Origin: a virus
Taxonomy: Duplodnaviria > Caudoviricetes
Direction: 5' to 3' (one strand)
IMG/VR virus record: IMGVR_UViG_3300035208_008180
Length of the DNA: 64,000 bases
Shown here: piece after piece, positions 1 through 64,000 of the stretch
Layout of the letters: every line of letters starts with the position of its first letter
How positions within the stretch are numbered: the stretch's first letter is position 1
Notes under the pieces: model-generated
Databases searched by the model: none
What the model was told of the DNA's origin: nothing
The model's input: the letters and a program-made list of their open reading frames with translations, nothing else
Position numbers and translations under genes: made by a program

Positions 1-329
1 CCCATCGCTTGAATTTTATCCACCAATGTTAAATGTCCATCTGCCTCTAGGTCGGCATTGGTTTTCGATCTCCTCTCTTGCTCTTTTTTGTATTCTTCTT
101 CTAGCTTGTGAAGAATTTCCATATTATGGGCCAAAGCCTTTTGTTTCCTTAATTGTTCTTTATATGGATTTATGATAGGCATAATTTTTTCGACAGACCC
201 TGCTACATCTTTATCCAAGCTTTCATCATATTTCTTCTGTTTGCGTATTGCTTCTCGCCTACGCACAATCTTACCTTTGGCTTCTTTTTCTCGACGCTTC
301 TTTTTTCGCTCTTGCAATTTTTTATTCAT
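1..329 (-). CDS. Hypothetical basic/coiled-coil protein, runs off window start (MNKKLQERKKKRREKEAK...)
   Basis: Manually translated open frame from ATG at 329, which overlaps the stop of the upstream gene (TAATG). Confidence 0.7.
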   Translation of the reverse strand, partial: MNKKLQERKKKRREKEAKGKIVRRREAIRKQKKYDESLDKDVAGSVEKIMPIINPYKEQLRKQKALAHNMEILHKLEEEYKKEQERRSKTNADLEADGHLTLVDKIQAM

Positions 330-1129
330 TATTTTCTCCGCAAAGTTGATAAATCTGGCATATCTGTTTTAACTTGATCTCCAAACGATAATGTTGGCTC
401 AGGTCCATCACCACCCACATAAGCCGCACGGTCCTCTATAAATGCTCCATCCAAACGAGGCGGCACCACAAAGAATCTGTCACTTAATTCTCTTTGCACA
501 CCAGCATCGTCTGTTGTCATATACAACAACCCAAGCCTTGGGTCTATTCCTACTGGTTTTTCTTGAAGAATTGGATATCTTCTGCCCTTTGTAAACTTAA
601 ACCCTTTACTAAGCCCACCTAAAGTTCCTGGGGGTGGAACGCCGCCCTCTACAGGATCAAAAATCTCAAATCGTATTGGTCCTATTGGGGCGGGTTTGGA
701 ACCACCATTTTTACCTAATATTTGTTGTAATTTTGTTTTGTCCTTAGTGGTGATATTTTCTATTAAATCTAAAATATTAGGATTAGTATTCAGCAATCCC
801 AACAACTTATCCTCAACATCTGATTCATCTGTGTCTTCTGTGCTGAATTTAACCGTGCCATCAAAACTAAACTTCCGTCCCTTAATCTTTATGCCATCCT
901 CTGCCTCGATGTAATTGACTTTCTTTTTATAATATTCATAAACTTCAACGTCAGTCACTAAAATATTGCGGCGAGCTAATTGAGCAATAATCTTTCCGGC
1001 AACGTCTTCAAGTGGCGTATCTTCAAATGGCTTGCCACACTTGATTATCTTCTCTTTAGTTTCTTCCCGATTATATTCTCCCTTTACTTCAGTTTCTTCA
1101 TGATACTTTAACAAAATTTCATAACTCAT
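329..1129 (-). CDS. Hypothetical protein
   Basis: 266-aa ORF packed tightly with its neighbours. Confidence 0.75.
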   Translation of the reverse strand: MSYEILLKYHEETEVKGEYNREETKEKIIKCGKPFEDTPLEDVAGKIIAQLARRNILVTDVEVYEYYKKKVNYIEAEDGIKIKGRKFSFDGTVKFSTEDTDESDVEDKLLGLLNTNPNILDLIENITTKDKTKLQQILGKNGGSKPAPIGPIRFEIFDPVEGGVPPPGTLGGLSKGFKFTKGRRYPILQEKPVGIDPRLGLLYMTTDDAGVQRELSDRFFVVPPRLDGAFIEDRAAYVGGDGPEPTLSFGDQVKTDMPDLSTLRRK

Positions 1130-1130
1130 A

Positions 1131-1727
1131 TTATTTCCTCAACAATGCCACTCCATATCGAGTGTCCACAAATACAGGTTTTCGATTAGCTATTTTGAAG
1201 AAGTCAGGCAACACCTGCTTACAATCTCCACCATACTTAGCATGATCTATTAGCAAAAGACCATCATATGCCAAATGATTCCAAGCTGTATCGAGAACGC
1301 TACGGTAATCATCTAAAGCATAATCATCATCATTTATTATAACGAAATCAAATTCACCTGCCAAGTCCAAAATGTCATTTATAAAAGTAAATTTATTTTT
1401 ATATACAGAAAAAATATTTCTACGACCTATTAAAAAACTATAAAACTCATCCTTGATGTGTTGATAAGCAGTGAACTCCTCGACAGTCTTACAACCCTGA
1501 AGAAAACAGCCACTAACAAACCCTAATCCAAACCCTATTTCTAAAAACCTTTTGGGCTGAATTCGTTTTCCCAAATAATAGAAAAAGGGAAAATACTTGG
1601 GATCAGACATAATTTGAGCAAATTTAGAACCTTCAGAGAGAAAGCAAAATCTGCTCATCAAAATTTTGGTAGGCAGAGTAATTGCTTTATTAATGTCTGC
1701 TTCTAATTCTTTGGCCAAATTCTCCAT
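1131..1727 (-). CDS. Class I SAM-dependent methyltransferase-like protein (Methyltransf_24-like)
   Basis: FLEIGFGLG motif I; FDFVII...L..DGLLLIDH pattern. Confidence 0.6.
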   Translation of the reverse strand: MENLAKELEADINKAITLPTKILMSRFCFLSEGSKFAQIMSDPKYFPFFYYLGKRIQPKRFLEIGFGLGFVSGCFLQGCKTVEEFTAYQHIKDEFYSFLIGRRNIFSVYKNKFTFINDILDLAGEFDFVIINDDDYALDDYRSVLDTAWNHLAYDGLLLIDHAKYGGDCKQVLPDFFKIANRKPVFVDTRYGVALLRK

Positions 1728-2043
1728 ATAATCATTAGAGTTAGCTTATAAAAAAAGGCGTCCCCTAAAGTCAATAGTTAAAAACAAAGAGCCGACCCCT
1801 ATCGCTCCAGTTGAAAAAATAGAACTTGGGATCGGCTCTCTTGCACGACACGCACTAACTATCAAATTAAAGGAGATATAAAAATGAACGACATAATTAT
1901 CTCTCCTGCCTTGCTGAGACTTTTTTAGTCTCCCCATCCAGTCTTTAAGACCCATGTAGAATGGTTTTAGTGTTGCGATACGACATTTAACATGGTTAGC
2001 CGAAACCGCCACTTTTGAAACTGCATTTTCAAGGCACTTATAT

Positions 2044-2247
2044 TTATGCTTTGTCTGATAAATTTTCTGCTCGATCCTTCTTGGACTCAGCTACCAGATA
2101 CTCCATAAACACATAATTTTCCATTTCATCCAATGGTAATAAATACCAATCATCAGGCAAATAATTTTTCGTCTCTCCTGGCGTTATCTCTATTCCCTGA
2201 TTATTGAGACTTTGTGTAATTACTATTGCTATATTTTCAGTATTCAT
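2044..2247 (-). CDS. Hypothetical protein
   Basis: 67-aa ORF with 4-nt overlap to the upstream gene. Confidence 0.55.
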   Translation of the reverse strand: MNTENIAIVITQSLNNQGIEITPGETKNYLPDDWYLLPLDEMENYVFMEYLVAESKKDRAENLSDKA

Positions 2248-2738
2248 AAACTAGATTGTTCGTCATTGCTCCAATTCTCATCCTTCTCTGCCTTCTCATC
2301 TTTGTGGGTGGCTCGCAATATATCCATTATTCTCTCATCAACCCCAGGATCAGCCTTAAACCGGATATCACTATTCAATTTTTCCATTTCACGTCTGATG
2401 TTGTGTCCAAAAGATATAGCATTTGCATGATTCATGTCCCATGCTCTCAAATGACCCTTTATCTTTTTAATAGCTAATGCAAGGTCTACAACATCGGGGT
2501 TAGACCTGCATCTGGCTTCTACATATTTCTCCGTGCCGCCCTCATCCTTGTATTCAATAAATAACAAGTGATACTTTTTGTCATGCAAAGATTCCAACTC
2601 AGCTAGCTTAGCCTGCAAATAAGCACATTGCGGACCTGCTTTTTGTAGGTAGATGTTGAGATTGGATTCATTAAATGCAAACAACTTGTCATCTAAAAAA
2701 ACCTCAATACCACACACACTAATTTTTTCTTCTGCCAT
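2244..2738 (-). CDS. UvsY-like recombination mediator protein
   Basis: Size, helical character, EKYVEARC..NPDV and LRAWD...AISFGHNIRREM pattern resemble UvsY; lies downstream of the gp41-like helicase. Confidence 0.5.
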   Translation of the reverse strand: MAEEKISVCGIEVFLDDKLFAFNESNLNIYLQKAGPQCAYLQAKLAELESLHDKKYHLLFIEYKDEGGTEKYVEARCRSNPDVVDLALAIKKIKGHLRAWDMNHANAISFGHNIRREMEKLNSDIRFKADPGVDERIMDILRATHKDEKAEKDENWSNDEQSSL

Positions 2739-2740
2739 AA

Positions 2741-3622
2741 TTATTCCTTCTTATTGTATTTTAAATAGTAATCTAATAGAAATTCGCCACAACTTGCTCC
2801 CACCCCTTTTCCAGGCGGTTCATAATATTCTACCCTTTGACCAAACCGCTCAATAATTTCCATAAATGCCTGCACATGGGGGCTGGCTTTATTATCAATA
2901 GTAGGACGCTCATTGTATTGCAACAACTTTATGGGAATATCTCGGCCAAACAACAACTCACATAATCTACGGGCATCTTGGGGCGAATCATTCACCCCTT
3001 CAATCAAAGTGTAATGAACCTCTACTTTGCTGCCCCTAGTCAATTTCGACATCATCTTCTGATAAAATTCCAAGGCGGCAATGGATGATTCTATTTCTAA
3101 TGCCGCTGGCATCCATTCTTTACGTAATTTATTGTCCGTAAAGTGCAAAGATAGATGGATTTTTACATCTAAATGATAAAGTATGATTCCTTCAACCAAA
3201 TTGAAAAACTTAAACCAATTACGTTTTGGAATAAGAGTGGCAACAGCAAATCGACAAGGGGCATACTTCTTTTTGGCAGAAAGCATCACACTCACAACAC
3301 TATCATTTTCTAATGGTTCGCCACAACCCATAAAAGAAATCAACAACATCCGTCCACCAAGTTTTAAGTCTTGGTGAATAAATTCTATTTGCTCATTCAT
3401 TTCACCCATATCCAAATAATTAACATGCACCTTGCCTTGACAATCCGTTGTATGACAGAATTTACATCCCAGATCACAAGACGTGTGCGTAGATACACAA
3501 ATGATATCTTTGCCAGTATTGTTATCAATATAAGCAACCTCACTTATCAAACCACTTTCCAATTGAAAAACATATTTAATTGTCTTGTCAATTTTGGAAT
3601 GTATTTTGTCAAGTAATTTCAT
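2741..3622 (-). CDS. RlmN/Cfr-family radical SAM RNA methyltransferase-like protein (short N-terminus)
   Basis: CVSTHTSCDLGCKFC (CxxxCxxC), FMGCGEPLEN, LSLH, YTLIEGVND, ASCGE; both RlmN catalytic Cys equivalents present. Confidence 0.8.
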   Translation of the reverse strand: MKLLDKIHSKIDKTIKYVFQLESGLISEVAYIDNNTGKDIICVSTHTSCDLGCKFCHTTDCQGKVHVNYLDMGEMNEQIEFIHQDLKLGGRMLLISFMGCGEPLENDSVVSVMLSAKKKYAPCRFAVATLIPKRNWFKFFNLVEGIILYHLDVKIHLSLHFTDNKLRKEWMPAALEIESSIAALEFYQKMMSKLTRGSKVEVHYTLIEGVNDSPQDARRLCELLFGRDIPIKLLQYNERPTIDNKASPHVQAFMEIIERFGQRVEYYEPPGKGVGASCGEFLLDYYLKYNKKE

Positions 3623-5199
3623 TCTATGGGTTCCCCAGGATCACTTTTGAATTTTTTTTCGGCTTTTAATCTTTTCTTTTCATCAGTAATTTGTTGGAGT
3701 TGACTTCTCTTGTCTGTTGCTTTCTTTTGCAATTCTTCCAAATGCCGAGCAGTCACTTCCTTATTAGCCGACACTTCATTAATTCTCTTATCAAATTCTG
3801 CCTTGCTGATCTCTTGCATTCCTAAAGTACGATCTCTATCCATTTCTATCCAAAACTCAAAACGACATTCTCCAAAACGAGTTTTTACAACTGATACTCT
3901 TGCGACCTTGGCCTCATATTCTACCTTTCGCTGATTCAAACTCCACAAAGCATCTAGGGGACGTGTCTGGCCTTTAGCATCAGCCAAATTATCATCATCG
4001 ATCAATTCTCCCATGTTTACCTTGCTGCGAGAATCTCCCGTAGCCTGCATGGCGGTTAACAAACATACTTTCTCTCGACTGGCAAACCCTTTTAATGCAC
4101 GAATAATTAAAAATCGACTTTCATAGGTTTTCATACCGGCAAAATCTTTCATTTCGCCAATATAATCCACTATCACTAAATCAGGCACAAAACCACGCAT
4201 TTGCAGTTGTTTGTAATAAGCCTGCATCGTGGCCACGTCCATCTCACCGCTGGGAAAGTGTTTGATAACCAGTCGGCGTGGGTCTTCATAATCCTTTGTA
4301 TAATTCTGTAAAGATTGGAATACGATATCCTTGTTGGGAATCAAATTCTTGATACCGATTCCGTATCGATTGCCAGGATCAGCTAATTGGGCGTCAAATC
4401 GTTCAGCAACACGACTTTCATCCAATTCGGTAGAAATATACAAAACCTTCTTGCCACGATGAATGTTGGCAACCGCCGCCTTGATTAAGCAAAGGGATTT
4501 GCCAGAACCAGAGAGCCCAATCCATGACGCTATTTCGCCTCTCTGCATTCCGCCGCCTTGCATGGCGTTATCAATGGACTCAAAGCCGGAAGTGAAAATA
4601 TCACCCTCGGCAATGCTTTTAATCATCTTGTCATAACGCTGTTCATATGTTTGAAAATATTCCTCTCCAATGTCAAAATCCCGATCTACCGACAAAGCAT
4701 CCTGTAGCTTGGTTTGAATGATGCTCCACTTATCCTGGTGATTGTATTTCAATTCATCCATACAACTAAAGAACGCCGCCTTGATTGCTTGTTCTTTAGC
4801 AAAGTCTAATATTCTATCCCTTAAATAATCTCTATCTTCTACACCTGGAACGTAGTGTTCGTAGACATTGTTAATTTCGGCTCGCCAATGCATTTTTACA
4901 TCGGCTGGCTTTTCCTTAATTCTGTCGGCTATGAATTGTTCTATAAACAATCGCTTGGGCAGAACTTTATATTGGTCAAAATACTTAAACAACCAATTGG
5001 CGACTTCTTTGTGAACTTCATTGGTAAAATAAAAAGGCTTTATTAAACCAAAGCTTTGGGTGAGAAACACCGCATCATTTAAAAGAAGAGAAAGAATTGT
5101 GCGTTGAAAATTCTCTTCCCACTGATATTGTACTTCAGCTTGAACATCGGGGTCATCAAACGCCCCCTCCTCATATTTGGAAACATCAATTTCAGGCAT
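3619..5199 (-). CDS. Replicative DNA helicase, DnaB/T4 gp41-like
   Basis: Walker A GLSGSGKS, YISTEL, IVDYIGEM, TAMQ, KTRFG arginine finger. Confidence 0.9.
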   Translation of the reverse strand: MPEIDVSKYEEGAFDDPDVQAEVQYQWEENFQRTILSLLLNDAVFLTQSFGLIKPFYFTNEVHKEVANWLFKYFDQYKVLPKRLFIEQFIADRIKEKPADVKMHWRAEINNVYEHYVPGVEDRDYLRDRILDFAKEQAIKAAFFSCMDELKYNHQDKWSIIQTKLQDALSVDRDFDIGEEYFQTYEQRYDKMIKSIAEGDIFTSGFESIDNAMQGGGMQRGEIASWIGLSGSGKSLCLIKAAVANIHRGKKVLYISTELDESRVAERFDAQLADPGNRYGIGIKNLIPNKDIVFQSLQNYTKDYEDPRRLVIKHFPSGEMDVATMQAYYKQLQMRGFVPDLVIVDYIGEMKDFAGMKTYESRFLIIRALKGFASREKVCLLTAMQATGDSRSKVNMGELIDDDNLADAKGQTRPLDALWSLNQRKVEYEAKVARVSVVKTRFGECRFEFWIEMDRDRTLGMQEISKAEFDKRINEVSANKEVTARHLEELQKKATDKRSQLQQITDEKKRLKAEKKFKSDPGEPIE

Positions 5200-5373
5200 T
5201 CTATTCTTTCAAAGCTGGTTTGAGCGTTACTAAACGATCTATCATATGCTCATAAGTGGCTTGCGTAATTTCGCCTTCCTCAAACTCATGCTCAAAATAA
5301 TTCATCAAAGCAAGCCAATCATTCCATCTCATATCATCATCAAGGATGCTGCTCTTGCATTCACTGCACCTTA

Positions 5374-5784
5374 TCATATCACACTACTCCATTTCTTTAC
5401 CAGCCATTTATATGCCCCGACAATCCTTGCCCATAATATACCACCCCGTTTACAACCTTCGGGCTGGTCATCTACCCAAAATAGCACAACATATCCAGCC
5501 TTCTCACACACGTCAATCTTCCAATGACGACCACACCAAATAACATCGTCTACCCAAGCATTGTCCCCAATCAATCCTGCTTGTTCAAATACTTTAATAT
5601 CATCGGCTGTGCCTGTTCTGCTAGTTGCTACGATAAGTTTTAAACTCAAGTCTTTAGCTAACTTAGGCAAATGGGCCGCAAATATAGATGGGGAGAGGGA
5701 AATGGTATTGTCATAATCAACCGCTATTGCGAATTTCGTGAGTAAATTCAATTCCAAATAAGGAGCATAAACATATTCAGACAT
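5374..5784 (-). CDS. HAD-superfamily hydrolase-like protein
   Basis: AVDYDNT motif I, ATSR motif II, K and WVDD motifs. Confidence 0.65.
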   Translation of the reverse strand: MSEYVYAPYLELNLLTKFAIAVDYDNTISLSPSIFAAHLPKLAKDLSLKLIVATSRTGTADDIKVFEQAGLIGDNAWVDDVIWCGRHWKIDVCEKAGYVVLFWVDDQPEGCKRGGILWARIVGAYKWLVKKWSSVI

Positions 5785-6341
5785 TATTTTCCCCCAAGAT
5801 AGTCAAACTCACTTAATGAAACCGATGCTGCTCTAATTGATTTTTCCTTTGTAATCTTTTTCCCCATCGCCTTTAAACGATTCCAAGAAATGGATTTACA
5901 ATATGTTTTAAATTTGGCATCGATCTTTAAAGGGGCTTGTTTTGATGGCTGCTTCTCATCAGGCACATAAGTAGACACCAAGAGCGTCAACATTTGTTCT
6001 TGATGTGGCCCAAACTTTTGCCGACTGGCACCATGCCGAGTTTTATTATTCCATAAATTCTGAAGTTCGTCAAGAACACTCATAAGAAATCTGTCTGTAA
6101 TATGCAATTTACATATTTTTAAACATTTTTCAATATATGTTTGCCTCTTAAAATATGTTCCCGCTGTTAGCAAGGAAATTTTTAAATCTTGAACAATATC
6201 TTCTTGTTCATCAGTATGATTGTTTTTGGTATTCTTAAAATACAATTGCCAAGCCTGATAATGGCTTAATTTGCCGAAGTTATCTTCTAGCTCTTCATAC
6301 TCCTGATTTGTGACCGGAAAATTTTCAAAAATATAATTCAT
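5784..6341 (-). CDS. Hypothetical protein, weak sigma-factor region-2 resemblance
   Basis: EDIVQDLKISLL...KFKTYCKSISWNRLK resembles sigma region 2, split by an insertion. Confidence 0.4.
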   Translation of the reverse strand: MNYIFENFPVTNQEYEELEDNFGKLSHYQAWQLYFKNTKNNHTDEQEDIVQDLKISLLTAGTYFKRQTYIEKCLKICKLHITDRFLMSVLDELQNLWNNKTRHGASRQKFGPHQEQMLTLLVSTYVPDEKQPSKQAPLKIDAKFKTYCKSISWNRLKAMGKKITKEKSIRAASVSLSEFDYLGGK

Positions 6342-6353
6342 ATAACCTTTCTG

Positions 6354-6575
6354 TTAAATATCATCACATATATCTTTATAGCATTCCTTGCATAACCAAA
6401 CCTTACGCTTCGCCTCTGGACTGTCTGGATATATCTCGGCAGCAAATGGGTTTGGTCCATATATCATCCTATCTGCAACGTGTATTTTGTTACAAGAACC
6501 ACAACAATGTGTATTCTTGCCTTTGGCAAGTTGTACTGCCTCTTTACGCTTTCTCTTCGATAATATCTTGGTCAT
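6354..6575 (-). CDS. Small putative Zn-binding protein
   Basis: CGSC...CKEC. Confidence 0.55.
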   Translation of the reverse strand: MTKILSKRKRKEAVQLAKGKNTHCCGSCNKIHVADRMIYGPNPFAAEIYPDSPEAKRKVWLCKECYKDICDDI

Positions 6576-6975
6576 TGCTAAGAATTTCCTTCATAGAAAT
6601 GGGACAACAATACGATGAAGATTCATATGAAAACGACCAGGGAATATACTCAAAACCGTAATCTGAATCTGGTTCGTGCATCGGCGGGGGCATCTTTACA
6701 TCATTAAATTTCCAATATTCCATAAGCTCATTATTACCGCCATAGAGCCTTATTTCGGCTGACGTTACGAACGACACAACATCTTGATTAAATTCTTCGA
6801 AAACACAAAATTGCATAGTTCCACTAATGGGAACAATCTTGCCGCCATTTTCATCCCCAACTGCCATATAGGGAAACGCCGGTCGTTCTTCCGGCCTAAT
6901 AATAATTTCTGGAATTATTATTTTTCCATCAGCATTCTTTCCCTCAAACATCCATCGCCATTTTCTTTTTAACAT
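6544..6975 (-). CDS. Tail-tube (gp19)-like protein, divergent
   Basis: KRKWRW...LYGGNNELMEYW pattern shared with 36409..36993. Confidence 0.35.
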   Translation of the reverse strand: MLKRKWRWMFEGKNADGKIIIPEIIIRPEERPAFPYMAVGDENGGKIVPISGTMQFCVFEEFNQDVVSFVTSAEIRLYGGNNELMEYWKFNDVKMPPPMHEPDSDYGFEYIPWSFSYESSSYCCPISMKEILSNDQDIIEEKA

Positions 6976-6982
6976 TTTTTCC

Positions 6983-7294
6983 TCATATCCCTGCTAGACC
7001 AACCTTGTGATCGAATCCAAGTATCACTTCAACCCTGGTTTGGATTTCTCGGATGGAATGGCCAAGTAAGTGATAACCCTTGTGTTCTAATTCGTCCTGA
7101 GTTTTCTCCCAATCCAACCTGCGTTTTTTCTCATGTGGCAGCGGCTCCACAGGAAGATCATTGTCAGCACAAATCTGTCGAACCATTTCTTCATGAAACC
7201 GTTCCCAAAAAAGATTATATTTTGCTCTCCAAACAGAATAACGCACCTTTTGGCCACGATAAGCACAACGCTCTTTGTTCTTGACTTTCCTCAT
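6983..7294 (-). CDS. Hypothetical protein
   Basis: 103-aa ORF coupled to the polymerase-like gene. Confidence 0.6.
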   Translation of the reverse strand: MRKVKNKERCAYRGQKVRYSVWRAKYNLFWERFHEEMVRQICADNDLPVEPLPHEKKRRLDWEKTQDELEHKGYHLLGHSIREIQTRVEVILGFDHKVGLAGI

Positions 7295-8589
7295 TTCACT
7301 ACTTTCAACTGATTGAGATTTCTACCTCTATAGGCTTTAACCCGCAATCTTAAACCAGGATACAACCCATCCTCTTCCTCTAAAATGTCTTTACACAAAT
7401 TTAAAACATTTATTTCTTGCCCCACATTTGGAATTATATAATATCCATCGTGAACATGAAAGCTAATTCTTGCAATTCCCTGAATAATTTTATGTAATTT
7501 CACCAATTTGTGTAAACAAATAACAGATGCTGGGGCCTGGATGTGGAAGTTTCTTAGTTGTGTGCGATAATATTCTTCTTCAAATAAACGATTTCGCCCA
7601 TAGTAATCAATTGCCCTATTATCTTTTACGTCCTTGTTGTTCAACCAGCCCATAGCTATGGGAAACTTTTTATAAATTCGACTAATAATGGTTTTTGCCG
7701 TTTCCTCAGCTACATCATTTTTCTTGGCTAAAGTAGCCGCACCCATGCCAAATGCCACAGGCAAAAAGAACCCTTTGCACACCTTTCGCCGTGATGGAGA
7801 ACATTCGAGCCCGGTTATGGTTTCCCAAATAGACTCATACACATCTCGACTACGATTTAAGATATTGCCTAACAAAGTGTCTTTGGATAGCCATTGCAAC
7901 ACGGAAACTTCCATATTTTTGAAGTCGAAATACAAAAAATCCTTGCTATCGAAATCAGGAGTGGTTAAAAATTGCTTCTCAGATTCTTCAAGGGTATGTG
8001 GATTGAAGGACTTATTAAAAGCATCCCTGCACTTCATTCGACCATTCTTCTGCCCCTCAATCTCATAATAGGGATGTAAAATAGCCTTTTGATCGGTATG
8101 TGCCAATCCCAAGGTTTCAATCCGAGGAAGAACCTCTCGAATCAATGGAGTATATATGGTTTTATATATGGTTTTTGTCTGCTCCCAACTAGAATTACCA
8201 ACAACCCTTGCCAATCGCCCTTTGGCTTGATTAAAACTACCAGGACAGGGCTCAGAATGCCCCAGGAATGCCTCAATTAGCTTTAAATCAACGATTGATG
8301 CCGATATGCTCAATTCCTTGCCCGTAATTGCTAAAATAAAACTAAACAAATTCTTGGCATTCCAGGCAATCAACACCTTGGACTGATCTAAATAATACTT
8401 TAGCTCGCCAATAATATTAATAAGTTCCGCTGGCTTATGGCTTAAAGGAATATCCATCCTTTTATTCGGAGCCATAATTACAAGGGTAGCGGGTGCCTTT
8501 GGATTGGTAAAATCCAATACTTCGGGAGAAGTGGCAACAAAAAGGGTTTGACCAACAAGAGACTCTAGAGTTTCTGCCAATTCCGACAT
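7291..8589 (-). CDS. Family A DNA polymerase-like protein (polymerase domain, compact and divergent)
   Basis: Motif A YFDFKNMEV, motif B RRKVCKGFFLPVAFGMG, NFHIQAPAS, motif C HVHDG. Confidence 0.8.
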   Translation of the reverse strand: MSELAETLESLVGQTLFVATSPEVLDFTNPKAPATLVIMAPNKRMDIPLSHKPAELINIIGELKYYLDQSKVLIAWNAKNLFSFILAITGKELSISASIVDLKLIEAFLGHSEPCPGSFNQAKGRLARVVGNSSWEQTKTIYKTIYTPLIREVLPRIETLGLAHTDQKAILHPYYEIEGQKNGRMKCRDAFNKSFNPHTLEESEKQFLTTPDFDSKDFLYFDFKNMEVSVLQWLSKDTLLGNILNRSRDVYESIWETITGLECSPSRRKVCKGFFLPVAFGMGAATLAKKNDVAEETAKTIISRIYKKFPIAMGWLNNKDVKDNRAIDYYGRNRLFEEEYYRTQLRNFHIQAPASVICLHKLVKLHKIIQGIARISFHVHDGYYIIPNVGQEINVLNLCKDILEEEDGLYPGLRLRVKAYRGRNLNQLKVVK

Positions 8590-8622
8590 AAGATAAAGTA
8601 TACCAAAAGGAAGGTAAAAAAG

Positions 8623-10278
8623 CTAATCCTCAAAATCACCAAACTTTGTGCCAAACTTCTCGCCATGTTTTTTGAAAAACTCTTCCCTTTGTTTGATATT
8701 ATCGAGAACCCTCTTTAATTCTTCCCCATAATACTTTTGATTTAATAAATCCAACCAATCCTTTTCCTCTATGAATTTTAAGGTCTCTTGGGGTTTGGCC
8801 TTATAACATCTACTCAGAAAGTGATGTAAATTCTCGGCGGCGGGCTCTTTATACATCATTTCCAACATTTTTTCTGGCTGTTTTTCTGTTTTCCCGTAAT
8901 TACCATCATAACAATCAAAGACTTTGCGACGATTGTCGTTGTCGGGAGCATCCTCATATAATTTAAGTACGTCGTTCCAACCCTTCTGTCCAGCCAAATA
9001 AATAAATTTTTCTTTTACCAAGTAATAAGGATCAAAACTTCCTTTGGCTGTGGGGTGGAAAATTTTGGACAACTTCTCCGCAATCATTTTTACAGTTGGC
9101 TCTAATTCCTTATTGGTATAGCCACCTGCCTTCCATTTCGCTTCCGCTTCTTCATAACCTGGATCGTTGTATCTGGTTTTGCGAAATTCCCTATATCGAG
9201 TGTAGAATCTATCGAACAAAACTTCAGTATTGCGAAGTTTTAAAATAGGCTCCTTGGCGGTCAACACCATGTTGATTGTGGCATGTAAATCATTGAAATC
9301 CTCTCCCTCCACCTCAGTTCCATCTTTTTCCCAATCCTGTAGCCCACCATTCACAAATGAATTAAACAACTTTGGATCAAGTTCTCCTGTAAGTGCTTTT
9401 TTCGGAACCTTGAAATGAAAGGTGTTTTTTAGGGTGTTAGCGTCAGCCACCATCATTTCTTCTGGGGTCATGCTCTTATGCCCGCCACGGTTCGACATTG
9501 TATCAGAGATATTATACCAACCACCTTGTGGACCATTGGGACCAAAATTAGTGGGGACTGTTCCTAAAAGCAAATAAGCAACGTCAGAGGGATTGTAGAT
9601 ATGCCCCTTCTTCCAATTATCCATCACATAATCAACCCGCTCTTTTTCGTGCTCCCCAGTCAAAACTTTTAGATCACTTTGACGAATTGGGGCTCCTCCA
9701 GCACCGATACTAATAACAGGGTCTTCATCATCTTGACCTCCTTGCTGTGCCCCATAGGAAGAGAGAGGATTGGGTTTAATGGGGTCTACATAAATTCTGG
9801 ATTTATCGTGGTCAACGTAGGTAACTTTCCAATAGGGTGTCATATTTAAAGCATGATCGCCTACCTTGTCGCCTATTTGGACATCTTCTAAATTGTTGAT
9901 AGAACCAGGGTCATCTGCCCAATCATAATAATAACCCTCGATGTTGTCTTGCTTCACATTCCCAAACTTAAGTTGCCAAATACCATAGTGGGCTTTAATT
10001 TGTTGTCCTAATACCATTTTCCCAATATAAACCCGGCCTCTTTGTTGATCTATTCTTTCCACCTGAAATCGACCATCTGGACGTTCGATAGGGGTTTTTA
10101 TTTTAATTTTGGCCAGTTCATCAATCGCACCACCAGCTTGTTGAAAATCGATGTAGTAATCCCCATTCTCATCGTTTTGGATTTGTCCCCATTTCAACAA
10201 GAGGAAAGAAGGCCAAGGTCTTTTTCTTTGAGCCTCATTCAACAACAATAAATTAAAATCAAAAAAGTTCACAAACAT
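8623..10278 (-). CDS. Hypothetical 551-aa protein, possibly virion-associated
   Basis: Long ORF; N-terminus NFFDFNLLLLNE loosely resembles the head-targeting motif. Confidence 0.7.
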   Translation of the reverse strand: MFVNFFDFNLLLLNEAQRKRPWPSFLLLKWGQIQNDENGDYYIDFQQAGGAIDELAKIKIKTPIERPDGRFQVERIDQQRGRVYIGKMVLGQQIKAHYGIWQLKFGNVKQDNIEGYYYDWADDPGSINNLEDVQIGDKVGDHALNMTPYWKVTYVDHDKSRIYVDPIKPNPLSSYGAQQGGQDDEDPVISIGAGGAPIRQSDLKVLTGEHEKERVDYVMDNWKKGHIYNPSDVAYLLLGTVPTNFGPNGPQGGWYNISDTMSNRGGHKSMTPEEMMVADANTLKNTFHFKVPKKALTGELDPKLFNSFVNGGLQDWEKDGTEVEGEDFNDLHATINMVLTAKEPILKLRNTEVLFDRFYTRYREFRKTRYNDPGYEEAEAKWKAGGYTNKELEPTVKMIAEKLSKIFHPTAKGSFDPYYLVKEKFIYLAGQKGWNDVLKLYEDAPDNDNRRKVFDCYDGNYGKTEKQPEKMLEMMYKEPAAENLHHFLSRCYKAKPQETLKFIEEKDWLDLLNQKYYGEELKRVLDNIKQREEFFKKHGEKFGTKFGDFED

Positions 10279-10339
10279 ATGTAGCCAAAAAGCCTTTCAT
10301 TTTTATTGTTGTTTATTTGTTTTATTATATATTATGGCT

Positions 10340-10740
10340 TTCCCTTTAGGGGGAAATAAGTACTTAAGTAACTTACTAGACCCTAAAAGTTTTTATACTT
10401 GTGGCTAAACGTAACAGAGTCACCTTTGGCACCCCTTTTCAGGGGTAAAGCCTTATGGGTTCAGGCTGCCTTTAACGGTTCTCTCGCTTTTCACGTTTTC
10501 CCCGCCCCTATTCATAAGCTTAGGGGCAAGCGTGACCGGCAATAGGCAGACTTTTGACCTGCCTATCGTATACCACTTCTGGTATAGACGTAAATACCCA
10601 GCCATTTAACATGCATCCCAATTTCTGTAGGAATGCAAGGACGGATCAATACCGCCCCGTTGCCCGGTAGAGATTTACGTTTAGGTCCACAAATATTTTT
10701 CTGTTTAAATTGTAGTTCTTTCACGGGGTGACCGTGAATT
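10340..10740 (-). ncRNA. Candidate large structured non-coding RNA
   Basis: Within a 527-bp gap with no ORF-track gene; many hairpins, ACCCCT-GAAA-AGGGGT tetraloop on the minus strand, long-range stem 10401-10414/10675-10690, upstream promoter. Confidence 0.6.
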
Positions 10741-10746
10741 GGTTAT

Positions 10747-10775
10747 AATATAGTTTATCGCTTTTCAGGAGTCAA
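10747..10775 (-). promoter_or_regulatory. Sigma70-type promoter
   Basis: TTGACT-N17-TATATT pointing into the structured region. Confidence 0.6.
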
Positions 10776-10805
10776 CTAGATTTTTCTATTTCATGTTTTT
10801 TATGA

Positions 10806-11498
10806 ATGGTATATAATACTGCCATGAACAACTCCCGTCTAGAAGCTGTGTTAAAATACAAGATGACAAAACTCGAAGCATTGGCATTTCGGGTAGCATT
10901 GTTATGGGAGGAAGTTTCCCAAAAGGAATTTCCCAATGAACATTTTGTAAAATTGCGAATAAAAGGTGATCCTCGTAAGTCACTATTGTTTAAATATTGT
11001 TACACACTGGTCCGACAAACGCAAGGTCTTTTACAGCCCAAGGAGTATCGATTTTACATCCTGGCACAACTTCAATTAATGGCAAAAATGGGGAATGGCG
11101 AAGTTCACGCTCTGCTGGAGCCCTGTATTTTGGTTGGACCAAAAGCATGGATACGTTGGACTTGGTGGAAAAGTAAATATGAAAAAAATATGAGGCTATT
11201 AACCACCAATACAGAGGATTTGAAACTAACTCCGCAAATAGAAAATATTCAAAGGGATTTATTAAAAACCAAGAAATTTTTGGGCGATCCTTCAAAAGAG
11301 CAAGTACAACAATGGTTGGAAGAAAAAAAATTGCAAGAATGGATAACCACCAGTAAAATATCGCCTTATTACATATTGCTACACCCTTTGGTGATTGAGT
11401 GCTTATCTGGACAGTCGATCAATCAAGTGTTTGAAAGAGATTTGAGCATTTATAAAATTTCTGATGAAATAAAATCATTATTCTACACTATATTTTAG
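10806..11498 (+). CDS. Hypothetical protein
   Basis: 230-aa ORF. Confidence 0.7.
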   Translation: MVYNTAMNNSRLEAVLKYKMTKLEALAFRVALLWEEVSQKEFPNEHFVKLRIKGDPRKSLLFKYCYTLVRQTQGLLQPKEYRFYILAQLQLMAKMGNGEVHALLEPCILVGPKAWIRWTWWKSKYEKNMRLLTTNTEDLKLTPQIENIQRDLLKTKKFLGDPSKEQVQQWLEEKKLQEWITTSKISPYYILLHPLVIECLSGQSINQVFERDLSIYKISDEIKSLFYTIF

Positions 11499-11502
11499 AC
11501 AT

Positions 11503-11682
11503 ATGATAAACATAATCCTCCCAGAAACCGTGGCGGGTTTTGCCCGCCCTATATGCCCACATTGTGATAAAGAATATGATTTAGAGATTGTTGATAAAGG
11601 CCCCACTAAATGCATTGAATGTAGTAGATGGTTTAAGGTGTCGTCTAAAACCATTTACCAGTCCAGAGAAATTTTAGAATAA
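11503..11682 (+). CDS. Small Zn-ribbon protein (59 aa, below the ORF-track cutoff)
   Basis: MINIILPE...CPHC...CIEC...; fills the gap after 10806..11498. Confidence 0.65.
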   Translation: MINIILPETVAGFARPICPHCDKEYDLEIVDKGPTKCIECSRWFKVSSKTIYQSREILE

Positions 11683-12225
11683 TTTTCTTTGAGGCGGTTC
11701 GTCTGGCCATAAAGCAAACTTTTTTTGCCAAGGCTTGAATCTTAATGTTCCAATTGGCTCGGGTGCTGGTATTTCTATTGGTTTTGGTGGTATTTCTATT
11801 GGTTTTGGTGGTATTTCTATTGGTTTTGGTGGTATTTCTATTGGTTTTGGTGGCACAACGATTGGTGCTGGTTTTTCTATTGGCTTTGGTACTTCGACTG
11901 GTTCTTCCGGCTTTTCTGGCTTAAAGCCCTCTTCATCACTCAGTCTAATTCCCCCTCTTATTCTGCTTCTTTCTAATTGAGCACCAATAAGAGACAATAC
12001 TTCTTCTATACTGTCATCTTCCGCTTTTTTAAGTCTTTTTAATACTTTAGATTTAAATTCATCATAATCAAAACTATATTGATGTTTTTCATACCATCTT
12101 TCTATTGCTCTGACTGCAACTGGACCTAATTTAGAAAACTCTATATCGCCATCGATAAAATTTAAGTATAGTTCTTCTGCTCGGGACAGAGCACTTTCAG
12201 AAATTATCCATTCTTTGAAATTCAT
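11674..12225 (-). CDS. Hypothetical protein with PKPIEIP repeats and capsid-targeting-like N-terminus
   Basis: Start MNFKEWIISE; Pro-rich repeats. Confidence 0.7.
   Translation of the reverse strand: MNFKEWIISESALSRAEELYLNFIDGDIEFSKLGPVAVRAIERWYEKHQYSFDYDEFKSKVLKRLKKAEDDSIEEVLSLIGAQLERSRIRGGIRLSDEEGFKPEKPEEPVEVPKPIEKPAPIVVPPKPIEIPPKPIEIPPKPIEIPPKPIEIPAPEPIGTLRFKPWQKKFALWPDEPPQRKLF
11768..11851. repeat. 21-bp coding tandem repeat, 4 copies (GGTATTTCTATTGGTTTTGGT)
   Basis: Four perfect copies encoding (PKPIEIP)n on the minus strand. Confidence 0.9.
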
Positions 12226-12227
12226 TT

Positions 12228-13004
12228 TTAATACCAATACATCCAGTTAGAAATGCATTCAACAACTTCCTCCATCGGCTGGCTTGGGAAGAAATATAAC
12301 TCTAAATCCTGTTGTGATTGTTGCCATTCACGCCCTTTTTGCGGAGAATAAATATTAAAATTACTTAATTTAATGACGCCGTGATCTTTGTTATAATTTA
12401 GCCTTGTATGATTTTCTTCTATGCGTCTTTGTTGTCTCCACCCTTGTCCCATTCCTCGAACTGAAAAACGGATGATATATTCATCTTCATCATTTTTTCT
12501 AGTTCCTTCGAAAATAAACAATGAATTGGATGTCTTTTTTAACATATTACTCATAGAGGCTGCTAATTCTTCTAAATCTTTATAGTCATGATTGGCTGAA
12601 TCAAGTGGTTCCATATCAACTTGTTTGATAACTTCCATAATTTCTTGAGATACTGATTCTTCTTGACCGCCTGAGCCATCTTGAGGAATTTGATAAAACC
12701 TTTTACAACCCCATCGTTTCATGCCTTGTAAGTCTATATTGAGCCTTTCGACCATAACACAAAGCTTGTTTCCAATTCTTACCCTTATGGCTCCTGGGTC
12801 TTGTCCCCATTGAATTTCATTGATAAATCTGATATTGGGTTCTTTGACTCCCAAAGGATATTGTCCAAGACTGGTCATCAATCGAGTAAGACTAAATTCT
12901 TTGACTGGTTTTTCAAGTTTTTCTGGCTTAGGATCAGCATAGAGTTCTCTTTCAAACCCAAAAATATCTTTTGATTCAATCCAGCATTTAAAGGTATTTT
13001 TCAT
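12228..13004 (-). CDS. Hypothetical protein (MKNTFKCWIE start)
   Basis: 258-aa ORF. Confidence 0.75.
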   Translation of the reverse strand: MKNTFKCWIESKDIFGFERELYADPKPEKLEKPVKEFSLTRLMTSLGQYPLGVKEPNIRFINEIQWGQDPGAIRVRIGNKLCVMVERLNIDLQGMKRWGCKRFYQIPQDGSGGQEESVSQEIMEVIKQVDMEPLDSANHDYKDLEELAASMSNMLKKTSNSLFIFEGTRKNDEDEYIIRFSVRGMGQGWRQQRRIEENHTRLNYNKDHGVIKLSNFNIYSPQKGREWQQSQQDLELYFFPSQPMEEVVECISNWMYWY

Positions 13005-13240
13005 TCGGCGGCTCTCACAACTTTCTCTTTTACCATATTGTCAAAATCATCAACATAAACTTGATAAATTCTATCTGTGCGTTTGTTTTTCAAATTGTAA
13101 GAATCTCTATCTTCTGAAGGCATTACAAGATATGTTCCTTTGGGCAAGGAAATAGCTCCCCTGGCACCCGCAGGTATATTTTGAAGCACAAACACCCAAT
13201 TACCCGGTTCTGGGTAAGTAAGCCATTCACGAAATGTCAT
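13001..13240 (-). CDS. Hypothetical protein (MTFREWL start)
   Basis: 79-aa ORF preceded by CTATATA. Confidence 0.65.
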   Translation of the reverse strand: MTFREWLTYPEPGNWVFVLQNIPAGARGAISLPKGTYLVMPSEDRDSYNLKNKRTDRIYQVYVDDFDNMVKEKVVRAAE

Positions 13241-13252
13241 AAGAATATATAG

Positions 13253-13579
13253 CTATGCAGGACCACTTTCTTCTTCCCGATAACTATCAGAATCTTCGTG
13301 ATGTGTGGATATTTCTAATATTTTAGAATCTTCCAAGCCTGTAAAACGATGTTTTTGGTGCGGCTCGATTGTCTGTATGTCCATAGGCCCCATCGTTCTT
13401 ATCTGTCCATCTACCTCCATTAGGACTTTGCCATCCATAATTATAAAAGTTTCATCCTTGATATGATGACAATGTAGAGAACATTTAAACCCCTTTTTAA
13501 GATTGAGAAATTTACCACAATATTCTCTGTTTACCAACCACACTTCGTTTCCCCATACTTTTTCTACTAATTTAATCAT
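13253..13579 (-). CDS. Cupin-domain protein (sugar isomerase-like)
   Basis: KVWGNE, SLHCHHIKDETF, HRF, LEIST motifs. Confidence 0.8.
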   Translation of the reverse strand: MIKLVEKVWGNEVWLVNREYCGKFLNLKKGFKCSLHCHHIKDETFIIMDGKVLMEVDGQIRTMGPMDIQTIEPHQKHRFTGLEDSKILEISTHHEDSDSYREEESGPA

Positions 13580-13602
13580 AATTTACCTCTATATAATAAA
13601 GT

Positions 13603-13908
13603 ATGAAATTCTCTATTTGGTTAGAATCGCAGTTTAACGACGATATAGAAAAAGCTTTACTTAATTTAAAGTATACTGCACCTGATCTAGATATGAGCAG
13701 ATTTGATGATTTAATTTCTGATCTAAATGACAGGGGTTTAATTCCTGCTGGTGTCAATCCTGCACGCTTTGCAGCGGCTTTGAAATCACGCATAAAAAAC
13801 CCACCTCTGGACAAAATAGATAAAACTGGGGAACGTATCCCGCCAGAACATCGAGATGCTGTAGAGCTATCACTAAGAAAATATTGGGGAGCATATAAAA
13901 AAAGATGA
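13603..13908 (+). CDS. Hypothetical protein (MKFSIWLE start)
   Basis: 101-aa ORF preceded by CTATATAAT. Confidence 0.7.
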   Translation: MKFSIWLESQFNDDIEKALLNLKYTAPDLDMSRFDDLISDLNDRGLIPAGVNPARFAAALKSRIKNPPLDKIDKTGERIPPEHRDAVELSLRKYWGAYKKR

Positions 13909-14186
13909 AATTTTCCATTTGGCTTGAAACACGTAGTATAGAAAATCTCAAAAAAACCATATTGGTTTCTTTATTTCCCACCCTCGATAGCCATCAGCAG
14001 GAAGATAATTTGGTACTAACTATGGATACTTTAGACCAAGACCTGATTGATAGCATGTTGGATAATGGAAATGTCAAAGAGTATCTTGGCGAACGTAATC
14101 CACACCAATTCTTACAATCTAAAAAAGGGATCACTGTTCAGCAATTTGTTGATTGGTTGGCAAGTGGTCAAGCTGCTACTGTTTAA
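13905..14186 (+). CDS. Hypothetical protein (MKFSIWLE start)
   Basis: 93-aa ORF; first 8 aa identical to the upstream gene. Confidence 0.7.
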   Translation: MKFSIWLETRSIENLKKTILVSLFPTLDSHQQEDNLVLTMDTLDQDLIDSMLDNGNVKEYLGERNPHQFLQSKKGITVQQFVDWLASGQAATV

Positions 14187-14369
14187 TTTTATCAATAAGC
14201 CGCATGATTTGTGCCGCAATCCAAATAGGGATTATAATAATAAACGCAAATATAAGCCCAACAAGACCGCAGGCCAAGTATAACCAAGTGTGCCAGTCAA
14301 ACCAATTCATTTTAGGGTCTGCCATGTAAATATATATTGCATTGCTTGTCATAATAAGCTACAATAAAA

Positions 14370-15824
14370 TTGATGAATCAATTAGTTTTAGAAAATCATT
14401 ATTCCCGTTTAATAACACAAGACGACCACCTAAATCTACTTCTTTGGTCAAAACTAAGATTTAGGGATCGTGACTATTTTCATAGTCGTTTGTATAAACA
14501 AAAGAAGTGGGATGGTTTTCATAATTTTTATTCTAAAGAGACCGGCAAATTCCTGACAGGCATTCTGCCAGAGATACTGTTGGTTATGAATAAATTGAAA
14601 GTCAAATATGAAATCATTGATAATCGTAAGATGATTCAATGGCGAGTGCCCACAATCAATGACCAGTTTCTTAACTATTGGCTCACCGAATACAACGCCA
14701 GTGTCACCACAGAGGAACAACAAAAAGATTATACTTTGCGGGACTTTCAACCAGATGTAGTAAATGGAGTGTTGAAGCATTTTAGGGGATTAGTGGTTGC
14801 TCCTACTGGCACCGGCAAAACAGCCATCTTGATCTCATTAGTTAAATGTCTACCCAAACATTGTCCAACTTTAATTTTGTCAAATCGACGGGGCTTATCT
14901 GACCAACACTATTCGGACTTAAAGAACTGGGGTGTGCCTGATATTGGTAGACTATATGACAAATATAAAGACCCTAATTTTATTACCTGTGCTACTTGGC
15001 AATCAGCGGGCAAATTAGGCAAGTTGTTACCCCAAATTAAAGTTTTGCTTGTTGATGAAATTCACGAAATGATGACGGCAGGCACCCGTAAAATCTACAA
15101 TAAATTAACAGGATGTAGTGTCCGGGTTGGTATATCTGGAACGCCTTTTAAATACGATGGTAAAGACTCCAAACAGAAATGGCTTACCAAAGGATACTTT
15201 GGGCCTCCCATTCAAATAGCTTCTGCCAAAGACGGAAAACTTACGGTCAAAGAAGCTCAACAAAAGGGTATGCTTGTATCATGCAAAGCGGTTTTTTGGC
15301 CCATTCGAGAGCCGATGTTGCCTTATGATATTTACCTCGATGCCGTCACCAGAGGCATTGCTGAAAATTATGATTTTCATCATATTATTGAGAGATTGGT
15401 AAAAACTCTCAAAGGCAGGACGTTGATCCTGGTAGAAAGATTGGCTCATGGAGATATATTAAACAACATAATTCCAGGCTCTTTGTGGGTGCAAGGCAAA
15501 GACAATCTAGAAACTCGTAAACACGTAATTCGTGAATTGATGTTTGCAAAGGAATGTGTGGCGATTGCCACAAGTGGTATATTTTCAGCCGGTATCAATG
15601 TTTTTTGTCACAATTTTTTGAATGCCCAAGGAGGACAAGCAGATCATCAAATTATTCAGAGAATAGGAAGAGGATTGCGTCCTGCTGACGATAAGGATGT
15701 ATTATATTACCATGACTTCTATTTTCACATAAATGAATATCTTGAAGATCATTCTAAAAAAAGAATTAAAATTCTAAAAAAACAAGGGCACGAAGTAATT
15801 ATAAAAGATTCTATAGATTTTTGA
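14370..15824 (+). CDS. SF2 DNA helicase, UvsW-like
   Basis: LRDFQ Q-motif, APTGTGKT, DEIH, SGT, QRIGRGLR. Confidence 0.88.
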   Translation: MMNQLVLENHYSRLITQDDHLNLLLWSKLRFRDRDYFHSRLYKQKKWDGFHNFYSKETGKFLTGILPEILLVMNKLKVKYEIIDNRKMIQWRVPTINDQFLNYWLTEYNASVTTEEQQKDYTLRDFQPDVVNGVLKHFRGLVVAPTGTGKTAILISLVKCLPKHCPTLILSNRRGLSDQHYSDLKNWGVPDIGRLYDKYKDPNFITCATWQSAGKLGKLLPQIKVLLVDEIHEMMTAGTRKIYNKLTGCSVRVGISGTPFKYDGKDSKQKWLTKGYFGPPIQIASAKDGKLTVKEAQQKGMLVSCKAVFWPIREPMLPYDIYLDAVTRGIAENYDFHHIIERLVKTLKGRTLILVERLAHGDILNNIIPGSLWVQGKDNLETRKHVIRELMFAKECVAIATSGIFSAGINVFCHNFLNAQGGQADHQIIQRIGRGLRPADDKDVLYYHDFYFHINEYLEDHSKKRIKILKKQGHEVIIKDSIDF

Positions 15825-15846
15825 TAACACAAGCATAAATATATGT

Positions 15847-16545
15847 ATGAACTCAACAGAAATACATAATCAAAAAATTACAAAGATTTGTCCCCAGTGT
15901 GGAAAGACATACAAGGTCCGCAGACCAAGTGAAATGTCTATCCGAATTTTTTGCTCAAAGCAATGTGCCCATGATTCTACTAAAAAAGAAAAAACAATTG
16001 TTAGATGTGAAATTTGCGACAAAGAAATTGAGGTTTTGCCATGTTTGTTAGAACAAACAAAATATTGTTCAAAAAAATGTAAATGGATTGGAACCAGAAA
16101 AATAAGAGACGGTCTTAGTCGTCAATGCAATCAATGTAAAGAAACGAAACCTTTAGATTGTTTCGGCAGCACAGAATATAGCAGAAAGCATGAATATATT
16201 TGTAAAATTTGCAGAGCAAAATTGAGCCACGCCAGAATGCGAACAACAAAAGGACAATTTGCTGCCTGTAAACATATTGCTAAACGAAGAAAATTAGAAT
16301 GGAACATAAGCGAAGAAGAATACACAGAATTACGCAAGATGAAGTGCCACTATTGTTATGAGTCGTTAAATGAAACAGGAACTGGTCTCGACCGCAAGGA
16401 CAACAGCAAAGGCTATATATTAGACAATGTGGTGCCTTGCTGTTGTCATTGCAACAGAACCAGAAGCGACCATTTTACATATGAAGAAATGCTTCGATTA
16501 GCAGTGTTGATAAGAGAAATAAAAAGAGATAGGTTAAATGCGTAA
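15847..16545 (+). CDS. HNH-type endonuclease with Zn-binding repeats
   Basis: CxxC repeats; CHYC...GLDRKDNSKGY..DNVVPCC..CN. Confidence 0.75.
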   Translation: MNSTEIHNQKITKICPQCGKTYKVRRPSEMSIRIFCSKQCAHDSTKKEKTIVRCEICDKEIEVLPCLLEQTKYCSKKCKWIGTRKIRDGLSRQCNQCKETKPLDCFGSTEYSRKHEYICKICRAKLSHARMRTTKGQFAACKHIAKRRKLEWNISEEEYTELRKMKCHYCYESLNETGTGLDRKDNSKGYILDNVVPCCCHCNRTRSDHFTYEEMLRLAVLIREIKRDRLNA

Positions 16546-16574
16546 ACTTCACAGGCCAACCGGGGATGGCTCGA

Positions 16575-16811
16575 TCACTCAGAATCAAGTGAAATTTGAC
16601 CCAAGCCATATGTGGGAGGGTCTTTTAACGAAATCATCTCCACTCTTGTTTCTGAATTAGGTCGAGTAGGCAATACCATCACCTCATAACCATCATCTTG
16701 CAATTTTTTAAACAAATCGCCATGATCTTTTTTTGTTTTATCAACAAAAGCTTCAGCTTGAGTGGGTGCCAAGGTTCCGATATCCAGATAAATAACAAAT
16801 AAACCGTTCAT
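16575..16811 (-). CDS. Hypothetical protein
   Basis: 78-aa ORF with AGGAG Shine-Dalgarno site. Confidence 0.65.
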   Translation of the reverse strand: MNGLFVIYLDIGTLAPTQAEAFVDKTKKDHGDLFKKLQDDGYEVMVLPTRPNSETRVEMISLKDPPTYGLGQISLDSE

Positions 16812-16835
16812 ATAATCTCCTTTTTAATAAAGGAG

Positions 16836-17930
16836 TTATATTTCTGGATATTCCATAATCTTTCCTTCGAAATTTCTTAAAATAACCTTCTCTGGGGTTT
16901 GAGAGATCAAATAAGTTGGCAATATTGGAATTTTACCACCAGGAGTGTCTATCACATATTGAGGGATGGCCAAACCAGATAATCTGCCTCTTAGATGCTC
17001 CATAATCTCAATGCCCTTGGCGACCTTTGTTCGAAAGTGATTGGCACCATTCACTATATCACATTGAAATAAGTAATAAGGTCTTACCCGCATTCTGACA
17101 AGTTTGCGGCACAATTCTTCCTGAATAAACTTATCGTCATTCACGCCTTTCAATAAAACGGATTGATTATTGACAGGGATACCATTGTCGATGAGTTTTG
17201 CACAAGCTGCTTGGGACTGGGCCGTGATTTCCCGAGGATGATTGAAATGAGTGTTCACAAAAACTGGTTGGAAATCCTTGAGCGTTTCCACCAATTCGTC
17301 ATCAATTCTCATTGGTAAAACTACTGGAACTTTGGTGCCGATCCTGATGATTTGAACCGATTCAACAGCCCTGACTTGACTGAGAATAAATCGTATGTCA
17401 TATCTGTCTAATAGCAATGGATCGCCACCAGAAAGAATCACATCAGTTATCTCAGGGTGATTTTTAAGATACTCTTTAATATCAGCCACTTCACCATCGG
17501 TTAGATTGCAATAGAAAGGACTACCAACTGTTCTTTTTCTGGTGCAATAACGACAGTAAACACTGCATTGGGCTGTGCAAATAATGAGTGCCCTATCTCT
17601 ATAACGATGCACAAGATGAGGCACCGGCATTTGTTGGTCTTCTTGGAGAGGATCATCTACGCAGCAATCTCCCGATAACTCAGCTATATCAGGAACACAC
17701 ATCCTATAGATAGGATCAGATGAGTTGTATTGCTCGATGAGAGAGAGATAATAAGGCGTAATAGAGAAAGGAAATGTTTGACTGGCCTCTTGAGAAATTG
17801 GCAATCCTTTTTTTGCAGCATCTCCTACTGATTGTATCCTGTTCCTAAGCTGCCACTTCCAATCATTCCATTTACCAGGAGGCTCTTCGGCAACTTCCAT
17901 GTTACCGAATAAATTCGATTCATTATCCAT
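16836..17930 (-). CDS. kamA: Lysine 2,3-aminomutase (KamA/EpmB family radical SAM)
   Basis: WNDWKWQLRNRI, DPLQED, HRYRDR, CSVYCRYC, LSGGDPL, THFNHP, NQSVLLKGVND, PYYLFQCD, GGKIP (PLP lysine). Confidence 0.88.
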   Translation of the reverse strand: MDNESNLFGNMEVAEEPPGKWNDWKWQLRNRIQSVGDAAKKGLPISQEASQTFPFSITPYYLSLIEQYNSSDPIYRMCVPDIAELSGDCCVDDPLQEDQQMPVPHLVHRYRDRALIICTAQCSVYCRYCTRKRTVGSPFYCNLTDGEVADIKEYLKNHPEITDVILSGGDPLLLDRYDIRFILSQVRAVESVQIIRIGTKVPVVLPMRIDDELVETLKDFQPVFVNTHFNHPREITAQSQAACAKLIDNGIPVNNQSVLLKGVNDDKFIQEELCRKLVRMRVRPYYLFQCDIVNGANHFRTKVAKGIEIMEHLRGRLSGLAIPQYVIDTPGGKIPILPTYLISQTPEKVILRNFEGKIMEYPEI

Positions 17931-18049
17931 TTTTGTCTTGTGTGTTTCCTTGTAAAAACAATATTTATAAATAATAAAGTAGTTTGTGTCAAGTGAAAAA
18001 TTTTTGGTTGAGAAAAATAGATAAGTTGTCCAACCAATAAAGGAAAATC

Positions 18050-18235
18050 ATGGTCAGCAAAAGAAAAATGAAACCAGCACCAAAGCCGATGCCAGTGCCA
18101 ACGCCAGCACCAAAACCAGCACCAAAGCCTGCACCAGTGCCAGCACCAAAGCCTGCACCAAAGCCTGCACCAGTGCCAGCACCAGTGCCAGCAAAACCTG
18201 CACCAGCACCAGTGACAACGCCAACTAAGGAATAG
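18050..18235 (+). CDS. Small basic Pro/Ala-rich repeat protein
   Basis: AAGGAAA Shine-Dalgarno site; (PAPK/PVPA)n repeats. Confidence 0.6.
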   Translation: MVSKRKMKPAPKPMPVPTPAPKPAPKPAPVPAPKPAPKPAPVPAPVPAKPAPAPVTTPTKE

Positions 18236-18241
18236 CCAGAC

Positions 18242-18658
18242 TCAACTTGTTTGAAATTCTGGATAAGGACTTATAATATTTACCGCTTTTGGAGAAATGG
18301 TTTCTTCTAAATAAACGAAGCCATTCTCCAAAGCGGTTTTTAAAGAGATCATCCCGAAATTATCCAAAAGCATCTGTACGGCGGCAAAATTTGGCATATG
18401 TTCTGGATTAGAACTCTCGACAGAAATCGACATGTGTTTGCACCAACCAAATGGCTGCTGCTCAATAGTGAAAACAACTCGAAAGCCCATTGGAATTTCA
18501 ATGTCGAAACCAACATTTCCGGGGGCATCCATTGTGCCTTCCAGTATTTTCACTAATGCCTCTAAAGGCATGGGATGTGCTTCCGCAAACTCTATCAGAG
18601 TTTTGATTTTGGCTTCTATACTTTCGTCAATGATGAGTGCCGTCATGATGCTCTCCAA
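18242..18658 (-). CDS. Hypothetical protein
   Basis: 138-aa ORF with HMSISV motif. Confidence 0.7.
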   Translation of the reverse strand: MESIMTALIIDESIEAKIKTLIEFAEAHPMPLEALVKILEGTMDAPGNVGFDIEIPMGFRVVFTIEQQPFGWCKHMSISVESSNPEHMPNFAAVQMLLDNFGMISLKTALENGFVYLEETISPKAVNIISPYPEFQTS

Positions 18659-18855
18659 ACTTTGAGTGTAAATTGCTTTATTTCATCGCCATAACTGACA
18701 ATTATTTCAATCTTATCAATATCAAGTTTAAATGATTCAACAACAATCTGGTCGCCTTGTTCCAACTCACCAAATTCGGTAAGTGGACCTGATTGCAAAA
18801 GTATTATTTCAGCAATCTGTGCCATTTGTGGACTAATAGACAATAGATCAATCAT
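18643..18855 (-). CDS. Hypothetical protein
   Basis: Start reassigned to the ATG overlapping the upstream stop. Confidence 0.55.
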   Translation of the reverse strand: MIDLLSISPQMAQIAEIILLQSGPLTEFGELEQGDQIVVESFKLDIDKIEIIVSYGDEIKQFTLKVWRAS

Positions 18856-20057
18856 AGCTTTTTCTCTGGATTGTCCCAAACTAATCGTTCTTTGGGAGCA
18901 TTGATAGATTCGCACAAAAAGGGCGTGGGGTCGGCAATATAATCATGCTTCGGTTGTCCTAGCTTCCAAGACTTAGAGGCAGATTTTGTGCCGTGTTTGT
19001 AAAGCTCAATATGCAGCATTGCTCTACTATGACCTGGGATGTCAGGTCGTTCTTTGCCTTCTTTTAGCACCGGAATCACTTCGCCAAGGGGTTGTCCTCT
19101 TACAATGATGTCCCCAACCGAAAACGTATATGGCTTAATTTCACCATAACAAACCACTCCTGATCGGCCTTCAACCAAAAGGCAATCAGTGTTATTCCAC
19201 CAGGGAGATTCATCCTGCTCGCCAGTAAAATGCTCAGTGGCTACCACTCTGCCAGATTCTACCGCATGGGCAATAGTGCAATTTTCTCTTGACCGAATAT
19301 GATGATGAACCTCTGATACATAAAATCGGGGTGTATACAAATCGACTCCAGTATGATTGGATTGGCGGCGAGGGAATGCAAAAGCCCCAGGATGGTAATT
19401 GATGGGAATACCAGGACAATGTTCAATGGGGAATTGCCACTTCATAAGCCATTTTAGTTTTTCCACAATGAGTGAAATATCAGCCATTGCCCCTTTGCCC
19501 TCATCCCCACATGCCAACATCTTTTTCTGAGGAGGAATAACTTGGAATTGATCCCCAAATAATTTGACAAGTTTGAATAAATGATCTTCGGTAAATGGAC
19601 TCTCCCACATACGAGTATTCATAGCGGGAGCAACAATCACTGGTTTCGCCCAATCCCAAGCTCGAAAAACGCTGGTCAAAAGATTGTCGCAAAGACCATT
19701 CGCCATTTTGGCCAAAGTATTAGCCGACAAGGGGGCGATTACAAAAACATCAGCCCAGTCACGTAGATTGATGTGAACAACTGGGTCATCTTTCTTCCAT
19801 ACATCGGATATTGCCGCAGCCTGCGACGGTGGCGGCTGTGGAGCAGGTCGGCTCCATTGCCATTCATCGATGTCTCTCCACAATCTGCAATTTAACAGAT
19901 CGAACCCAGTAATATCTTCTTTGTCGATAAAATGCATTGCCGATTCAGTGGAAACAATTTCGACATTGCCAATTTCCGAAAGTTGTTGGCACATTTTCTT
20001 TACCAAAACTGTAGCAACCGAACCAGTGATCCCTAAGAGAATGTTTGGTTTATTCAT
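18852..20057 (-). CDS. coaC: Phosphopantothenoylcysteine decarboxylase (HFCD flavoprotein) fused to a C-terminal M23 peptidase-like domain
   Basis: GITGSVA, HINLRDWAD, APLSANTLAK, PAMNT, LACGDEGKG; then HTGVDL...VGDIIVRGQPLG...LHIEL. Confidence 0.8.
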   Translation of the reverse strand: MNKPNILLGITGSVATVLVKKMCQQLSEIGNVEIVSTESAMHFIDKEDITGFDLLNCRLWRDIDEWQWSRPAPQPPPSQAAAISDVWKKDDPVVHINLRDWADVFVIAPLSANTLAKMANGLCDNLLTSVFRAWDWAKPVIVAPAMNTRMWESPFTEDHLFKLVKLFGDQFQVIPPQKKMLACGDEGKGAMADISLIVEKLKWLMKWQFPIEHCPGIPINYHPGAFAFPRRQSNHTGVDLYTPRFYVSEVHHHIRSRENCTIAHAVESGRVVATEHFTGEQDESPWWNNTDCLLVEGRSGVVCYGEIKPYTFSVGDIIVRGQPLGEVIPVLKEGKERPDIPGHSRAMLHIELYKHGTKSASKSWKLGQPKHDYIADPTPFLCESINAPKERLVWDNPEKKL

Positions 20058-20314
20058 TATTCATCTCCTCTGCCTGGAAGGCCATATCCACCACCTAAAT
20101 CAAAAGGAATTTCTGGATAATCTTCTATGGGAGTTGGCATTGGTAGCTTACTCCATTTTTTTAGTTCCGCAGTTAGAAGCTTGATGGTTTCAACATCGTC
20201 ATCACAGATTTTTTTGTATTCTTTGCACAACCGTGACCAAAAAATAGTTTGCAGAAAATTGCCGATCACGGCAGCAACGAACAATATTGCAAACAAAATA
20301 GCAAGAAATGTCAT
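20057..20314 (-). CDS. Small membrane-anchored protein
   Basis: Hydrophobic N-terminus. Confidence 0.6.
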   Translation of the reverse strand: MTFLAILFAILFVAAVIGNFLQTIFWSRLCKEYKKICDDDVETIKLLTAELKKWSKLPMPTPIEDYPEIPFDLGGGYGLPGRGDE

Positions 20315-20667
20315 TTTTGTATCCCCACAATTTCAAATGTTGCTAGTAAACAACAAAAATGGGCGAATTGATCGAAGCCAATGATATTGAAAAAAAGCCT
20401 ACAAGGACCATGCTTTCTCCATGCCCAGGATGTCAGACGACTTGAAGAAAAATCCAGTAAAAAATGCAATAGAAAAGTTATGCAAAAATAGAATGCAATC
20501 GATGCGGACCAAAAGAAACTGGCCCAAAATGTCATGCCCACACTATAAATGAAACAATGAACTCCCAAAGGGATGTATAAATGGTGTTTGTTCGTCGCCA
20601 TCCAATTGGATTGTGCTAGGAAATCAAACAAATAATGGCACCACATCATACTAATTAATAACCACAT
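20311..20667 (-). CDS. DUF3307-like membrane protein
   Basis: HYLFDF.AQ, H...H..LD, GFDQFAH. Confidence 0.7.
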   Translation of the reverse strand: MWLLISMMWCHYLFDFLAQSNWMATNKHHLYIPLGVHCFIYSVGMTFWASFFWSASIAFYFCITFLLHFLLDFSSSRLTSWAWRKHGPCRLFFNIIGFDQFAHFCCLLATFEIVGIQK

Positions 20668-21443
20668 TTTTCCGCCTTGAGTAACGCCAATGACTCGGCA
20701 ACAACTACACTGGGCAAATAATGCAAAGACCCAGAATGATATTCAGAGGTAATGAAACTCTTGTCACTTTTATTCCAGCGGACAAGTCGCAACGTGTGAT
20801 CGTTGTTTTTGATGTCACGCAAATCATTGGCCACCACCAAATCACAACCATTGGTTTCAATGCTTCTACAAGCGGCTTGAAACAACTCATTACTGGTGCT
20901 GTTGACCAACAGTTTGAATCCTACCAGTTTACAGCCTGGATGCCATCGCTTGATTTTACTAATCAGTTTCTCGGCAGGAGCAAGCTGAATGGATAAAGCA
21001 TCGCTTGACCGTACTTTGCCTTCTGTGGGATTGGATACCAAGTAATCACTAACAGCCGCTGCCAGAACCACAATGTCGGGCTTTTGGTCCCTGATAATCA
21101 TTTCCAATTTCAGGGAATATTCATCATAGTTGCGATAATACACTTGATGGCAGCGATGACGAACTTTTTGACACCAAAAATAAAAGTCCCAAAACCTATT
21201 GATTGATCTTTGATCGTCAGGATGCATATGAAACTGTTCTGCATCCGAGGTAAAATCCACATCTATTTTGAATGGACGACAACCATCCTGGGAGCCTAAA
21301 TACCACACTTCGATATCGTGATCGGTTCTATCGAGAAATGCCCGACAAATTTTTGCCCCAAAAGTCCCTTTGGACATATTGGTAATATCCCGTACAGCAT
21401 CAATGGGAACCTTGGTTCCACCACTAGTGACAAGTATTTTCAT
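20655..21443 (-). CDS. coaB: Phosphopantothenate-cysteine ligase
   Basis: ILVTSGGT.VPIDAVR.ITNMSKGTFG, LAAAVSDY, LVGFKL, VVAND. Confidence 0.85.
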   Translation of the reverse strand: MKILVTSGGTKVPIDAVRDITNMSKGTFGAKICRAFLDRTDHDIEVWYLGSQDGCRPFKIDVDFTSDAEQFHMHPDDQRSINRFWDFYFWCQKVRHRCHQVYYRNYDEYSLKLEMIIRDQKPDIVVLAAAVSDYLVSNPTEGKVRSSDALSIQLAPAEKLISKIKRWHPGCKLVGFKLLVNSTSNELFQAACRSIETNGCDLVVANDLRDIKNNDHTLRLVRWNKSDKSFITSEYHSGSLHYLPSVVVAESLALLKAEKCGY

Positions 21444-22236
21444 CGCAAGCCCTTTCCAGGTTTACATGCAACTCTGCCAATCTGAACAATAACTTGTTCA
21501 TTTCATCTGCCAAATCTTCTCGCCGCCACTTTTCTATCAAATCTTTACCACGCTGTGCCAATGCCTTTTCTCTTTCTAATTCTTTCTCTAGCTCATTGAT
21601 TTTCAATTGAGAATATTCAGCACCACCGCCAGCTATAGCGATGAAAGGCACAATTACAGCCATCATATACCAACCAACATAAACAGCAAATAAACTAAAG
21701 AGAGCAGAAGTCACACAACTGCCAATAAAAGAAATTTTCGTGGCTTTTTCCAGCGGTAGCCAACGAGCTAAGCTCGATCTTATGACTCTACCACCATCAA
21801 GCGGAAACACAGGAACGAAAAGATTAAAAGCGGCCCACATCAAATTGAGCTTTCCTAAACCAAAATCAGAATCATCAAAATATAGTAAAATTAGACCCAG
21901 CACCAACGAAATAAAAGGCCCAGTAATGGCAATTAACAATTCTTGATTTGGGTTTTTGCCCCAATCGCCGTCGATATAAGCGGCGGCACCAAATGGATAC
22001 CACACAATTTTGGTGGTGCGGAAGCCAAAATGCTGTGCCACTAGGGAGTGTCCGAGTTCGTGAGCGGTAATACAAATGAACACAAGGAGCAACATACACA
22101 AGACGGCAAATGATTCAAGAAAACTCCCGCAAAAAAGAGGAATAAGCAGCATTGGCCCGAAAAAGCACCACCAAAAAATGCTGGTTTTAATTGGGATGTT
22201 ACATAATTTTGCCAAATATAGATTTTTCAATTTCAT
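21424..22236 (-). CDS. Site-2 (M50) intramembrane zinc protease
   Basis: HELGH, GP, FNL..PVFPLDGGR; multiple transmembrane segments. Confidence 0.88.
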   Translation of the reverse strand: MKLKNLYLAKLCNIPIKTSIFWWCFFGPMLLIPLFCGSFLESFAVLCMLLLVFICITAHELGHSLVAQHFGFRTTKIVWYPFGAAAYIDGDWGKNPNQELLIAITGPFISLVLGLILLYFDDSDFGLGKLNLMWAAFNLFVPVFPLDGGRVIRSSLARWLPLEKATKISFIGSCVTSALFSLFAVYVGWYMMAVIVPFIAIAGGGAEYSQLKINELEKELEREKALAQRGKDLIEKWRREDLADEMNKLLFRLAELHVNLERACDENTCH

Positions 22237-22508
22237 GTTTTGAAAGTTCCTTTAGGCACATCAGAAGCTTTGCGATGATCCCTGTGTACCCGATGGTGTT
22301 CTACTAAATCACTATCTTCGCAAGAAGTTCCCACTCCGGTTACAAGCCAACCATCCTCCCAATCCCCGGCCCCATCCCTGATTTTCAGAATCATGCCTTT
22401 GATAGCAAATTTTGAGGGAATCCAAGCAATTTGATGCCGGGAGGAAGTTTCATCTATTTTCTTTTCTAACGAACATTGATTATACATTGTTTTATGATAA
22501 AAAAACAC
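22233..22508 (-). CDS. Hypothetical protein
   Basis: ORF coupled to the protease gene. Confidence 0.55.
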   Translation of the reverse strand: MFFYHKTMYNQCSLEKKIDETSSRHQIAWIPSKFAIKGMILKIRDGAGDWEDGWLVTGVGTSCEDSDLVEHHRVHRDHRKASDVPKGTFKT

Positions 22509-22551
22509 CCTCCACGAAGCATGGCAACGTGGAGGGTTGGTGAGCCAAATA

Positions 22552-22842
22552 CTAAGCTGCCAAGAGTTTCAGTTGCCGTTTCTTGGGAGTAATGTGGGAT
22601 TGAGCATAGTTTTCAGCCTGTGCTGTCAAACCGGAACGCCAATCCATTACTTTGATGCCGTTTCGTTGCAAACATGAGGAAATACACCTTGTGTCATTTG
22701 GTGTAACCCTTTTCAAAGGCTTGTCGAATACAAGCGAAGCAATGAATCGGTGTGCAAATCCCCCGAATCGACCTAGTTGACAAACCTTCCAAATTTGGAG
22801 CTTGTCGAGACGATTCTTGCGTCTGGCTTTCTTTTTCTCCAC
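22552..22842 (-). CDS. Hypothetical basic protein
   Basis: 96-aa ORF, GTG start. Confidence 0.55.
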   Translation of the reverse strand: MEKKKARRKNRLDKLQIWKVCQLGRFGGFAHRFIASLVFDKPLKRVTPNDTRCISSCLQRNGIKVMDWRSGLTAQAENYAQSHITPKKRQLKLLAA

Positions 22843-22852
22843 AGGAGTCTCC

Positions 22853-23170
22853 TTAGAGTAGGGTTGCGATTACTGCACGTAATTTTTGAATTTCCCGTCG
22901 TGCCAATTCCAACTCCACAGATTCAGAAATGGTCGATTCGGGCTTGGAAATCTTGCGACATGAACGCTTGACCTTCCTTTTGGATTTCTTGACACCAGGA
23001 ACTAGACCCTGTTCCGTCATGCGGCTTTTAGTGTCATAGAAATTAGCGGCATTGATTTCAACACCACTTTTCGCCAATGCAGCCACTGCTTGCTTGGCGT
23101 TAAAATCCGGGTGTTTTGTAAGAACAGCCCGAATCGCCTCAGCCTTAGTAGGCTCGTTCTTCTTTGGCAT
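22853..23170 (-). CDS. Putative small DNA-binding protein
   Basis: TKAEAIRAVL...helix-turn-helix-like, basic. Confidence 0.55.
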   Translation of the reverse strand: MPKKNEPTKAEAIRAVLTKHPDFNAKQAVAALAKSGVEINAANFYDTKSRMTEQGLVPGVKKSKRKVKRSCRKISKPESTISESVELELARREIQKLRAVIATLL

Positions 23171-23191
23171 ATATGCCCTTTCAAAAAAGAG

Positions 23192-23416
23192 TTACATCTT
23201 CACACAGTTGTCGTTCAAAAAGTTTACCAGCCATTCTTCAACAGCGATTTGTCTTGCGGTCGAATAAACATGTCCTTCTGTCACAAGAACTTGTGTCCTT
23301 TGAAGAATTAATTGTCGATCTTCAAAACTTTCTTGCCCCTCATCCGTCAAAGCCTCTACATGTGAGAGGAAATCATTTCTCAACAGCCTTTCTATTCGTT
23401 GAGCTATTTGTCGCAT
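23192..23416 (-). CDS. Hypothetical protein
   Basis: 74-aa ORF in operon. Confidence 0.5.
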   Translation of the reverse strand: MRQIAQRIERLLRNDFLSHVEALTDEGQESFEDRQLILQRTQVLVTEGHVYSTARQIAVEEWLVNFLNDNCVKM

Positions 23417-23696
23417 CTTCGCACTCCTTTTGGCGGTAGATTTCTACGTCATCGGGTCCATTGTAAATGATTGTATACTTCATTCCGTGAATAGTTATGG
23501 GAATTGCTTCCCCACTCTTCGGACTATCTATAACAGATCGAGACACAGGAGCAACAGGCATATGTGTAATGGATGGCTCTTTTGATTTTCCATTGATGAC
23601 AGCAAAAATGACCGGCACCAACAACGCAAGCAAAATGCCAGCAATAGTAATTACTACCAACAATTCAACTAACGTAAATGCTTTTCTACTCTTCAT
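23373..23696 (-). CDS. Prepilin-type N-terminal cleavage/methylation domain protein
   Basis: MKSRKA|FTLVELLVVITIAGILLALLVP; start reassigned to ATG 23696. Confidence 0.8.
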   Translation of the reverse strand: MKSRKAFTLVELLVVITIAGILLALLVPVIFAVINGKSKEPSITHMPVAPVSRSVIDSPKSGEAIPITIHGMKYTIIYNGPDDVEIYRQKECEDATNSSTNRKAVEK

Positions 23697-24213
23697 TGGT
23701 AAACTCGTAGGTTCGGTTCCATACTGAGCCTTTGACGATCCAAACGTCATCGGGGTTATCTCGGTTACGCACAATGTAATCGCCACTGTGCCCTGTTTGA
23801 CGGAATGAGCCATCAGCTTGGCGGTCGCCCCACAATGCCTTGATGTAGAATTCGCCCGTCTCATTCAACTCAATATAACAGGCGTCTCGAATAGCCTCAG
23901 GCTTGGGCTCAAAGGTCGTCCACCCCTCTTCGTCAACATGGGTCGGAACATAAGACTTGTGGAGAGTGGCATTATCTTGCTGCCACACATCATTACAGGG
24001 TCCAAGGCAGACCATAGAATTAGCCTTGAGCATCTGAGTGCCTTCCAGAGTATCCAAGAGAAACTTGGTGATTACCCTGGGATCAGTGAGCAATGCCCTC
24101 ATGGGCTTTGCCTGCAACGATTTGGTTTTCTTAGCCGTTTTGAAAGACAGACTGGATGGGTCTATTGTTTCACCCACATCTGCCGAATAGGCAGCAGCTT
24201 CAAGCTCAAGCAT
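23686..24213 (-). CDS. Hypothetical protein with duplicated PGDYG-like motif
   Basis: GDYIV...DVWIV...RTY repeat pattern. Confidence 0.65.
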   Translation of the reverse strand: MLELEAAAYSADVGETIDPSSLSFKTAKKTKSLQAKPMRALLTDPRVITKFLLDTLEGTQMLKANSMVCLGPCNDVWQQDNATLHKSYVPTHVDEEGWTTFEPKPEAIRDACYIELNETGEFYIKALWGDRQADGSFRQTGHSGDYIVRNRDNPDDVWIVKGSVWNRTYEFTNEE

Positions 24214-24249
24214 GATTTTTCTCCGTAAAAGGCTTCTTTAACCACCCCC

Positions 24250-24277
24250 ATTATACTTCAGAAAACGGGGTTGTAAA
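24250..24277 (-). promoter_or_regulatory. Phage early-type sigma70 promoter
   Basis: TTTACA-N16-TATAAT with CTGAAG before the -10; motif recurs at 49311, 55045 and 57155. Confidence 0.65.
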
Positions 24278-24321
24278 CTACCCATAGCGGAAAAATTGCC
24301 GTATGAAAGGGGGGTGTGATC

Positions 24322-24816
24322 CTATGGAAACGGAATGACTTCATGCCGATCATGCCTATACCAGTATTGCCCCAAAGCTTCTTCAAAACCTCCACAGACT
24401 CGCCATTTTTCATTAGCCCACGTTAATGATACGCTATCAACTGGCGGTTTTTTTCTGGCCTTGTCGGCAAATGGCAAAAGATACTTGGGCAGTTTTTTAT
24501 TTCTTCTGGCAAGTACGTCGTTTACATAACCAGGAAGCCTGCCTTCAAAGTCACGCACAAAATCAGTTTCTCCTGGTCTTGGTTCATATACGCTGTATAT
24601 TCCAATGATTTTGTTATATCGCTTTACCAAATATATTTTCGCCCCATCTTTGGGATCGATTCCCTCCACAGAAATAGTGAAGCCATACTTTTGTTCCAAG
24701 TATTTAGAAAAATTTTCTGCACCGGGCAATTCTATTTTATTGGTCTTTGGACCAATCGCACCAGATGCTTTCCATATTTTTTTAAATCTGTTGTCGTTTG
24801 CTTTGCTTGTGTTCAT
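24322..24816 (-). CDS. Hypothetical protein
   Basis: 164-aa ORF. Confidence 0.65.
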   Translation of the reverse strand: MNTSKANDNRFKKIWKASGAIGPKTNKIELPGAENFSKYLEQKYGFTISVEGIDPKDGAKIYLVKRYNKIIGIYSVYEPRPGETDFVRDFEGRLPGYVNDVLARRNKKLPKYLLPFADKARKKPPVDSVSLTWANEKWRVCGGFEEALGQYWYRHDRHEVIPFP

Positions 24817-25012
24817 TGAGCTTCCTACATACGTTGATAAGCGTATTTAAAGAGGCAGAGCGGTGATACCCTCCGCAGTATTTACACTTGTAAACTGTCT
24901 GATTTTTGCAAATAGCCGCTTCTTCAGTGGTGTATCTTTTTTTGCGGCCACAAGCCCGAAGACGACGATTATTTTGTTTGGCTATTTCTGCAAAATGAGC
25001 ATATTTATTCAT
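24782..25012 (-). CDS. Small basic Zn-ribbon protein
   Basis: C..KKRY...YKCKYCGGYH. Confidence 0.6.
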   Translation of the reverse strand: MNKYAHFAEIAKQNNRRLRACGRKKRYTTEEAAICKNQTVYKCKYCGGYHRSASLNTLINVCRKLNEHKQSKRQQI

Positions 25013-25917
25013 AAATCTACCATTACATCTACTCGTTGGCCGGGAAGTAAATTACAATTTTTTAAAGAGAGCCAAAATTCTCTGGTCTTTGTATCTGTTT
25101 TTTCAGAGGGCATATCAGAAAATAATACCTTTCTTCCTAAAAAAGGTGCTGCCTGAGTTACAATTGCTTTTATTGGTTGGAAATTATCAAATGTAATTTT
25201 AGCAGATTGTCCTACTTTTATTAAAGAGGCATCAAGTTCATCAACATAAGCCCTGACTCGTAATTCTGAAATATCTGCCATTATAATTAATGGCATTTGA
25301 GAGGTGGCAATTTCTCCAATTCTGGCATCTATTTTTAGAATTTTGCCATCTATTGGTGCTTCTATTTTTGTGTGGTCTAATTTTATTTGTGCCAATTGTA
25401 TTTGGGATTTTGATATTTCTATTTGTGACTTGGCAACATCAATCTCTGCCCTCAAAGAATCGTAGGAACATTTTAATATGTCCATACCCTCTTCAGACAA
25501 TACTTTCTTCTTGTTTAATATAATCCCTCTTTCCAAATTCAACTTTGCCAACTTTAGTTGTGCCTCTTTAGCCTGTAACAATCCTTTGTTTGCTAATTCC
25601 TGAACTATAGCCAACTCTTTCTCGAAAAAATATTGTCTGGCATCTATTTCTAGTAAAACATCTCCTTTTTTTACTAATTGATTTTCCCGAACAGGAATGC
25701 TTTTTATCTGCCCGGAGATTAGGACACACAAATATGTGTTCTCCGTTTTTCCTTCGATTCTGCCTGAAGCAAAAACACATTGTTTTTGTGGTAGCGGCGG
25801 TCTCACAATAGCAGGGCTGCTATTGTGATCTATTAAAAATGCTATACCTAATATGACGCCAATACATAAAACAAAAAAAGCAATTATTTTACCACGCATG
25901 GTCAATAATTCATCCAA
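25009..25917 (-). CDS. HlyD-family membrane fusion/periplasmic adaptor protein
   Basis: N-terminal TM, V.ENQLVKKGDVLL lipoyl half, coiled coil, IEAPIDG, VDELD...IKVGQ. Confidence 0.85.
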   Translation of the reverse strand: MDELLTMRGKIIAFFVLCIGVILGIAFLIDHNSSPAIVRPPLPQKQCVFASGRIEGKTENTYLCVLISGQIKSIPVRENQLVKKGDVLLEIDARQYFFEKELAIVQELANKGLLQAKEAQLKLAKLNLERGIILNKKKVLSEEGMDILKCSYDSLRAEIDVAKSQIEISKSQIQLAQIKLDHTKIEAPIDGKILKIDARIGEIATSQMPLIIMADISELRVRAYVDELDASLIKVGQSAKITFDNFQPIKAIVTQAAPFLGRKVLFSDMPSEKTDTKTREFWLSLKNCNLLPGQRVDVMVDL

Positions 25918-26693
25918 AGATTTTCAGTTACTACTGTTTTTTTACGAGTAGCAGCACCCTTTAGTTCCGCACCCCTGCCAATTGACAATTTTTTGTAGCC
26001 TTTTAGCTCTTTGGCATAAAGGTCCGTTTCATAACCACTAAGAGCCCATCTGAAAGACACACTCTTTAACATCAATAATAACACAGAATGATCGATTTGT
26101 CCATAATACTCATCCGATGTTTCGTGATAGGGCGGATCAAGATAAACAAAATCTTTGGGACCATAGGTAGTCCAGGGAAGATTTTGCCAATGAAGAGAGG
26201 TAATTTTCACGCCCTGAGCAGACAGCAATTCCTTTGCCATTGCAGCACGGGGAATATATTTGTCTCTAGTAAAAGGTGGATGTGACCCCATTTTGCCTTC
26301 TGGAGCTTCATACCCCAAATTAGCACCAGCCGACCAACCTTTTCCACCCCATGTAATTTCAGGCTCCAAAACAACACCAAGAGGGTTTTCTTTCTCTGCT
26401 TGTTTTTGCCAATGCTGAAAACTTTTTTTAGACGTAATAGATTTAGGGAGTTTTTCCAAGTCAGCGGCTAAAAGAGAGTTGAAAAAGTTTCCCCGCAAGT
26501 CATTGATATGCCATTCTTGGAAATCTAATTCCTGCTTGGCTTTGAAAAACACATTACCCCGCCCAGCAAAAGGCTCTACATAAATTCTTCCTTCTTTAGG
26601 GAAATGGGCAAGCAACCAATTGCGTAATCGACTTTTGCCCCCTACTGTGCGAAATGACGGTGTTTTCATTCCCATCCATTGTTTAAAATCCAT
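25902..26693 (-). CDS. DNA adenine methyltransferase (Dam/D12 class)
   Basis: GGKSRL, YVEPFAGRG, IND, YLDPPY. Confidence 0.88.
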   Translation of the reverse strand: MDFKQWMGMKTPSFRTVGGKSRLRNWLLAHFPKEGRIYVEPFAGRGNVFFKAKQELDFQEWHINDLRGNFFNSLLAADLEKLPKSITSKKSFQHWQKQAEKENPLGVVLEPEITWGGKGWSAGANLGYEAPEGKMGSHPPFTRDKYIPRAAMAKELLSAQGVKITSLHWQNLPWTTYGPKDFVYLDPPYHETSDEYYGQIDHSVLLLMLKSVSFRWALSGYETDLYAKELKGYKKLSIGRGAELKGAATRKKTVVTENLWMNY

Positions 26694-26708
26694 ATTTTAT
26701 ATAGTAAA

Positions 26709-27692
26709 TTATCGCAATTTACTGGATCGGAAACTCTCCTTTGCTATATCATGGTTATAGATTATTGTTATTTGGGGGTTTTGTGGCGTATATCGGGAAT
26801 GATACTGACACCAAGCCCCATGATAGGCATTGGGAATAAACCCCCACCCAGAGGATGATGAGTAAATAGCAATTGGATGTGTGAATACTACCTGATAACC
26901 GCCACCATTACGAGTGTATACTTTTTCATTTGGAAACATTTCGTGAACGGCAGCATAACAATATGACCAGAACTCATTGTGAGATTGGCAGCAATATACT
27001 GTGCAATCACAAGAATGAGATCGATGTTTCTGAACGTAGTTTTTCCACCACTCTGCCCAAACGTCTCTTTGCTGAACCACCGCCTTTATAGGCTTTGGCT
27101 TGATAGGCTGAAGTTTTGGCAACTCCACACGGGGAGTTTCCTTGGCTCGCTGTTTTATTTCGCCATCAATTTTTTTGTGCCATTTTTCAATATCCTTGAC
27201 AGCAATCTCGGCAGCCTCTTGCTGGCTCAACGATCTGGCAATGCCTTCTTCGGGCAAAGTAGGTGCGTCGATAAACTTCTTTACCTCATCCTCTCTCGCC
27301 TTGCGATGTGCTTCAAAAACATCTTGATTTACCACATGTCGCAAATATTCTGCCTCTTTCTTGGCCTTCTTAATACAAACATCTACTTGATGTAACTCGC
27401 TGGCCAAGTATCTGGCTACTTCGTCTTTGCCAAGGTCTTCAATGGATTTAAAACCTTTGGCTTCAAAAGTACGTATGAGTGTTTCTCGATCAATTTCCAA
27501 TTTTTTAATCAATTGGACCACATCCTCCAACTTTTGATTGGAAGATTTTTCCACCGGAGCAACACATTTGGTTGCAGGGGGCGGATCATGCGTCGTCTGC
27601 ATTTTCTGGCAAGGAAGTCTCCAATCCTGGTCGCAACCCACCGCAAATACACAAAGCACAATCAAGCAAAAACGTTTCATGGTTTTCTCCAA
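26709..27692 (-). CDS. Putative lipoprotein
   Basis: MKR + hydrophobic stretch + AVGC lipobox. Confidence 0.6.
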   Translation of the reverse strand: MEKTMKRFCLIVLCVFAVGCDQDWRLPCQKMQTTHDPPPATKCVAPVEKSSNQKLEDVVQLIKKLEIDRETLIRTFEAKGFKSIEDLGKDEVARYLASELHQVDVCIKKAKKEAEYLRHVVNQDVFEAHRKAREDEVKKFIDAPTLPEEGIARSLSQQEAAEIAVKDIEKWHKKIDGEIKQRAKETPRVELPKLQPIKPKPIKAVVQQRDVWAEWWKNYVQKHRSHSCDCTVYCCQSHNEFWSYCYAAVHEMFPNEKVYTRNGGGYQVVFTHPIAIYSSSSGWGFIPNAYHGAWCQYHSRYTPQNPQITIIYNHDIAKESFRSSKLR

Positions 27693-27819
27693 AAAAATAT
27701 CCGCAACTCTGGGGTAGAGCAGCGGAACCTATTTCACCCAATATTCAATGTAATACATTCCGCCCAATTGTCAATAGTTGCTCGGAAAACACTTCCGCAA
27801 CATATTGACACAAAAGGAC

Positions 27820-28344
27820 TTACTTCCAAACCCCCCTGTGGTTTTTCTGAGCTTCTTTTTGAGCAGCGGCAAAATCTTTTCGATTTACCGTGGTTTTTGC
27901 CAATCCTGCTCGCAATTGTTCTATGCAGCAATTGTTACCGTTTTCAGCATAGACAATACCAGCATACCTTCCCCAGCTTTCAAGGACTTCGACTCGCACA
28001 TCATCATTGGGAGAAACAATTTTAGAAAGATTTTCTTGAGCCTGTTTGCCAACTGTAGGAGGTATTTCGAGACCATAGAGATACAAATCACTTTCTCTAC
28101 GGCCAAACAATCCAGCCCTCACAGTTAGATGATTGCCTCCCTCTACACTCACAACTGCTTCTGTGCCAATAAGTGTTTCTTCTTTGTGTCTGCTAAAAAT
28201 GCGATTAGAACAAGCGGCCCACCCCAAGATGAAGCAGAAAATGTATGGAAAGGATTTTCTGGCATAAGGATAAACGAATTTTACAAATGACCAGCACCAG
28301 CCAGCGATTGTAAGAACTAGATTGACAATAGATACCCAACCCAT
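27820..28344 (-). CDS. Membrane-anchored thermonuclease (SNase)-like protein
   Basis: V.GGNHL, LYGLEIP, QLRAGLA, AQKEAQKNHRGVW. Confidence 0.7.
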   Translation of the reverse strand: MGWVSIVNLVLTIAGWCWSFVKFVYPYARKSFPYIFCFILGWAACSNRIFSRHKEETLIGTEAVVSVEGGNHLTVRAGLFGRRESDLYLYGLEIPPTVGKQAQENLSKIVSPNDDVRVEVLESWGRYAGIVYAENGNNCCIEQLRAGLAKTTVNRKDFAAAQKEAQKNHRGVWK

Positions 28345-28356
28345 AATTCACCTCAT

Positions 28357-28387
28357 AAAAAAAAAGCCATCCCAAGGAATGGCTTTG
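28357..28387 (-). terminator. Intrinsic terminator
   Basis: AAAGCCATTCCTTGGGATGGCTTTTTTTTT on the minus strand. Confidence 0.7.
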
Positions 28388-28537
28388 TATTTTCAAAAAA
28401 TAAGGGCCAGTGTTTAATTCCCTTGTTCGACACAGTGCTTTTCCCTCCTGGCCCTTGCCCATTGCTAAATAGCAAATCTGGGCTCTTTATTAGTTCGGGA
28501 TTGCATACCATGTCAGGTTATACACTATATATGCGGC

Positions 28538-28756
28538 TCAGCCCCCTTTCGCTTGCCAATAAAAAGCAATCAGCGTACAAACACCAGTTGCAACAGCTAT
28601 AACAGGCAACAGAAGGACAGCACAACCCGATAATACTGTTAGGGTTACAATAAAATCCTTGTCCTGCTTTTGTTTTTGTTTAAAATACCACCAAAGATAG
28701 GTAGTAACCAAACAAATAACCAATGATACGATTCCTACGCCTTGGAGCATCGTCAT
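28538..28756 (-). CDS. Small two-TM membrane protein
   Basis: Two hydrophobic segments. Confidence 0.6.
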   Translation of the reverse strand: MTMLQGVGIVSLVICLVTTYLWWYFKQKQKQDKDFIVTLTVLSGCAVLLLPVIAVATGVCTLIAFYWQAKGG

Positions 28757-29388
28757 TTAGCACCCCCTTCTTCTGTTTCCTTAGTTTTCTTTTTTGCCCA
28801 AATACCTCTGTGTGCTTTTTGGGCTTCTTTTTGGGCTGCTAAGAGTGCGTTATTATCTTTCTCCACAGAGACTTTGGCCAATCCAGCTTTCAATTGTTCC
28901 AAACAACAATTCTCGCCACTCTTAGAATATGGCAATCCTGAAATATCTCCAAATTTATCCTCTACCCACCCTTCAGCACCTTCTTTAATTTCCACACGAA
29001 TTTCATCATCAGCAGAAATTAATTGTTCCAAATTAACTTTTGCTTCTTTTTCCACCTCTGCCGGTATGGATATTCCCCAAAGCGTACAATTTTTGGTTCG
29101 CCGTGAACGATCACGTATTCCAGCTTTTAACTTGATAACATTACCACTATCTACAGTGACAACAACCTCAGTTTTTGTCACTGTTTTTCCAAAAAACTTA
29201 TCAATAGTGTTCCTGATTTTATGGCAACCCCACATCCCAAAAAGCAAACTGGCCAGGGAGATTAGAATTGGTGCCAACACCAACAGGGATATAAATTGTT
29301 TTTGAGCCCTTCTTCGCTTATAATCCCAAACTGCCCAACCAACTAGAAAGGCAATAAACAAAAGAACTAAAACGTCATAAATACTCAT
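28753..29388 (-). CDS. Membrane-anchored thermonuclease (SNase)-like protein, paralog of 27820..28344
   Basis: VDSGNVI, LWGISIP, QLKAGLA, AQKEAQKAHRGIW. Confidence 0.7.
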   Translation of the reverse strand: MSIYDVLVLLFIAFLVGWAVWDYKRRRAQKQFISLLVLAPILISLASLLFGMWGCHKIRNTIDKFFGKTVTKTEVVVTVDSGNVIKLKAGIRDRSRRTKNCTLWGISIPAEVEKEAKVNLEQLISADDEIRVEIKEGAEGWVEDKFGDISGLPYSKSGENCCLEQLKAGLAKVSVEKDNNALLAAQKEAQKAHRGIWAKKKTKETEEGGAK

Positions 29389-29735
29389 TACCAGCCTCCT
29401 TCCGACCTTATTTGTGATTTCAAAATCACTGTTTCTGGGCTACAGCGATCTGTTAAATTTCGACCATACAAACTGAACAACAAAGCGGCGGCGTCTTCGC
29501 CAAAATCACGAAAATCATTGAACATAATGGTGTAAAATTCAGTTTCAAAAGTGTTTTTAGCATCCAATAACTTGGTGTTCTTTTGAATTTCTTTCACCAT
29601 TTCGTCTCTGCCATCCCACTCAAACAGCGATTTTACAGCCTCATCTGGCAGATATTCCTTATCGGATAATATCTGCCAGATGATCGTAAAACTTGCTGAG
29701 CTTGAATTAGACACAAAGCCTGTTCTAATTTTCAT
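29388..29735 (-). CDS. FVSNSS-family protein 1
   Basis: MKIRTGFVSNSSSASF N-terminus. Confidence 0.8.
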   Translation of the reverse strand: MKIRTGFVSNSSSASFTIIWQILSDKEYLPDEAVKSLFEWDGRDEMVKEIQKNTKLLDAKNTFETEFYTIMFNDFRDFGEDAAALLFSLYGRNLTDRCSPETVILKSQIRSEGGW

Positions 29736-30109
29736 TAATAATCTTCTTCCTGATAGTATGTATCCTTTTGTTTGCGAACTTTACTGATATACTCCCCGAT
29801 TAGCTCGCCAGCAAAATATGTGATATCTTCAGCGAATTCAAGCTTTTCAGATGCATCAAATGCTGCCTGTAAAGCTTTTGCTTTAAACATATCAGCTATC
29901 CACTCATCGCCACCCTCGCCAGAAATGTAATTGAGTACAATGGCATCTTGTCCCAATACTTTTCTTTTTTTCAAGCCACTATAGCCTGACATTGCCTTGG
30001 CTTTTAATTCGCCAAGTTTTTCAAGTGCCGCTGCGTGGCTAGTTGGGGTAGTAATAACCAAAAAACTTGTCGTACTGCTGTTGGACACAAATCCTGTTCT
30101 AAATTTCAT
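29735..30109 (-). CDS. FVSNSS-family protein 2
   Basis: MKFRTGFVSNSSTTSF. Confidence 0.8.
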   Translation of the reverse strand: MKFRTGFVSNSSTTSFLVITTPTSHAAALEKLGELKAKAMSGYSGLKKRKVLGQDAIVLNYISGEGGDEWIADMFKAKALQAAFDASEKLEFAEDITYFAGELIGEYISKVRKQKDTYYQEEDY

Positions 30110-30118
30110 GATATTCTC

Positions 30119-30478
30119 CTAATCGTGATAGGCTTCTTGATGAGTTTCACATTCAACTTTCTTGCCGCACATTTTTTCCACAAGGGCTTCTACACGATCT
30201 TTGAATTGTCTACCTGTTTCATTATCGTCCACGTCGCTCCAAGACTTTCCAATATAACAAGGCCAGTCACTATCAGGATGGTGATATTCTAGTCCTAATT
30301 CTTGAGTTTTCTTTTCCAAAATTTCATAAAGCTCATCACCATAATCATCTTCGTCGTAATTTTCTTCCTGATCCTTGTTCAGAAACATAGCCTCCAAAAC
30401 ATCGCAATCTATGGCTGCACCATAAATACAAAAACTGCTGGTTGAACTGTTAGACACAAATCCCATTCGTAATTTCAT
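30119..30478 (-). CDS. FVSNSS-family protein 3
   Basis: MKLRMGFVSNSSTSSF. Confidence 0.8.
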   Translation of the reverse strand: MKLRMGFVSNSSTSSFCIYGAAIDCDVLEAMFLNKDQEENYDEDDYGDELYEILEKKTQELGLEYHHPDSDWPCYIGKSWSDVDDNETGRQFKDRVEALVEKMCGKKVECETHQEAYHD

Positions 30479-30493
30479 TTTAATTATCCTTGT

Positions 30494-30790
30494 TTAACCA
30501 TTATACCAAGCGTCTATATGAGTTGCACATGCAACTTTTTTACCGCATAAGTTTTCTATAAGGGCTTCGACACGGGCTTTAAATTGATTTCCTGTTTCAT
30601 CGCCACCAATATCTGCCCAACATAATCCGACATAATAATTATCATATGGTCGATAACATTCAAGCCCAGCTTCTTCCGCTGCTGCGTAGACATCATCATC
30701 CTCGGGCAAATCTTTTTTGTCTACCCTGGCACCATAAATGCAAAAACTGCTCGTAGAGCTATTGGATACAAACCCCATTCGTAATTTCAT
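30494..30790 (-). CDS. FVSNSS-family protein 4
   Basis: MKLRMGFVSNSSTSSF; close paralog of protein 3. Confidence 0.8.
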   Translation of the reverse strand: MKLRMGFVSNSSTSSFCIYGARVDKKDLPEDDDVYAAAEEAGLECYRPYDNYYVGLCWADIGGDETGNQFKARVEALIENLCGKKVACATHIDAWYNG

Positions 30791-31110
30791 TTTTGTTTCT
30801 CCACTTTCATTTTTGTTTCCACCCCATCTCCTATCGAAGTATGGGTGATGGTTAAATATTTTGGATGATAGTAAATTTTGTTTACAACCCCTAATTTTAA
30901 ATTAATGGGAATATTGTAATAACAACGTAGTTTGGTAATGCGGCCATCATCAAAATAAAAAAACACTGCTGTGACTGAGTTATCCTCAGGCACACACTGT
31001 ATTTTTTCTAATTTGCCTTCGCACATCGAGTCTTCGGTTATTGATGGCGAAACGCTACCCGATTTGCAACCAACTAATAGCACAAGAGCCAAAAGACTAA
31101 ATCTCCACAT
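30787..31110 (-). CDS. Putative lipoprotein
   Basis: LVGC lipobox. Confidence 0.6.
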   Translation of the reverse strand: MWRFSLLALVLLVGCKSGSVSPSITEDSMCEGKLEKIQCVPEDNSVTAVFFYFDDGRITKLRCYYNIPINLKLGVVNKIYYHPKYLTITHTSIGDGVETKMKVEKQK

Positions 31111-32212
31111 TTTGACTATCCTTACATGCTGTTACATTAAATACCGGACATGATCTGCATTGTTTAACAAATTTACAATTACAACCACAAGAGGATGTTG
31201 TAATTGTTGCTCGCCATTGAATGGCCTTTTTGGCAAACCACACATCTTTGAGAAAGTCTTGACAATTTAATACATCAAGACCTTCTTCCCATCCTTTTTC
31301 GCCTTCGCAGAAAGAGCAAGCAAAATATTTCCCTTCACAATTGATATATGAGGAAAAGAGCCCCGATTCACACGGCTCAGCCAGGATAAGCATTTGTTCT
31401 TCATCAGCTTGTCCTTCTACAGTTTTGAAAAACAAAGGGGCGGAACAGGAATCGAACCCCGCACCAACACCCTTGTCTTTGGAGTAAGCAATTAACTTTT
31501 TGTATTTTTTGACTGTTGAAATAGGATGAAATGCGTCAGTATTATGACCCTTGGGCTTATATTGCAGATAAACTATGGCATTGACTTTTTTAAGCCGAGG
31601 ATCAGAAGCAACATCATCAATAATATTAAATGCTTTTTCCCATGTTTCTTCTGACAACATGAAGTGAATGTTTACTGCATTAAGTGTGTTTCCAGGTTTG
31701 CCAATTTCATCAGTGAATAATTTTATAGCATCATAGCTTTTTTCTTTATTCACAATGCTAACAGCTAAGGCTCCACAAAGTCTACCGGCAAGCTCAGCAA
31801 CCACAGGCGTTACATCTTGTCCTGATGTGGTAAAATTGGGAATTATTCCTTTGCTTCTAGCATACATTGCCATTTTAAAGAAGTCAGGATTGCTATGCAT
31901 ATCGCATAACCCAAAAGCAATTTGCGTGAGGACTTTCGGCATTTTGTCCAAAATAATTTTGAACTGCTCGAAAGTCATATTGACTTCTTCTTCATTGGGG
32001 CCGTTTCGCTTATAACAGAATTTGCAGCCGCTTTTGCACTTGCCAGAAGAAATCTCCAAATCTAAAATTTCTGGACCATAGGGCGAAAAAGCAGGATCAT
32101 CATCTAAGTTAGTGCCCCATCTTACAAACAATCCATTTTCTTTATGGAAGGTATAGTTATACCCTGAAGAACGCACCATTTTCATCTTAACCGTGTCTTT
32201 AATCTGCATCAT
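31097..32212 (-). CDS. Radical SAM protein with SPASM/twitch-like C-terminus
   Basis: CKSGCKFC; C-terminal CESG...YINCEG..FACSF...C..CRSC. Confidence 0.85.
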   Translation of the reverse strand: MMQIKDTVKMKMVRSSGYNYTFHKENGLFVRWGTNLDDDPAFSPYGPEILDLEISSGKCKSGCKFCYKRNGPNEEEVNMTFEQFKIILDKMPKVLTQIAFGLCDMHSNPDFFKMAMYARSKGIIPNFTTSGQDVTPVVAELAGRLCGALAVSIVNKEKSYDAIKLFTDEIGKPGNTLNAVNIHFMLSEETWEKAFNIIDDVASDPRLKKVNAIVYLQYKPKGHNTDAFHPISTVKKYKKLIAYSKDKGVGAGFDSCSAPLFFKTVEGQADEEQMLILAEPCESGLFSSYINCEGKYFACSFCEGEKGWEEGLDVLNCQDFLKDVWFAKKAIQWRATITTSSCGCNCKFVKQCRSCPVFNVTACKDSQNVEI

Positions 32213-32217
32213 GCTTC

Positions 32218-32445
32218 CTACAGAACTGATCTAATTGCCAAAACAAAACAACAAATCGTCCCAGCCGCAGATGAGAATGTCAAAAACCAAAGAAGGATGA
32301 TGACTGCCCATTCTTTTGCGGTAATATATCCTTTATCGCTTGCCATAAAAGATAAGCAAGAAACGACGAAAAGACAATAGGTAAAAAATCCCATTGCCAC
32401 CATACACACCAAATAATACAAGAGCCAAAGAAACCACATTGTCAA
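32218..32445 (-). CDS. Small membrane protein
   Basis: Two hydrophobic segments. Confidence 0.55.
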   Translation of the reverse strand: MTMWFLWLLYYLVCMVAMGFFTYCLFVVSCLSFMASDKGYITAKEWAVIILLWFLTFSSAAGTICCFVLAIRSVL

Positions 32446-32738
32446 TAAGTGGGGTTAATATCCATTACTTGTCTCAAATCCGCATTGGATACGCATACGT
32501 TGTGCCCTAGTTTCAAATCGGGAGCAGAAAGCCTAACCGTTGATTTGTTGTTTTCTAAATCTTCTCCCAACACTGTTACTAACAACCATCCTGCCTGGAT
32601 AGGGCTATCCTTCACAGCCACAACGTCCCAATAGGGCACATTTATGCTAAAGGATGTGCCATCCATTAGTTTGCCCATTACAACTCGCATGCTGCTGGTT
32701 TCTTTGATGATTTGACACGCCAAATATTTTTCACTCAT
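32442..32738 (-). CDS. Hypothetical protein
   Basis: 98-aa ORF. Confidence 0.65.
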   Translation of the reverse strand: MSEKYLACQIIKETSSMRVVMGKLMDGTSFSINVPYWDVVAVKDSPIQAGWLLVTVLGEDLENNKSTVRLSAPDLKLGHNVCVSNADLRQVMDINPTY

Positions 32739-32751
32739 TATTTTCTACCTT

Positions 32752-33366
32752 TCATGCCGATAGTTTACCACATTTACTTTTTAAATAAAAGACCAATTTT
32801 TTCTTCAAATGCGTGTGCTGCGAATAAACTCTCCAGATTAACAAATCGAGTTTTGCCGGGGGTTTGTCAACCAGTTTGCACAATCTGAGGAAACTTGCCT
32901 CTATTTCCTTGTACTTTTTTTTACTTCCTGGTGTAGCATTGGGCACATTCATTCCCAAATCCTGTAAAAATTTTAAGATATGCACATCCAAACCAGCACA
33001 ATCAGCATCTTTCCTGCTGTGCATAATAAAGCATCGAGAAGTTTTTCTTCCCAATCCCCAAACACTCTCTAAATCATCTACGGTACAAGTACGGAGATTG
33101 AGATTGCTACGAGCCAATAAATACAAAGTCTTGGCTTTTTGATTAAAACAACCAATGCCACATTTTTTTAACTTGTTGGCAATTCTTTTTTGCCCAAGTT
33201 TTCGCAATACCTCGAAAGGATTGCCAAGAGTGCCCGTCCAGAATTTTTCGAGAGCAACAGAAATTGTAGAGGCTTTTTTGCCCGCTACACATATCCAAAA
33301 AACAAGATGTTCCTCTAATTGTTTGTTGGATAAATTGTATTTTGTAATATCATTAGGATCAACCAT
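32752..33366 (-). CDS. HhH DNA glycosylase/AP lyase, 8-oxoguanine glycosylase (OGG2-like)
   Basis: GLGRKTSRCF HhH with catalytic Lys, LDVHILK, Y.EIE..F, LDLLIW. Confidence 0.75.
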   Translation of the reverse strand: MVDPNDITKYNLSNKQLEEHLVFWICVAGKKASTISVALEKFWTGTLGNPFEVLRKLGQKRIANKLKKCGIGCFNQKAKTLYLLARSNLNLRTCTVDDLESVWGLGRKTSRCFIMHSRKDADCAGLDVHILKFLQDLGMNVPNATPGSKKKYKEIEASFLRLCKLVDKPPAKLDLLIWRVYSQHTHLKKKLVFYLKSKCGKLSA

Positions 33367-33386
33367 GTAGGGATTTTATCATAAAT

Positions 33387-34016
33387 TTAAAATTTACGCA
33401 AGTAAATTGCTTCTTCATTGCTCATTGGAACGTTTGTGTATATGGGCAATGTTCTAAAAGTCTCTTCATTTATAAAATCTGTTACTGTTGGTCCTTTTTT
33501 CATTACAACACTACAAAGAAAACTTCCTAAGTAATGAATTTCAAGTCTTAAAGTATTAACTAATAATTCATATCCATTCAATCTAGATAATTCTGCAAAG
33601 AAAGCAGGTCTGTAATAATAACACTCTTTGTGTCCATCGAAATACGGCTGGCCAGGAAGTTCATGCAGAAATAACCCTCCTGGCTTCACTAAATCATGTG
33701 CATTTTTAAAAAGATGATATTGATTAGACACATGCTCTCCAAACCCAATATCAGTCAATACGTCAAAATTTAATTTTAAATACGAGTGCGAGTCTGGAAT
33801 TGGCTGAGACATATCTAACGGTAATGCACCTCCCTTTCCATTGATATCAATAGAAGTATGATCTATACCAGCTAGTTCAAAAAAGCTCTTTATCCAATGA
33901 TAGGATAATTCATGTCCTACATAAATTTCTTGATCTCCAAGTTCAATCATTTTTAAACCTGGATACAACACCAAGTTGCGATTAAAAAACTCTAATACAC
34001 CAGCAGTAATTCCCAT
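33387..34016 (-). CDS. Class I SAM-dependent methyltransferase-like protein
   Basis: IELGDQ, IDING, FDV..IGFGEHV, VKPGGLF. Confidence 0.7.
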   Translation of the reverse strand: MGITAGVLEFFNRNLVLYPGLKMIELGDQEIYVGHELSYHWIKSFFELAGIDHTSIDINGKGGALPLDMSQPIPDSHSYLKLNFDVLTDIGFGEHVSNQYHLFKNAHDLVKPGGLFLHELPGQPYFDGHKECYYYRPAFFAELSRLNGYELLVNTLRLEIHYLGSFLCSVVMKKGPTVTDFINEETFRTLPIYTNVPMSNEEAIYLRKF

Positions 34017-34664
34017 TTATATCTCCATAATTTCTGAAACTTCTGGATATACTTGTCCTAATTCAAAATCTAAATATTTTGTAAATACATAAGCTATTTT
34101 TTCTCTCTTTTTACCATACTGATCCCATCCTATGACGTTTTTATTTCTTAACTCAGCCTCCTTTATACCGGGCAAAGGAGCTTTAAGACGAAATCTTAAA
34201 TTCAAATAAGGCTCTTTGTGATGTTTGGCTATTTCTCCCTTCCAAGGTGAATCACCAGTTGCAACTAAAGGTTCGGTTGTTACTAAATCTTTGCCAGCCC
34301 CTTCTATAAATTGTTGCCAAACTCTTTTGGCATCTGCGTTTATTTCTCTGGCAACTCGATTGGGAATTAAACCATTGGGGGATCGATGCATTAGCAACAA
34401 ATAAAGCAATGGTCCATAACCATGCTGACTAGCTATTCCTGTGCTTTCATTGGCATTATGGATACTATTTTTGCGGAAAGAAGCCGCTCCCACAATAGTC
34501 TTCATCATTTCTTGCCAATCGCCTTTTTCTAAAGCAATTTTCATAGCATCGGCGTTGTAGAGTCCCACTAAACGGGCATCATTAAATAGTGCCACATTAG
34601 AAAGGCCCTGCATAGCCATTTCCAAATATTGTTCTTCTCGGTATTCTTGAAATGTTTTAATCAT
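34017..34664 (-). CDS. Hypothetical protein with capsid-targeting-like N-terminus, weak GNAT resemblance
   Basis: MIKTFQEYREE; QHGYGPLLY resembles a GNAT acetyl-CoA motif. Confidence 0.65.
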   Translation of the reverse strand: MIKTFQEYREEQYLEMAMQGLSNVALFNDARLVGLYNADAMKIALEKGDWQEMMKTIVGAASFRKNSIHNANESTGIASQHGYGPLLYLLLMHRSPNGLIPNRVAREINADAKRVWQQFIEGAGKDLVTTEPLVATGDSPWKGEIAKHHKEPYLNLRFRLKAPLPGIKEAELRNKNVIGWDQYGKKREKIAYVFTKYLDFELGQVYPEVSEIMEI

Positions 34665-34951
34665 TTTCCACAACTAAAAGCTAAAATAAATCCAGCCAAA
34701 CAAGCCGCTGGGAGTATCAACCCCCACAGCCAACGTAAACTGCCTCTATATGCACCAATAAGGCTCAATATCCACGCTATGATCCAAGCTGGTATCCATA
34801 ATAAAATGCAATCAACAGCTAAATACGCTGTCCAGTCCGCATATGGACTATCCAATAGCATGGCAGAAAACAATGCTGGCAATATATCAAGCCCAATAGC
34901 CAAAACAGCTATTACACCTACAGCTTCACAGGCTTTTTTTGATTTTTCCAT
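34661..34951 (-). CDS. Membrane protein
   Basis: Three hydrophobic segments. Confidence 0.6.
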   Translation of the reverse strand: MEKSKKACEAVGVIAVLAIGLDILPALFSAMLLDSPYADWTAYLAVDCILLWIPAWIIAWILSLIGAYRGSLRWLWGLILPAACLAGFILAFSCGK

Positions 34952-34965
34952 AACTCTATATATCT

Positions 34966-35580
34966 TTGATGAATCGACTTATCTTTATTATAATTATACT
35001 GAATCAGATATTAATGGCAACTCTTGTTCATTGCAAAAGATATCCTGTGCCGGAAAGTTTTATGATACAAAACTTCCCCACCATTACACAACCAGATGAT
35101 ATTTCTTGTGGACCCACAAGTTGTGTAATGGTTGCTGAATATTATGGCAAAAAACTAACGGTTGTAGAAGCAAAAAAACTCGGGAAAACTATCTGGGGAA
35201 CATATAAAGGAAAAGAAATAGGCATGACATCTCCAGATTATGTTCCTGTTATTTTGCAAAAAGTGGGTTTATCTATCACGTTAGAAAAAGGTAATCTAAA
35301 TAAATTGCAGCATTATGTCTCCCTCAATAAGCCAATTATGGTGCTTGTGCGTACTGGGGATAAATTTTGGCATTATGTAGTAGTTATTGGCTATAATCAA
35401 GATAAAATCTTTATTTCTGACCCTGGTTTTGGCGAAATTTACAGCATATCGAATAAAGATTTCTTGTCCGCATGGAGTTTTTCTGGTACTTTGCGTGGCG
35501 AAAAAATACCAACAAATTTGTATGGAATGATAGTAGAATGGGCAGATGTTAAAGGAAATTTAATGTTTGTCCCTAAATAA
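34966..35580 (+). CDS. C39-like cysteine peptidase with signal/anchor
   Basis: QPDDISCGPTS, HYVVVIGY, SDPG. Confidence 0.85.
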   Translation: MMNRLIFIIIILNQILMATLVHCKRYPVPESFMIQNFPTITQPDDISCGPTSCVMVAEYYGKKLTVVEAKKLGKTIWGTYKGKEIGMTSPDYVPVILQKVGLSITLEKGNLNKLQHYVSLNKPIMVLVRTGDKFWHYVVVIGYNQDKIFISDPGFGEIYSISNKDFLSAWSFSGTLRGEKIPTNLYGMIVEWADVKGNLMFVPK

Positions 35581-35584
35581 TAAT

Positions 35585-36328
35585 ATGAATTTCAAACAAT
35601 GGCTAGAATCAGTAGGAATTATAGGCTCTGTACCCGAAGCTTTAAGCACTTTGGGGCTAAAACCAGGGGCATCTAAAGAAGAAATTGCAAAAGCATTTAG
35701 AGCAATGTCTATGCGACACCATTCTGATGTAGGCGGCTCTGATACTATACAAAAACGACTTAATGCTGCATTTGACCTGTTAAAGAGTCGTGATTTTCAG
35801 ACGGCTGGCGGTAGAGGACCAGAGTGGAATCCACCTGAACCTCCTAGATGGGATGGAAGCAATGGGCCGGGAGCACGTTGGGCTGCTTATCAACAAAGAA
35901 GAAATAATGATTTGCCACCTTGGCAAACAGACGAAAGATCATCTAATAACTCAGTTGGCGGCAGTCGCAAAAACATTAATTATTGCTTGAAGGAAATATA
36001 TGAAAAAGCAATGGAAAATGGCGGCAATGTTAAAAAATATACTTTTGACGCTTTTGATGGAAGATTTTTCAGAGGAATATTCACTGCTTATTGCAACCCA
36101 CAAACATTAGGCTTTGCTGGCGAAGTAATGGATGATTGGAATAGTAAGGGAGCTAATTCATACGAAACTTATGCGGTACTAGCATCAAGAGACAATTCTG
36201 CACTTCTTGTTCGGTTACGAGGAAAAGATGTGTCAAATATGCATATGGGCTGGGAATTTTCCAATGAAGATAGAAATAGTGAGCATTGGAGAAGAGAATT
36301 TAAAAAAGAATTAGATGAAATTCAATAG
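35585..36328 (+). CDS. J-domain (DnaJ-like) protein with HSD in place of HPD
   Basis: LGLKPGASKEEIAKAFR....HHSDVGG....LNAAFDLL; start MNFKQWLE. Confidence 0.75.
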   Translation: MNFKQWLESVGIIGSVPEALSTLGLKPGASKEEIAKAFRAMSMRHHSDVGGSDTIQKRLNAAFDLLKSRDFQTAGGRGPEWNPPEPPRWDGSNGPGARWAAYQQRRNNDLPPWQTDERSSNNSVGGSRKNINYCLKEIYEKAMENGGNVKKYTFDAFDGRFFRGIFTAYCNPQTLGFAGEVMDDWNSKGANSYETYAVLASRDNSALLVRLRGKDVSNMHMGWEFSNEDRNSEHWRREFKKELDEIQ

Positions 36329-36408
36329 TTCATACTACATTAAATTTACATTCCGGTGAAATATTCAATTTCACCACTTATCACACCTTTTTATAAATCG
36401 GAGGTTCT

Positions 36409-36993
36409 ATGTCTCAGAGTATGGGCATTGGTGCTCTTGGCGGCGGCGACGTAACATTCGCCAGAAAGTTTCGTTGGATACTTTCAAGTAAAGAAATTCC
36501 TTTAGAGATTATAACACAAACCGTTCATGTAGATTTTATTAATAAGTTTTTAAAACTTGATATAATGATGGTTTATTGCGAAAACAAGGATGTAATGGTC
36601 GATGAATGGCTAGGAAAAATAATTGACAAAACGATTAGAGAAAAACTTTGTCTCACCACATATGACGGATGTGGCAATGCTTTAGATCAATATACATTTG
36701 ATATTGACGACGTGAAAGAACAAGCAATGGATTTCGATTACGCCAGCAACGATGTTCTTAATATGAATGTAGTCTTGTCATTTAGACAATATGGGCGTCA
36801 GTTTTGCCTTAGGAAAAAACTTGGCGACAAACTTGAAGCAACGAAATGCTCGACAACACTGCCGCCACCGGGCGAGCTTAAAAGACTTAAAGATTTAAAT
36901 GGGACTTTTGAAGAAACAACAGTCCATCACTTAAATGGCTCAGTCGTATTGCCAGGAAGGTTTATAAACAAAAATGAACTATCAAGACAATAA
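36409..36993 (+). CDS. Tail-tube (gp19)-like protein
   Basis: RKFRW, YDGCGNALD, FDYASND patterns; GGAGG Shine-Dalgarno site. Confidence 0.5.
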   Translation: MSQSMGIGALGGGDVTFARKFRWILSSKEIPLEIITQTVHVDFINKFLKLDIMMVYCENKDVMVDEWLGKIIDKTIREKLCLTTYDGCGNALDQYTFDIDDVKEQAMDFDYASNDVLNMNVVLSFRQYGRQFCLRKKLGDKLEATKCSTTLPPPGELKRLKDLNGTFEETTVHHLNGSVVLPGRFINKNELSRQ

Positions 36994-37165
36994 TTTGGGG
37001 AATAGCAAACCCCAGAGTTGCAAAACCCAGATTGCGTAGTGATTTTTTCCAATACTTGTCCCAGGAAGAACCATCAGCCCGTTTGAAAATTAAGCCTGTG
37101 CCGAATATTAGCACAACTATAAATACATATAGGGCTGCTACCACCCAATAATTTGGAAGACTCAT
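36962..37165 (-). CDS. Small membrane protein
   Basis: Two hydrophobic segments. Confidence 0.55.
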   Translation of the reverse strand: MSLPNYWVVAALYVFIVVLIFGTGLIFKRADGSSWDKYWKKSLRNLGFATLGFAIPQIIVLIVHFCL

Positions 37166-37473
37166 AAGGACTCAACGGTAATGGTGATGCGATAAGATTT
37201 ATTACGTCCCACTTTTAATTTCTTCATGATGTCATCGGGGTAAAGACGGGCAAGAGTTGCCTTGGCCATTCTAATGGAGGTTTTGTGATATTCCTCTAGC
37301 CCGTCTTCTACCTCTTCATTCTCGCAAGTTTGCACTGCACGTAAAAAATCTACATCCATAGCATGTGATTTTTTACCAACGATAGCCTTTCGTTGGTCCA
37401 CGGGAACATCATCCCAACAGAAACATTCTGAATCGCCACTTTGACGACCTATAAATGATATACTACGGCTCAT
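37162..37473 (-). CDS. Hypothetical protein
   Basis: Start reassigned to the coupled ATG. Confidence 0.6.
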   Translation of the reverse strand: MSRSISFIGRQSGDSECFCWDDVPVDQRKAIVGKKSHAMDVDFLRAVQTCENEEVEDGLEEYHKTSIRMAKATLARLYPDDIMKKLKVGRNKSYRITITVESL

Positions 37474-37661
37474 CCCGTTCGCTCCCTTCCGCATTTTGCA
37501 CAACGAAAAGGCCCTGTGTAAAGAAACCCTTCAAGTCTTGTGAGATTTGGTGGAGGAACTGGTTTCATTCCTTTTGGGAATGGAATCCTCTCACGAAGAA
37601 CATCTTCATAATAGTCGCAATCACAAATGACTGGACGATTTGCAGAACGATCTTCAGGCAT
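37470..37661 (-). CDS. Small Cys-containing protein
   Basis: MPEDRSANR...CAKC; follows csrA. Confidence 0.55.
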   Translation of the reverse strand: MPEDRSANRPVICDCDYYEDVLRERIPFPKGMKPVPPPNLTRLEGFLYTGPFRCAKCGRERTG

Positions 37662-37662
37662 A

Positions 37663-37842
37663 TTATTCCTGCGGAGCGGGCTCTCTATGGATAGCGTCGA
37701 ACACTTCACGGCGATGGACGGGCACCTCCTTGGGGGCCTCGACACCCAATCGTACCTTGTCACCTCTAATCTCCACTACAGTGATTGTAATATCGTCGTT
37801 GATTACAATCGATTCGTTTTTCTTGCGGCTAAGTACCAGCAT
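37663..37842 (-). CDS. csrA: Carbon storage regulator CsrA (59 aa, missed by the ORF track)
   Basis: [59 protein letters not shown]; AAGGAG Shine-Dalgarno site. Confidence 0.95.
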
Positions 37843-37877
37843 GATACACTCCTTTGTTGAAGAAAGTAACTAAACTA

Positions 37878-37906
37878 AGTATAGCAACTTGAAGGTCAAC
37901 TGTCAA
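37878..37906 (-). promoter_or_regulatory. Near-consensus sigma70 promoter for csrA
   Basis: TTGACA-N17-TATACT. Confidence 0.8.
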
Positions 37907-38227
37907 TTACACTTTAAAGGATAGCTCGCTGCCTGGACTCGCTTCATCGATCTCTATAACCCTATAATTACATATGCCCGAGACCAAATAGCCTATTACA
38001 GCTTGTTGTCGGCTATCAAGTTGTCTTTTCAAATCAGCAATGTCATCCAACATTTGGTCAGGACAGTCTCCAAAATCAGCAAACTCTTCCGCCATTTGAA
38101 CCACTAAATCAATGCATTTCTTATATGGTTTTGGACCTTTTTTACAAGGTGTTTTGATTGCTGTTTTTTTCTTTGGTGTTTTTTTCACTGATGTTTTTTT
38201 ATTCATAATTTTCCTTATTTTTAACAT
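37907..38227 (-). CDS. Hypothetical protein
   Basis: Lys-rich N-terminus; ORF in operon. Confidence 0.6.
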   Translation of the reverse strand: MLKIRKIMNKKTSVKKTPKKKTAIKTPCKKGPKPYKKCIDLVVQMAEEFADFGDCPDQMLDDIADLKRQLDSRQQAVIGYLVSGICNYRVIEIDEASPGSELSFKV

Positions 38228-38667
38228 GCATATTCTCCTGTGAAAAAATCTGCCTCCCTTCCAAAGAGAGCCATCATTTTTTCATTCACTTCTTTAAGCT
38301 CATCTAATCGATTCACAGCAGCCCTTTTGCCGCCTCGTCCTTTTAGATTATTACCTATATAGACACCATCACCCAAATCCGTTTCAGAATACAACACCCA
38401 ACCAAGCTCATTGAGTTTTTCTTCTCTTTCTTCATAGTCGGGGGCTTTGTGTCCACGTACTGTGCGATACGACTTTACGCCACACTCAGGACAGAATTTC
38501 ATATTGCCCCGATTAAATTCATGTTTGCAATTGGGCACCTGTGTGTCGGGTTCTGGTTTGAAATCGGGAAACAAAACTTTGGTTAACTCATCCCAAGTAG
38601 TTTGCACCCCAAAAATAGAAAAAGAACTGCTACTGCTGTTAGACACAAATCCCAAACGAACTTTCAT
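38221..38667 (-). CDS. FVSNSS-family protein 5 with Zn-ribbon insert
   Basis: MKVRLGFVSNSSSSSF; CKH...FCPECG. Confidence 0.8.
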   Translation of the reverse strand: MKVRLGFVSNSSSSSFSIFGVQTTWDELTKVLFPDFKPEPDTQVPNCKHEFNRGNMKFCPECGVKSYRTVRGHKAPDYEEREEKLNELGWVLYSETDLGDGVYIGNNLKGRGGKRAAVNRLDELKEVNEKMMALFGREADFFTGEYAC

Positions 38668-38676
38668 GGTTTTCTC

Positions 38677-38883
38677 CTAATGGTCAGATAATTCGTGCCA
38701 AGGCACCCAATTGTCGGGTACTTCTACTGGTTCTCTAAACTGATAATTGTGTTGCTCACCATCTTCCTGAGCAGATTCCTTTGTGTCGAAAGGCCCTCTG
38801 GGAATCCAATTATGGTCACATCTAAAATACCAGTAAACCCATTTCATAGAGCCTCTTATACCATAAAGTTTATGATTGTGCAA
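38677..38883 (-). CDS. Hypothetical protein
   Basis: Small ORF with RGPFDTKE motif. Confidence 0.5.
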   Translation of the reverse strand: MHNHKLYGIRGSMKWVYWYFRCDHNWIPRGPFDTKESAQEDGEQHNYQFREPVEVPDNWVPWHELSDH

Positions 38884-38910
38884 GGTATATAGAAATAGGA
38901 GGACAAAACA

Positions 38911-39105
38911 ATGTTAGCATTACTTTGTGTTATTGTGGGGGCTTTTCTTTTAGGCAAAGCATTTGCCAAGAAGAATAATCAAGAAAAGGGTATTGTCGTT
39001 ATTTTGGGCGGAACTCTTTTACTAATCTACTTTTTCCCTGGGATTGCACTATTGATTCTGGGATTAGTATTATTGTCGTTCTTTGGGGTGAGTTTTGGAT
39101 TTTAA
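38911..39105 (+). CDS. Small membrane protein
   Basis: AGGAGG Shine-Dalgarno site; hydrophobic. Confidence 0.6.
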   Translation: MLALLCVIVGAFLLGKAFAKKNNQEKGIVVILGGTLLLIYFFPGIALLILGLVLLSFFGVSFGF

Positions 39106-39309
39106 AGTTACAATAATAGCTCCTAAATTCCAATCATTTTCCACCGCATAAGAAAAATTATGTCGATCTAGCACATCTTTGACTAATTGCTGCATTATTG
39201 GGCTGTTGCCCGTTATTATCCGAGCAGGCAGATTTTTGAGAAAAACAAAATTCTCAACCAATCTGTCTACTTGATGATGCCTAACACTATGTAGGTCTAA
39301 TTCATCCAT
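39070..39309 (-). CDS. Stand-alone Smr-domain-like protein
   Basis: LDLHSVR...IITGNS...N.GAIIV; start moved to 39309 because the upstream part is a tRNA. Confidence 0.7.
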   Translation of the reverse strand: MDELDLHSVRHHQVDRLVENFVFLKNLPARIITGNSPIMQQLVKDVLDRHNFSYAVENDWNLGAIIVTLKSKTHPKERQ

Positions 39310-39311
39310 AG

Positions 39312-39401
39312 CGGAGACTAAAGGAATCGAACCTTCACCGGGGTTTAAGCCGGGCTTGTTTTCGAAACAAGTGCGACAAAGCCAATATTCGCCTAATCTC
39401 C
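39312..39401 (-). tRNA. tRNA-Ser(CGA)
   Basis: Cloverleaf, CTTGT-TTCGAAA-ACAAG, long variable arm, G73. Confidence 0.9.
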
Positions 39402-39839
39402 ATTTTTTGTCAATTCGTTCCAAGAACCAATTCTTTTCCAATGAACACTGCCTTTGGAAAGTTTATTGAAAAACGCCTGTGTTATACAAACCTCACAATT
39501 TTGTATAAACATCTCTCCTTCTTCTGCTTTTAAAGGATCGTTCCATCTATTTCCATCAAACAGAGCTATTAGAACAAAAGTCTCACTGGCCACCTGTGCC
39601 AGTATCCAATAGCCATGTTCATTATGAAATATATCACCACTTTTATACATCATTGGTGGTAATCTACAGAGCGTTGGTTTGCCCAAGGGAATTTCAGCAC
39701 AGGGATTTTGCACTTTGGATCGAACCTTTGGTTCCAATGGAATTTCACTGTAATAGTCCCAATTACGATTCTGTCCATATTGTTCTTCCAACCACTTATT
39801 ATAGCATTCTTCGTCTTCAATGTATGGATTGGAATACAT
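39393..39839 (-). CDS. Hypothetical protein
   Basis: 148-aa ORF. Confidence 0.6.
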   Translation of the reverse strand: MYSNPYIEDEECYNKWLEEQYGQNRNWDYYSEIPLEPKVRSKVQNPCAEIPLGKPTLCRLPPMMYKSGDIFHNEHGYWILAQVASETFVLIALFDGNRWNDPLKAEEGEMFIQNCEVCITQAFFNKLSKGSVHWKRIGSWNELTKNGD

Positions 39840-39841
39840 GC

Positions 39842-40405
39842 TTATTTTTTCACAAATGAGAAACCAGCAAGGTCTTCATTTTGGCTTTCTCTGTCTTGGT
39901 CGAAACCATGAAAAAGATGATCCAATATTGCTTTGCTGTCTACCAATCCACAATGCTTGTAATGTACCACTTTCTCTCCACCATGTCGCACCACAACAAT
40001 TATTGCTTTGATTCTAATGAGCCAATCTACCACATGCTTATAAAGCAATGCATCCATTCCCTTATCTGTCATTTCTTCTATTGTTAGTAATTCGTATTCC
40101 TTATAATAACCACGAGGGGTTATGATAAAACCACAACGATCAGGACGGAGGTTGGCTGCTAATTTCTTGTTTCGTAGCCATGTGCATTTATAATCTCTGC
40201 ACAACTGGGGACGGGTTTCATAACAATCACAACCCCCACCCTCTCTTATGTATGCACACATTGCTTTTGCAGGTTTGTCCCCTTGTTCAAAAAGAAAACA
40301 ACAGGCATAACAATCACCACAACTATGTGGACGATCTCGAAATAATTGCTGCTTTTTATTCCGCTCAGCAGCTTTCTTTTTCTTTTTTTCTAGCTTTTTA
40401 TTCAT
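39842..40405 (-). CDS. YkgJ-like Cys-cluster (CxxCxxCC) protein
   Basis: CGDCYACC...C..YETRPQLCRDY.C; start moved out of the tRNA. Confidence 0.7.
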   Translation of the reverse strand: MNKKLEKKKKKAAERNKKQQLFRDRPHSCGDCYACCFLFEQGDKPAKAMCAYIREGGGCDCYETRPQLCRDYKCTWLRNKKLAANLRPDRCGFIITPRGYYKEYELLTIEEMTDKGMDALLYKHVVDWLIRIKAIIVVVRHGGEKVVHYKHCGLVDSKAILDHLFHGFDQDRESQNEDLAGFSFVKK

Positions 40406-40407
40406 AG

Positions 40408-40490
40408 TGCCCAGGACAGGAGTCGAACCTGCACGGGATTGCTCCCGCCAGCCCCTCAAGCTGGTGCGGCTGCCATTTCGCCACCTGGGC
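40408..40490 (-). tRNA. tRNA-Leu(GAG), long variable arm
   Basis: CCAGC-TTGAGGG-GCTGG; GTTCGAC T-loop. Confidence 0.92.
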
Positions 40491-41111
40491 TTACAAATGT
40501 TGCTTATCTATCCAACCCCTGCTTTTTCTTCCTTTGCCACGATTTCTTCCAGCGAAGGTAGGCAATTGCATATCGCAGTTACCACAAACCAACCTTACAT
40601 TTTCTAATCTATGGTCTTCGGGATCGCCGTTGATGTGATCCAAAATAAGCGGGATAGGTTTTCCCATCCATTCGCTATTATTGCAGATTTCACATTGCCT
40701 TCCTCTAGTTTCAGCTAAATACTTTTTCGCCATGCTCGGATTATATCCGTAACCACAATTGGTTGGCAACAAAGCATTACTACTCTCGATCAATTCCTTC
40801 TTTTTCTTCCATTTCGATTCATTATTGCAGGCGTAGGAACAGTATTTTTTGTTCGTGGTTAAAGAGCCACAATTTAAACACTTGCAAAGTACCGGGCTTT
40901 GGGTGTTCCTCGCCACTCCTTTGTTGTTGAAGCTTGCCGAACAGCCACTACTACAGAAGTCATTCCTTCTTTTCTCATACGCTATTGTGAGTCCACAATT
41001 TTTACATAATTTAGGCTTCAGCAAGTACCGATCAAGGCATCTTTTGTGCTTTTCTCGCTGATAATGTCTGTTTTTTAATCCGCCTAATCTTCCACATTCG
41101 CTTTTATTCAT
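40491..41111 (-). CDS. HNH homing endonuclease
   Basis: CEIC...LDHINGD...NVRLVCGNCD; abuts a tRNA. Confidence 0.8.
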   Translation of the reverse strand: MNKSECGRLGGLKNRHYQREKHKRCLDRYLLKPKLCKNCGLTIAYEKRRNDFCSSGCSASFNNKGVARNTQSPVLCKCLNCGSLTTNKKYCSYACNNESKWKKKKELIESSNALLPTNCGYGYNPSMAKKYLAETRGRQCEICNNSEWMGKPIPLILDHINGDPEDHRLENVRLVCGNCDMQLPTFAGRNRGKGRKSRGWIDKQHL

Positions 41112-41191
41112 TGCTACCTCTGTTTCTTGAAAATAATTATAAGATTATATAGTAATCCTACATTCATTTTTCGAGAAACAAATTTGGCAAG

Positions 41192-41263
41192 AGCTACTTA
41201 TTGGAATTACACCAATGCCTTCGCATTACGAGTGCGATATACTGCTGACTATACGAAAGTAGC
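41192..41263 (-). tRNA. tRNA-Thr(CGT), atypical T-loop
   Basis: GCTACTT/AAGTAGC acceptor; TCGCA-CTCGTAA-TGCGA; T-loop TGTAATT. Confidence 0.8.
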
Positions 41264-41268
41264 ATAAG

Positions 41269-41354
41269 CGGAAGGTGTGGGAGTCGAACCCACAAGGCTT
41301 TTTACACTCGTCCGCTTTCCAAGCGGGTGCCGTCGCCAATCGGCTAGACCTTCC
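41269..41354 (-). tRNA. tRNA-Ser(GGA)
   Basis: CCGC-TTGGAAA-GCGG; long variable arm; G73. Confidence 0.9.
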
Positions 41355-41661
41355 TTTTAAACAACTCTGGATTTTCTGCTACAATGCGTTTTGTTTCTTC
41401 GTGACGCAACCGCCAATCCTCTTCTTCCTGGGCCATATCACGAATCAACTGCCCAGTAGCCAGAAATTTGTCCACACAATCATCACAGATGCCGAAAATA
41501 AATCGTTCTAAATCATGTCTCGACCCATAGCCAGCCATGAAACCATCCACGTTAGCATCATCCCAGCAACTGCTTTGCGGCGTGCCATCCGACGTTTCGG
41601 GGTAGGGTTGCAATTGCTTGCAACAGCCTATACAGAGGATTTTAACATCTTTTGCCTTCAT
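41344..41661 (-). CDS. Hypothetical Zn-binding protein
   Basis: CIGC...ICDDC; start at MKAKD. Confidence 0.6.
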   Translation of the reverse strand: MKAKDVKILCIGCCKQLQPYPETSDGTPQSSCWDDANVDGFMAGYGSRHDLERFIFGICDDCVDKFLATGQLIRDMAQEEEDWRLRHEETKRIVAENPELFKRKV

Positions 41662-41673
41662 TACAATCTCCAG

Positions 41674-41756
41674 CGGAAGCGACAGGATTCGAACCTGCAA
41701 CCCGTCTTAGGGGCAACGGTTTTCAAGACCGCCCGCTAACCATTCGCCTCGCTTCC
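41674..41756 (-). tRNA. tRNA-Ser(TGA)
   Basis: GCGGT-CTTGAAA-ACCGT; G73. Confidence 0.9.
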
Positions 41757-42022
41757 TAATGAGCCTCAAATCCCTTCTTCTCAATATCCTGTTTAATTTG
41801 TTCTATTACCTTAGTTCTGTTCACATAAGATTGGATCACGTATTGTCTGCCACTTGATGTAGTCAATTCGTTTGTTTCCTCATCAAAAACTTTAGGTGTA
41901 GAAACAAACACCGATTTTCCATCTTCAAAATTAGGATGCCCATAGACTTGCCCAGATAGCCTCCAAACATCCATCCCACAACCTAATTCCATTTCGTATT
42001 TTGCATTTTCTAATATAACCAT
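41756..42022 (-). CDS. Hypothetical phage protein
   Basis: LSGQVYGHPNFEDG...TSSGRQY. Confidence 0.7.
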   Translation of the reverse strand: MVILENAKYEMELGCGMDVWRLSGQVYGHPNFEDGKSVFVSTPKVFDEETNELTTSSGRQYVIQSYVNRTKVIEQIKQDIEKKGFEAH

Positions 42023-42447
42023 TAAAAATTTCCTTCTGTCATGGCTTTGACAAATGCTTTTGCCATCACCATCCCGCCAGTTGTGGGAACAAATCTCGCA
42101 ATTGGTGAATAAAAATCAGGATTGTTGGAAAAATGTGGATCAATACTACCTTGTGCCAATAAATCCGCCACTGTTCCCTCAGCATAGACCAAGATTTTTA
42201 CACCCTCAAAGTTTGTGCAATCAGGATATTTAATCCTGACAATCAAAAATTCTCCAATTTGTTCCGAATATAAAATCTCAAAATTCTTTGGATTAGGATT
42301 CGGAAATTTCTTTTTTGCCTTCCTCCTCCCCTGTGTTTGCACCTGACAAGTCTCTGGTGATTGCTGCTGGTTACAATTGCAATATACAACCGTTGGCTTA
42401 TCGTATGAAGAAGAACTGCCACCAAAACCAAGTCCCATGATTAGCAT
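42022..42447 (-). CDS. Hypothetical phage protein
   Basis: PNPNP.NF, YPDCTNFEG.KILVY, IDPHF. Confidence 0.7.
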   Translation of the reverse strand: MLIMGLGFGGSSSSYDKPTVVYCNCNQQQSPETCQVQTQGRRKAKKKFPNPNPKNFEILYSEQIGEFLIVRIKYPDCTNFEGVKILVYAEGTVADLLAQGSIDPHFSNNPDFYSPIARFVPTTGGMVMAKAFVKAMTEGNF

Positions 42448-43865
42448 GCCTCCTTTTGTAATTTAGCATCCCTGCGAGCTTTCTTTAATCTATTCGAACA
42501 ACTTACAGAGCAGGTTTCGTGAGTTGCTTTGCGTTTGGTGTACACTTTTTTACACACCAAACAACGAGCCGTTTTTTTTGCCACTGAAGCTTTGAAACAT
42601 TCTTGGCTGCAAAATCTTGATTGGGCTTTTGTTCTTGCATGAAACTTTTGACGACAAAATTCACAACAGTAAATTGGCCACGATTGTTTTCGACATTCTT
42701 CACTGCAATACTTGGCACCATTTGATTGTTTGGAAAGAATCTTAAATATATTGCCACAAATTTTGCATTTCTTTTTTGTCAAAAGTCCTTTTGCCGATGC
42801 CTCTACATTCTCTTTCTTTAACTGTTGGATTTTATAATAATCAGTGTTCCAACACTTTTTACTGCAATACATTTGTGTGGCATAATTTACGCCAAATTCT
42901 TTTTTGCAACAAATGCAAATTCTTTTGTTTTTTCCACGTTTTCTGTGTTTTTCTGCCCACCAAGCATTACAACATTTTTTTGAGCAAAATAATGAAATAT
43001 AGGATTTTGGCTTAAATATATTCCCACAATTCTTGCAGGGACGTGGATTCAGCAGTTCTGGGAACTTTCGCCTCACCAAGCTTTTGCATTTTACACTACA
43101 ATATATCTTTCTAGAGGTTGGTACATCAAACACGTTTCCACAAATACATATCCTGCGTTGCTCTAGCCACCGCAACACTTTTTTCAAACGTATGCGAATT
43201 GCTTCTTTGGTTAGTCCTAATTCATCGCCTATCTCTTTAAGGGTCATTCTGCGACCCTTCAAACCGTAATATCGAAAAAGGACATCTCTGTATTTTTTAG
43301 GTATTTGTTTACGACGCACTAAAGACAACACTTCGTCAACCTGTTTTGCAACTTCGCTTTGTTGTCCTCTGTTAATATTATCAATTGGCTCTAAGGTTTT
43401 GTCTTCTTCAATACAACAACTAAAAGACCCAACAGTTTTTACTTTATTTATTTGTTGAAGAAGGGCTTCGTCTTTTGAAGATATTTCTTCTTTATCTTGA
43501 GATAGCCGAAATGCTCTTTTGTTTGCCCATTGCGGGATATAAATAATTTTTTTCTGAGCACGGGCATCATTTATAGCATGTTCAACCGCTGTGCTGACAT
43601 AAGTTGACAGCTTTGCTGTGATTCCATCCCAATGATCTACAGCACGACATATGGCTATGCTGGCTTCTGTTAAAAACTCATCATCTATTTCTTTGCCCTT
43701 ACAGGCGTCTCTTACTTTGCTAAACGCTAGACGCAAACAAGATTCGATGAGCTTGTGTCTTGCTTCTTGGTTGCCTGCCTTTGCTTTTGGAAGCAATTCC
43801 AAACACTCTTGATGACTTAGTATTTTGACATGTTTTAAATCATTTAAATAAGCATCAATATCCAC
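42441..43865 (-). CDS. Sigma70-family RNA polymerase sigma factor fused to six CxxC..CSxxC Zn-binding repeats
   Basis: YLND...LS..E, ARHKLIESCLRL, RAVDHWD...LSTY, MTLKEIGDELGLTKEAIR; GTG start at 43865. Confidence 0.85.
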   Translation of the reverse strand: MDIDAYLNDLKHVKILSHQECLELLPKAKAGNQEARHKLIESCLRLAFSKVRDACKGKEIDDEFLTEASIAICRAVDHWDGITAKLSTYVSTAVEHAINDARAQKKIIYIPQWANKRAFRLSQDKEEISSKDEALLQQINKVKTVGSFSCCIEEDKTLEPIDNINRGQQSEVAKQVDEVLSLVRRKQIPKKYRDVLFRYYGLKGRRMTLKEIGDELGLTKEAIRIRLKKVLRWLEQRRICICGNVFDVPTSRKIYCSVKCKSLVRRKFPELLNPRPCKNCGNIFKPKSYISLFCSKKCCNAWWAEKHRKRGKNKRICICCKKEFGVNYATQMYCSKKCWNTDYYKIQQLKKENVEASAKGLLTKKKCKICGNIFKILSKQSNGAKYCSEECRKQSWPIYCCEFCRQKFHARTKAQSRFCSQECFKASVAKKTARCLVCKKVYTKRKATHETCSVSCSNRLKKARRDAKLQKEAC

Positions 43866-43900
43866 AATAAACTTCCTTGTGTTTGTATCATCTTGCAGAG

Positions 43901-43976
43901 TAGCACCAGGGGGATTCGAACCCACCACTACCCAGTGTTTAAAACTGGTGACTTCTGCCAATTGGTCTATGGTGCC
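43901..43976 (-). tRNA. tRNA-Leu(TAA), short variable region
   Basis: CCAGT-TTTAAAC-ACTGG; 76 nt; A73. Confidence 0.85.
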
Positions 43977-43981
43977 ATGAG

Positions 43982-44055
43982 TAGCGAGGAGGGGATTCGA
44001 ACCCCTACTGTCTGGTTCCTAAGACCAGTGCCGCTGCCAATTGGGCTACCTCGCC
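43982..44055 (-). tRNA. tRNA-Leu(TAG), short variable region
   Basis: CTGGT-CTTAGGA-ACCAG; variable region ACAGT. Confidence 0.88.
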
Positions 44056-44057
44056 AT

Positions 44058-44375
44058 TTATGATTGTTCTATATCCTGAACATCAACTCTTTTCCTAAGT
44101 TCTTTGAAAATTTCGTGTGCAGCTTCTTTTCCAGTTGTTGCAGCATCAAGCTTCTTTATCAATTCTGTTGTGCCTAATTTCCACACAGCATATTCTTCAT
44201 CGGTTTCACAGAGTATTAAATTCAGTTTACCAAACCGAACTACAGTCGAATGAGGATTGTCAGACAACCTTCGTAACGATTGTGCTGTTCCTGTGTTGAC
44301 TCGGATAACAAGGTCTACATCTGAGTTTGCGTTTGGCTTGCCGTAAGCTCTACTGCCCGTAATAAATGCGTTCAT
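44058..44375 (-). CDS. Minimal nucleotidyltransferase (MNT, pol-beta superfamily)
   Basis: ITGSRAYG.....SDVDL. Confidence 0.8.
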   Translation of the reverse strand: MNAFITGSRAYGKPNANSDVDLVIRVNTGTAQSLRRLSDNPHSTVVRFGKLNLILCETDEEYAVWKLGTTELIKKLDAATTGKEAAHEIFKELRKRVDVQDIEQS

Positions 44376-44650
44376 TTTTTTACCTTGTCATCGTTCACTG
44401 GCCAATGCTTTCTGCCTTCTGAAACATGCTCTAATGCTTCTCGGATTATTTCAGGTGATTCCTCAATCTCAACAAAAGCCCACCCTGGCGGGCAATTGCC
44501 TACATTTTTCTTGGGAGATACCATCACCCCCAAGTGTTCGCCACAAGTTGCTAGCCCGCCACCAATCGATTTGAGAAATTCCGCATAACTGAGATTATCT
44601 GGAACTTCCAAATCATTCCCATGTTCATCCTTGCGACCAATGACTTTCAT
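44372..44650 (-). CDS. Hypothetical protein
   Basis: GGAG Shine-Dalgarno site + MKVIG start. Confidence 0.6.
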   Translation of the reverse strand: MKVIGRKDEHGNDLEVPDNLSYAEFLKSIGGGLATCGEHLGVMVSPKKNVGNCPPGWAFVEIEESPEIIREALEHVSEGRKHWPVNDDKVKK

Positions 44651-44662
44651 TTTTTCTCCAAG

Positions 44663-44748
44663 CGGAAACGGAGGGAGTCGAACCCCCAAGGCTTTTTACA
44701 CTCATCTGTTTTCAGAACAGGTTTCGTCACCAATCGATTTGCGTTTCC
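44663..44748 (-). tRNA. tRNA-Ser(TGA), atypical (C33)
   Basis: Ser-type body similar to Ser(GGA); loop TCTGAAA. Confidence 0.75.
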
Positions 44749-44753
44749 GAAAG

Positions 44754-44827
44754 TAGCACCAGAAGGATTCGAACCTTCACTGAACAGTGTTTGAAACTGT
44801 TGCCGCTGCCAATTGGGCTATGGTGCC
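44754..44827 (-). tRNA. tRNA-Leu(CAA), short variable region
   Basis: ACAGT-TTCAAAC-ACTGT; variable region TCAGT. Confidence 0.88.
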
Positions 44828-44832
44828 ATAAG

Positions 44833-44906
44833 TAGCATCGGTGGGATTCGAACCCACAACCTCTACATTTTGAGTGTAGCGACTCTGCCAGTTGGTCTAC
44901 GATGCC
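44833..44906 (-). tRNA. tRNA-Leu(CAA), short variable region
   Basis: CTACA-CTCAAAA-TGTAG; variable region AGGTT. Confidence 0.88.
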
Positions 44907-44912
44907 AAAATA

Positions 44913-45608
44913 TCAAACAACCCCTAGTTGTGTCAGGATTGTCGCATGTTGCTCAGTCATGGTTGTCAGTTGTGTATTGAGGGATGCAAGTGATGCTTCC
45001 AAATCCGACTTCTCTGCCAGTATTACAGCATGCTGTTCTGTCAAGACTGCTAATTGTGCATTTAAAGATTCAAGAGATGCTTCCAAATCTGCTTTTTCTA
45101 TCAACAGTTCTTCCGCTGGTGTTTCTCCACTTGCATCAATGCCCGCATTTACAACCACCAGTCTTTCAGTCTTTGTTAGTATGTCAGCATTTATCAGGTC
45201 AATAGATGCTCCACTTGCATCAACGCTCGCACTTACAACTGCCAGTCTTTCAGTATTTGTTTGTATGCCAGGATTTATCGCATTTATTGCGGCAACAAGT
45301 TGTCGCAATTGATATTCTAATGAAAACAGTAATGCCATGCCCCCAACAACTTGAGCAGCTAAAGGGTGAGTATAAACCAATTCCCAAATATTATCAAAAA
45401 ATTCAACTTTGTCCTGATCTGCACCCGGATATAGTTGTTTTGTGGTGTAATTGTAGGGTCTAAAAACAATTGTCAATGGTTGTTTTGTAGCATCAACGTT
45501 TATCGTTTGCACGTTAAATGCCACAATATAAAGCTCGTTATACACAGCCTCAACAGTGGCAGGAACTATTAGTGGGCTTGGATTAGGAATCAGAGGTAAA
45601 TCAGCCAT
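44913..45608 (-). CDS. Hypothetical protein with internally duplicated coiled coil
   Basis: TERL.VV.A..DASG x2; EK.DLEASL.SLN.QL...TEQHA.IL x2. Confidence 0.7.
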   Translation of the reverse strand: MADLPLIPNPSPLIVPATVEAVYNELYIVAFNVQTINVDATKQPLTIVFRPYNYTTKQLYPGADQDKVEFFDNIWELVYTHPLAAQVVGGMALLFSLEYQLRQLVAAINAINPGIQTNTERLAVVSASVDASGASIDLINADILTKTERLVVVNAGIDASGETPAEELLIEKADLEASLESLNAQLAVLTEQHAVILAEKSDLEASLASLNTQLTTMTEQHATILTQLGVV

Positions 45609-45622
45609 ATTTTTTCCTTTGT

Positions 45623-45844
45623 TTAATTCAAATGTACTGTACCACGACCTTTGGTGGTTCTTACGATTTTTGTTATACCATCTTTTTCAACTTTTACAAT
45701 ACGAAGTGGATCACTTGGATACAAAGAGTCAAATGCGTCTACATAACCATCGCAATAAGCTCTTGTTTTATGCTCTATAAAAGATACTTTACGCCATCCA
45801 AGATCGCCACTGTTTCTCTCTACGTAATACATTTTTTTCTCCAA
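45623..45844 (-). CDS. Hypothetical protein
   Basis: ORF between tRNAs. Confidence 0.55.
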   Translation of the reverse strand: MEKKMYYVERNSGDLGWRKVSFIEHKTRAYCDGYVDAFDSLYPSDPLRIVKVEKDGITKIVRTTKGRGTVHLN

Positions 45845-45845
45845 G

Positions 45846-45920
45846 TGCCACGAGCGAGATTCGAACTCGCACTGTCTAGTATCTCGGACTAGCGACTCCT
45901 ACCAATTGGTCTACCGTGGC
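45846..45920 (-). tRNA. tRNA-Leu(GAG), short variable region, C33
   Basis: CTAGT-CCGAGAT-ACTAG. Confidence 0.8.
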
Positions 45921-46104
45921 GTACATCACATATAATGATCTTGATCTTTTTCTCGCCAATATTCATCCTCTTTTTGCCGATACTCAGCATACTCTGCGTT
46001 TGTATAGTATTGATACGATCCACAGGCACACGGATTACAATTACATATTCTGCATACTGCTGCATTATCTATATCATTCATTATTATTTCTCGGGTGTGT
46101 AAAG

Positions 46105-46178
46105 TAGCGAGGAGGGGATTCGAACCCCTACTGGATAGTTCCTGAAACTATTGCCGCTGCCAATTGGGCTACCTCGCC
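46105..46178 (-). tRNA. tRNA-Leu(CAG), short variable region
   Basis: ATAGT-TTCAGGA-ACTAT; body nearly identical to Leu(TAG) at 43982. Confidence 0.88.
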
Positions 46179-46184
46179 ATAAAG

Positions 46185-46262
46185 TGGCTGTGGCGGGTCT
46201 CGAAGCCGCAAAACATCACAAAGTTCTGGACTTTGCCGCTTTTCCGATTTGCGTACACAGCC
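46185..46262 (-). tRNA. Atypical tRNA, anticodon CAG (Leu), possibly degenerate
   Basis: GGCTGTG/CACAGCC acceptor; CAAAG-TCCAGAA-CTTTG; T-stem mismatch. Confidence 0.6.
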
Positions 46263-46267
46263 ATAAG

Positions 46268-46350
46268 TGCCCAAGGAGGGACTTGAACCCTCAAGAGATT
46301 TCTCTCGCCAGATTTTGAGTCTGGTGCGGTTGCCATTTCGCCACCTGGGC
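46268..46350 (-). tRNA. tRNA-Leu(CAA), long variable arm
   Basis: CCAGA-CTCAAAA-TCTGG. Confidence 0.92.
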
Positions 46351-46355
46351 ATAAG

Positions 46356-46427
46356 TGGAGCAGGTGGGTATCGCACCCACGTCTACAGCTTTTCAGACTG
46401 TCACTAATCTACCTCAGTTACTGCTCC
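46356..46427 (-). tRNA. tRNA-Phe(GAA), atypical T-loop
   Basis: ACAGT-CTGAAAA-GCTGT; T-loop TGCGATA. Confidence 0.8.
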
Positions 46428-46432
46428 ATAAG

Positions 46433-46505
46433 TGGTAGGGGTCGGAGTCGAACCGACACTTCCACGTTTTCAGCGTGGCACTCAGACCAGCTAAGTTACC
46501 CTACC
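46433..46505 (-). tRNA. tRNA-Phe(GAA)
   Basis: CCACG-CTGAAAA-CGTGG. Confidence 0.9.
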
Positions 46506-46956
46506 TCATTCCATCATGTATTTCTCTATGACAATTACTACAAACAAGCACACATTTTTTTACTTCTTCGATAAGTTTGTCCCAACGTGCTAACATTCCT
46601 TTGCTGGAAAATCCAAAACTTTTTTCTTGTTTTTCATCCATGTTTTTGTGATGAAACTCAAGAGCCTTCATACAACGATTATACCCACATTCTGAACAAG
46701 CACCGCCACACATTTTGACTAATTCAATCTTTCTGTTCTTTCTGGCTTTTCTTTGCCATTTTTTATATTTTTCATTATCACGCTTTCTTTTTTCTTCAGT
46801 TGTTAGCGGGATATGTTGAATTTCTAGTTTTTTTGTGTTGCCACAACCAAAAGGCGAACATTCAAGGCAATATTTGCGATTGTGCAGGTTTCTTATTTTT
46901 CCATCTATTTTAAGTTTTGATGGGAACTTTTTTTTACATAATTTACATAATGGCAT
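46501..46956 (-). CDS. HNH endonuclease
   Basis: CSECGY...LEFHH...KCVLVCSNCHREIH. Confidence 0.8.
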   Translation of the reverse strand: MPLCKLCKKKFPSKLKIDGKIRNLHNRKYCLECSPFGCGNTKKLEIQHIPLTTEEKRKRDNEKYKKWQRKARKNRKIELVKMCGGACSECGYNRCMKALEFHHKNMDEKQEKSFGFSSKGMLARWDKLIEEVKKCVLVCSNCHREIHDGMR

Positions 46957-47030
46957 AGTTTTTCTCCTATGCTATTATGTAGTAAAGTAGTATCAAAAAA
47001 TCCAACTTTTTTAGGCTACTTTTTCCTCAG

Positions 47031-47123
47031 TGGGAAGTGACGGAATCGAACCGCTCAAAGTCATACCACCCCAAATTCTTTAACGACTAACAGATTTACA
47101 GTCTGCCTTGGGGAACACCTCCC
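47031..47123 (-). tRNA. D-armless tRNA-Tyr(GTA)-like RNA with extended variable arm
   Basis: GGGAGGT/ACTTCCC-A acceptor, GCAGA-CTGTAAA-TCTGT, TTCGATT T-loop; only 10 nt in place of the D-arm. Confidence 0.75.
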
Positions 47124-47127
47124 ATTT

Positions 47128-47284
47128 TGGTTCTCAGTGTGTTATTACACCAAAGGCAAGAGCGACAATACACACTCTTTGCGACACCCAGTATTGTTCT
47201 TTCCAGGTGATTGCTTTTCGCCACGCAGCTAACGCTACCACTCTTTAAATGCTGGACACTCCTAATCCCACATCCTGAGAACCA
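47128..47284 (-). ncRNA. Unknown structured RNA inside the tRNA array
   Basis: Terminal inverted repeat TTGGTTCTCAG/CTGAGAACCAA; spaced like a tRNA between two tRNA-Tyr genes. Confidence 0.55.
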
Positions 47285-47286
47285 AG

Positions 47287-47368
47287 TGTGCCGAGCCGGA
47301 ATTGAACCGACAAGTCCCGAAGGAGTCTCGTTTACAGCGAGGTGGGCCTGCCAATGCCCAATCGACAC
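47287..47368 (-). tRNA. tRNA-Tyr(GTA)
   Basis: CTCG-CTGTAAA-CGAG; variable arm TCC-TTCG-GGA. Confidence 0.88.
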
Positions 47369-47370
47369 AT

Positions 47371-47733
47371 TTATTTTTCTTTCAAGTAACCTTTTTCCTG
47401 TGCGTGTTTGTCACATAGGGTTTTAACCCAACCATTTTTGTTCGTGTGCCTACATCCTTGTTCACCACAAACTTCGCAAATATGATATGAATCTCTTTCT
47501 GCCTGTTCAATTAAATTTAGAACAGAATGAACATCCCCGCCACCAGTGTCAATTGAGTAGTAGAACCTAAGTCCTCCAAATTTTTCTTTTATTTGCAGAA
47601 CTTTTAAATCCACCTTATTGGCACGAATCGCCGTAAACAATCGATCTACAAGATCATTCCAACCTTCCGCTATGGCAATTTCCACATAGCCTGTTGCTGG
47701 GAAAAACTCAGGATATTTTTCCTTGAAATTCAT
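47371..47733 (-). CDS. Conserved hypothetical phage protein
   Basis: QIKEKFGGLRFY...ICEVCG...TLC. Confidence 0.7.
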   Translation of the reverse strand: MNFKEKYPEFFPATGYVEIAIAEGWNDLVDRLFTAIRANKVDLKVLQIKEKFGGLRFYYSIDTGGGDVHSVLNLIEQAERDSYHICEVCGEQGCRHTNKNGWVKTLCDKHAQEKGYLKEK

Positions 47734-48044
47734 TTCTTTTTACCAAAAATTTTCTTGTGGGCTTGCATGTATTTGTTTGTTCTCTCTGCCCAATCTTTTA
47801 TGATTGCTTCAATTTTATTTTGTGAAACCCTTGTTCCAATCAACGCATCCGTTCCCTTGTATTGGCCAGCATAACGATGGTGTTTCGTAAGCATATTTGC
47901 TAGTTCATCTGCCAAAAGTGTAGCATCATCCAAATCCTCTCTACAACCAGCCGCCTCTATTTTACCATTAGTATGAACCGCATAAGCATAATAAAGTGGC
48001 GGGCATTGTTTATCAACATACACTTGTGGGTTCCAACGGGGCAT
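47730..48044 (-). CDS. Hypothetical protein
   Basis: 104-aa ORF. Confidence 0.6.
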   Translation of the reverse strand: MPRWNPQVYVDKQCPPLYYAYAVHTNGKIEAAGCREDLDDATLLADELANMLTKHHRYAGQYKGTDALIGTRVSQNKIEAIIKDWAERTNKYMQAHKKIFGKKK

Positions 48045-48047
48045 TTT

Positions 48048-48365
48048 CTATTCCTGTATTTGCTTGATAACCATGAAATGTTGTTTTTTGCCGATTCGAA
48101 TTATTCCCCATCCTGGCCAAATGAATTTAACCAGCGATTCAGGATCGGTTACTTTTTCGCCATTCCAAGACAAAGAACCTTCTTTAACTTTGCGTCTAAC
48201 TTCACTGATGCTTGGTAAGGCACCGCCATCAACACAAATCTGTGCTATTTTTCCATCCTGCACTGTTTTAGGACGCATCCACCACCACATGCTGGCAAAT
48301 GTTTCTTGACAAACAGCCTTGGGCTTGTTTAGTATTTCCCATAATTCATCAAATGTCAACATCAT
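48048..48365 (-). CDS. Stand-alone S4-like RNA-binding protein resembling the TyrRS C-terminal domain
   Basis: PSISEVRRKVKEGSLSWNGEKVTD...IIRIGKKQHF. Confidence 0.75.
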   Translation of the reverse strand: MMLTFDELWEILNKPKAVCQETFASMWWWMRPKTVQDGKIAQICVDGGALPSISEVRRKVKEGSLSWNGEKVTDPESLVKFIWPGWGIIRIGKKQHFMVIKQIQE

Positions 48366-48379
48366 AATTTCTCCAAAAG

Positions 48380-48468
48380 CGGAAGTGACTAGAATCGAAC
48401 TAGCACTGGCTTTGACACCAGAACGGTTTAGCAAACCGCCGCAACAAACCAATATTTGCCTCACTTCC
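48380..48468 (-). tRNA. tRNA-Ser(GCT)
   Basis: GCGGT-TTGCTAA-ACCGT; G73. Confidence 0.9.
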
Positions 48469-48482
48469 GAAGGCGTTTTTCA

Positions 48483-48495
48483 ATTGTCAAAGAAC
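48483..48495 (-). promoter_or_regulatory. boxA-like antitermination element
   Basis: GTTCTTTGACAAT right after the first tRNA of the locus. Confidence 0.45.
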
Positions 48496-48503
48496 TCTCA
48501 CAG

Positions 48504-48587
48504 TGGTCTCGGCGGGAGTCGAACCCGCACGGGCATTACACCCAGGAGATTTTAAGTCTCCATTGTCTACCATTCCAACACGAGACC
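48504..48587 (-). tRNA. tRNA-Leu(TAA), long variable arm
   Basis: GGAGA-CTTAAAA-TCTCC. Confidence 0.92.
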
Positions 48588-48613
48588 GTTCATAATATTC
48601 CTGCGGCCAAACA

Positions 48614-49084
48614 TTATCCATTTTTTATTTTTGCCCAGTTTACAAACTGTTCAAAGACCCATTGCATGGTGCCTTTGCTCACAAGTTCTGTTTGTTTACC
48701 CTCATCAGTTTGCCTAAATTCCTCCACATCTTTTTCCAACCTTTCAAGATAATCTTTTTTCATTCCTTCCAACATCATTGGCAGCACAATTTCATCCATC
48801 ATCAAGCCACCAGGGCTTTCATCCCATTCGACTTTATCCATTGGAACGCCGATTTTTTCCAAAAAGGCTTCCATATCAAAGTTATCCATCCATGTTTCGC
48901 CGCCAATCATTTCATCATTACTGCGAATCGTCCAGGCATCTTCCTCAGCCCAAGACATACCCATTTCTTTTCCAATAATTGCGTGGTCTGCAATCTTGCC
49001 TATTTGATCTTCGGACAAATATTTTTTTAGGATAGCGAAGCTTGAGCTTGAGCTATTGGACACAAATGTAGTTCTTATTTTCAT
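48614..49084 (-). CDS. FVSNSS-family protein 6; first gene after the attenuator
   Basis: MKIRTTFVSNSSSSSF; GAGGTG Shine-Dalgarno site. Confidence 0.8.
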   Translation of the reverse strand: MKIRTTFVSNSSSSSFAILKKYLSEDQIGKIADHAIIGKEMGMSWAEEDAWTIRSNDEMIGGETWMDNFDMEAFLEKIGVPMDKVEWDESPGGLMMDEIVLPMMLEGMKKDYLERLEKDVEEFRQTDEGKQTELVSKGTMQWVFEQFVNWAKIKNG

Positions 49085-49124
49085 ATTTCACCTCATGCAC
49101 ACATTATATCATATTTCAGGCAAT

Positions 49125-49160
49125 AAAAAAAGCCCGCTGACGGTTGACCGCCAGCGGGCT
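49125..49160 (-). terminator. Intrinsic terminator of the putative attenuator
   Basis: AGCCCGCTGGCGG-TCAA-CCGTCAGCGGGCT-TTTTTT. Confidence 0.9.
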
Positions 49161-49178
49161 TTTTGAAATGATCCTAGA

Positions 49179-49259
49179 TCAGCCCAGGGCGGTCCATACG
49201 CTCGTAAATAAATACGAGAGTGACAAGAGACTGCTCAGACTGGAATAGGACTTTTTCAT
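49179..49259 (-). CDS. Putative attenuator leader peptide MKKSYSSLSSLLSLSYLFTSVWTALG
   Basis: 26 codons; codons 4-20 are all Ser/Leu/Tyr/Phe/Thr; 3' end GACCGCCCTGGGCT is complementary to the terminator 5' arm. Confidence 0.85.
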   Translation of the reverse strand: MKKSYSSLSSLLSLSYLFTSVWTALG

Positions 49260-49310
49260 TTGTTCTCAACCTTATATACGCTTCTCGCAACAATTCTGTT
49301 CAACATCCCT

Positions 49311-49339
49311 ATTATACTTCAGTTTTTTTGAATTGTAAA
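49311..49339 (-). promoter_or_regulatory. Sigma70-type promoter of the leader/tRNA locus
   Basis: TTTACA-N17-TATAAT. Confidence 0.75.
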
Positions 49340-49351
49340 GAGGGAAAACAG

Positions 49352-49391
49352 AAAAATTTCACCCGCCCCCATTTATAGGGGGCAGATGAAA
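49352..49391 (-). terminator. Terminator-like hairpin insulating the tRNA-locus promoter
   Basis: TTTCATCTGCCCCC...GGGGGCGGGTGAAA followed by a T-run on the minus strand. Confidence 0.55.
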
Positions 49392-49402
49392 TCAGATCGG
49401 TA

Positions 49403-49984
49403 TTATTTACCGCAACCGCACCCGCCATCGCAATTGGCTTTACGGTATGGAGGCAAAACAGCCTTTACGGCCTTGCCTGCGACTTTTACAGATTTACGCA
49501 CTGGTTGAGCCGCAACAACGGCTTTCACCGGACCAGCAACGGCTGCACAAGCTGCCGGGGCACAAGCCTTGACAGGGGCACAAGCTGCTGGAGTATTTTC
49601 GCAACAACGTCTTCCCAAAAGCGGTCGCTCCACTCTTACTCGAACGACTCGGACTTTTTGGGTGGCAACAGGAGCACACGCTGCTACTGGGGCACACGCT
49701 GCTGGAGCACACGCCTTTGGTGTACAAGTCTTCGGGGTACGTACTTTTTTCACCCGAACAACTTCCTTCACTACCACTCTCTGACAAACCGCTGGGGCAC
49801 ACGCCTTGACGGCTTCACAAGCCTTAGGGGTAACCACCACCGGAGCGACTGGCGTACAAGCTGCTGGGGCACATGCCTTGACAGGCTCACAAGCCCCGCC
49901 AGTCCTGACTCTTGATGCCTGTGCAACCGAGCACATAGCAACCAAAGCCACAACACAAACTAAAGCGATAAAACGCTTCATCAC
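49403..49984 (-). CDS. Secreted Cys/Ala/Pro-rich repeat protein
   Basis: Signal peptide (VAQA), (ACAPA/ACEPVK)n repeats; AAGGAGG Shine-Dalgarno site. Confidence 0.75.
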   Translation of the reverse strand: MMKRFIALVCVVALVAMCSVAQASRVRTGGACEPVKACAPAACTPVAPVVVTPKACEAVKACAPAVCQRVVVKEVVRVKKVRTPKTCTPKACAPAACAPVAACAPVATQKVRVVRVRVERPLLGRRCCENTPAACAPVKACAPAACAAVAGPVKAVVAAQPVRKSVKVAGKAVKAVLPPYRKANCDGGCGCGK

Positions 49985-50021
49985 ACACCTCCTTGGTTAA
50001 AGGGTTTCTCAAACAGAAAAT

Positions 50022-50324
50022 CTATTCTAACATACTCTTCTTCTTTTGTCTACCCCGCTTTTCAGATTTTTGACCGACTTTTTGGAATCTTGCGGCATAA
50101 TCTCTTAGCCCAATTTCCTTAAAAACTGTCAATTTCCACCTTTGTTTACATTCGGGGCACCTACGACGCAACACACAAGCTATCTTATCGAGAGGAATTT
50201 GTTTCAATCCCGCTCCACAGCCACAATAAAGTGTGAGACCTTTTCCCTCTTTGAAGGCTTCGGCCAACGTTTCGTTTTGATGTGTGAATGCGTGTTGTAA
50301 CATAATATATGCTTCCTGAATCAA
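50022..50324 (-). CDS. Hypothetical Zn-ribbon protein
   Basis: CGC...CPEC. Confidence 0.55.
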   Translation of the reverse strand: MIQEAYIMLQHAFTHQNETLAEAFKEGKGLTLYCGCGAGLKQIPLDKIACVLRRRCPECKQRWKLTVFKEIGLRDYAARFQKVGQKSEKRGRQKKKSMLE

Positions 50325-50327
50325 TTT

Positions 50328-51074
50328 TTAGCGAACGTATGGCGGGTCTTCTGCCACTATCTGAGACTGCGGTTTAGTCTTTTTTTCCGGCTTTGGCGGC
50401 ACTTGCAGATTTATTTCAATGCCGTGGAAAATCCAATCGGAAATCCAGTTGTAGAAACCAGCAGTCCAACGTTGCAACCTTGCATAGAAGCCCATAATGA
50501 AGCCACTGCAAAGCCACCAGAACATGCTGGGAATCCACCAGAACATATCACGGGTAATATCGACTTTGAAATCCCGTGCTCGCAATTTAATGCGTGGAGT
50601 ATATGTGCGGTCGGATCGATCACCATAGGTGCCATCACAATCACACCATCGATATTTACCACGCATATCGGAGCGATTGCATAAGTATTCCAACCAGTCC
50701 CTCATTTTTTCAGGTGGTGGAACCTTCAAATTCGTGTCAAGATGATTCATTTCTAGCCAATTGGCCAACAAATCTTGATATGCATGTTTGCGACTAAAAC
50801 AACGGATGATCCAGTGAATCGTTGCCCATACTACACCGCAAGCAACAAATTCAAGCACATGCCAGAGCACGTTGTAGGGATGCTCTATGGACCAAGACAC
50901 CACATCCTTGCCGTTTCCGAAAAAATAAACCAAGGCACAGAAACCGGCCAACAGAATGGTGGCTACAAAGCCTTTTTCCCAATCGACTGCCCACACAATA
51001 AAACCAAACACGACGGCAGTCAAAATCCAAAAGATTGGATTAGTGACTATCAATAAAGTCCACACAGCTTCCAT
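50328..51074 (-). CDS. Membrane protein
   Basis: Several TM segments. Confidence 0.7.
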   Translation of the reverse strand: MEAVWTLLIVTNPIFWILTAVVFGFIVWAVDWEKGFVATILLAGFCALVYFFGNGKDVVSWSIEHPYNVLWHVLEFVACGVVWATIHWIIRCFSRKHAYQDLLANWLEMNHLDTNLKVPPPEKMRDWLEYLCNRSDMRGKYRWCDCDGTYGDRSDRTYTPRIKLRARDFKVDITRDMFWWIPSMFWWLCSGFIMGFYARLQRWTAGFYNWISDWIFHGIEINLQVPPKPEKKTKPQSQIVAEDPPYVR

Positions 51075-51230
51075 TTTCTTACCCTTTCATATTAGACTTC
51101 AAGAACCACACAGGTTTCCAACTCAGTATCGACTTCGAGGGTGCAACATTCACCCCATTGAAACCATCTTTTAAGAAGCTCCATTATTTTTTCTTCCTGA
51201 TCTTCTGGCAATTCCACATGAGCGAGAGCA

Positions 51231-51785
51231 TCAGGGGTTTTCATGTGAATTCTTAGCTTCATTTTTTCTTTCCTTTTCTTTGGCGGCTGCTACTGAAGCA
51301 TATGCAAATGCTTGATGTACTTCCGCATCCATTGTATTCTCTGGTAGTGCTTCCATTTCGGCATCCCAAGCACCATCAATTTTCATATCTCTTTCCACTG
51401 GTTTTTGTGGCTTTTGATTTCTCTTTTTACAACACCACTTCACAATTCCCCATTTTTCATTTTTTATTTTGTAAATGGCGGCAAGATCATCAAACATCAA
51501 TGGTTCGGAATCTGCACAAGCCCAGGCAAATACATCACTGCAATTTATGTGTATATTAACTAATCCTTCTTTGTTGCCAAACACCAAAAACTGATCTGTG
51601 TCCAGAAGCTCCTTTAATGCCACTACTTCATCGCAACACTCTTCTCCACCCACATCAAAAATCGCACTTTCCTCTTTTTCTGACGGATGTTGCGACTCCC
51701 AATCATCAAGCATATCCGAGATATTGTGAACAGATTCTCCCGCCGATGTAAGTAGTTCCCGCCATTCTTGCGGTGTGCGGCTCAT
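51231..51785 (-). CDS. Hypothetical protein
   Basis: INCSDVFAWACADSE motif; 184 aa. Confidence 0.7.
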   Translation of the reverse strand: MSRTPQEWRELLTSAGESVHNISDMLDDWESQHPSEKEESAIFDVGGEECCDEVVALKELLDTDQFLVFGNKEGLVNIHINCSDVFAWACADSEPLMFDDLAAIYKIKNEKWGIVKWCCKKRNQKPQKPVERDMKIDGAWDAEMEALPENTMDAEVHQAFAYASVAAAKEKERKNEAKNSHENP

Positions 51786-52189
51786 TTAATCGTGCCTTTT
51801 GAAAACAAAGCAGCTTCTTCGTCCATTTCTTGAAGTGCTTGCATCAAACCAAAACATTGAAATTGGTCTTCATAAGCTACATCGGCAGAGACAACTCCTC
51901 CACCACTTTCCTGCATATATGAAATAATTTCTTTTTTGTCGTCTTCACTTAATTTAGGTGAAATCACCCCATCTACGGTCAAATCCAATACAAATGAAGC
52001 TGCCGAGAAAATTCTACTTGTCATAAGATGTGAATCTTTCTCGAAGTCCACTGTTTTCACATCAAAAAATCCGCATCTTCTATCCAGAGTTTCTGGAGAA
52101 ATATTTTTTTTGGTTCTGGCATCACGCACCGCATCCACCAGATTTTTTTGCATTTGTTCCCAGCTACCGTAATATTTTAACATTTTCAT
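51782..52189 (-). CDS. Putative XRE-like HTH protein
   Basis: VRDARTKKNISPETLDRRCG resembles an XRE N-terminus. Confidence 0.45.
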   Translation of the reverse strand: MKMLKYYGSWEQMQKNLVDAVRDARTKKNISPETLDRRCGFFDVKTVDFEKDSHLMTSRIFSAASFVLDLTVDGVISPKLSEDDKKEIISYMQESGGGVVSADVAYEDQFQCFGLMQALQEMDEEAALFSKGTIK

Positions 52190-52767
52190 GATTGTTCCTC
52201 GCAGGTCTTTTTGTTTTTATCAACATACCTACTGATTTTATGGAAATTTTTTGCCTCTTTTGCAAGATCGGGCAATTGTTGTTTCTCCATATGTTCTAAC
52301 ACTCGTCGTAGTTCTATTGTTGTTGCATCACTCTTGATGGTGTTCGCACGATGGGATATTACCTGAACATTTCCCTTCACATAACCATATTGTGGATTGA
52401 TTCTATCTAACGATGGTGAATTTGGCGATGGATGACCTGTGCCTATTATAAGAGGAATTCCTAAGATAGGACATTTCTCTGGGATCACTATGTCTTTGTG
52501 AGTTAAATTAAAAGGAATACCTCTTTTTTTTGCCCTGCTTTTTACATTCCATAACATATATGCTATGGGATTTTTTCTGATAGATTCCCTTTTTTTTGCA
52601 TTTGTCTTTACCCTATCTTTGTTGATGTTTTTTTTCGCTCTTGCGATTTCTTGCTCTCTGTGTGTTTTATAATATTCTTGACACTTCTTGTAGCACTCTC
52701 TGCATTTCAATTTTCCGTGAATGAAATCATCTGGGCTTTTGTCTACTTTACATCTGTTGCAAATCAT
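52186..52767 (-). CDS. HNH-like endonuclease
   Basis: CPILGIP...SPSLDRINP..GYVKGNVQVIS.RAN.IK. Confidence 0.8.
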   Translation of the reverse strand: MICNRCKVDKSPDDFIHGKLKCRECYKKCQEYYKTHREQEIARAKKNINKDRVKTNAKKRESIRKNPIAYMLWNVKSRAKKRGIPFNLTHKDIVIPEKCPILGIPLIIGTGHPSPNSPSLDRINPQYGYVKGNVQVISHRANTIKSDATTIELRRVLEHMEKQQLPDLAKEAKNFHKISRYVDKNKKTCEEQS

Positions 52768-52825
52768 TTTTTCTCCATTGCCGAATACCTATCATTATAT
52801 AGTATTTCGGCAATGGAAATTTTAA

Positions 52826-53764
52826 TTATTTGAAAAATTCTTCTGGTTTTGCAAATTCCATACCCAATCGGGTGGCAAAAGTTCTGTCGCTGGTAGAATC
52901 TCCGACAAAAATGCATTTTTGTGGGTTGAGTTTCCAACTCTCGATTAGTTGCACCCCCATCCCACTCGCTGGCTTTCTGCAATAGCAAGTCGGCGGCACA
53001 TAATGTGGGCAAATAACCGTTTCAGCAATCACCCCATCCAACAATTTATTGGTGCGTTCAATTGCTGCCAATGCGTTCGCTGCCGTGACCGTTCCTTTTG
53101 CGATTCCCGATTGGTTACTGGCAGCCAGCACCATATAACCATCTTTTTTGTATTTTTGCAATACCTCTTTTCGCTTTGGAAGAATCACAACCTCCTCTGG
53201 AGAGGTAGGGTATGGCTCGGGACTTCCAGAGGGAGTGGATCGCACCGTATCATCCAAATCACAAATAATCGCCTTACCAGCGTAGGCTGATGAGCGACGA
53301 ACAAAAGGAATTTTTTTGACACTGGTAAATCCCTCACCAGTGGTCGGTTTTTGCAATTCTTTGCGGTATCGGAAAAACACAGCAATGGGAAACATATTAG
53401 GGTCTTTAACATCCTTCAAAGACTCAGGCGTTAAAAATAATTTTCCATAACGCTCCCACATGCGATGCAACGCATTGATAATTGCATCTTCAATACTGGT
53501 GCTCATCCATTGACAATGAATATCTGCCCCATGTTTTTTAGCAGCGACAATAAAAGGTGCCCTGCCCAATTCTGTGGCAAATAAATTGTCAATAACGATA
53601 TTTTGTTTGGCTTGCAAGGCTGCCTCGAAGGCAGGCAACAGGTCTATGACCTTGCCACCGGCTTTGTCCCGATTCAAATAAGTATATCCCTTGTCGGCAA
53701 AGCCTTTGGAAACCGTGCTTTTGCCTGATGCTGGACAACCACAAACCAAAACCACTTCTGACAT
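52826..53764 (-). CDS. Polynucleotide kinase / 3'-phosphatase (PNKP-like, P-loop + HAD)
   Basis: GCPASGKST, VIDN; DLDDT, SNQSG, CRKP, VGDS. Confidence 0.85.
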   Translation of the reverse strand: MSEVVLVCGCPASGKSTVSKGFADKGYTYLNRDKAGGKVIDLLPAFEAALQAKQNIVIDNLFATELGRAPFIVAAKKHGADIHCQWMSTSIEDAIINALHRMWERYGKLFLTPESLKDVKDPNMFPIAVFFRYRKELQKPTTGEGFTSVKKIPFVRRSSAYAGKAIICDLDDTVRSTPSGSPEPYPTSPEEVVILPKRKEVLQKYKKDGYMVLAASNQSGIAKGTVTAANALAAIERTNKLLDGVIAETVICPHYVPPTCYCRKPASGMGVQLIESWKLNPQKCIFVGDSTSDRTFATRLGMEFAKPEEFFK

Positions 53765-53928
53765 TTATTATTCCTCCGAAAAAATCCAATAGATACAATA
53801 AAGCCAGCCCAGCAGGAACGCAATGATAGCCCAAATAATATCTTTATTACGTTTCCAAGACAACAGTGCAGCAATAATGTTGCCAACACCAATATACAAC
53901 ATCGGATTTTCAATGGTAATCGATGGCA

Positions 53929-54156
53929 TCAGTCTACCTTTTTATATTTAACTGCGACTCTTAATTGTTTTCCAATTTCTGTGTGATCTATTGTTTTGTT
54001 TTTTGCAACCCACACAACAAATGCGTCTCTTGAATCCAAGCATTTAAATTGAAAAATATCGTGATTTTGAAGGGGGAAAATCATTTCACCTTTCAACGAG
54101 GCGGCTTTTTCTCGTATTTTTTCTCGACGTTGTTCGTCAAAATTATGCTTGGCCAT
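53929..54156 (-). CDS. Hypothetical protein
   Basis: 75-aa ORF. Confidence 0.55.
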   Translation of the reverse strand: MAKHNFDEQRREKIREKAASLKGEMIFPLQNHDIFQFKCLDSRDAFVVWVAKNKTIDHTEIGKQLRVAVKYKKVD

Positions 54157-54834
54157 TTAGTTGACTGCCTCCAATTCTTTTTGGGCTTGTTCCCTGATGG
54201 CAGGCTCAACACAAATATCATAAACAGCGACAAAGCTGGAAAGGGTCTTCCAGTCAAAAGTCTCCTGTCGTTCGTCCGTCAATGTCTTGAAACCTTTTTC
54301 TCGACGGCAATGATCGCACACCAAAAATATTTTGTCGCCAAGCATTTGTCCCGCCATCTGAATTAGCTCATACACTCGCTTGGGAACGGTAATTTTTGTG
54401 TTTTCTTTATCCCATCTAGCATACCAGAGAACGGTTTCACCCATCAATGACCCGGCAGATTCTTTTATTTCTTCGGGATCAAACATGTTGTGTGAACGAC
54501 CATGAACAATCTCGAATTTTTTTTGTTCGATCAAAAGCCGAGAGAAAAAGTCATCTTGTTTCATTCCTTGCCGGTGACAAATCCAACAACGGGGCTTGAG
54601 AGGTTCTACAGGTGTTGGCTCTGCTGGATACCAATCTTCTCTACGCCAAGTAGCTTTCTTCCACTTTTCTTTTTCTTTTTCTTTGGCAAATTTCTCACCA
54701 GCCCGCATATCCTCAGCAGCAGCTTGTGTTTCAGAATGTTTGCGGCATGCCCGTTTGCCATCACCCAAATGCAATGTTTGGCGATGAGTAACCGTTTCAC
54801 CACAGACCGAACAGACTACGGTTTTTACGGGCAT
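54157..54834 (-). CDS. Hypothetical Zn-binding protein
   Basis: CSVC...CRKH; CWIC...CDHC. Confidence 0.65.
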   Translation of the reverse strand: MPVKTVVCSVCGETVTHRQTLHLGDGKRACRKHSETQAAAEDMRAGEKFAKEKEKEKWKKATWRREDWYPAEPTPVEPLKPRCWICHRQGMKQDDFFSRLLIEQKKFEIVHGRSHNMFDPEEIKESAGSLMGETVLWYARWDKENTKITVPKRVYELIQMAGQMLGDKIFLVCDHCRREKGFKTLTDERQETFDWKTLSSFVAVYDICVEPAIREQAQKELEAVN

Positions 54835-55046
54835 TGTACAACTTCCTTTATTTCAAACACATAATCTTCTGGCGAAATCATTTTAAGTCGTTGAAGAGTC
54901 ATTTCTAATCTTGCTCTATCTAGCCCAATCACATCCCTTCGTTCGCCACGGGGAAGAAAATACTCCAAATAATCCTTCAACAGAAGGGTTGTTGGGCCAC
55001 TTTTCGCTGGATATGTGCAGACAATTTCGTAAAGCATTAGCCTCAT
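54825..55046 (-). CDS. Hypothetical protein
   Basis: First ORF after a promoter. Confidence 0.5.
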   Translation of the reverse strand: MRLMLYEIVCTYPAKSGPTTLLLKDYLEYFLPRGERRDVIGLDRARLEMTLQRLKMISPEDYVFEIKEVVQCP

Positions 55047-55072
55047 TATACTTCAGAAATGAAGGATGTAAA
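55045..55072 (-). promoter_or_regulatory. Phage early-type promoter
   Basis: TTTACA-N16-TATAAT with TTTCTGAAG. Confidence 0.65.
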
Positions 55073-55129
55073 CTCCAAAAAATAAGGGGAATTGGGCTTT
55101 ACGCACAATTCCCCTTATATCCCAAGAGT

Positions 55130-55972
55130 TTACGACTTCCAGGCAGCTTTAGCTCCTGTGCTGAAAACAGCAGCACCACCAGTAGAACACGATACAGCGG
55201 GGGTATCGACATCAATGGATTTATCCAAATCTGCGGAATCAGCACTTGCATAATCTGCAAGGCATTCATCCGAATCAGAATACATGTTTTTGCAAGATGA
55301 GCCACCGATGCCACGTACCATATTCAACGCAGCAGCATATACTCGTTTACTGCTATTTCTGTGACCTGTTCTTGCACCCTTGACAGTTTTATTGTCCCAA
55401 AGAGCCACGTTTGCCATTGGAACATTCAAAGCGGCAGCAGCCTCAGTGAGGTAATGTCGGTCGCAACCCATAAAACTAAATGTCCAGCGACCACTGGCTT
55501 CCAATGGCTTCATGAGTTCATCCAACGGAAGTCGAGGATCAGGCTTTTGTCCAGCCTTGATTTGTGCCTCGGTCAGATGTTCCTGCACCCATTTGTAGTG
55601 CGATGATTTATTTTCTTGGCCATCGGTGACAATCACAAAAATATAGTTATTGTCAGGATCGTTGTAATTAGTGGTTTCACGGAGTTTTTCGATGGAGTAT
55701 CCGATGCCATCGAGCATAGCCGTCCAACCATCGGCATTAAAATCTCCTTGTTTGCATTCTTGGAGATCGGAAGCTGGCACTTCCCACAGGTGTTCAAAAA
55801 CTTCTGTGGCAAAAGTAATCAGGGATACTTTGACTTCTGCGGTGCCTGCTGTTTCTTCTGCCATTTTCTTGAACAAACGAACTTGATCGTTGTAATTATT
55901 TACAGCTTCTTCGGCTGTGGACGACATCGACCCTGAGCGGTCGATTACAAAAACGACATGAGTAGTCTTCAT
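55130..55972 (-). CDS. vWA-domain protein
   Basis: MIDAS VIDRSGSM, T.MLD, VTDGQEN. Confidence 0.85.
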   Translation of the reverse strand: MKTTHVVFVIDRSGSMSSTAEEAVNNYNDQVRLFKKMAEETAGTAEVKVSLITFATEVFEHLWEVPASDLQECKQGDFNADGWTAMLDGIGYSIEKLRETTNYNDPDNNYIFVIVTDGQENKSSHYKWVQEHLTEAQIKAGQKPDPRLPLDELMKPLEASGRWTFSFMGCDRHYLTEAAAALNVPMANVALWDNKTVKGARTGHRNSSKRVYAAALNMVRGIGGSSCKNMYSDSDECLADYASADSADLDKSIDVDTPAVSCSTGGAAVFSTGAKAAWKS

Positions 55973-56046
55973 TATATTTTTCCTTGTTGGTGAATTGTAA
56001 AAAAGCAGGCACCCCGGCAATACACCGGGGGCCTGTGATTACGGAT

Positions 56047-57090
56047 TTAGCCGTTCCAATGACGGGCTCGCACCGCATGTCCCCAAACGCCTGTACCTTG
56101 CGGAGTTGGAGAATAATAATTGGCATACGGCACAGGCTGTTGCCAAGCTACCTGTGCCCCTCCATCAAAAGGGTTTGGAGTTTTCCCCTGTGGAGCCGGT
56201 TGTCCAAGTGCAATCTGCAAATCGGGCAATTTGTTGTGGCTCTTCAATTCGTCAAACTTCACCTTGGTTGTGCCGTAGCGTTTGCACAATCTATCCCAGG
56301 CATCAGGCAACAAAGCCATATCCAAGAAAGAATGAGCATCTTCGATGCGAGTGATTTTAATTTCACCCGCCTGCAAACCGACACGGAGAAATTGACGGAC
56401 TGCCAGAAGCACACCAGCCCAACTACGATTGGTTTGGTCGCAGGTTCCATCAGGACGGAGGGGACGACCCGGATAGAGCGGATTTTCTTCCGCAAAATTT
56501 TCCGGCAGATAGCCGATTGGATAAGCGGGTTTCGTGGTTCCACGCACATCCACAATGGCCCATACTTCTCCCTTGGCTTGTGGACGTGGCGGATATTTCC
56601 GCTTGAGTTCATCCACCAAAGAATATGTGGCATCCACATCTACTACTCGACTGCCGGGCTTGTCGAATACAATGCAGGGACTTCTCCCCACAATTCCCTG
56701 AAGTCGTTTGCCCACTTCGCTTTCGGGCTCTTCGGGGTCGAAATGTTCTACCAATTGGCGAACAGTCATCTGACGAACTTTTTTCGGACCCACATAACTG
56801 GGCTTGTCGGATGTGTCAGCTTCATCCGATTTGTTGCGGAAAATATCGGCAATATCTTTTGCCAATTGTTCCGGTTTCACTGGGCAATCGACAATGAGAG
56901 CATTGCCGAGACACATGGAAATTTGTTCCCACTTCAGGGAACCAAGGGCTGCCTCGGTTGTTCCACCAAGAGCCTTAAGAAATGTGGCAAACTTACCAAT
57001 GTCAACCGTTCCAGGGTTGCCAGTTCCCACAACCTCATTGTGCTTCTCAATAAGCACAACAGCAGCATCAACACGATCCTGATACGACAT
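56047..57090 (-). CDS. Hypothetical protein
   Basis: 347-aa ORF with GAGG Shine-Dalgarno site, after a promoter. Confidence 0.7.
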   Translation of the reverse strand: MSYQDRVDAAVVLIEKHNEVVGTGNPGTVDIGKFATFLKALGGTTEAALGSLKWEQISMCLGNALIVDCPVKPEQLAKDIADIFRNKSDEADTSDKPSYVGPKKVRQMTVRQLVEHFDPEEPESEVGKRLQGIVGRSPCIVFDKPGSRVVDVDATYSLVDELKRKYPPRPQAKGEVWAIVDVRGTTKPAYPIGYLPENFAEENPLYPGRPLRPDGTCDQTNRSWAGVLLAVRQFLRVGLQAGEIKITRIEDAHSFLDMALLPDAWDRLCKRYGTTKVKFDELKSHNKLPDLQIALGQPAPQGKTPNPFDGGAQVAWQQPVPYANYYSPTPQGTGVWGHAVRARHWNG

Positions 57091-57154
57091 AAAACACCTC
57101 TGCTTTCTTCTATGGTGGTCTTGACAGCGGCACCACCATCTAACCGCTACCCAT

Positions 57155-57183
57155 ATTATAGTGTCAGAACATTGATTTGTAAA
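57155..57183 (-). promoter_or_regulatory. Phage early-type promoter
   Basis: TTTACA-N17-TATAAT. Confidence 0.65.
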
Positions 57184-57240
57184 GTGGATTCCAAAAAAAT
57201 TTTTTTGGAGCTAAGAAGCCCCACTAATGGGGCATTATGA

Positions 57241-58257
57241 CTAAGACAATATTCTGTTCGCTTCCCTTATGTTGTTAAATATCCAATCTTCCATTTTGGG
57301 AAAATTAGTAAAACATACGCCATCCACATCGGCATATACGGAAACAGGGGCACAAATCAAGCCTTCCAACCCCAATTGTTTTGCTTTATGTGCATTTTCT
57401 ATGACATGTTTTGGACCCTCGGCTCCAGTATACGTGGGGCAAATTTTTGCTTGAGCAGCAGCTATGTTTGTCCACCAATCATTGCCAAAAGCAGAAAAAA
57501 GAATTGTTTTTAAACCATCTTTATTTTCTAATATTACATTTTCACACCCAACATTACCAAATACATTATTGTTGGGATCATTATAATAGGGCACATATTG
57601 CAACCATTTTTCTTGGTATAAATTTATTCTTTCTTTTGAAATTCTCGAAAGTTCTCCCACAATCCATTCTTCCGATGGTTTGCCAGATTCTTGGCATTTT
57701 TGCTGAGCAAAAGAATCAAACCACCAAGGCGAATCATGTATGTTTACCTTTTCCCGGCCATCCGACGACATAAAACAAGTTGCTGGAAATAAATATTCAC
57801 CACACTGTCCTATTGATGAAATGCAAACAGCATGCTTTAAAACTTCTCGTAGTTTCTTGATATATGTTTGAACATAATTTTCTGCGACTTGGTTCCAATA
57901 GCTAAATATCCTCCCAGCCAGCACAAGAATGTGACTGAATGAAATGGAATCTTTAGCATTATACAATTTTGCATAACTGGAAAAATTATTTTTTTCTCCA
58001 CAACAATTCGACAAATACCAAGATGGATCGTCAGCCCAAAATGGCACTCCAATGGGCGTTTGAATCAATAGTTTTACCCCATGTCTGTTTAACATATCTT
58101 CATAAGCCAACCAATCACCAAAATCATAAACACCAGGGGAAGGTTCAGTTTGCCACCACCAATCAAACGCCACAATTGTTTTTGTTCCAGCATCAGCAAA
58201 TTTCTTTATATCTTCTTCTTGGAAGTTTCGATTATAATCCAAAAGCATAATATCCAT
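57241..58257 (-). CDS. Glycoside-hydrolase-like TIM barrel (GH14/GH42-like), paralog A
   Basis: DWWWQTEPSPGVYDF, IGQCGEYLFP, GAEG. Confidence 0.5.
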   Translation of the reverse strand: MDIMLLDYNRNFQEEDIKKFADAGTKTIVAFDWWWQTEPSPGVYDFGDWLAYEDMLNRHGVKLLIQTPIGVPFWADDPSWYLSNCCGEKNNFSSYAKLYNAKDSISFSHILVLAGRIFSYWNQVAENYVQTYIKKLREVLKHAVCISSIGQCGEYLFPATCFMSSDGREKVNIHDSPWWFDSFAQQKCQESGKPSEEWIVGELSRISKERINLYQEKWLQYVPYYNDPNNNVFGNVGCENVILENKDGLKTILFSAFGNDWWTNIAAAQAKICPTYTGAEGPKHVIENAHKAKQLGLEGLICAPVSVYADVDGVCFTNFPKMEDWIFNNIREANRILS

Positions 58258-58262
58258 GATGC

Positions 58263-59000
58263 TTAACCTATGGTGGGGCGTTGTTTAATGTTATCATATT
58301 TCCAACCATCTTCCATATTGATTAAACATGATTTTGCAAGCATTTCCACAATGTCCTGGGGGGTGTAACCATCATTTCTGCAATCAGCAATTTTGAAGTT
58401 GCCTGCTGTTTTACTTACATCTGACAAATCTGTTATGACATTGTTTTTTTGTTGCATCAATTTAGGAAGAAAATACAATGCGGGAATAGGAATGTCTAAC
58501 AATGTGCAAAAATGACAATACAAACTATATTCAGACAATAAATCCTCGCCACGAATGATTGTATTACATCCTTCCCTGCAATCTTGAACTACTTTGATTG
58601 CTGTGAGATAAGGAACATATGGATAAGGTCGATCTATGCTTTTGATATGAAGATGTTCATAGTGAGCAAAATGAGCCGAATCTGGATTCCCATCACCAAT
58701 ATCTGGGTCTATACCTCGCATACCCCGCAAATATGACTCATTTTCTTTTTTTTCTTTGCTTTCATAGGAATATAAATCTGGAACAATGCCCATCCATTCC
58801 AAATCTTCTTTGATAAGTTGACAATATTCTTCTATTTTTTCTATTCCAATGTTTTTGATCCAATAGGATTGATCGTCGTCAAACCTTACAATAAATTTAC
58901 CACCAGTAGATTTGGCAGTATGATAATTTACTAGTATTAAATAAAGATGGCCTAAATGAAGGCGACCATTTGCGGTGGGATTAAACCTTGTAGTTTTCAT
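58263..59000 (-). CDS. Glutamyl-tRNA synthetase-like catalytic domain only (Glu-Q-RS-like)
   Basis: TRFNPTANGRLHLGH (HIGH), VRFDD, DLEWMG, IIRGEDL, DVSKT (KMSKS-like); no anticodon domain. Confidence 0.8.
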   Translation of the reverse strand: MKTTRFNPTANGRLHLGHLYLILVNYHTAKSTGGKFIVRFDDDQSYWIKNIGIEKIEEYCQLIKEDLEWMGIVPDLYSYESKEKKENESYLRGMRGIDPDIGDGNPDSAHFAHYEHLHIKSIDRPYPYVPYLTAIKVVQDCREGCNTIIRGEDLLSEYSLYCHFCTLLDIPIPALYFLPKLMQQKNNVITDLSDVSKTAGNFKIADCRNDGYTPQDIVEMLAKSCLINMEDGWKYDNIKQRPTIG

Positions 59001-59003
59001 ATT

Positions 59004-60023
59004 CTATGATAGTAACCATATCTTGTTTGCCTTTTTTACATTATCAAATACCCAATTTTCCAAGTGAACGGAATTGACCAAACCACAATGCATAATATTC
59101 ATAGTGCCACAAATTAAACCACGAAAGCCCAGATTTTTTGCCTTGTGTGCGTTTTCTACAACATTTTCTGCCCCTTCCGCCCCTGCATATGTGGGACAAA
59201 TTCTTGCCTGAGCAGTAGCCATGCTTAGCCAATTAGGCATATCGTAGAAGGCCGAAAATAAAATTGTGGTCAAATCTTCTTTGTTTTCTAATATTACATT
59301 TTCGCACCCAACATTGCCCCAATTCATAGCTGGTCCGAAACTACCATTGTTATAATAGGGCACATATTGCAACCATTTTTCTTGGTATAAATTTATTCTT
59401 TCTTTTGAAATTCTCGAAAGTTCTCCCACAATCCATTCTTCTGCTACTTTGCCAGATTCTTGGCATTTTTGTTGAGCAAAAGAATCAAACCACCAAGGCG
59501 TTGGATATACGCATGCCCCCATCATGCCAGCAATTGGAGGAAATAAAAATTCTCCACACTCTCCTATAGAAGGAATACAAGTGGAATATTTTAATGTTTC
59601 TCTTATTTTCCTAATATATTTCCTAACATAATCTTCAGCTTCAGGATTCCAGTAACTGAATATCCTTCCGCACAATATAAAAAAATGGCAAAAGGGCATA
59701 GGGTCTTTAATATTGTATAATTTTGTCCATTGAGCAAAATCATTTTTTTGGTTATAATAATTTGATAAATACCAAGCAGGATCATTAGCCCAAAATGGAG
59801 TTCCCATTGGTGTTTGAATAAGTAGTTTTACCCCATTCCTTTTTAACATATCTTCATAATGCAACCAATCATCAAAATCGTAAACGCCAGGAGAAGGTTC
59901 TGTTTTCCACCACCAATCAAAGGCTAAAATCGTATCAACCCCAGAATCAACAAATTTTTTAACATCTTCTTCTTTAAAATTTTTGTTATAATCTAAGACA
60001 ATTATATTTGAAGTGGAACTCAT
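59004..60023 (-). CDS. Glycoside-hydrolase-like TIM barrel (GH14/GH42-like), paralog B
   Basis: DWWWKTEPSPGVYDF, IGECGEFLFP, GAEG. Confidence 0.5.
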   Translation of the reverse strand: MSSTSNIIVLDYNKNFKEEDVKKFVDSGVDTILAFDWWWKTEPSPGVYDFDDWLHYEDMLKRNGVKLLIQTPMGTPFWANDPAWYLSNYYNQKNDFAQWTKLYNIKDPMPFCHFFILCGRIFSYWNPEAEDYVRKYIRKIRETLKYSTCIPSIGECGEFLFPPIAGMMGACVYPTPWWFDSFAQQKCQESGKVAEEWIVGELSRISKERINLYQEKWLQYVPYYNNGSFGPAMNWGNVGCENVILENKEDLTTILFSAFYDMPNWLSMATAQARICPTYAGAEGAENVVENAHKAKNLGFRGLICGTMNIMHCGLVNSVHLENWVFDNVKKANKIWLLS

Positions 60024-60057
60024 AAATATTATATAGTCAATTTAAAAGAAATGAATT

Positions 60058-60666
60058 ATGATAAATTTAAATGTAGTAAACGGTGCTGATGCTCTTTTGT
60101 TGAAATATGCTCAATTTTTGACAGAAAAAATAAAGGATATTCCTTTAATTGGTGCTGAGCTAGGAATCGCCTATGGAGGTGGAGTAGAAGCAATTGGGAA
60201 GATGTGGAAAGATTGCGGCGGCACCATTTATGGTTTAGATACTTTTTCTGGACATCCGAAACAATTATCAAGCTCACCAGACAATTTTGAAGCAACGTGT
60301 ATGGACGGATGGTATCAAAATTACGGGATAGAGGCCCTAGAATATGACTATCAAAGAAAAACTTTAGATGAGCAAAATTTATCGAATGTAATCCTGATAA
60401 AAGGGCTTATCAATTCGCAGAGTTTAGCGAATGTTCCGTATTTGCACTATGCCTTGCTTGATATGGATTTAATTGCTTCTATGACCGTGGGATGGGAGAT
60501 TGTGCGACCACTTATGAAAAAAGGTGGATATCTTTGCCTTCATGATGTGGTGCCAAGAGGGCATATAACTGGTTTGTGGGAATTATATCAAGAAATATTG
60601 GCACAAGGCTACAAAGTAGTTGAAGAAGCTCCCTCTTCATATTTGGCTGTATTAGAGAAAACTTAA
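60058..60666 (+). CDS. TylF/NovP-like O-methyltransferase
   Basis: AELGIAYGG, GLDTFSG, LIKG, LDMDL, GG.LCLHD. Confidence 0.7.
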   Translation: MINLNVVNGADALLLKYAQFLTEKIKDIPLIGAELGIAYGGGVEAIGKMWKDCGGTIYGLDTFSGHPKQLSSSPDNFEATCMDGWYQNYGIEALEYDYQRKTLDEQNLSNVILIKGLINSQSLANVPYLHYALLDMDLIASMTVGWEIVRPLMKKGGYLCLHDVVPRGHITGLWELYQEILAQGYKVVEEAPSSYLAVLEKT

Positions 60667-61625
60667 AATCCCAATGTCGAAAGTGTCCACTTGTCGCCAA
60701 AATATTTTTTTATATACAACCTAAGCTCGGCAGCATCATTTGCTGTTTGCAAGGTTTTCAGTGGCTCATCATTACTGCCACTCGTGAAATCAGGGTATTT
60801 CTTGGACTCTTCGCACAACTTGACGGCTCTTGCAATTTGCCACTGCATAAATGCTTTAAAATCAACATCCTTGGAGTCCACCTTGTAAATGAGACAGAGT
60901 GCCAAATTGTTAAATTCCATCATAAACTGCACAGTGTCTGCTCTCCGTCCCCAATTCCACTTACCAGTAGCCGCTAAATCTATTCCTGTTTCTGATCCAT
61001 TAGTGTATGCTACAAATTCATCTATTAAGTAAAGTGGTTCATTATTCCAGCCGCCACCACGCAACATTTTGCTACACAAGGTTTTGCAGACGCCAAGCTT
61101 GGGGTCTGGCTTCATCATTGCAACTTTTTTGGACTGCATGTTGATAACGTAGTTCTTGTACATCAATCCACGTAGTGATTTTGGCACTACTTTGGCTATT
61201 TCGGACAAGGTGGTACTCGGCTCAGGCAGAACTACAGCTTTGTTGTCAAAACAATAAAATGCATTTATTTTGCCCTGGCTGGAGTACTTCATTCTAACAT
61301 ATGAATTAATTCCGTGGGTATCTTCATGGGCATTGGTGACACGATCAGAATCGCCGTAGGGGTGTCCTTTAGGCAAGTGGCTCTCAAGATCATTCAATTT
61401 ACCCTCACGATTGGTGACTTGCCTGACTGGGGGATATTCTACCCATTTTGGCGTTATTTCTACTATTGGTTCTGGCTTCGGCGGCACTGGCTCTACATGA
61501 ATATTGGCTGGTTGCAAATAAAAATATACACCAACACCGCACAGCAATAATACAGCCACAACGACCACAAGAATACCAATTAGTTTATTCATAATTTGCC
61601 CCTGTATCTTATTTAGATGGATCAA
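60663..61625 (-). CDS. Membrane-anchored protein with HExxH zinc-metalloprotease-like motif
   Basis: N-terminal TM; AHEDTHG; downstream DEFVAY. Confidence 0.55.
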   Translation of the reverse strand: MIHLNKIQGQIMNKLIGILVVVVAVLLLCGVGVYFYLQPANIHVEPVPPKPEPIVEITPKWVEYPPVRQVTNREGKLNDLESHLPKGHPYGDSDRVTNAHEDTHGINSYVRMKYSSQGKINAFYCFDNKAVVLPEPSTTLSEIAKVVPKSLRGLMYKNYVINMQSKKVAMMKPDPKLGVCKTLCSKMLRGGGWNNEPLYLIDEFVAYTNGSETGIDLAATGKWNWGRRADTVQFMMEFNNLALCLIYKVDSKDVDFKAFMQWQIARAVKLCEESKKYPDFTSGSNDEPLKTLQTANDAAELRLYIKKYFGDKWTLSTLGF

Positions 61626-61651
61626 AATAAATATCAGACATCTATATATTA

Positions 61652-62056
61652 ATGATGAAAACGTTTAAAGATTATGTAATATTGCTTGAGCAAGACCCGA
61701 TGGGCGGCATGGGTGGTGCCCCTGGTGGAATGCCGGGAATGCCTCCAGGTGGCGGCATGGGTGGTCCACCGGGAATGGACCCAGGAATGGGCGGCGGTAT
61801 GGGTGGTCCACCACCAATGGGCGGCGGTATGGGTGGTCCACCTGGAATGGACCCAATGGGCGGCGGTATGGGTGGTCCACAACAGCAGCCTCCACCAAGT
61901 CAGCCCGCTGCATTGACTGCTAAGCCAAAAACAGTCTGGGAAGCGATGGAATCACTTTTGCAGAAAACTCCAAATCAACCCGTGGTTCAACAACAGCAAC
62001 AACAGCAAAACCCAAGACCTCAATTGAGTTTCTTAAAAGGCGTGCCAGGAATGTAA
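61652..62056 (+). CDS. Gly/Met/Pro/Gln-rich low-complexity protein with capsid-targeting-like N-terminus
   Basis: MKTFKDYVILLE; (GGGMGGPPGMDP)n. Confidence 0.7.
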   Translation: MMKTFKDYVILLEQDPMGGMGGAPGGMPGMPPGGGMGGPPGMDPGMGGGMGGPPPMGGGMGGPPGMDPMGGGMGGPQQQPPPSQPAALTAKPKTVWEAMESLLQKTPNQPVVQQQQQQQNPRPQLSFLKGVPGM

Positions 62057-62281
62057 TGGATAAACCAATAGAAAAATATCCCGTCAACGGCTGTTTAACC
62101 ATTATAATAACTATCTTTTTAATGTATTTGCTTTTGAGAGCTTGCAATTCATTAACATTTCCTTGGTACTAGGCTTGACTGTTTTTCGGTAATTGTGTAT
62201 AAATTAGGAGACAGGGACGAACATTCATTTCCATTCATATTCATCATATGTCCCTGTCTTTCTTTTTTATATGAGGTATTT

Positions 62282-63370
62282 GTGAGTAAAATATTATTGG
62301 TTGCCGACGCCCATATCCATCCACACAAAAATTCCGACGAGCGGTTGAAAGACTGCATCAAGGCTCTAGACTGGGTATTTGAAACCGCACATGCCCACAA
62401 CATAGATAATATCTGTTTTTTGGGAGATTTATTTCATAGTCGCCAAAAAATCGGTGTCAGTGTCTATCAATGGACTTTTGAAGTTTTCAGCAAATGGATG
62501 CAAAATAAAAAGAGTTGGCCGAATGTTTATTTGTTGGTTGGCAACCATGATATGGTGCATAAATTCACAACAGACGTTTGCAGCATTAAGCCATTAAATG
62601 TTATTGATGGTGTTGTTGTTGTAGACAAACCCGTTGTGCTTCAAATTGACGAACATTCCGTTGCTTTTTTACCTTATACGGAAAATCCTCTTGAATCCTT
62701 GGGAATTTTGAAAGATGCTCCCAAGGATTTGTTACTAGGGCACATTGCTTTAGACGGGGCTATTTTAAATTCGCTGCATCAAACACATTCAGAAGTTGTG
62801 GTTGAACATGATGGCGACATGACTGTGGTGGATGCTGATGTTTTCAAAGATTGGAAACAAGTGTTTTTAGGACATTATCATGGCGAACAAAAAGTAAGGG
62901 CAAATGTTGAATATGTTGGATCGCCACTTCAATTGAGCTTTGGAGAGACCAAACAGGACAAGCATCTAATCATATATGATCTGGACACGCATGAGAAGGA
63001 ATATGTGATAAATGATTTTAGTCCCAAACATTTTATTATCTCTCAAGAGGATATCGGCAAATTCGATTTGACAAATAATTTTGTAAGAATTATTGTGGAT
63101 GATATTTCGTCCGCTGAGTTAATAGAATTTCGCAACGATGTACTATCCAAGAATGTTGGCAGTTTAGACATCCGACAAAAACCCAAGAAAGAGGAAGATG
63201 GAGAAGCTGTAGATGTGGCCTTGGCAGCAGTATTGCAAAATGACTTGGTAATAGAAAAATACGTGGAATACAAGGATGAATTTGATGAATTAAATGGACT
63301 TGATAAAGTCGAATTATTATCAATAGGCAATAAAATTATTGAAACGGCAACTAATCAAATCAATCAATGA
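62282..63370 (+). CDS. Mre11/SbcD (T4 gp47-like) nuclease
   Basis: ADAHIH, LGDLFH, VGNHD, LGHYH, YVGSP; GTG start after GAGG. Confidence 0.9.
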   Translation: MSKILLVADAHIHPHKNSDERLKDCIKALDWVFETAHAHNIDNICFLGDLFHSRQKIGVSVYQWTFEVFSKWMQNKKSWPNVYLLVGNHDMVHKFTTDVCSIKPLNVIDGVVVVDKPVVLQIDEHSVAFLPYTENPLESLGILKDAPKDLLLGHIALDGAILNSLHQTHSEVVVEHDGDMTVVDADVFKDWKQVFLGHYHGEQKVRANVEYVGSPLQLSFGETKQDKHLIIYDLDTHEKEYVINDFSPKHFIISQEDIGKFDLTNNFVRIIVDDISSAELIEFRNDVLSKNVGSLDIRQKPKKEEDGEAVDVALAAVLQNDLVIEKYVEYKDEFDELNGLDKVELLSIGNKIIETATNQINQ

Positions 63371-64000
63371 AAAACCTAAAATTTAAATATTTCTCAGCTA
63401 AAAATTTCGTTTGCTTCGGTCCAGAAGGTATTGAAATTGATCTCACGAAAAAGGGGAATGTTATCCTTGTTCGTGGAGAAAATCTGGATGTTATAGATGA
63501 AGAAGAGAAGGAAGGTGACGAGCGAGTTGCTTCTAATGGCATAGGCAAAAGCACCATCCCCGATATTCTTGTCTATGGCCTCTTCGGCAAACCTCTCAAA
63601 CATCCCTCTAAGATCAAGCATGAGGATGTAATCAATAATCGCATTCGTAAAGATATGCGAATAGAAGTTCGTTGGGATGACTACAGAGTAGTTAGACAAC
63701 GAAGCCCAAATAAGCTGCGTTTTTGGCAAAGCAGCAATGAAGATTGGAACAAAGATACGGAACTAACTTTGGGCGGCATGCCAGATACACAGAATTTGAT
63801 TGAGCAACATTTGGGATTAAATTATGAGACATTCCTAAATCTTATGGTATTTGCCGACCAAGGGCATTGCACTTTCTTGGAATGCACCAATCCTCAAAAA
63901 CGAACGGTTGTTGAGGATTTAATGGCTTTGCAAGTTTTTCGCATTTATTCAGATGTCGCTAAAGAAGAGAAAAACAACTTAAAGAATAAAATAAAGCTAC
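63367..64000 (+). CDS. Rad50/SbcC (T4 gp46-like) ATPase, runs off window end
   Basis: Manually translated MKNLKFKYFSAKNFVCFG...SNGIGKSTI Walker A; coupled to the gp47-like gene. Confidence 0.88.
   Translation, partial: MKNLKFKYFSAKNFVCFGPEGIEIDLTKKGNVILVRGENLDVIDEEEKEGDERVASNGIGKSTIPDILVYGLFGKPLKHPSKIKHEDVINNRIRKDMRIEVRWDDYRVVRQRSPNKLRFWQSSNEDWNKDTELTLGGMPDTQNLIEQHLGLNYETFLNLMVFADQGHCTFLECTNPQKRTVVEDLMALQVFRIYSDVAKEEKNNLKNKIKL

Follow-up and report, generated by a model that had tools for sequence, protein, structure and literature searches.

The divergent 527-bp gap (positions 10279-10805) that separates the genes p551 and p230 probably encodes a minus-sense, highly structured, non-coding RNA of about 400 nt, extending from approximately 10740 to approximately 10340 of the window, i.e. 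of the whole 64-kb stretch of DNA analyzed here (G000:C200:192001-256000). The slot that this RNA occupies, between a p230-family gene and the gene of a minimal family-A DNA polymerase (PolA), is a position-conserved home of long, fast-diverging non-coding sequence. The RNA is best explained, albeit tentatively and with a confidence somewhat short of even, as a lineage-specific structured leader of the p551-PolA message, acting in cis and belonging to a position-conserved but fast-evolving class.

Genomic setting and predicted fold of the RNA

The window is a part of contig C200 (340,072 bp), whose GC content (40%) differs markedly from that of the rest of assembly G000 (approximately 70%). 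Given the 14 tRNA genes found inside the 64-kb window alone and the presence of a replication module, C200 represents all or much of the genome of a jumbo phage and has ended up in the bin of a bacterium to which it is unrelated. This module comprises a DnaB-like helicase (3619-5199), the family-A polymerase (432 aa; 7291-8589, minus strand), a second helicase (14370-15824) and endonuclease VII (15847-16545). The first two of these lie downstream of the RNA region, as the preliminary description had it when it spoke of downstream replication genes. Since C200 also encodes a split DnaE-type polymerase, the minimal PolA is an accessory enzyme. The DnaE-type (family C) alpha subunit is divided into two genes located approximately 21 kb apart (frames of 878 and 451 aa; gene pieces at C200:118365-118859 and C200:139797-140111), and neither a family-B polymerase nor a reverse transcriptase (RVT_1) was found on the contig. 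Four further contigs with 38-42% GC (C137, C226, C242 and C44, the last of which carries a family-B polymerase) are present in the same bin of approximately 70% GC, which suggests misbinning or a mixture of organisms. The assembly of C200 is probably broken at repeats on both ends, as its first 240 positions consist of AGTTCA/AGCTCA hexamer tandem repeats and its last 300 bases hold a repeat coding for collagen-like GYSG units.

The gap is flanked by p551 (8623-10278, minus strand), the first gene downstream of the RNA, and by its divergent neighbour p230 (10806-11498, plus strand), a conserved locus marker in many jumbo phages. The p551 protein gave no Pfam or PHROG hit and its AlphaFold model (pLDDT 80, with 85 disordered N-terminal amino acids) matched no PDB fold. 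The p551 family is widespread in phages (66 hits) and is not tied to the RNA elsewhere: homologs of approximately 43% identity are located in other gene contexts, without a large gap, and N-terminal fragments of p551 were not found. Invariant motifs of this family include GPNGxQGGWY and NMTPYW. For p551 itself neither a promoter nor a Shine-Dalgarno sequence could be recognised, and the two arms of an A/U-rich inverted repeat, 12 bp long and perfect (10302-10313 with 10241-10252), flank its AUG. The AlphaFold model of p230 (pLDDT 86) also matched no PDB fold, and since this is the case for both models, neither protein hints at RNA binding. The true start of p230 is probably the ATG at 10824, which would result in a leaderless mRNA (TATAAT-N6-ATG). 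Translation from this codon gives a protein of 224 aa, matching one public annotation; the N-termini of the family seem to align with Met7 (consensus), and the arrangement of the -10 element and ATG is conserved in a related Logan contig (L022, described below).

The large intergenic gap reported in the preliminary description was borne out, as no ORF of at least 60 aa exists between p551 and p230; the only three ORFs, of 48-53 aa, have no Pfam hits. Folding of the minus-strand RNA 10279-10740 gave a minimum free energy (MFE) of -156 kcal/mol (z -6.46), which none of 100 dinucleotide shuffles equalled, compared with a z-score of -2.87 for the plus strand. In the core region (10395-10696) the minus strand reached -123.1 kcal/mol, vs -100.7 kcal/mol for the plus strand, and the 302-nt minus-strand core contains 99 pairs, of which 9 are G-U. 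With DNA folding parameters both strands are about equally structured, so the strand asymmetry is a feature of RNA-type pairing only. When set against all 47 gaps of at least 200 nt in C200, the p551/p230 gap is among the most structured and, within the strongly structured ones, the most strand-asymmetric. The core is also enriched in GC (0.49) relative to its flanks (0.29-0.40).

Other strongly structured gaps were noticed in the window (49085-49402) and elsewhere on the contig (C200:38492-38756, C200:334340-334950 and C200:37710-38059). Among their contents are bidirectional terminator hairpins in pairs, one long inverted repeat and, outside the annotated tRNA cluster, tRNA-like GGTTCGAATCC arms.

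In the predicted minus-strand structure, the inferred transcript start is followed immediately by a 5' hairpin (UUCACGG-loop-CCGUGAA; 10720-10738; pair probability 0.96) and then by the multi-branch core of approximately 300 nt and 99 pairs (10395-10696). The core is closed by a helix of 10+10 bp with a 2-nt bulge, which joins 10675-10696 to 10395-10414, and contains the stems GGGGCGG/CCGUCCU, UGCAUUCC/GGGAUGCA, UAUACCA/UGGUAUA (with a GAAG loop), AUAGGCAG/CUGCCUAU, UCACG/CGUGA (around the inner stem GCCCCUA/UAGGGGC), AGCCU/AGGCU and ACCCCU/AGGGGU (with a GAAA loop). All stems listed in the preliminary description recur in this MFE structure, each with a pair probability of 0.93-0.99, and the long-range closing stem proposed there corresponds to the 10+10-bp helix. 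The core is followed by a 3' hairpin of 9+7+2 bp (10343-10389) containing CCCUAAAGGGAAAGCC, with no U-tract after it, and by an AT-rich spacer (10279-10342) that leads up to the p551 start; the 200-nt interval that includes this spacer (10200-10399) has a GC content of 0.29.

An alternative closing pairing, also proposed earlier, proved real in the folding analysis. Strand A (ACGUAAAU, 10673-10680), the 5' strand of the closing helix on the minus strand, can pair with segment B (AUUUACGU, 10588-10595, minus strand) within a helix joining 10673-10683 to 10585-10595. In every transcript prefix from 160 to 320 nt long, the MFE structure is closed by this A:B helix; once segment C (10405-10414) has been transcribed, the MFE solution changes to the closing helix A:C. 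Forcing A:B in the full RNA gives -147.2 instead of -150.6 kcal/mol, i.e. a penalty of 3.4 kcal/mol. These two near-isoenergetic helices are the one basis for the earlier idea of a switch, for which no expression platform (a terminator or a sequestered Shine-Dalgarno sequence) is evident. Of the wider proposal of a novel non-coding RNA, ribozyme or switch, the structured and non-coding character and the lack of an Rfam family stood, while nothing specific to a ribozyme was seen.

Promoter and relatives of the locus

A sigma-70-like promoter, TTGACT-N17-TATATT, is located on the minus strand at 10775-10747, where the preliminary description had placed it, and the transcript would begin near 10740. 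The promoter scores 10/12, and approximately 143 matches of this score occur in the contig, 22% of which fall in the 9.6% of the sequence that is non-coding. Taken alone, the match is no more than suggestive. The Logan contig L022, which has a p230 of 59% identity, carries an identical promoter (both hexamers and the spacing) at the corresponding site. The distance from the promoter to the p230 start is equal in both phages, and the conserved block reads ATATAGTT..TTTTCA(A)GGAGTCAA. The gap of L022 is only 123 nt long and has no RNA insert; the promoter there directly precedes a leftward operon composed of a 399-aa gene, a GIY-YIG endonuclease gene and then PolA. As the hexamers and spacing are conserved in a phage devoid of the RNA insert, the promoter is, judging from this sequence comparison, probably real and would drive transcription of the leftward genes. 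In the stretch leading from the RNA to p551 no terminator was called, and no promoter for an antisense RNA was seen within the RNA.

Another promoter-like motif, TTTACA-N9-(T)TCTG(A/G)AG-TATAAT, recurs at 19 sites of C200, all on the minus strand (e.g. window positions 24277 and 55072). In several copies an ATG follows 6-7 nt past the -10 element, which would give leaderless mRNAs. The promoter of the RNA itself does not belong to this class.

Searches for relatives of the RNA gave no family assignment. At gathering thresholds, Rfam 15 found only tRNAs in the 64-kb window, and at E<=10 the best match in 10200-10900 had an E-value of 0.35, with unrelated families scoring far below gathering. 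ARAGORN detected no tmRNA or tRNA in the RNA region; together, the Rfam and ARAGORN results agree with the preliminary description, in which no tmRNA, RNase P or SRP signatures had been recognised. No second copy was present in the 6.2-Mb assembly according to BLAST, nhmmer and a single-sequence covariance model of the RNA (R1, 259 positions), and R1 had no hit in five related virus records and approximately 86 related loci. Searches of INPHARED phages with blastn (distant mode) and tblastn gave no match, an exact scan of IMG/VR with two 18-mers gave 0 hits, and a 20-mer search of JGI metagenomes gave three hits, all by chance and located in unrelated coding DNA.

The nearest relative of the locus is ENA ERZ1426851, in which p551 and p230 are 93% and 89% identical, respectively, the gene order is the same and the gap without called genes measures 525 nt, vs 527 nt here. 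The next relative, Logan SRR22315509 (p230 79% identical), is a contig that stops 185 nt upstream of p230. In L022 and in another contig, L023 (p230 59-60% identical), both PolA and p230 are present and the slot contains no RNA, which means that the RNA is either dispensable or recently gained.

Several candidate identities were tried and rejected. An intron was ruled out, as the genes on either side point away from each other and p230, which lies on the opposite strand, is conserved. A retron or DRT non-coding RNA was ruled out too: there is no reverse transcriptase on C200 and p551 has no Pfam hit. For a Ro/Y-RNA, no TROVE protein is encoded on the contig. Finally, a pseudogene remnant was rejected, since tblastn detected no similarity to the genes occupying the slot in relatives and the small ORFs lack Pfam hits.

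The same slot in other jumbo phages

With the p230 family (graded) as an anchor, 80 IMG/VR loci were retrieved. In approximately 30 of them a divergent gap of 430-870 nt precedes the p230 gene; most such gaps adjoin a minimal PolA of approximately 430 aa, and several have no ORF of at least 45 aa. The gaps of one group, cluster A (11-12 contigs: L038, L039, L044, L046, L047/48, L051, L057, L063, L067, L070 and L089), can be aligned despite a locus GC content ranging from 27 to 60%. They contain an RNA of approximately 430 nt in the PolA sense, located upstream of a small basic ORF that is followed by the minimal PolA (minus strand; L038:1973-2396, L044:1995-2425, L051:687-1095, L057:1957-2455, L070:2019-2435 and six more).

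Within a 160-nt core of the cluster A RNA, 93.8% of the paired positions form standard pairs and 15 of the 28 pairs show compensatory changes. The observed pairing was reached by 0 of 500 shuffles, and controls with slid partners gave 33-52%. The core includes the invariant sequence CCRUGUAACC...GGGUCAYGGUC as well as invariant unpaired nucleotides, as is typical where an RNA makes tertiary contacts or binds protein. Rfam had no match in these loci. The cluster A element is thus certainly a structured, covarying RNA that is absent from Rfam. A family model of the covarying core (R2) recovered 12 of 12 members at E<=2e-16, and a scan of IMG/VR with the core pattern returned the same 11 cluster A contigs.

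The RNA of the window is not a recognisable member of this family. R2 had no hit in the window at E<=10, the CCRUGUAACC...GGGUCAYGGUC motifs are absent from the window RNA, and R1 had no hit in the cluster A loci. What the two RNAs have in common is the slot, the sense, a similar length (approximately 430 nt for cluster A), hairpins with GNRA-type loops, long-range helices and a weak shared 3' motif, CCCUAAGGGA(U/A)GGCC. They differ in the gene that follows (a small basic ORF in cluster A, p551 here) and in stability, the window RNA being far more stable (z -6.5 vs -1.7 to -3.1 for cluster A).

Further sequence clusters distinct from both cluster A and the window RNA are cluster D (L024 and L117), L087/88/90 and L049/96/98; the 686-nt gap of L117 is significantly structured (z -4.4). 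In clusters A and D the RNA ends with a hairpin, after which comes a U-rich tract ahead of the next ORF; a simple terminator scan did not call these 3' hairpins. The segment CCCUAAAGGGAAAGCC of the window RNA weakly resembles CCCUAAGGGAUGGCC of clusters A and D, but RNAalifold found no common fold for this 3' hairpin between the window RNA and the two clusters, and the recurrence of the motif is only a hint. Like the cluster A RNAs, the window RNA has a p230-family gene on one side and the PolA operon on the other, and it runs in the PolA sense. Its placement in the same class as the other slot RNAs would be by position alone, with no detectable sequence similarity.

The slot also receives other DNA. 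In L022 a GIY-YIG homing-endonuclease gene (L022:2077-2685) is located between the promoter-proximal gene and PolA, which marks the slot as an insertion hot spot.

Possible roles of the RNA

According to the preferred leader reading, the conserved sigma-70-type promoter would drive a leftward transcript starting near 10740, and the RNA would constitute the 5' part of a message covering p551, the accessory PolA and further leftward genes, with transcription and read-through presumed from the layout of the locus. The A:B helix would close the 5' domain early in transcription and A:C would take over in the complete RNA, and the adopted fold, or a protein bound to it, may set the stability or the translation of the downstream message. 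The start of p551 lacks a Shine-Dalgarno sequence and lies inside the 12-bp inverted repeat. Favouring a leader, besides the structure signal, the promoter shared with L022, the missing terminator and the covarying RNA of cluster A, is that the gap stays non-coding and length-matched (differing by 2 nt) in the relative with a 93% identical p551. There are precedents in T4, whose replication proteins (gp43, gp32 and the RegA targets) are controlled by autogenous translational operators in structured 5' leaders; here, too, a structured leader would stand directly upstream of a phage replication gene, and cis control is plausible. The T4 operators, however, are short (hairpins of 20-40 nt or a pseudoknot), whereas the element described here is a 300-nt multi-branch structure approximately 60 nt away from the start codon. 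Other points against a leader are that the window RNA is missing from L022 and L023 and does not match R2, that the promoter score is a common one in the contig, and that the 20-bp closing helix fits a processed stable RNA equally well.

That helix is central to a somewhat unlikely alternative, in which the RNA would be a discrete, stable, trans-acting or RNP-forming molecule, independent of p551 and PolA expression, whose core is excised, e.g. by RNase III cutting the 20-bp duplex, as is known for rRNA precursors. The ornate, closed multi-branch fold with its GNRA-type loops (GAAA and GAAG) and two-turn terminal duplex would suit such an RNA, as would the GC enrichment, which is seen in stable RNAs of AT-rich genomes. 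The hairpins and U-rich tracts ending the RNAs of clusters A and D suggest separate RNA units there, and the invariant unpaired nucleotides of cluster A point in the same direction. Yet the window RNA has no terminator or U-tract behind it, the terminal hairpins of both clusters escaped the terminator scan, no partner protein was found (the folds of p551 and p230 match nothing) and no Rfam family matched. GOLLD, ROOL, HEARO and OLE are similarly long, GC-enriched, multi-helix RNAs located on mobile or viral DNA, but none of them matches the window RNA even at E<=10. These RNAs are typically 300-800 nt long and often neighbour tRNAs or specific genes, while the window RNA lies in the promoter region of replication genes. 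An RNA-primed replication origin of the ColE1 RNA II, T4 oriF/oriG or T7 type is a live but still less likely rival. In this scenario a pre-primer RNA would hybridise with the AT-rich DNA at 10280-10340, the accessory family-A polymerase would extend it and the DnaE-type replicase would succeed it. The order of a sigma-70 promoter, a structured RNA of several hundred nucleotides and then AT-rich DNA (GC 0.29 in 10200-10399) is shared with the ColE1 and T4 origins, as an architectural match only. The replication module extends on both sides of the element, large non-coding gaps beside PolA are conserved across the clade, and a family-A polymerase accompanies a family-C replicase, the split DnaE and minimal PolA mirroring the hand-over from Pol I to Pol III that takes place at ColE1 origins. 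Against this, there is no GC-skew inflection (the local sign change tracks gene strand) and no iterons or DnaA-box-like repeats were found, and neither skew nor repeats lend support to the origin offered as an alternative in the preliminary description. Moreover, nothing resembling the antisense RNA I unit of ColE1, or a promoter for it, was seen, Rfam RNAI and plasmid-RNA homology are lacking, and the element, unlike the ColE1 and T4 origins, is dispensable in close relatives, since L022 and L023 keep PolA and p230 without it. That the fold is strand-asymmetric and contains G-U pairs indicates a function at the RNA level, which fits a primer but is not diagnostic of one.

Least probable of all is that the element has no function and represents a selfish or decaying insertion, either MITE-like with terminal inverted repeats (TIRs) of 20-22 bp or a gene remnant at a hot spot. 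The 302-nt core is indeed bounded by imperfect inverted repeats (20/22), it is missing from L022 and L023, and the slot accepts other inserts (the GIY-YIG endonuclease and 399-aa genes in L022, p551 here). Nevertheless, the element is single-copy in the 6.2-Mb assembly, and the TIR pattern produced one chance hit in 185,579 GTDB species genomes and none in IMG/VR. The flanks are T-rich on both sides, and neither a clear direct repeat nor a convincing target-site duplication was seen; a protein remnant was not detected either. A decaying gene would not be expected to contain so many perfect hairpins, nor to show the strand asymmetry and the elevated GC, and the length of the gap is maintained in the 93% relative. 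We give very little credence to one wider idea, namely that throughout the jumbo-phage clade the slot RNAs, the window RNA among them, work together with the minimal family-A polymerase, either as a ColE1-like pre-primer that defines an RNA-primed origin or as a primer or template RNA in specialised DNA synthesis. If true, it would describe a fast-evolving RNA-polymerase module with a telomerase-RNA-like logic, in which position and role are conserved and sequence is not.

To our knowledge, jumbo phages have so far yielded very few structured non-coding RNAs. What is new here is a strongly structured orphan RNA downstream of a promoter shared with a relative and, beyond this single locus, a p230/PolA slot that is repeatedly non-coding across many uncultivated giant phages, with one subgroup that covaries and is not represented in Rfam. 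This wider slot pattern constitutes the main new value of the finding. It offers an entry point into how giant phages control or prime the replication of their DNA, and another into how large RNAs diverge beyond sequence recognition while their genomic position stays the same.

Follow-up and report, generated by a model that had tools for sequence, protein, structure and literature searches.

A phage tRNA array restricted to five amino acids follows a codon-matched leader ORF and an intrinsic terminator

Described attenuators and phage tRNA arrays

Multivalent leader-peptide attenuators are known from the enterobacteria, examples being the ilvGMEDA leader (Ile/Leu/Val), the thr leader (Thr/Ile) and, for a synthetase, the pheST leader. 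The phage locus described here, array C, has the same parts: a promoter, a short ORF rich in regulatory codons, an intrinsic terminator and a mutually exclusive antiterminator overlapping the end of the leader. As in those attenuators, a single leader would sense more than one amino acid. The enterobacterial leaders control biosynthetic enzymes or a synthetase and repeat one or two amino acids in long stretches, whereas here the genes proposed to be regulated are the tRNAs themselves, on a viral genome, and the leader samples at most 11 anticodon species for five amino acids, mostly with one to four codons each. T-box riboswitches likewise make genes of translation supply depend on the state of particular tRNAs, but unlike the array leaders they need no translation: they recognise a single uncharged tRNA by direct binding, and the genes under their control are those for synthetases or amino acids; Rfam detected no T-box in the array C region. 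We found no published description of leader-peptide attenuation controlling tRNA genes in the literature.

Huge phages carry up to 67 tRNAs (PMC7162821). As with the arrays of T4, T5, Felix O1-like and huge phages, the tRNAs here are dense, co-oriented and interleaved with homing endonucleases and small ORFs, and as with other large-phage arrays a tmRNA and a CCA-adding enzyme are encoded on the same genome. The arrays of Erwinia phage phiEa21-4 and of IMG/VR contig L006 mix amino acids, whereas here 42 anticodons are divided cleanly and each array has a matching leader. Anticodon-loop variants of phage tRNAs are insensitive to host nucleases (PMC10264068), T5 tRNA-Tyr acts against a retron (PMC11555353) and T5 tRNA-Lys acts against PARIS (PMC11464382). 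The tRNAs here resemble these in being candidate replacements for tRNAs that the host can destroy, with duplicates varying at positions 32, 33, 37 and 38; the published cases are single tRNAs, whereas here the genes form putatively regulated arrays with a possible role against defence. The class-I-shaped mitochondrial tRNA-Leu of animals and minimal E. coli tRNA-Leu variants (PMC9976931) lack the long arm and retain A73 and D/T-loop elements, as do the short Leu genes here. Unlike them, these genes are natural, belong to a bacterial virus and are kept alongside long-arm versions with the same anticodon. Cultured Felix O1-like phages have similar annotated short Leu genes, so the short form is not unique to this phage.

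Three tRNA arrays divided by anticodon

The 64,000-nucleotide stretch analysed here (the window) is contained in a 340-kb phage contig (40% GC) that was mis-binned in a 70% GC MAG; the phage, with a contig of at least 340 kb, is a huge phage. The tRNAs of the MAG are uninformative for the nuclease-evasion reading weighed below. The contig encodes a total of 64 tRNAs with 42 anticodons for 20 of 20 amino acids in three co-oriented arrays (A, B and C), which jointly form a near-complete decoding set. No anticodon is common to more than one array, and none of the 20 multi-copy anticodons is divided between arrays. Ile and Thr are the only amino acids that are divided, and the division follows the anticodon. 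These 2 divided amino acids compare with a mean of 14 when the 64 tRNAs were shuffled over the three arrays, and the fewest found in 100,000 shuffles was 7. By permutation of the 64 tRNAs, chance falls far short of explaining why array C serves only five amino acids. Each array is preceded first by a promoter, then by a short leader ORF and lastly by a terminator/antiterminator. The initial annotation of the window had proposed a module organised by amino acid, with the remaining amino acids in sister modules behind their own leaders. Both proposals hold on the contig: the tRNAs lie in three arrays behind leaders rather than scattered and leaderless, and each of the two sister arrays has a codon-matched leader ORF and terminator, the organising unit being in fact the anticodon.

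Array C contains 19 canonical tRNA genes between 39311 and 48587, all on the minus strand: 10 Leu, 5 Ser, 2 Phe, 1 Tyr and 1 Thr-CGU. ARAGORN at default settings called 17 of these and a relaxed threshold added Thr-CGU and a second Ser-UGA; the Rfam tRNA model gives independent support for the calls. The earlier count of 20 included a second Tyr, which is a D-armless RNA. The three Leu tRNAs with a long variable arm are Leu(UAA) (48503..48587, 16 nt), Leu(CAA) (46267..46350, 15 nt) and Leu(GAG) (40407..40490, 15 nt). The long arm is absent from the other seven, which retain LeuRS identity elements: Leu(CAG) at 46184..46262 (variable loop 9 nt, C33), a short Leu(CAG) at 46104..46178 (5 nt), a short Leu(GAG) at 45845..45920 (C33), two short bodies of Leu(CAA) at 44832..44906 and 44753..44827, a short Leu(UAG) at 43981..44055 and a short Leu(UAA) at 43900..43976 (6 nt). 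Among the type II tRNAs of the window, arm loss is confined to Leu. Long arms are present in Ser(GCU) (48379..48468, G73), Tyr(GUA) (47286..47368, A73) and Ser(UGA) (44662..44748, relaxed threshold). ARAGORN and Rfam both identify a second body of Ser(UGA) (41673..41756), Ser(GGA) (41268..41354) and the final gene of the array, Ser(CGA) (39311..39401). The two Phe(GAA) genes (46432..46505, 66 bits with Rfam, and 46355..46427) have bodies with 71% identity. Thr(CGU) (41191..41263; Rfam 54 bits, relaxed threshold) is the sole tRNA of the array outside Leu, Ser, Tyr and Phe.

Anticodon CAA is present three times and TAA, GAG, CAG, UGA and GAA twice each, as initially annotated except for a GTA pair. 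Same-anticodon bodies are 58–82% identical; the one pair at 91% has differing anticodons (Leu(UAG) and the Leu(CAG) at 46104). Tandem genes are spaced by 2–13 nt, most commonly by CTTAT. As had been noted, CCA is encoded by none of the 19 window genes and CT follows the discriminator: all 19 end in N73-C-T, as do 63 of the contig's 64 tRNA genes. The contig also encodes a CCA-adding enzyme, an RtcB RNA ligase and, inside array A, an RNase P-like RNA.

Interleaving with protein genes, also described initially, was found as well, all on the minus strand. The product of the first operon gene (48614..49084, 156 aa) has no Pfam or PHROG match and its predicted model no clear PDB match, and the family of its N-terminal domain (80 loci, many with tRNAs) adjoins arrays in many huge-phage contigs. 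The other genes encode a stand-alone S4-like domain similar to the C-terminal domain of TyrRS (48048..48365; PF22421, 29 bits, cut-off 27), HNH homing endonucleases (46501..46956, phrog_2255, E 5e-30; 40491..41111, phrog_10822, E 2e-21), a small nucleotidyltransferase-fold protein of 105 aa (44058..44375; PF01909, 23.6 bits) and a sigma-70-like factor (regions 2 and 4) fused to an HNH-like C-terminal part (42441..43898; PF04545, PF04542, phrog_351, phrog_1271).

Leader ORFs and the proposed attenuator

Leader C, read from the sequence, is a 26-codon ORF, MKKSYSSLSSLLSLSYLFTSVWTALG and stop codon (49179..49259, minus strand). Every one of codons 4–20 (SYSSLSSLLSLSYLFTS) is decodable by array C tRNAs, and the leader samples 11 of the 12 anticodon types of the array. 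The match extends to isoacceptors: the one ACG codon of leader C corresponds to Thr-CGU in array C, and ACA and ACC in leader A to Thr-UGU and Thr-GGU in array A. The longest runs decodable by arrays A/B/C are 18/1/2 codons in leader A, 3/15/2 in leader B and 1/2/17 in leader C, and the codon-by-anticodon matrix of leaders and arrays is strictly diagonal. Each leader is the top non-repeat ORF among the 4,212 small ORFs of the contig, exactly one per array.

The signals around leader C also lie on the minus strand. Upstream of the array promoter, a terminator scan identified a hairpin with a T-run (49355..49393, a 16-pair stem followed by TTTCTGTTTT) that would insulate the locus from the preceding unit. 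A sigma-70-type promoter, TTTACA-17-TATAAT (49311..49339), is the best match in the region (11/12), and its motif CTGAAGTATAAT is common to the array A promoter and to sites on contigs C226 and C242. Promoter-like sites are also present within array C. Beyond the leader lies an intrinsic terminator (49125..49160) of 12 G/C-rich pairs with an A-U extension, followed by T7; the stem has an MFE of −25 kcal/mol and the whole leader a z of −4.8. Folded only as far as the start of the terminator's 3' arm, the RNA is predicted to form an antiterminator in which the last leader codons, GACCGCC-CT-GGGCT (49181..49194), pair with the 5' arm.

Two metagenomic relatives, L037/L038 (adjoining protein 77% identical) and L039–L042 (50%), have orthologous leaders and arrays. 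Their leaders retain the S/Y/L/F/T run despite synonymous changes, and their arrays serve the same five amino acids, Thr-CGU included. In L039 four pairs of the terminator show compensatory alterations on both sides, and the antiterminator pairing is retained with other letters (AGATC..GGCT with AGCC..GATCT). Three unrelated huge-phage contigs have analogous leaders for other amino-acid sets. In L108, two leaders in Y/N/I/E/C/M/D, with the stop codon linked to a terminator arm as in array C, precede Glu, Tyr, Asp, Cys, Met, Ile and Asn tRNAs. A leader with SLSSYYSYLLLSSLCL precedes Tyr, Leu, Cys and Ser tRNAs in L080, and an S/L/T-rich ORF precedes Leu, Ser and Thr-UGU tRNAs in L099. A canonical terminator after the ORF is absent in L080 and L099, and therefore the RNA mechanism is not uniform between lineages.

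We think it likely that array C is governed by a multivalent leader-peptide attenuator reporting decoding speed, which would explain its limitation to Leu, Ser, Tyr, Phe and Thr-CGU. The promoter would drive an ORF whose codons 4–20 are read by the very tRNA species encoded downstream; the strong intrinsic terminator that follows has a 5' arm complementary to the last codons and stop codon of this ORF. Fast ribosomes would reach the stop codon and cover the antiterminator segment, which would let the terminator form and keep the array silent. Scarcity of any sampled aminoacyl-tRNA, through degradation, cleavage or out-competition of host tRNAs, would leave a lagging ribosome, the antiterminator would form and RNA polymerase would enter the array. 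Sharing the tRNA set among three leaders would keep each roster short enough for one attenuator. The primary transcript would also include the homing endonucleases, the sigma-like factor and the small proteins; the 5' ends would probably be cut by RNase P and the 3' ends at the invariant N73-CU signal, and the phage's own CCA-adding enzyme would then complete the tRNAs. This scheme supposes termination, readthrough and operon continuity over 10 kb, and assumes transcription-translation coupling in the host. Most tRNA species are sampled by one to four leader codons only, and sensitivity to losing a single species may therefore be low.

The grouping could instead simply be what tandem duplication and anticodon drift have left behind, with constitutive tRNAs and with leaders that are coincidental or serve protein genes such as the sigma-like factor in the operon. 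Same-family tRNAs are often adjacent, some with common bodies; tandem duplication by itself would also tend to hold isoacceptors together, and the internal promoter-like sites could allow attenuator-independent transcription. We regard this account as very improbable, as it leaves unexplained why the unrelated Thr-CGU, two Phe and Tyr accompany Leu and Ser, all named in the leader, as well as the three diagonal leader-array matches on one contig and the differing rosters that match differing arrays in L108, L080 and L099.

Redundant isoacceptors and the D-armless Tyr-like RNA

The redundancy within array C had initially been attributed to nuclease evasion rather than codon-bias compensation, an opposition that is not supported, as the copies follow phage codon usage. 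The amino acid used most, Leu (8.4%), also has the largest number of genes, and its copies follow phage codon use (TTG 37%, CAA ×3; TTA 23%, UAA ×2; CTY 23%, GAG ×2; CTG 9%, CAG ×2; CTA 8%, UAG ×1), although with five points this Leu correlation is weak evidence. Over all amino acids, the number of tRNA genes rises with usage by the phage (Spearman 0.52, p=0.019). The redundancy may thus be gene dosage, the bodies being old duplicates that drifted with compensatory changes and nuclease evasion not being involved; the 91% identical Leu-UAG/Leu-CAG pair would be a duplication followed by anticodon change. We hold this to be quite plausible, if short of probable, as dosage does not explain the retention of one anticodon on long-arm and short-arm scaffolds, or the differences between duplicates at loop positions 32, 33, 37 and 38 and the two tRNAs with C33. 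The loop differences and C33 speak for another reading, in which the scaffolds would be a bet-hedge against host tRNA-targeting nucleases or toxins, with the short-arm Leu tRNAs, altered anticodon loops and D-armless Tyr RNA escaping or acting as decoys and the leader serving as a damage sensor. Escape of phage tRNAs from anticodon nucleases by loop changes is published (PMC10264068; also PMC11555353, PMC11464382), and arm loss occurs only in Leu, the sole type II tRNA whose synthetase dispenses with the arm (PMC9976931). With the RtcB ligase, CCA-adding enzyme and RNase P-like RNA, the loop differences and C33 make a circumstantial tRNA-damage context. Against this, none of the bacterial Schlafen nucleases described to date is specific for type II tRNAs. 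Cultured Felix O1-like phages have short-arm Leu tRNAs too, in ordinary mixed arrays, as does an unrelated IMG/VR contig; the trait is therefore not tied to the leader-array system. Since the number of copies also goes with the codon usage of the phage itself, evasion is unproven, a tentative and rather doubtful reading, and plain dosage is at least as good an explanation.

The Tyr-like RNA (47031..47123, minus strand) has the Tyr anticodon loop CUGUAAA and A73 followed by CT. A canonical second tRNA-Tyr at this position was rejected: the D hairpin is absent and the score is only 24.6 bits, with the Sec model. Compared with the relative L037, it shows compensatory changes in three stems (acceptor, anticodon and T) and in an unusual pairing, CCCCAA:TTGGGG, and on this basis it is a real, conserved RNA. 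Between it and tRNA-Tyr lies a conserved non-coding element of ~160 nt (47124..47285, minus strand), closed by GGTTCTCAG/CTGAGAACC and with no Rfam match. This element is near-identical in L037, whereas the adjoining protein is only 77% identical.

tRNA arrays on the phage contig and their leaders

Run with default settings on the 64-kb window, ARAGORN identified 17 tRNA genes. All lie on the minus strand, from 39311 to 48587 (array C), and a relaxed threshold added Thr-CGU (41191-41263) and a second Ser-UGA (44662-44748). This gives 19 canonical genes, of which 10 are Leu, 5 Ser, 2 Phe, 1 Tyr and 1 Thr. These genes scored 38.8-66.4 bits with the Rfam tRNA model (cut-off 29), except for the Ser-UGA at 44662, which matched the tRNA-Sec model alone with 38.1 bits (below its 47-bit cut-off) and whose call rests on ARAGORN. 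The initial annotation had described a cluster of 20 tRNAs restricted to five amino acids, and its 10 Leu, 5 Ser, 2 Phe and 1 Thr genes on the minus strand were recovered by ARAGORN and Rfam. One of its two Tyr genes is canonical, but the other, at about 47031-47123, lacks the D hairpin, scores 24.6 bits and is not a canonical tRNA. Array C, with its co-oriented tRNAs on a phage genome and interleaved HNH endonucleases, is a phage tRNA array.

The window corresponds to positions 192001-256000 of a contig (C200) that is 340,072 bp long with 40.5% GC, as compared to ~70% GC for the other large contigs of its bin, and the phage replication genes in the window encode a DnaB-like helicase, a DNA polymerase, a helicase and SbcD. 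C200 carries 64 array tRNAs and a tmRNA; huge phages are reported to have up to 67 tRNAs (PMC7162821), a maximum that C200 nearly reaches. ARAGORN calls at C200:333-335 kb and a Phe(AAA) call at 50.6 kb were excluded from the tRNA count. Three ARAGORN calls at C200:333496-334810 (minus strand) have a common stem, AAACAAT, and are not ordinary tRNAs.

The bin (G000) is chimeric. Its own tRNAs, those of the 70% GC MAG, are of ordinary type II form and are unrelated to the phage tRNAs. Because they are not close to those of the phage, we treat the bin as mis-binned, and it therefore gives no host information. Five contigs of 39-42% GC (C200, C137, C226, C242 and C44, ~760 kb together) lie in this ~70% GC bin, and three of them (C200, C226 and C242) carry the promoter motif TTTACA-N11-CTGRAGTATAAT. 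The five may together be a single very large phage genome, or may be close relatives.

Two more arrays share the orientation of array C: array A (C200:13-38 kb), with Thr, Arg, Gly, Glu, Val, Asn, Asp, Ala, Pro and Ile-UAU, and array B (C200:70.6-76 kb), with two Met followed by Ile-GAU, Lys, Gln, Cys, Trp and His. With 42 anticodons, the C200 arrays represent all 20 amino acids. Ile and Thr are the only amino acids found in two arrays, with different anticodons in each, and none of the multi-copy anticodons is split between arrays (0/20). When the genes were shuffled over the arrays in 100,000 trials, a mean of 14 amino acids was split and never fewer than 7. The sister modules that had been anticipated for the remaining amino acids are found on C200 as arrays A and B, each with a matching leader, a short ORF upstream of the array whose codons match the array's tRNAs (the roster).

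Upstream of array C the order is an insulating terminator, a promoter (TTTACA-17-TATAAT, 49339-49311, minus strand), the leader MKKSYSSLSSLLSLSYLFTSVWTALG, a strong terminator, a 156-aa ORF (ORF156, 48614-49084, minus strand) and the first tRNA. Leader C starts with the ATG at 49259, preceded by a ribosome-binding site (AAGG..GAG), and its 17 consecutive codons 4-20 are all decodable by array C tRNAs. It samples 11 of the 12 anticodon types of the array, and its sole Thr codon is ACG, matching the lone Thr-CGU. Leader A (MMSNFFGTTRRPAPEGTTIPTVAVRPEVEDNTAI) contains 28 consecutive residues drawn from the ten amino acids of array A, with ACA and ACC used for Thr and ATA for Ile-UAU. Leader B (MSKQQKQQKQKWQHCCITGDLF) names Lys, Gln, Trp, His, Cys and Ile, and is preceded by two Met tRNA genes, the nearer one initiator-like. 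The longest decodable runs against arrays A, B and C fall on the diagonal: 18, 1 and 2 for leader A, 3, 15 and 2 for leader B, and 1, 2 and 17 for leader C. When 4,212 ATG ORFs of 15-45 codons on C200 were compared, no non-repeat ORF matched an array better than that array's own leader. Every array has a single leader, and a search inside arrays A, B and C found no additional ones. A hairpin at 44493-44478 sits within an ORF and was taken as chance. The earlier proposal that the module is organised by amino acid and has sister modules with leaders of their own is supported, and we now propose a mechanism for it.

Predicted attenuation of tRNA arrays

The terminator between leader C and the first structural gene (49160-49125) consists of 12 G/C-rich pairs followed by T7, with a stem of about −25 kcal/mol, and the leader C region folds much more stably than shuffled controls (z = −4.8). 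When the 3' arm of the terminator was omitted, the last codons of leader C (GACCGCC-CT-GGGCT) paired with the terminator 5' arm in the predicted fold. The predicted antiterminator joins GACCGCC..GGGCT with AGCCC..GGCGGTC, and the same design occurs with other letters in the metagenomic relative L039 and in the analogues L108a and L108b. A ribosome at the stop codon would cover the antiterminator segment and favour termination, and a ribosome held up on roster codons would leave the segment free to form the antiterminator. We infer that control of array C would follow this classical attenuation logic.

Relatives were reached by a protein-cluster search and contig look-up with the 156-aa post-leader protein, and by a profile scan. 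IMG/VR searched with the post-leader protein and the DnaB helicase yielded no relatives, the exact 21-nt leader pattern had no match in metagenome contigs, and INPHARED gave matches at the tRNA level only. In the metagenomic contigs L037/L038 the post-leader protein is 77% identical, the leader and terminator are nearly identical, and the array starts with Leu-UAA, Ser-GCU, Tyr, the Tyr-like RNA, Phe, Phe and Leu-GAG. Four further contigs (L039-L042) encode a post-leader protein with 50% identity and a leader, MGNFSYSLSSLLSLSYLFTSKIAAGW, that has the same S/Y/L/F/T run with five synonymous changes. Their terminator has four pairs altered on both sides, the antiterminator is rebuilt from different letters, and the downstream tRNAs are Leu-UAA, Ser-GCU, Phe, Leu-CAA, Ser-UGA, Ser-GGA and Thr-CGU. 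Post-leader protein homologues that are more distant (L043-L047) are found mostly in other contexts. Roster and structure are conserved across the relatives while the peptide ends vary, as expected of an attenuator but not of a functional peptide.

The profile scan gave 80 loci with the same N-terminal domain as the post-leader protein, many of them beside tRNA arrays; this domain (motif FVSNSSSSS) recurs next to such arrays in many huge-phage contigs (L048-L127). ORF156 could be placed in no family, and comparison of its AlphaFold model (pLDDT 79) with the PDB gave no match at E <= 0.001. On L108, an AT-rich lake contig, two leaders (...YRNLYIECINEMNNIDDE... and ...ICDYRNININDEDTM..., at 14235-14360 and 15416-15577) each have final codons complementary to a terminator arm, and the tRNAs that follow are Glu, Tyr, Asp, Cys, Met, Ile, Ile and Asn. 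An ORF on L080 (14320-14430) ends in SLSSYYSYLLLSSLCL and is followed by Tyr, Leu, Cys, Ser, Ser, Leu and Leu tRNAs, and an S/L/T-rich ORF on L099 (4042-4122, reverse strand) by Leu, Ser, Thr-UGU, Ser and Leu tRNAs. No canonical terminator was found after the roster ORF in L080 and L099, and there are hints that their read-out differs from the terminator type. L108, L080 and L099 are unrelated huge-phage contigs with amino-acid sets other than that of array C. Because different rosters match different arrays, these loci argue for the roster leader as a general principle.

The reasons why phages have tRNA genes, and the ways in which these are used, have been under debate for ~50 years (PMC10264068). 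Leader-peptide attenuation is a known type of regulation; applied to tRNA arrays through a roster of several isoacceptors, it appears undescribed, and we found no paper in the literature describing leader-peptide attenuation of tRNA arrays. With a leader that spells the content of its array codon by codon, the phage would gauge decoding speed for each tRNA group and make tRNAs on demand. Leader-peptide attenuation would thereby be extended from amino-acid supply genes to tRNA genes, and would account for an odd feature of the genome, the partition of the arrays by anticodon. It offers a direct and testable way to learn under which conditions a phage needs its tRNAs, be it host shut-off, cleavage of tRNAs by immunity, or codon mismatch. 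The leader-array rule could also aid the annotation of tRNA operons and the prediction of tRNA-related conflicts in uncultured huge phages.

Leucine tRNA scaffolds and redundancy

Variable loops of 5-9 nt were found in 7 of the 10 Leu genes of array C, which fall short of the long arm (> 10 nt) of type II tRNA-Leu, and arms of 15-16 nt in the other 3. Leu CAA, GAG and UAA each occur in a long and a short form. All 10 Leu genes have A73, and the short genes keep the AAYTGGYAG D-loop, with a variable loop that ends in T/U in 6 of 7. A long arm is present on tRNA-Leu in all organisms but animal mitochondria, and the elements recognised by E. coli LeuRS are A73, A14/A15 with U48, G18G19 and A20a, the arm being dispensable (PMC9976931). 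As judged from their sequences, the short-arm genes have E. coli-type Leu identity elements. The Ser and Tyr tRNAs of array C retain their arms; SerRS and bacterial TyrRS use the long variable arm. We found no LeuRS or other class Ia synthetase on C200, and the short-arm Leu tRNAs must therefore use a host enzyme. Short Leu genes also occur outside this phage, in the mixed array of an unrelated IMG/VR contig and in the cultured Felix O1-like Erwinia phage phiEa21-4, where 77-78-nt tRNA-Leu genes without a long arm (3590-3666 and 4127-4204) lie in a mixed array. Together with the D-armless Tyr RNA, the natural short-arm Leu tRNAs provide material for studies of synthetase and nuclease recognition.

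Duplicate tRNAs differ in the loop at positions 32, 33, 37 and 38, and two genes have C33. The redundancy had been read as evasion of tRNA nucleases rather than compensation of codon bias. Against the second half of this statement, Leu gene copies track the codon use of the phage itself and gene number correlates with amino-acid use. The same observations favour gene dosage as the source of the redundancy, a tentative reading that we place close to an even chance. Evasion of nucleases seems less likely than dosage. Two papers on bacterial Schlafens report anticodon-arm or T-loop cleavage of many tRNAs, and the type II preference is that of human SLFN11; a link to a type II-specific nuclease was dropped, as the bacterial enzymes cut many tRNAs without such a preference.

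It is more doubtful still, and in our estimate improbable, that array C is a dedicated counter-measure to host attack on type II Leu, Ser and Tyr tRNAs, switched on through a leader that senses the slowed decoding. The host would attack these tRNAs through the variable arm or the anticodon loop, and the phage would answer with arm-less Leu tRNAs, C33 variants and a D-armless Tyr RNA in the role of a decoy or substitute, and tRNA-Tyr would be shielded by a free TyrRS-like S4 domain. If so, the attenuator would be a viral sensor of immune tRNA cleavage by the host.

Tyr-like RNA, protein genes and tRNA maturation

Relative to L037, the acceptor-proximal pairing of the Tyr-like RNA changes from CCCCAA:TTGGGG to CCACAC:GTGTGG, compensatory changes occur in the anticodon and T stems, and the CUGUAAA loop is unchanged. 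Since its stems change compensatorily and its loop is kept, the Tyr-like RNA is a conserved and functional RNA. A non-coding element of ~160 nt (47124-47285, minus strand), closed by GGTTCTCAG/CTGAGAACC, lies between tRNA-Tyr and the D-armless RNA. It is nearly identical in L037 while the proteins nearby are just 77% identical, had no match in Rfam, and looks like a structured RNA freed by tRNA processing. A free-standing S4-like domain (48048-48365, minus strand; PF22421, just above cut-off) resembles the tRNA-binding domain at the C terminus of TyrRS. It lacks a catalytic domain and is encoded 0.7 kb upstream of both Tyr RNAs.

Within the tRNA operon, a sigma-70-like factor with regions 2 and 4 carries a C-terminal fusion to an HNH-endonuclease-like part (42441-43898, minus strand); if co-transcribed, it would be leader-controlled too. 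Between Ser-UGA and Leu-UAG, a nucleotidyltransferase-fold protein of 105 aa and an overlapping 93-aa ORF before it (44058-44662, minus strand) may form a two-gene module.

As the initial annotation stated, no array C gene encodes CCA; N73-C-T was found in 19/19 array C genes and in 63/64 on C200. These CCA-less genes are accompanied on C200 by a tRNA nucleotidyltransferase, a CCA-adding enzyme (PF01743, 126 bits, 175838-176203, minus strand). Tandem tRNAs are spaced by 2-13 nt, most often CTTAT, and in several cases the next ORF has its GGAG ribosome-binding site immediately after the tRNA gene. The sequence context suggests that CU after N73 is a processing signal. Because the N73-CU rule is common to close relatives and L065 and is not found in other huge phages, it is a putative lineage-specific 3' processing signature. 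An RNase P RNA-like sequence of 226 nt (C200:34143-34368, minus strand; RF00010, 67 bits, E 7e-20, below the gathering score) is located inside array A between Asp and Thr genes, and spans the whole model although it is far shorter. An RtcB RNA ligase (C200:62452-63558, minus strand; 293 bits) shows only that RNA repair matters to the phage. RNA ligase family genes are also present on the other 40% GC contigs C226 and C137.

Follow-up and report, generated by a model that had tools for sequence, protein, structure and literature searches.

A conserved phage tRNA-Tyr that probably folds around a core pseudoknot in place of the D hairpin

The gene at 47031-47123 on the minus strand of the window (the whole 64,000-nt stretch of DNA that was analysed) very probably encodes a tRNA for tyrosine that belongs to a conserved phage class lacking the cloverleaf form. 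The molecule would be charged and would decode tyrosine codons, and its unusual core may, more speculatively, let it escape defence nucleases. The D hairpin is absent. The strand found in its place has its complement in the variable-arm loop, and the two are predicted to form a helix in the tRNA core. The same layout occurs in at least about 95 phage sequences.

Architecture of the rewired tRNA-Tyr gene

The features of the gene and of its neighbours are listed in Table 1, where tRNA position n corresponds to window coordinate 47124 - n. Read on the minus strand, the 5' half of the gene is GGGAGGUG UU CCCCAAG GCAGA-CUGUAAA-UCUGU U AGUCGU UAAAGAA. The 3' half continues after UAAAGAA with UUUGGGG UGG U AUGACU UUGA GCGG-UUCGAUU-CCGU CACUUCCC A.

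Table 1. Coordinates of the rewired tRNA-Tyr gene, its structural elements, and two neighbouring genes in the window
Feature	Coordinates	Strand	Remarks
Whole rewired tRNA-Tyr(GUA) gene	47031..47123	-	93 nt including discriminator A; no CCA encoded
Acceptor stem, 5' strand GGGAGGUG, positions 1-8	47116..47123	-	Pairs with 47032-47039
Pseudoknot helix, 5' strand CCCCAAG, positions 11-17	47107..47113	-	Partner 47069-47075 in the minimum-free-energy fold
Anticodon arm GCAGA-CUGUAAA-UCUGU	47090..47106	-	Anticodon GUA at 47097-47099
Variable-arm stem, 5' strand AGUCGU, positions 36-41	47083..47088	-	6 bp with 47059-47064
Pseudoknot helix, 3' strand UUUGGGG, positions 49-55	47069..47075	-	Within the variable-arm loop; family covariation
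UGG, positions 56-58, directly 3' of the pseudoknot strand	47066..47068	-	Candidate G18 G19 equivalent
Variable-arm stem, 3' strand AUGACU, positions 60-65	47059..47064	-	Partner AGUCGU
T arm GCGG-UUCGAUU-CCGU, 4-bp stem	47040..47054	-	Family pairing
Acceptor stem, 3' strand CACUUCCC	47032..47039	-	Discriminator A at 47031
Canonical class II tRNA-Tyr(GUA)	47287..47368	-	ARAGORN; Rfam tRNA model, 40.4 bits
Free-standing TyrRS C-terminal (S4-like) domain protein	48048..48365	-	105 aa; PF22421, 29.1 bits (cut-off 27)

The acceptor stem is built from GGGAGGU and ACUUCCC, extended by an eighth pair between G8 and C85 and followed by a UU linker. The T stem contains four pairs, formed by G70, C71, G72, and G73 with U84, G83, C82, and C81. 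The acceptor/T branch of the window gene is accordingly of the 8/4 type (G8-C85 and a 4-bp T stem). Along with this 12-bp branch, the gene displays the other hallmarks of a tRNA, namely the acceptor stem, a 7-nt anticodon loop, and a T loop of the UUCRANY type. The gap between the acceptor and anticodon stems is 10 nt long (9 nt in the 8/4 reading) and forms no hairpin. The gene departs in this respect from the four-arm cloverleaf, which has a D stem-loop between these two stems. CCCCAAG occupies the place of the D arm and directly adjoins the anticodon stem.

The first-pass annotation had recognized an acceptor stem, a GTA anticodon arm, and a T arm, all of which read intact on the minus strand, and had described the D arm as replaced, as is indeed the case: CCCCAAG is found instead, without a D hairpin. 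The proposed variable stem AGTCGT/ATGACT holds at 6 bp, while the variable region, put at about 33 nt, is actually 34-35 nt long. The complementarity claimed between TTGGGG of the loop and CCCCAA is present and extends over seven pairs rather than the six listed (CCCCAAG/UUUGGGG, the last pair being G-U). The TGG reported to follow TTGGGG corresponds to the UGG at positions 56-58, whose GG is invariant in the family. One point of that first reading is refined, in that the acceptor/T branch is 8/4 and not 7/5.

The minimum-free-energy fold computed with ViennaRNA contains the CCCCAAG/UUUGGGG helix, and its overall energy is ordinary (z = -0.83). When the variable region is shuffled, a helix of at least 7 bp abutting the anticodon stem appears in 2.7% of the shuffles (P about 0.03). 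The pseudoknot match is therefore only suggestive from the window sequence alone, and it is the comparative evidence that lifts the pseudoknot above chance.

Standard models do not recognize the gene. ARAGORN makes no call at 47031-47123. The gene has no match of 29 bits or more to the Rfam tRNA model (RF00005) and fails the tRNA covariance threshold. Its best match in the Rfam clan is tRNA-Sec, at a sub-threshold 24.6 bits (gathering score 47), and four family members are likewise sub-threshold in Rfam at 25-28 bits. The gene is not an assembly artefact, because exactly the same sequence recurs in an ENA 228-kb contig and in a Logan contig, making three assemblies in total. A 414-bp stretch that includes both the rewired and the canonical tRNA-Tyr genes is also identical in these two contigs.

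A family of rewired tRNA-Tyr genes

To collect relatives, IMG/VR was scanned with a pattern defined by just two elements, the tyrosine anticodon loop and the T loop, set 30-58 nt apart, a gap larger than in a normal tRNA-Tyr. The pattern is blind to the D region and to the content of the variable loop, and hence to the pseudoknot pairing. The scan yielded at least 119 stretches, and at least 79 distinct sequences among the matches combine a perfect or near-perfect acceptor stem with 8-11 nt between the acceptor and anticodon stems. A covariance model, R1, was built from the phage family with the pseudoknot pairs left out of the model, and it added 12 further members at the same loci. Members score 60 bits or more on R1, and the window gene scores 70.3 bits (E 2e-15). 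The canonical tRNA-Tyr next to it is not reported by R1 at E <= 0.01, and the only other R1 match in the genome bin reaches 30.6 bits.

In nearly all of these genes, the anticodon stem is preceded without a gap by a strand of 6-7 nt whose complement lies in the variable loop. The variable-loop strand is directly followed by UGG in the main family and by A(N)UGG in a second family, whose helix is of unrelated sequence (ACGGCA with UGUCGU). An ungapped parse distinguishes 49 different pseudoknot helices and 37 different variable stems, and UGG follows the helix in 64 of the 84 genes parsed.

Judging from its 7-bp complementarity followed by UGG and from its R1 score, the window gene is a bona fide member of the pseudoknotted tRNA-Tyr class. 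Within the class it falls into a subfamily whose variable arm is longer, comprising a 6-bp variable stem and a 34-nt variable region. A metagenome scan revealed three more members of this subfamily, L218, L219, and L220. L219 and L220 have the same 6-bp variable stem, whereas that of L218 is 5 bp long. The L218 gene contains one C·A mismatch. In L219, the pseudoknot pair C14-G52 is changed to U-A, a C-G pair of the T stem is changed to A-U, and the acceptor stem is also altered; all of these changes are compensated.

Other search strategies were less productive. Queried by BLAST with the 2.3-kb neighbourhood, 50,697 phage records gave only ordinary tRNA-Leu matches, and IMG/VR contained no copy of an exact 23-nt pattern spanning the D-less junction. 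No homolog turned up when the DNA of 60 relatives of the genome bin and of five large IMG/VR phage records was searched. The protein family P0001 is too broad for finding relatives, with identities of at most 48%; P0003 and the sigma-factor fusion have no IMG/VR relatives, and the only P0003 homolog lies on a 1.2-kb contig. Searching the phage records by blastn with one typical member returned nothing at E <= 1e-3. A looser blastn reached Pseudomonas phage Lyrsu03, whose deposited genome contains an unannotated member.

The 'tRNA-Pseudo-2' of phage KVP40 was rejected as a member, as it has a D hairpin of 5 bp and its R1 score is 47 bits, compared with 60 or more for members. A different rearrangement of tRNA-Tyr is seen at L194:11262-11357 on the plus strand (IMGVR_UViG_3300013938_000011; 33.7 bits on R1). 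There the acceptor stem is followed by GGUGUU, whose complement GACACC is found further on, behind the anticodon arm and a D-loop-like AGUGGUAA. It looks as if the D loop and the 3' D strand had been relocated as one block in this gene.

Covariation supports a pseudoknotted core

Pairing was assessed in two alignments. In the MAFFT alignment A4 of 65 sequences, the pseudoknot helix is 96.9% paired, and five of the seven pairs have changed on both sides. In alignment A7, in which 71 distinct sequences were fitted to R1, the helix is 95.6% paired, again with both-side changes at five of seven pairs. Alignment A7 is free of any lean towards the pseudoknot helix, because R1 lacks the pseudoknot pairs. 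One such pair in A7 occurs as CG in 43 sequences, UA in 13, AU in 9, UG in 3, and GC in 2; another occurs as UA in 39, CG in 17, AU in 7, and GC in 4. The window gene itself presents a both-side change, having A-U at the near-invariant C-G pair of the family that adjoins the anticodon stem.

The covariation score of the whole structure is 0.600, as against 0.161 with shuffled partners (none of 500 reaching 0.600) and at most 0.134 with slid partners. The two strands of the same gene pair over 6.6 bp on average, versus 4.5 bp for swapped partners.

The variable stem is 89.7% paired in A7, with both-side changes at three of four pairs, although this alignment was fitted to the stem and the figure leans its way. 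The 37 distinct stems of the ungapped parse provide independent backing. Among the 71 sequences, the acceptor, anticodon, and T stems are 99.6%, 99.7%, and 84.5% paired. The eighth acceptor pair, formed with the base after the T stem, is 100% paired (GC 56, AU 7, UG 5, UA 2, CG 1), and the branch is therefore 8/4 in the family as well. Across the 65 sequences, neither the closing C-G of the pseudoknot helix nor the GG that comes after it ever varies, and the U of UGG is at least 90% conserved.

These patterns of compensatory change argue that both the pseudoknot helix and the variable stem are under selection. Given the order of their strands in the chain, the two helices make a pseudoknot if formed together. 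A conserved pseudoknotted structure is thus well supported by covariation. The first-pass annotation had offered covariation of CCCCAA with TTGGGG among homologs as the test of its proposal, and the outcome is positive. It had also suggested that the missing D-stem strand and the conserved GG are supplied from the variable loop, in a rewired fold rather than a pseudogene; the 49 distinct helix sequences and the invariant GG support this idea.

Proposed fold and comparison with known tRNAs

On their 5' side, the pseudoknot helix and the anticodon stem are formed by one uninterrupted stretch of chain, and for this reason the 5' pseudoknot strand matches the 3' strand of a canonical D stem (positions 22-25) in topology. 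The strand from the variable loop and the GG after it therefore correspond to positions 10-13 and to G18 G19, which come in the same order in a canonical tRNA. The same continuity would let the pseudoknot helix take the stacked position that a D stem holds on the anticodon stem. Both helices would meet the variable stem at one junction with linkers of 0-1 nt, as in class II tRNAs. The chain coming from the acceptor stem would enter the pseudoknot helix at its far end, near the usual place of U8. A 7-bp helix could replace both the 3-4-bp D stem and the tertiary layers stacked above it. By this topology, the GG would be brought to the T loop and the L shape would be kept.

The closest known relative is the canonical class II tRNA-Tyr(GUA), represented by RF00005, the window gene at 47287-47368, and the genes of T5 and T6. 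The two share the GUA anticodon in a CUGUAAA loop, A73, G1-C72, and a long variable arm, as well as the UUCGAUU T loop, a 12-bp branch, a length of about 85-93 nt, and a location in phage tRNA clusters. However, the rewired tRNA has no D hairpin, and its D-like helix is a pseudoknot that joins a strand preceding the anticodon arm to one in the variable loop. The GG comes after the anticodon arm on the 3' side, the branch has the 8/4 and not the 7/5 form, and the gene is sub-threshold in Rfam and missed by ARAGORN.

The (8/4) and (9/3) tRNAs and allo-tRNAs are found in bacteria and phages, also within phage tRNA clusters (Mukai et al., NAR 2017, PMC5389517). They share with the rewired tRNA an 8-bp acceptor stem, a 4-bp T stem, a long variable arm, and a resemblance to tRNA-Sec in the eyes of covariance models (PMC5389517). 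Yet they are cloverleaves with a normal D arm and are of Ser, His, Cys, or Sec identity (PMC5389517), whereas the rewired tRNA-Tyr has no D arm. The window gene thus possesses the 8/4 branch of the allo-tRNA group and neither its D arm nor one of these four identities. Neither a pseudoknot nor such a tRNA-Tyr is mentioned by Mukai et al. (PMC5389517).

D-armless mitochondrial tRNAs, such as metazoan mt-tRNA-Ser(AGY), also lack the D hairpin (PMC7609411, PMC4013460). They are shrunken, with a short connector in place of the arm and no relocated strand (PMC7609411, PMC4013460). In contrast, the rewired tRNA is of full length or longer, rebuilds a 6-7-bp helix from a relocated strand, and keeps the GG. 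The tRNA-like structure at the 3' end of tymoviruses (Tymovirus 3' TLS, RF00233) is likewise a tRNA shape built with a pseudoknot. It forms the 3' ends of plant-virus RNA genomes, has its pseudoknot in the acceptor arm, and decodes no codon, unlike the rewired tRNA, which is a free-standing gene in a tRNA cluster of a DNA phage and has its pseudoknot in the core. No Rfam match to a viral tRNA-like structure was seen at the locus.

All known bacterial tRNAs have been stated to adopt the cloverleaf (2024 paper, PMC11551756). No published description of a pseudoknotted tRNA-Tyr was found in the searchable literature, which is mostly without subscription journals.

Genomic setting of the window gene

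The window covers bases 192001-256000 of a 340,072-bp contig (C200) with 40% GC. The genome bin averages 64% GC, and the contig carries 65 tRNA genes and a tmRNA according to ARAGORN. These two features suggest that the contig is probably a huge phage binned with an unrelated bacterium.

About 20 tRNA genes cluster on the minus strand at 39.3-48.6 kb, with the rewired gene among them, and only Leu, Ser, Phe, Tyr, and Thr tRNA genes are represented. The canonical tRNA-Tyr is situated 160 nt upstream and is transcribed in the same direction, so the window copy could be dispensable. The rewired gene was rejected as a recent duplicate of this neighbour, as the two align poorly. The spacer of about 156 nt between the two Tyr genes (47128-47283, minus strand) is closed by a long terminal helix, UUGGUUCUCAG/CUGAGAACCAA. 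The spacer is conserved in L220, where about 20 substitutions cluster in internal segments, and 47128-47283 has no Rfam match.

The gene of the TyrRS C-terminal domain protein is located 0.9 kb upstream of the rewired gene, and the protein is 93% identical in L220. Beside the rewired tRNAs of other phages, a homolog was found only in this close relative, and the protein was accordingly rejected as a general partner of the class. No TyrRS catalytic domain is present on the 340-kb phage contig, which rejects a phage-encoded TyrRS as an explanation.

Other tRNA genes of unusual form are found in the cluster. ARAGORN calls several tRNA-Leu genes of 74-77 nt without a long arm. Such tRNA-Leu genes of 73-79 nt, lacking the long variable arm, are present in the window at 43901-46178 (minus strand) and in L105, L106, L107, L115, L219, L298, L299, L302, and L316. 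They share arrays with the rewired tRNA-Tyr, including the window cluster and planctomycete arrays, and therefore two of the three long-arm species occur there in altered bodies. An 85-nt tRNA-like gene at 44664-44748 (minus strand), missed by ARAGORN, matches the Rfam tRNA-Sec model at 38.1 bits (gathering score 47) and has an odd anticodon region, UCUGAAA. This gene may represent another non-standard tRNA body.

Distribution of the class in phage and cellular genomes

The class is strongly enriched in viral contigs. When the same pattern was applied to one genome per prokaryote species, it returned 120 stretches and only seven rewired genes. Five of the seven cellular matches lie beside tRNA genes or in tRNA arrays, and five of the seven are in Planctomycetota. 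L326, one of the Planctomycetota matches, belongs to the cultured Neorhodopirellula pilleata Pla100 (NZ_SJPM01000014.1) and L302 to a Leptospirales MAG, on a 6.4-Mb contig; in these two cellular assemblies, the rewired tRNA-Tyr is part of arrays of 20-22 tRNAs.

ARAGORN, run on 25 loci, never calls the rewired gene. Nine of the ten arrays with at least 10 tRNAs contain no ARAGORN tRNA-Tyr, and the rewired gene fills the gap in the array with a spacing as tight as that of its neighbours. For example, L106 encodes 36 tRNAs for 19 amino acids, with only Tyr missing, and L107 encodes 22 tRNAs, with only Tyr and Met missing. From this arrangement, the rewired gene appears to replace the ordinary tRNA-Tyr in these phage arrays. 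L155 and L176 resemble the window in having a canonical tRNA-Tyr beside the rewired one. Most members encode CCA; the tRNAs of the window phage do not.

Tyrosine identity and alternative explanations

The identity set of bacterial TyrRS consists of the GUA anticodon, A73, G1-C72, and a long variable arm. The window gene has each of these four elements, and in the family A73 is invariant and G1-C72 is found in 69 of 71 sequences. Since this set is present, the host TyrRS would be expected to charge the rewired tRNA, which would then decode UAY codons. The host enzyme would be needed for charging, because no TyrRS catalytic domain is encoded on the contig.

It is unlikely that the gene encodes a tRNA mimic acting outside translation, either as a decoy for a tRNA-Tyr nuclease or as a ligand of the TyrRS C-terminal domain protein. 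The C-terminal domain of TyrRS binds the variable arm and the anticodon stem. A free-standing domain of this kind is encoded close by, in a phage already equipped with a canonical tRNA-Tyr, and both circumstances would suit a mimic. Phage tRNA-Tyr has moreover been proposed as a decoy or supplement against Septu (PMC13096335, Discussion). However, the rewired gene is the only tRNA-Tyr in most near-complete arrays, which argues for decoding. The anticodon loop, A73, G1-C72, the 12-bp acceptor/T branch, and the standard T loop are all conserved, and the absence of the domain protein beside rewired genes other than those of the window phage and L220 also speaks against this reading.

The relative L220 (Ga0172381_10094097, 51-143, minus strand) bears on whether the window gene is a decaying tRNA-Tyr pseudogene. 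It derives from a related phage that shares 80.5% identity with the window over about 770 bp (BLAST) and 95% over 420 bp around the genes. Its rewired gene is 94.6% identical to that of the window. Five changes fall in the first 22 nt and are uncompensated, three breaking pairs and two giving wobbles, and the sequences are identical from the anticodon loop on. The 5' strand of L220, CCACACG, is a perfect complement of the GUGUGG strand of other members. Because of this fit to another allele, the L220 gene resembles the product of recombination between two alleles, or of their chimeric assembly, with the breakpoint inside the gene. The changes also fit relaxed constraint.

In a pseudogene, the 3' half of the D arm would have been deleted and extra sequence inserted into the variable arm; the copy would be redundant, and its complementarity would be due to chance. 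The uncompensated changes in L220 are consistent with such decay, as are the canonical tRNA-Tyr 160 nt upstream, the rejection of the gene by tRNA finders, its ordinary fold energy, and the chance complementarity in about 3% of shuffles. Decay is nonetheless very unlikely in view of the about 95 independent phage sequences that have the same architecture and strong covariation in the helix, and of the phages in which the rewired gene is the sole form of tRNA-Tyr. In addition, every stem of the window copy is intact, the gene is identical across three assemblies, its identity to L220 exceeds that of the stretch in which it is embedded (94.6% within 80.5%), and the divergence of L219 is fully compensated.

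A tRNA without a pseudoknot, forming one helix at a time as an extended anticodon arm or as a D-armless cloverleaf with a variable hairpin, is highly improbable: the nested minimum-free-energy fold does form CCCCAAG/UUUGGGG and not the variable stem, and the support for the helices is comparative, their coexistence in one molecule being deduced, but both covary, at five of seven and three of four pairs, respectively, and the variable stem takes 37 distinct forms.

Possible role in evading defence nucleases

A charged and decoding tRNA-Tyr with a pseudoknotted core might be of advantage under attack by the host. Septu and the PtuAB of retron-Eco7 stop phages by cutting tRNA-Tyr in the variable arm, and the tRNA-Tyr of T5 is resistant through a distinctive variable loop (PMC13096335, PMC11555353). 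By analogy with these E. coli nucleases, the rewired variable arm and core may be a poor substrate for host nucleases that cut the variable arm of tRNA-Tyr. A variable arm locked into the core could escape such enzymes, and phage translation could continue when the host tRNA-Tyr, and perhaps the canonical copy of the phage itself, is destroyed. An anti-defence role of the rewired tRNA-Tyr is speculative.

The tRNA cluster of the window carries all three long-arm species (Leu, Ser, and Tyr). The local context, including these species, the short tRNA-Leu, and the TyrRS domain, is suggestive of a role in defence. We tentatively consider, as a possibility with the odds against it, that the gene is an active tRNA whose pseudoknotted core evolved specifically to evade immune nucleases that target the variable arm and core of class II tRNAs, and that it belongs to a dedicated locus, made up of the rewired and canonical tRNA-Tyr, the short tRNA-Leu, and the tRNA-binding domain of TyrRS, which resupplies all long-arm species in nuclease-resistant bodies.

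The class has several implications. Standard finders systematically omit its tRNA-Tyr from phage sets, which biases studies of codon usage and of tRNA complements. The rewired fold offers a natural scaffold for the engineering of orthogonal tRNAs. Experiments are made practical by cultured carriers, namely Pseudomonas phage Lyrsu03 and the tRNA array of Neorhodopirellula pilleata Pla100. Because tRNA-Tyr and its variable arm are known targets of Septu and the retron, the class also provides a concrete, testable case of a phage altering tRNA architecture to escape immunity. The cloverleaf is treated as universal outside mitochondria, and a covarying, pseudoknotted tRNA-Tyr that replaces the normal one in many phages would be a natural exception.
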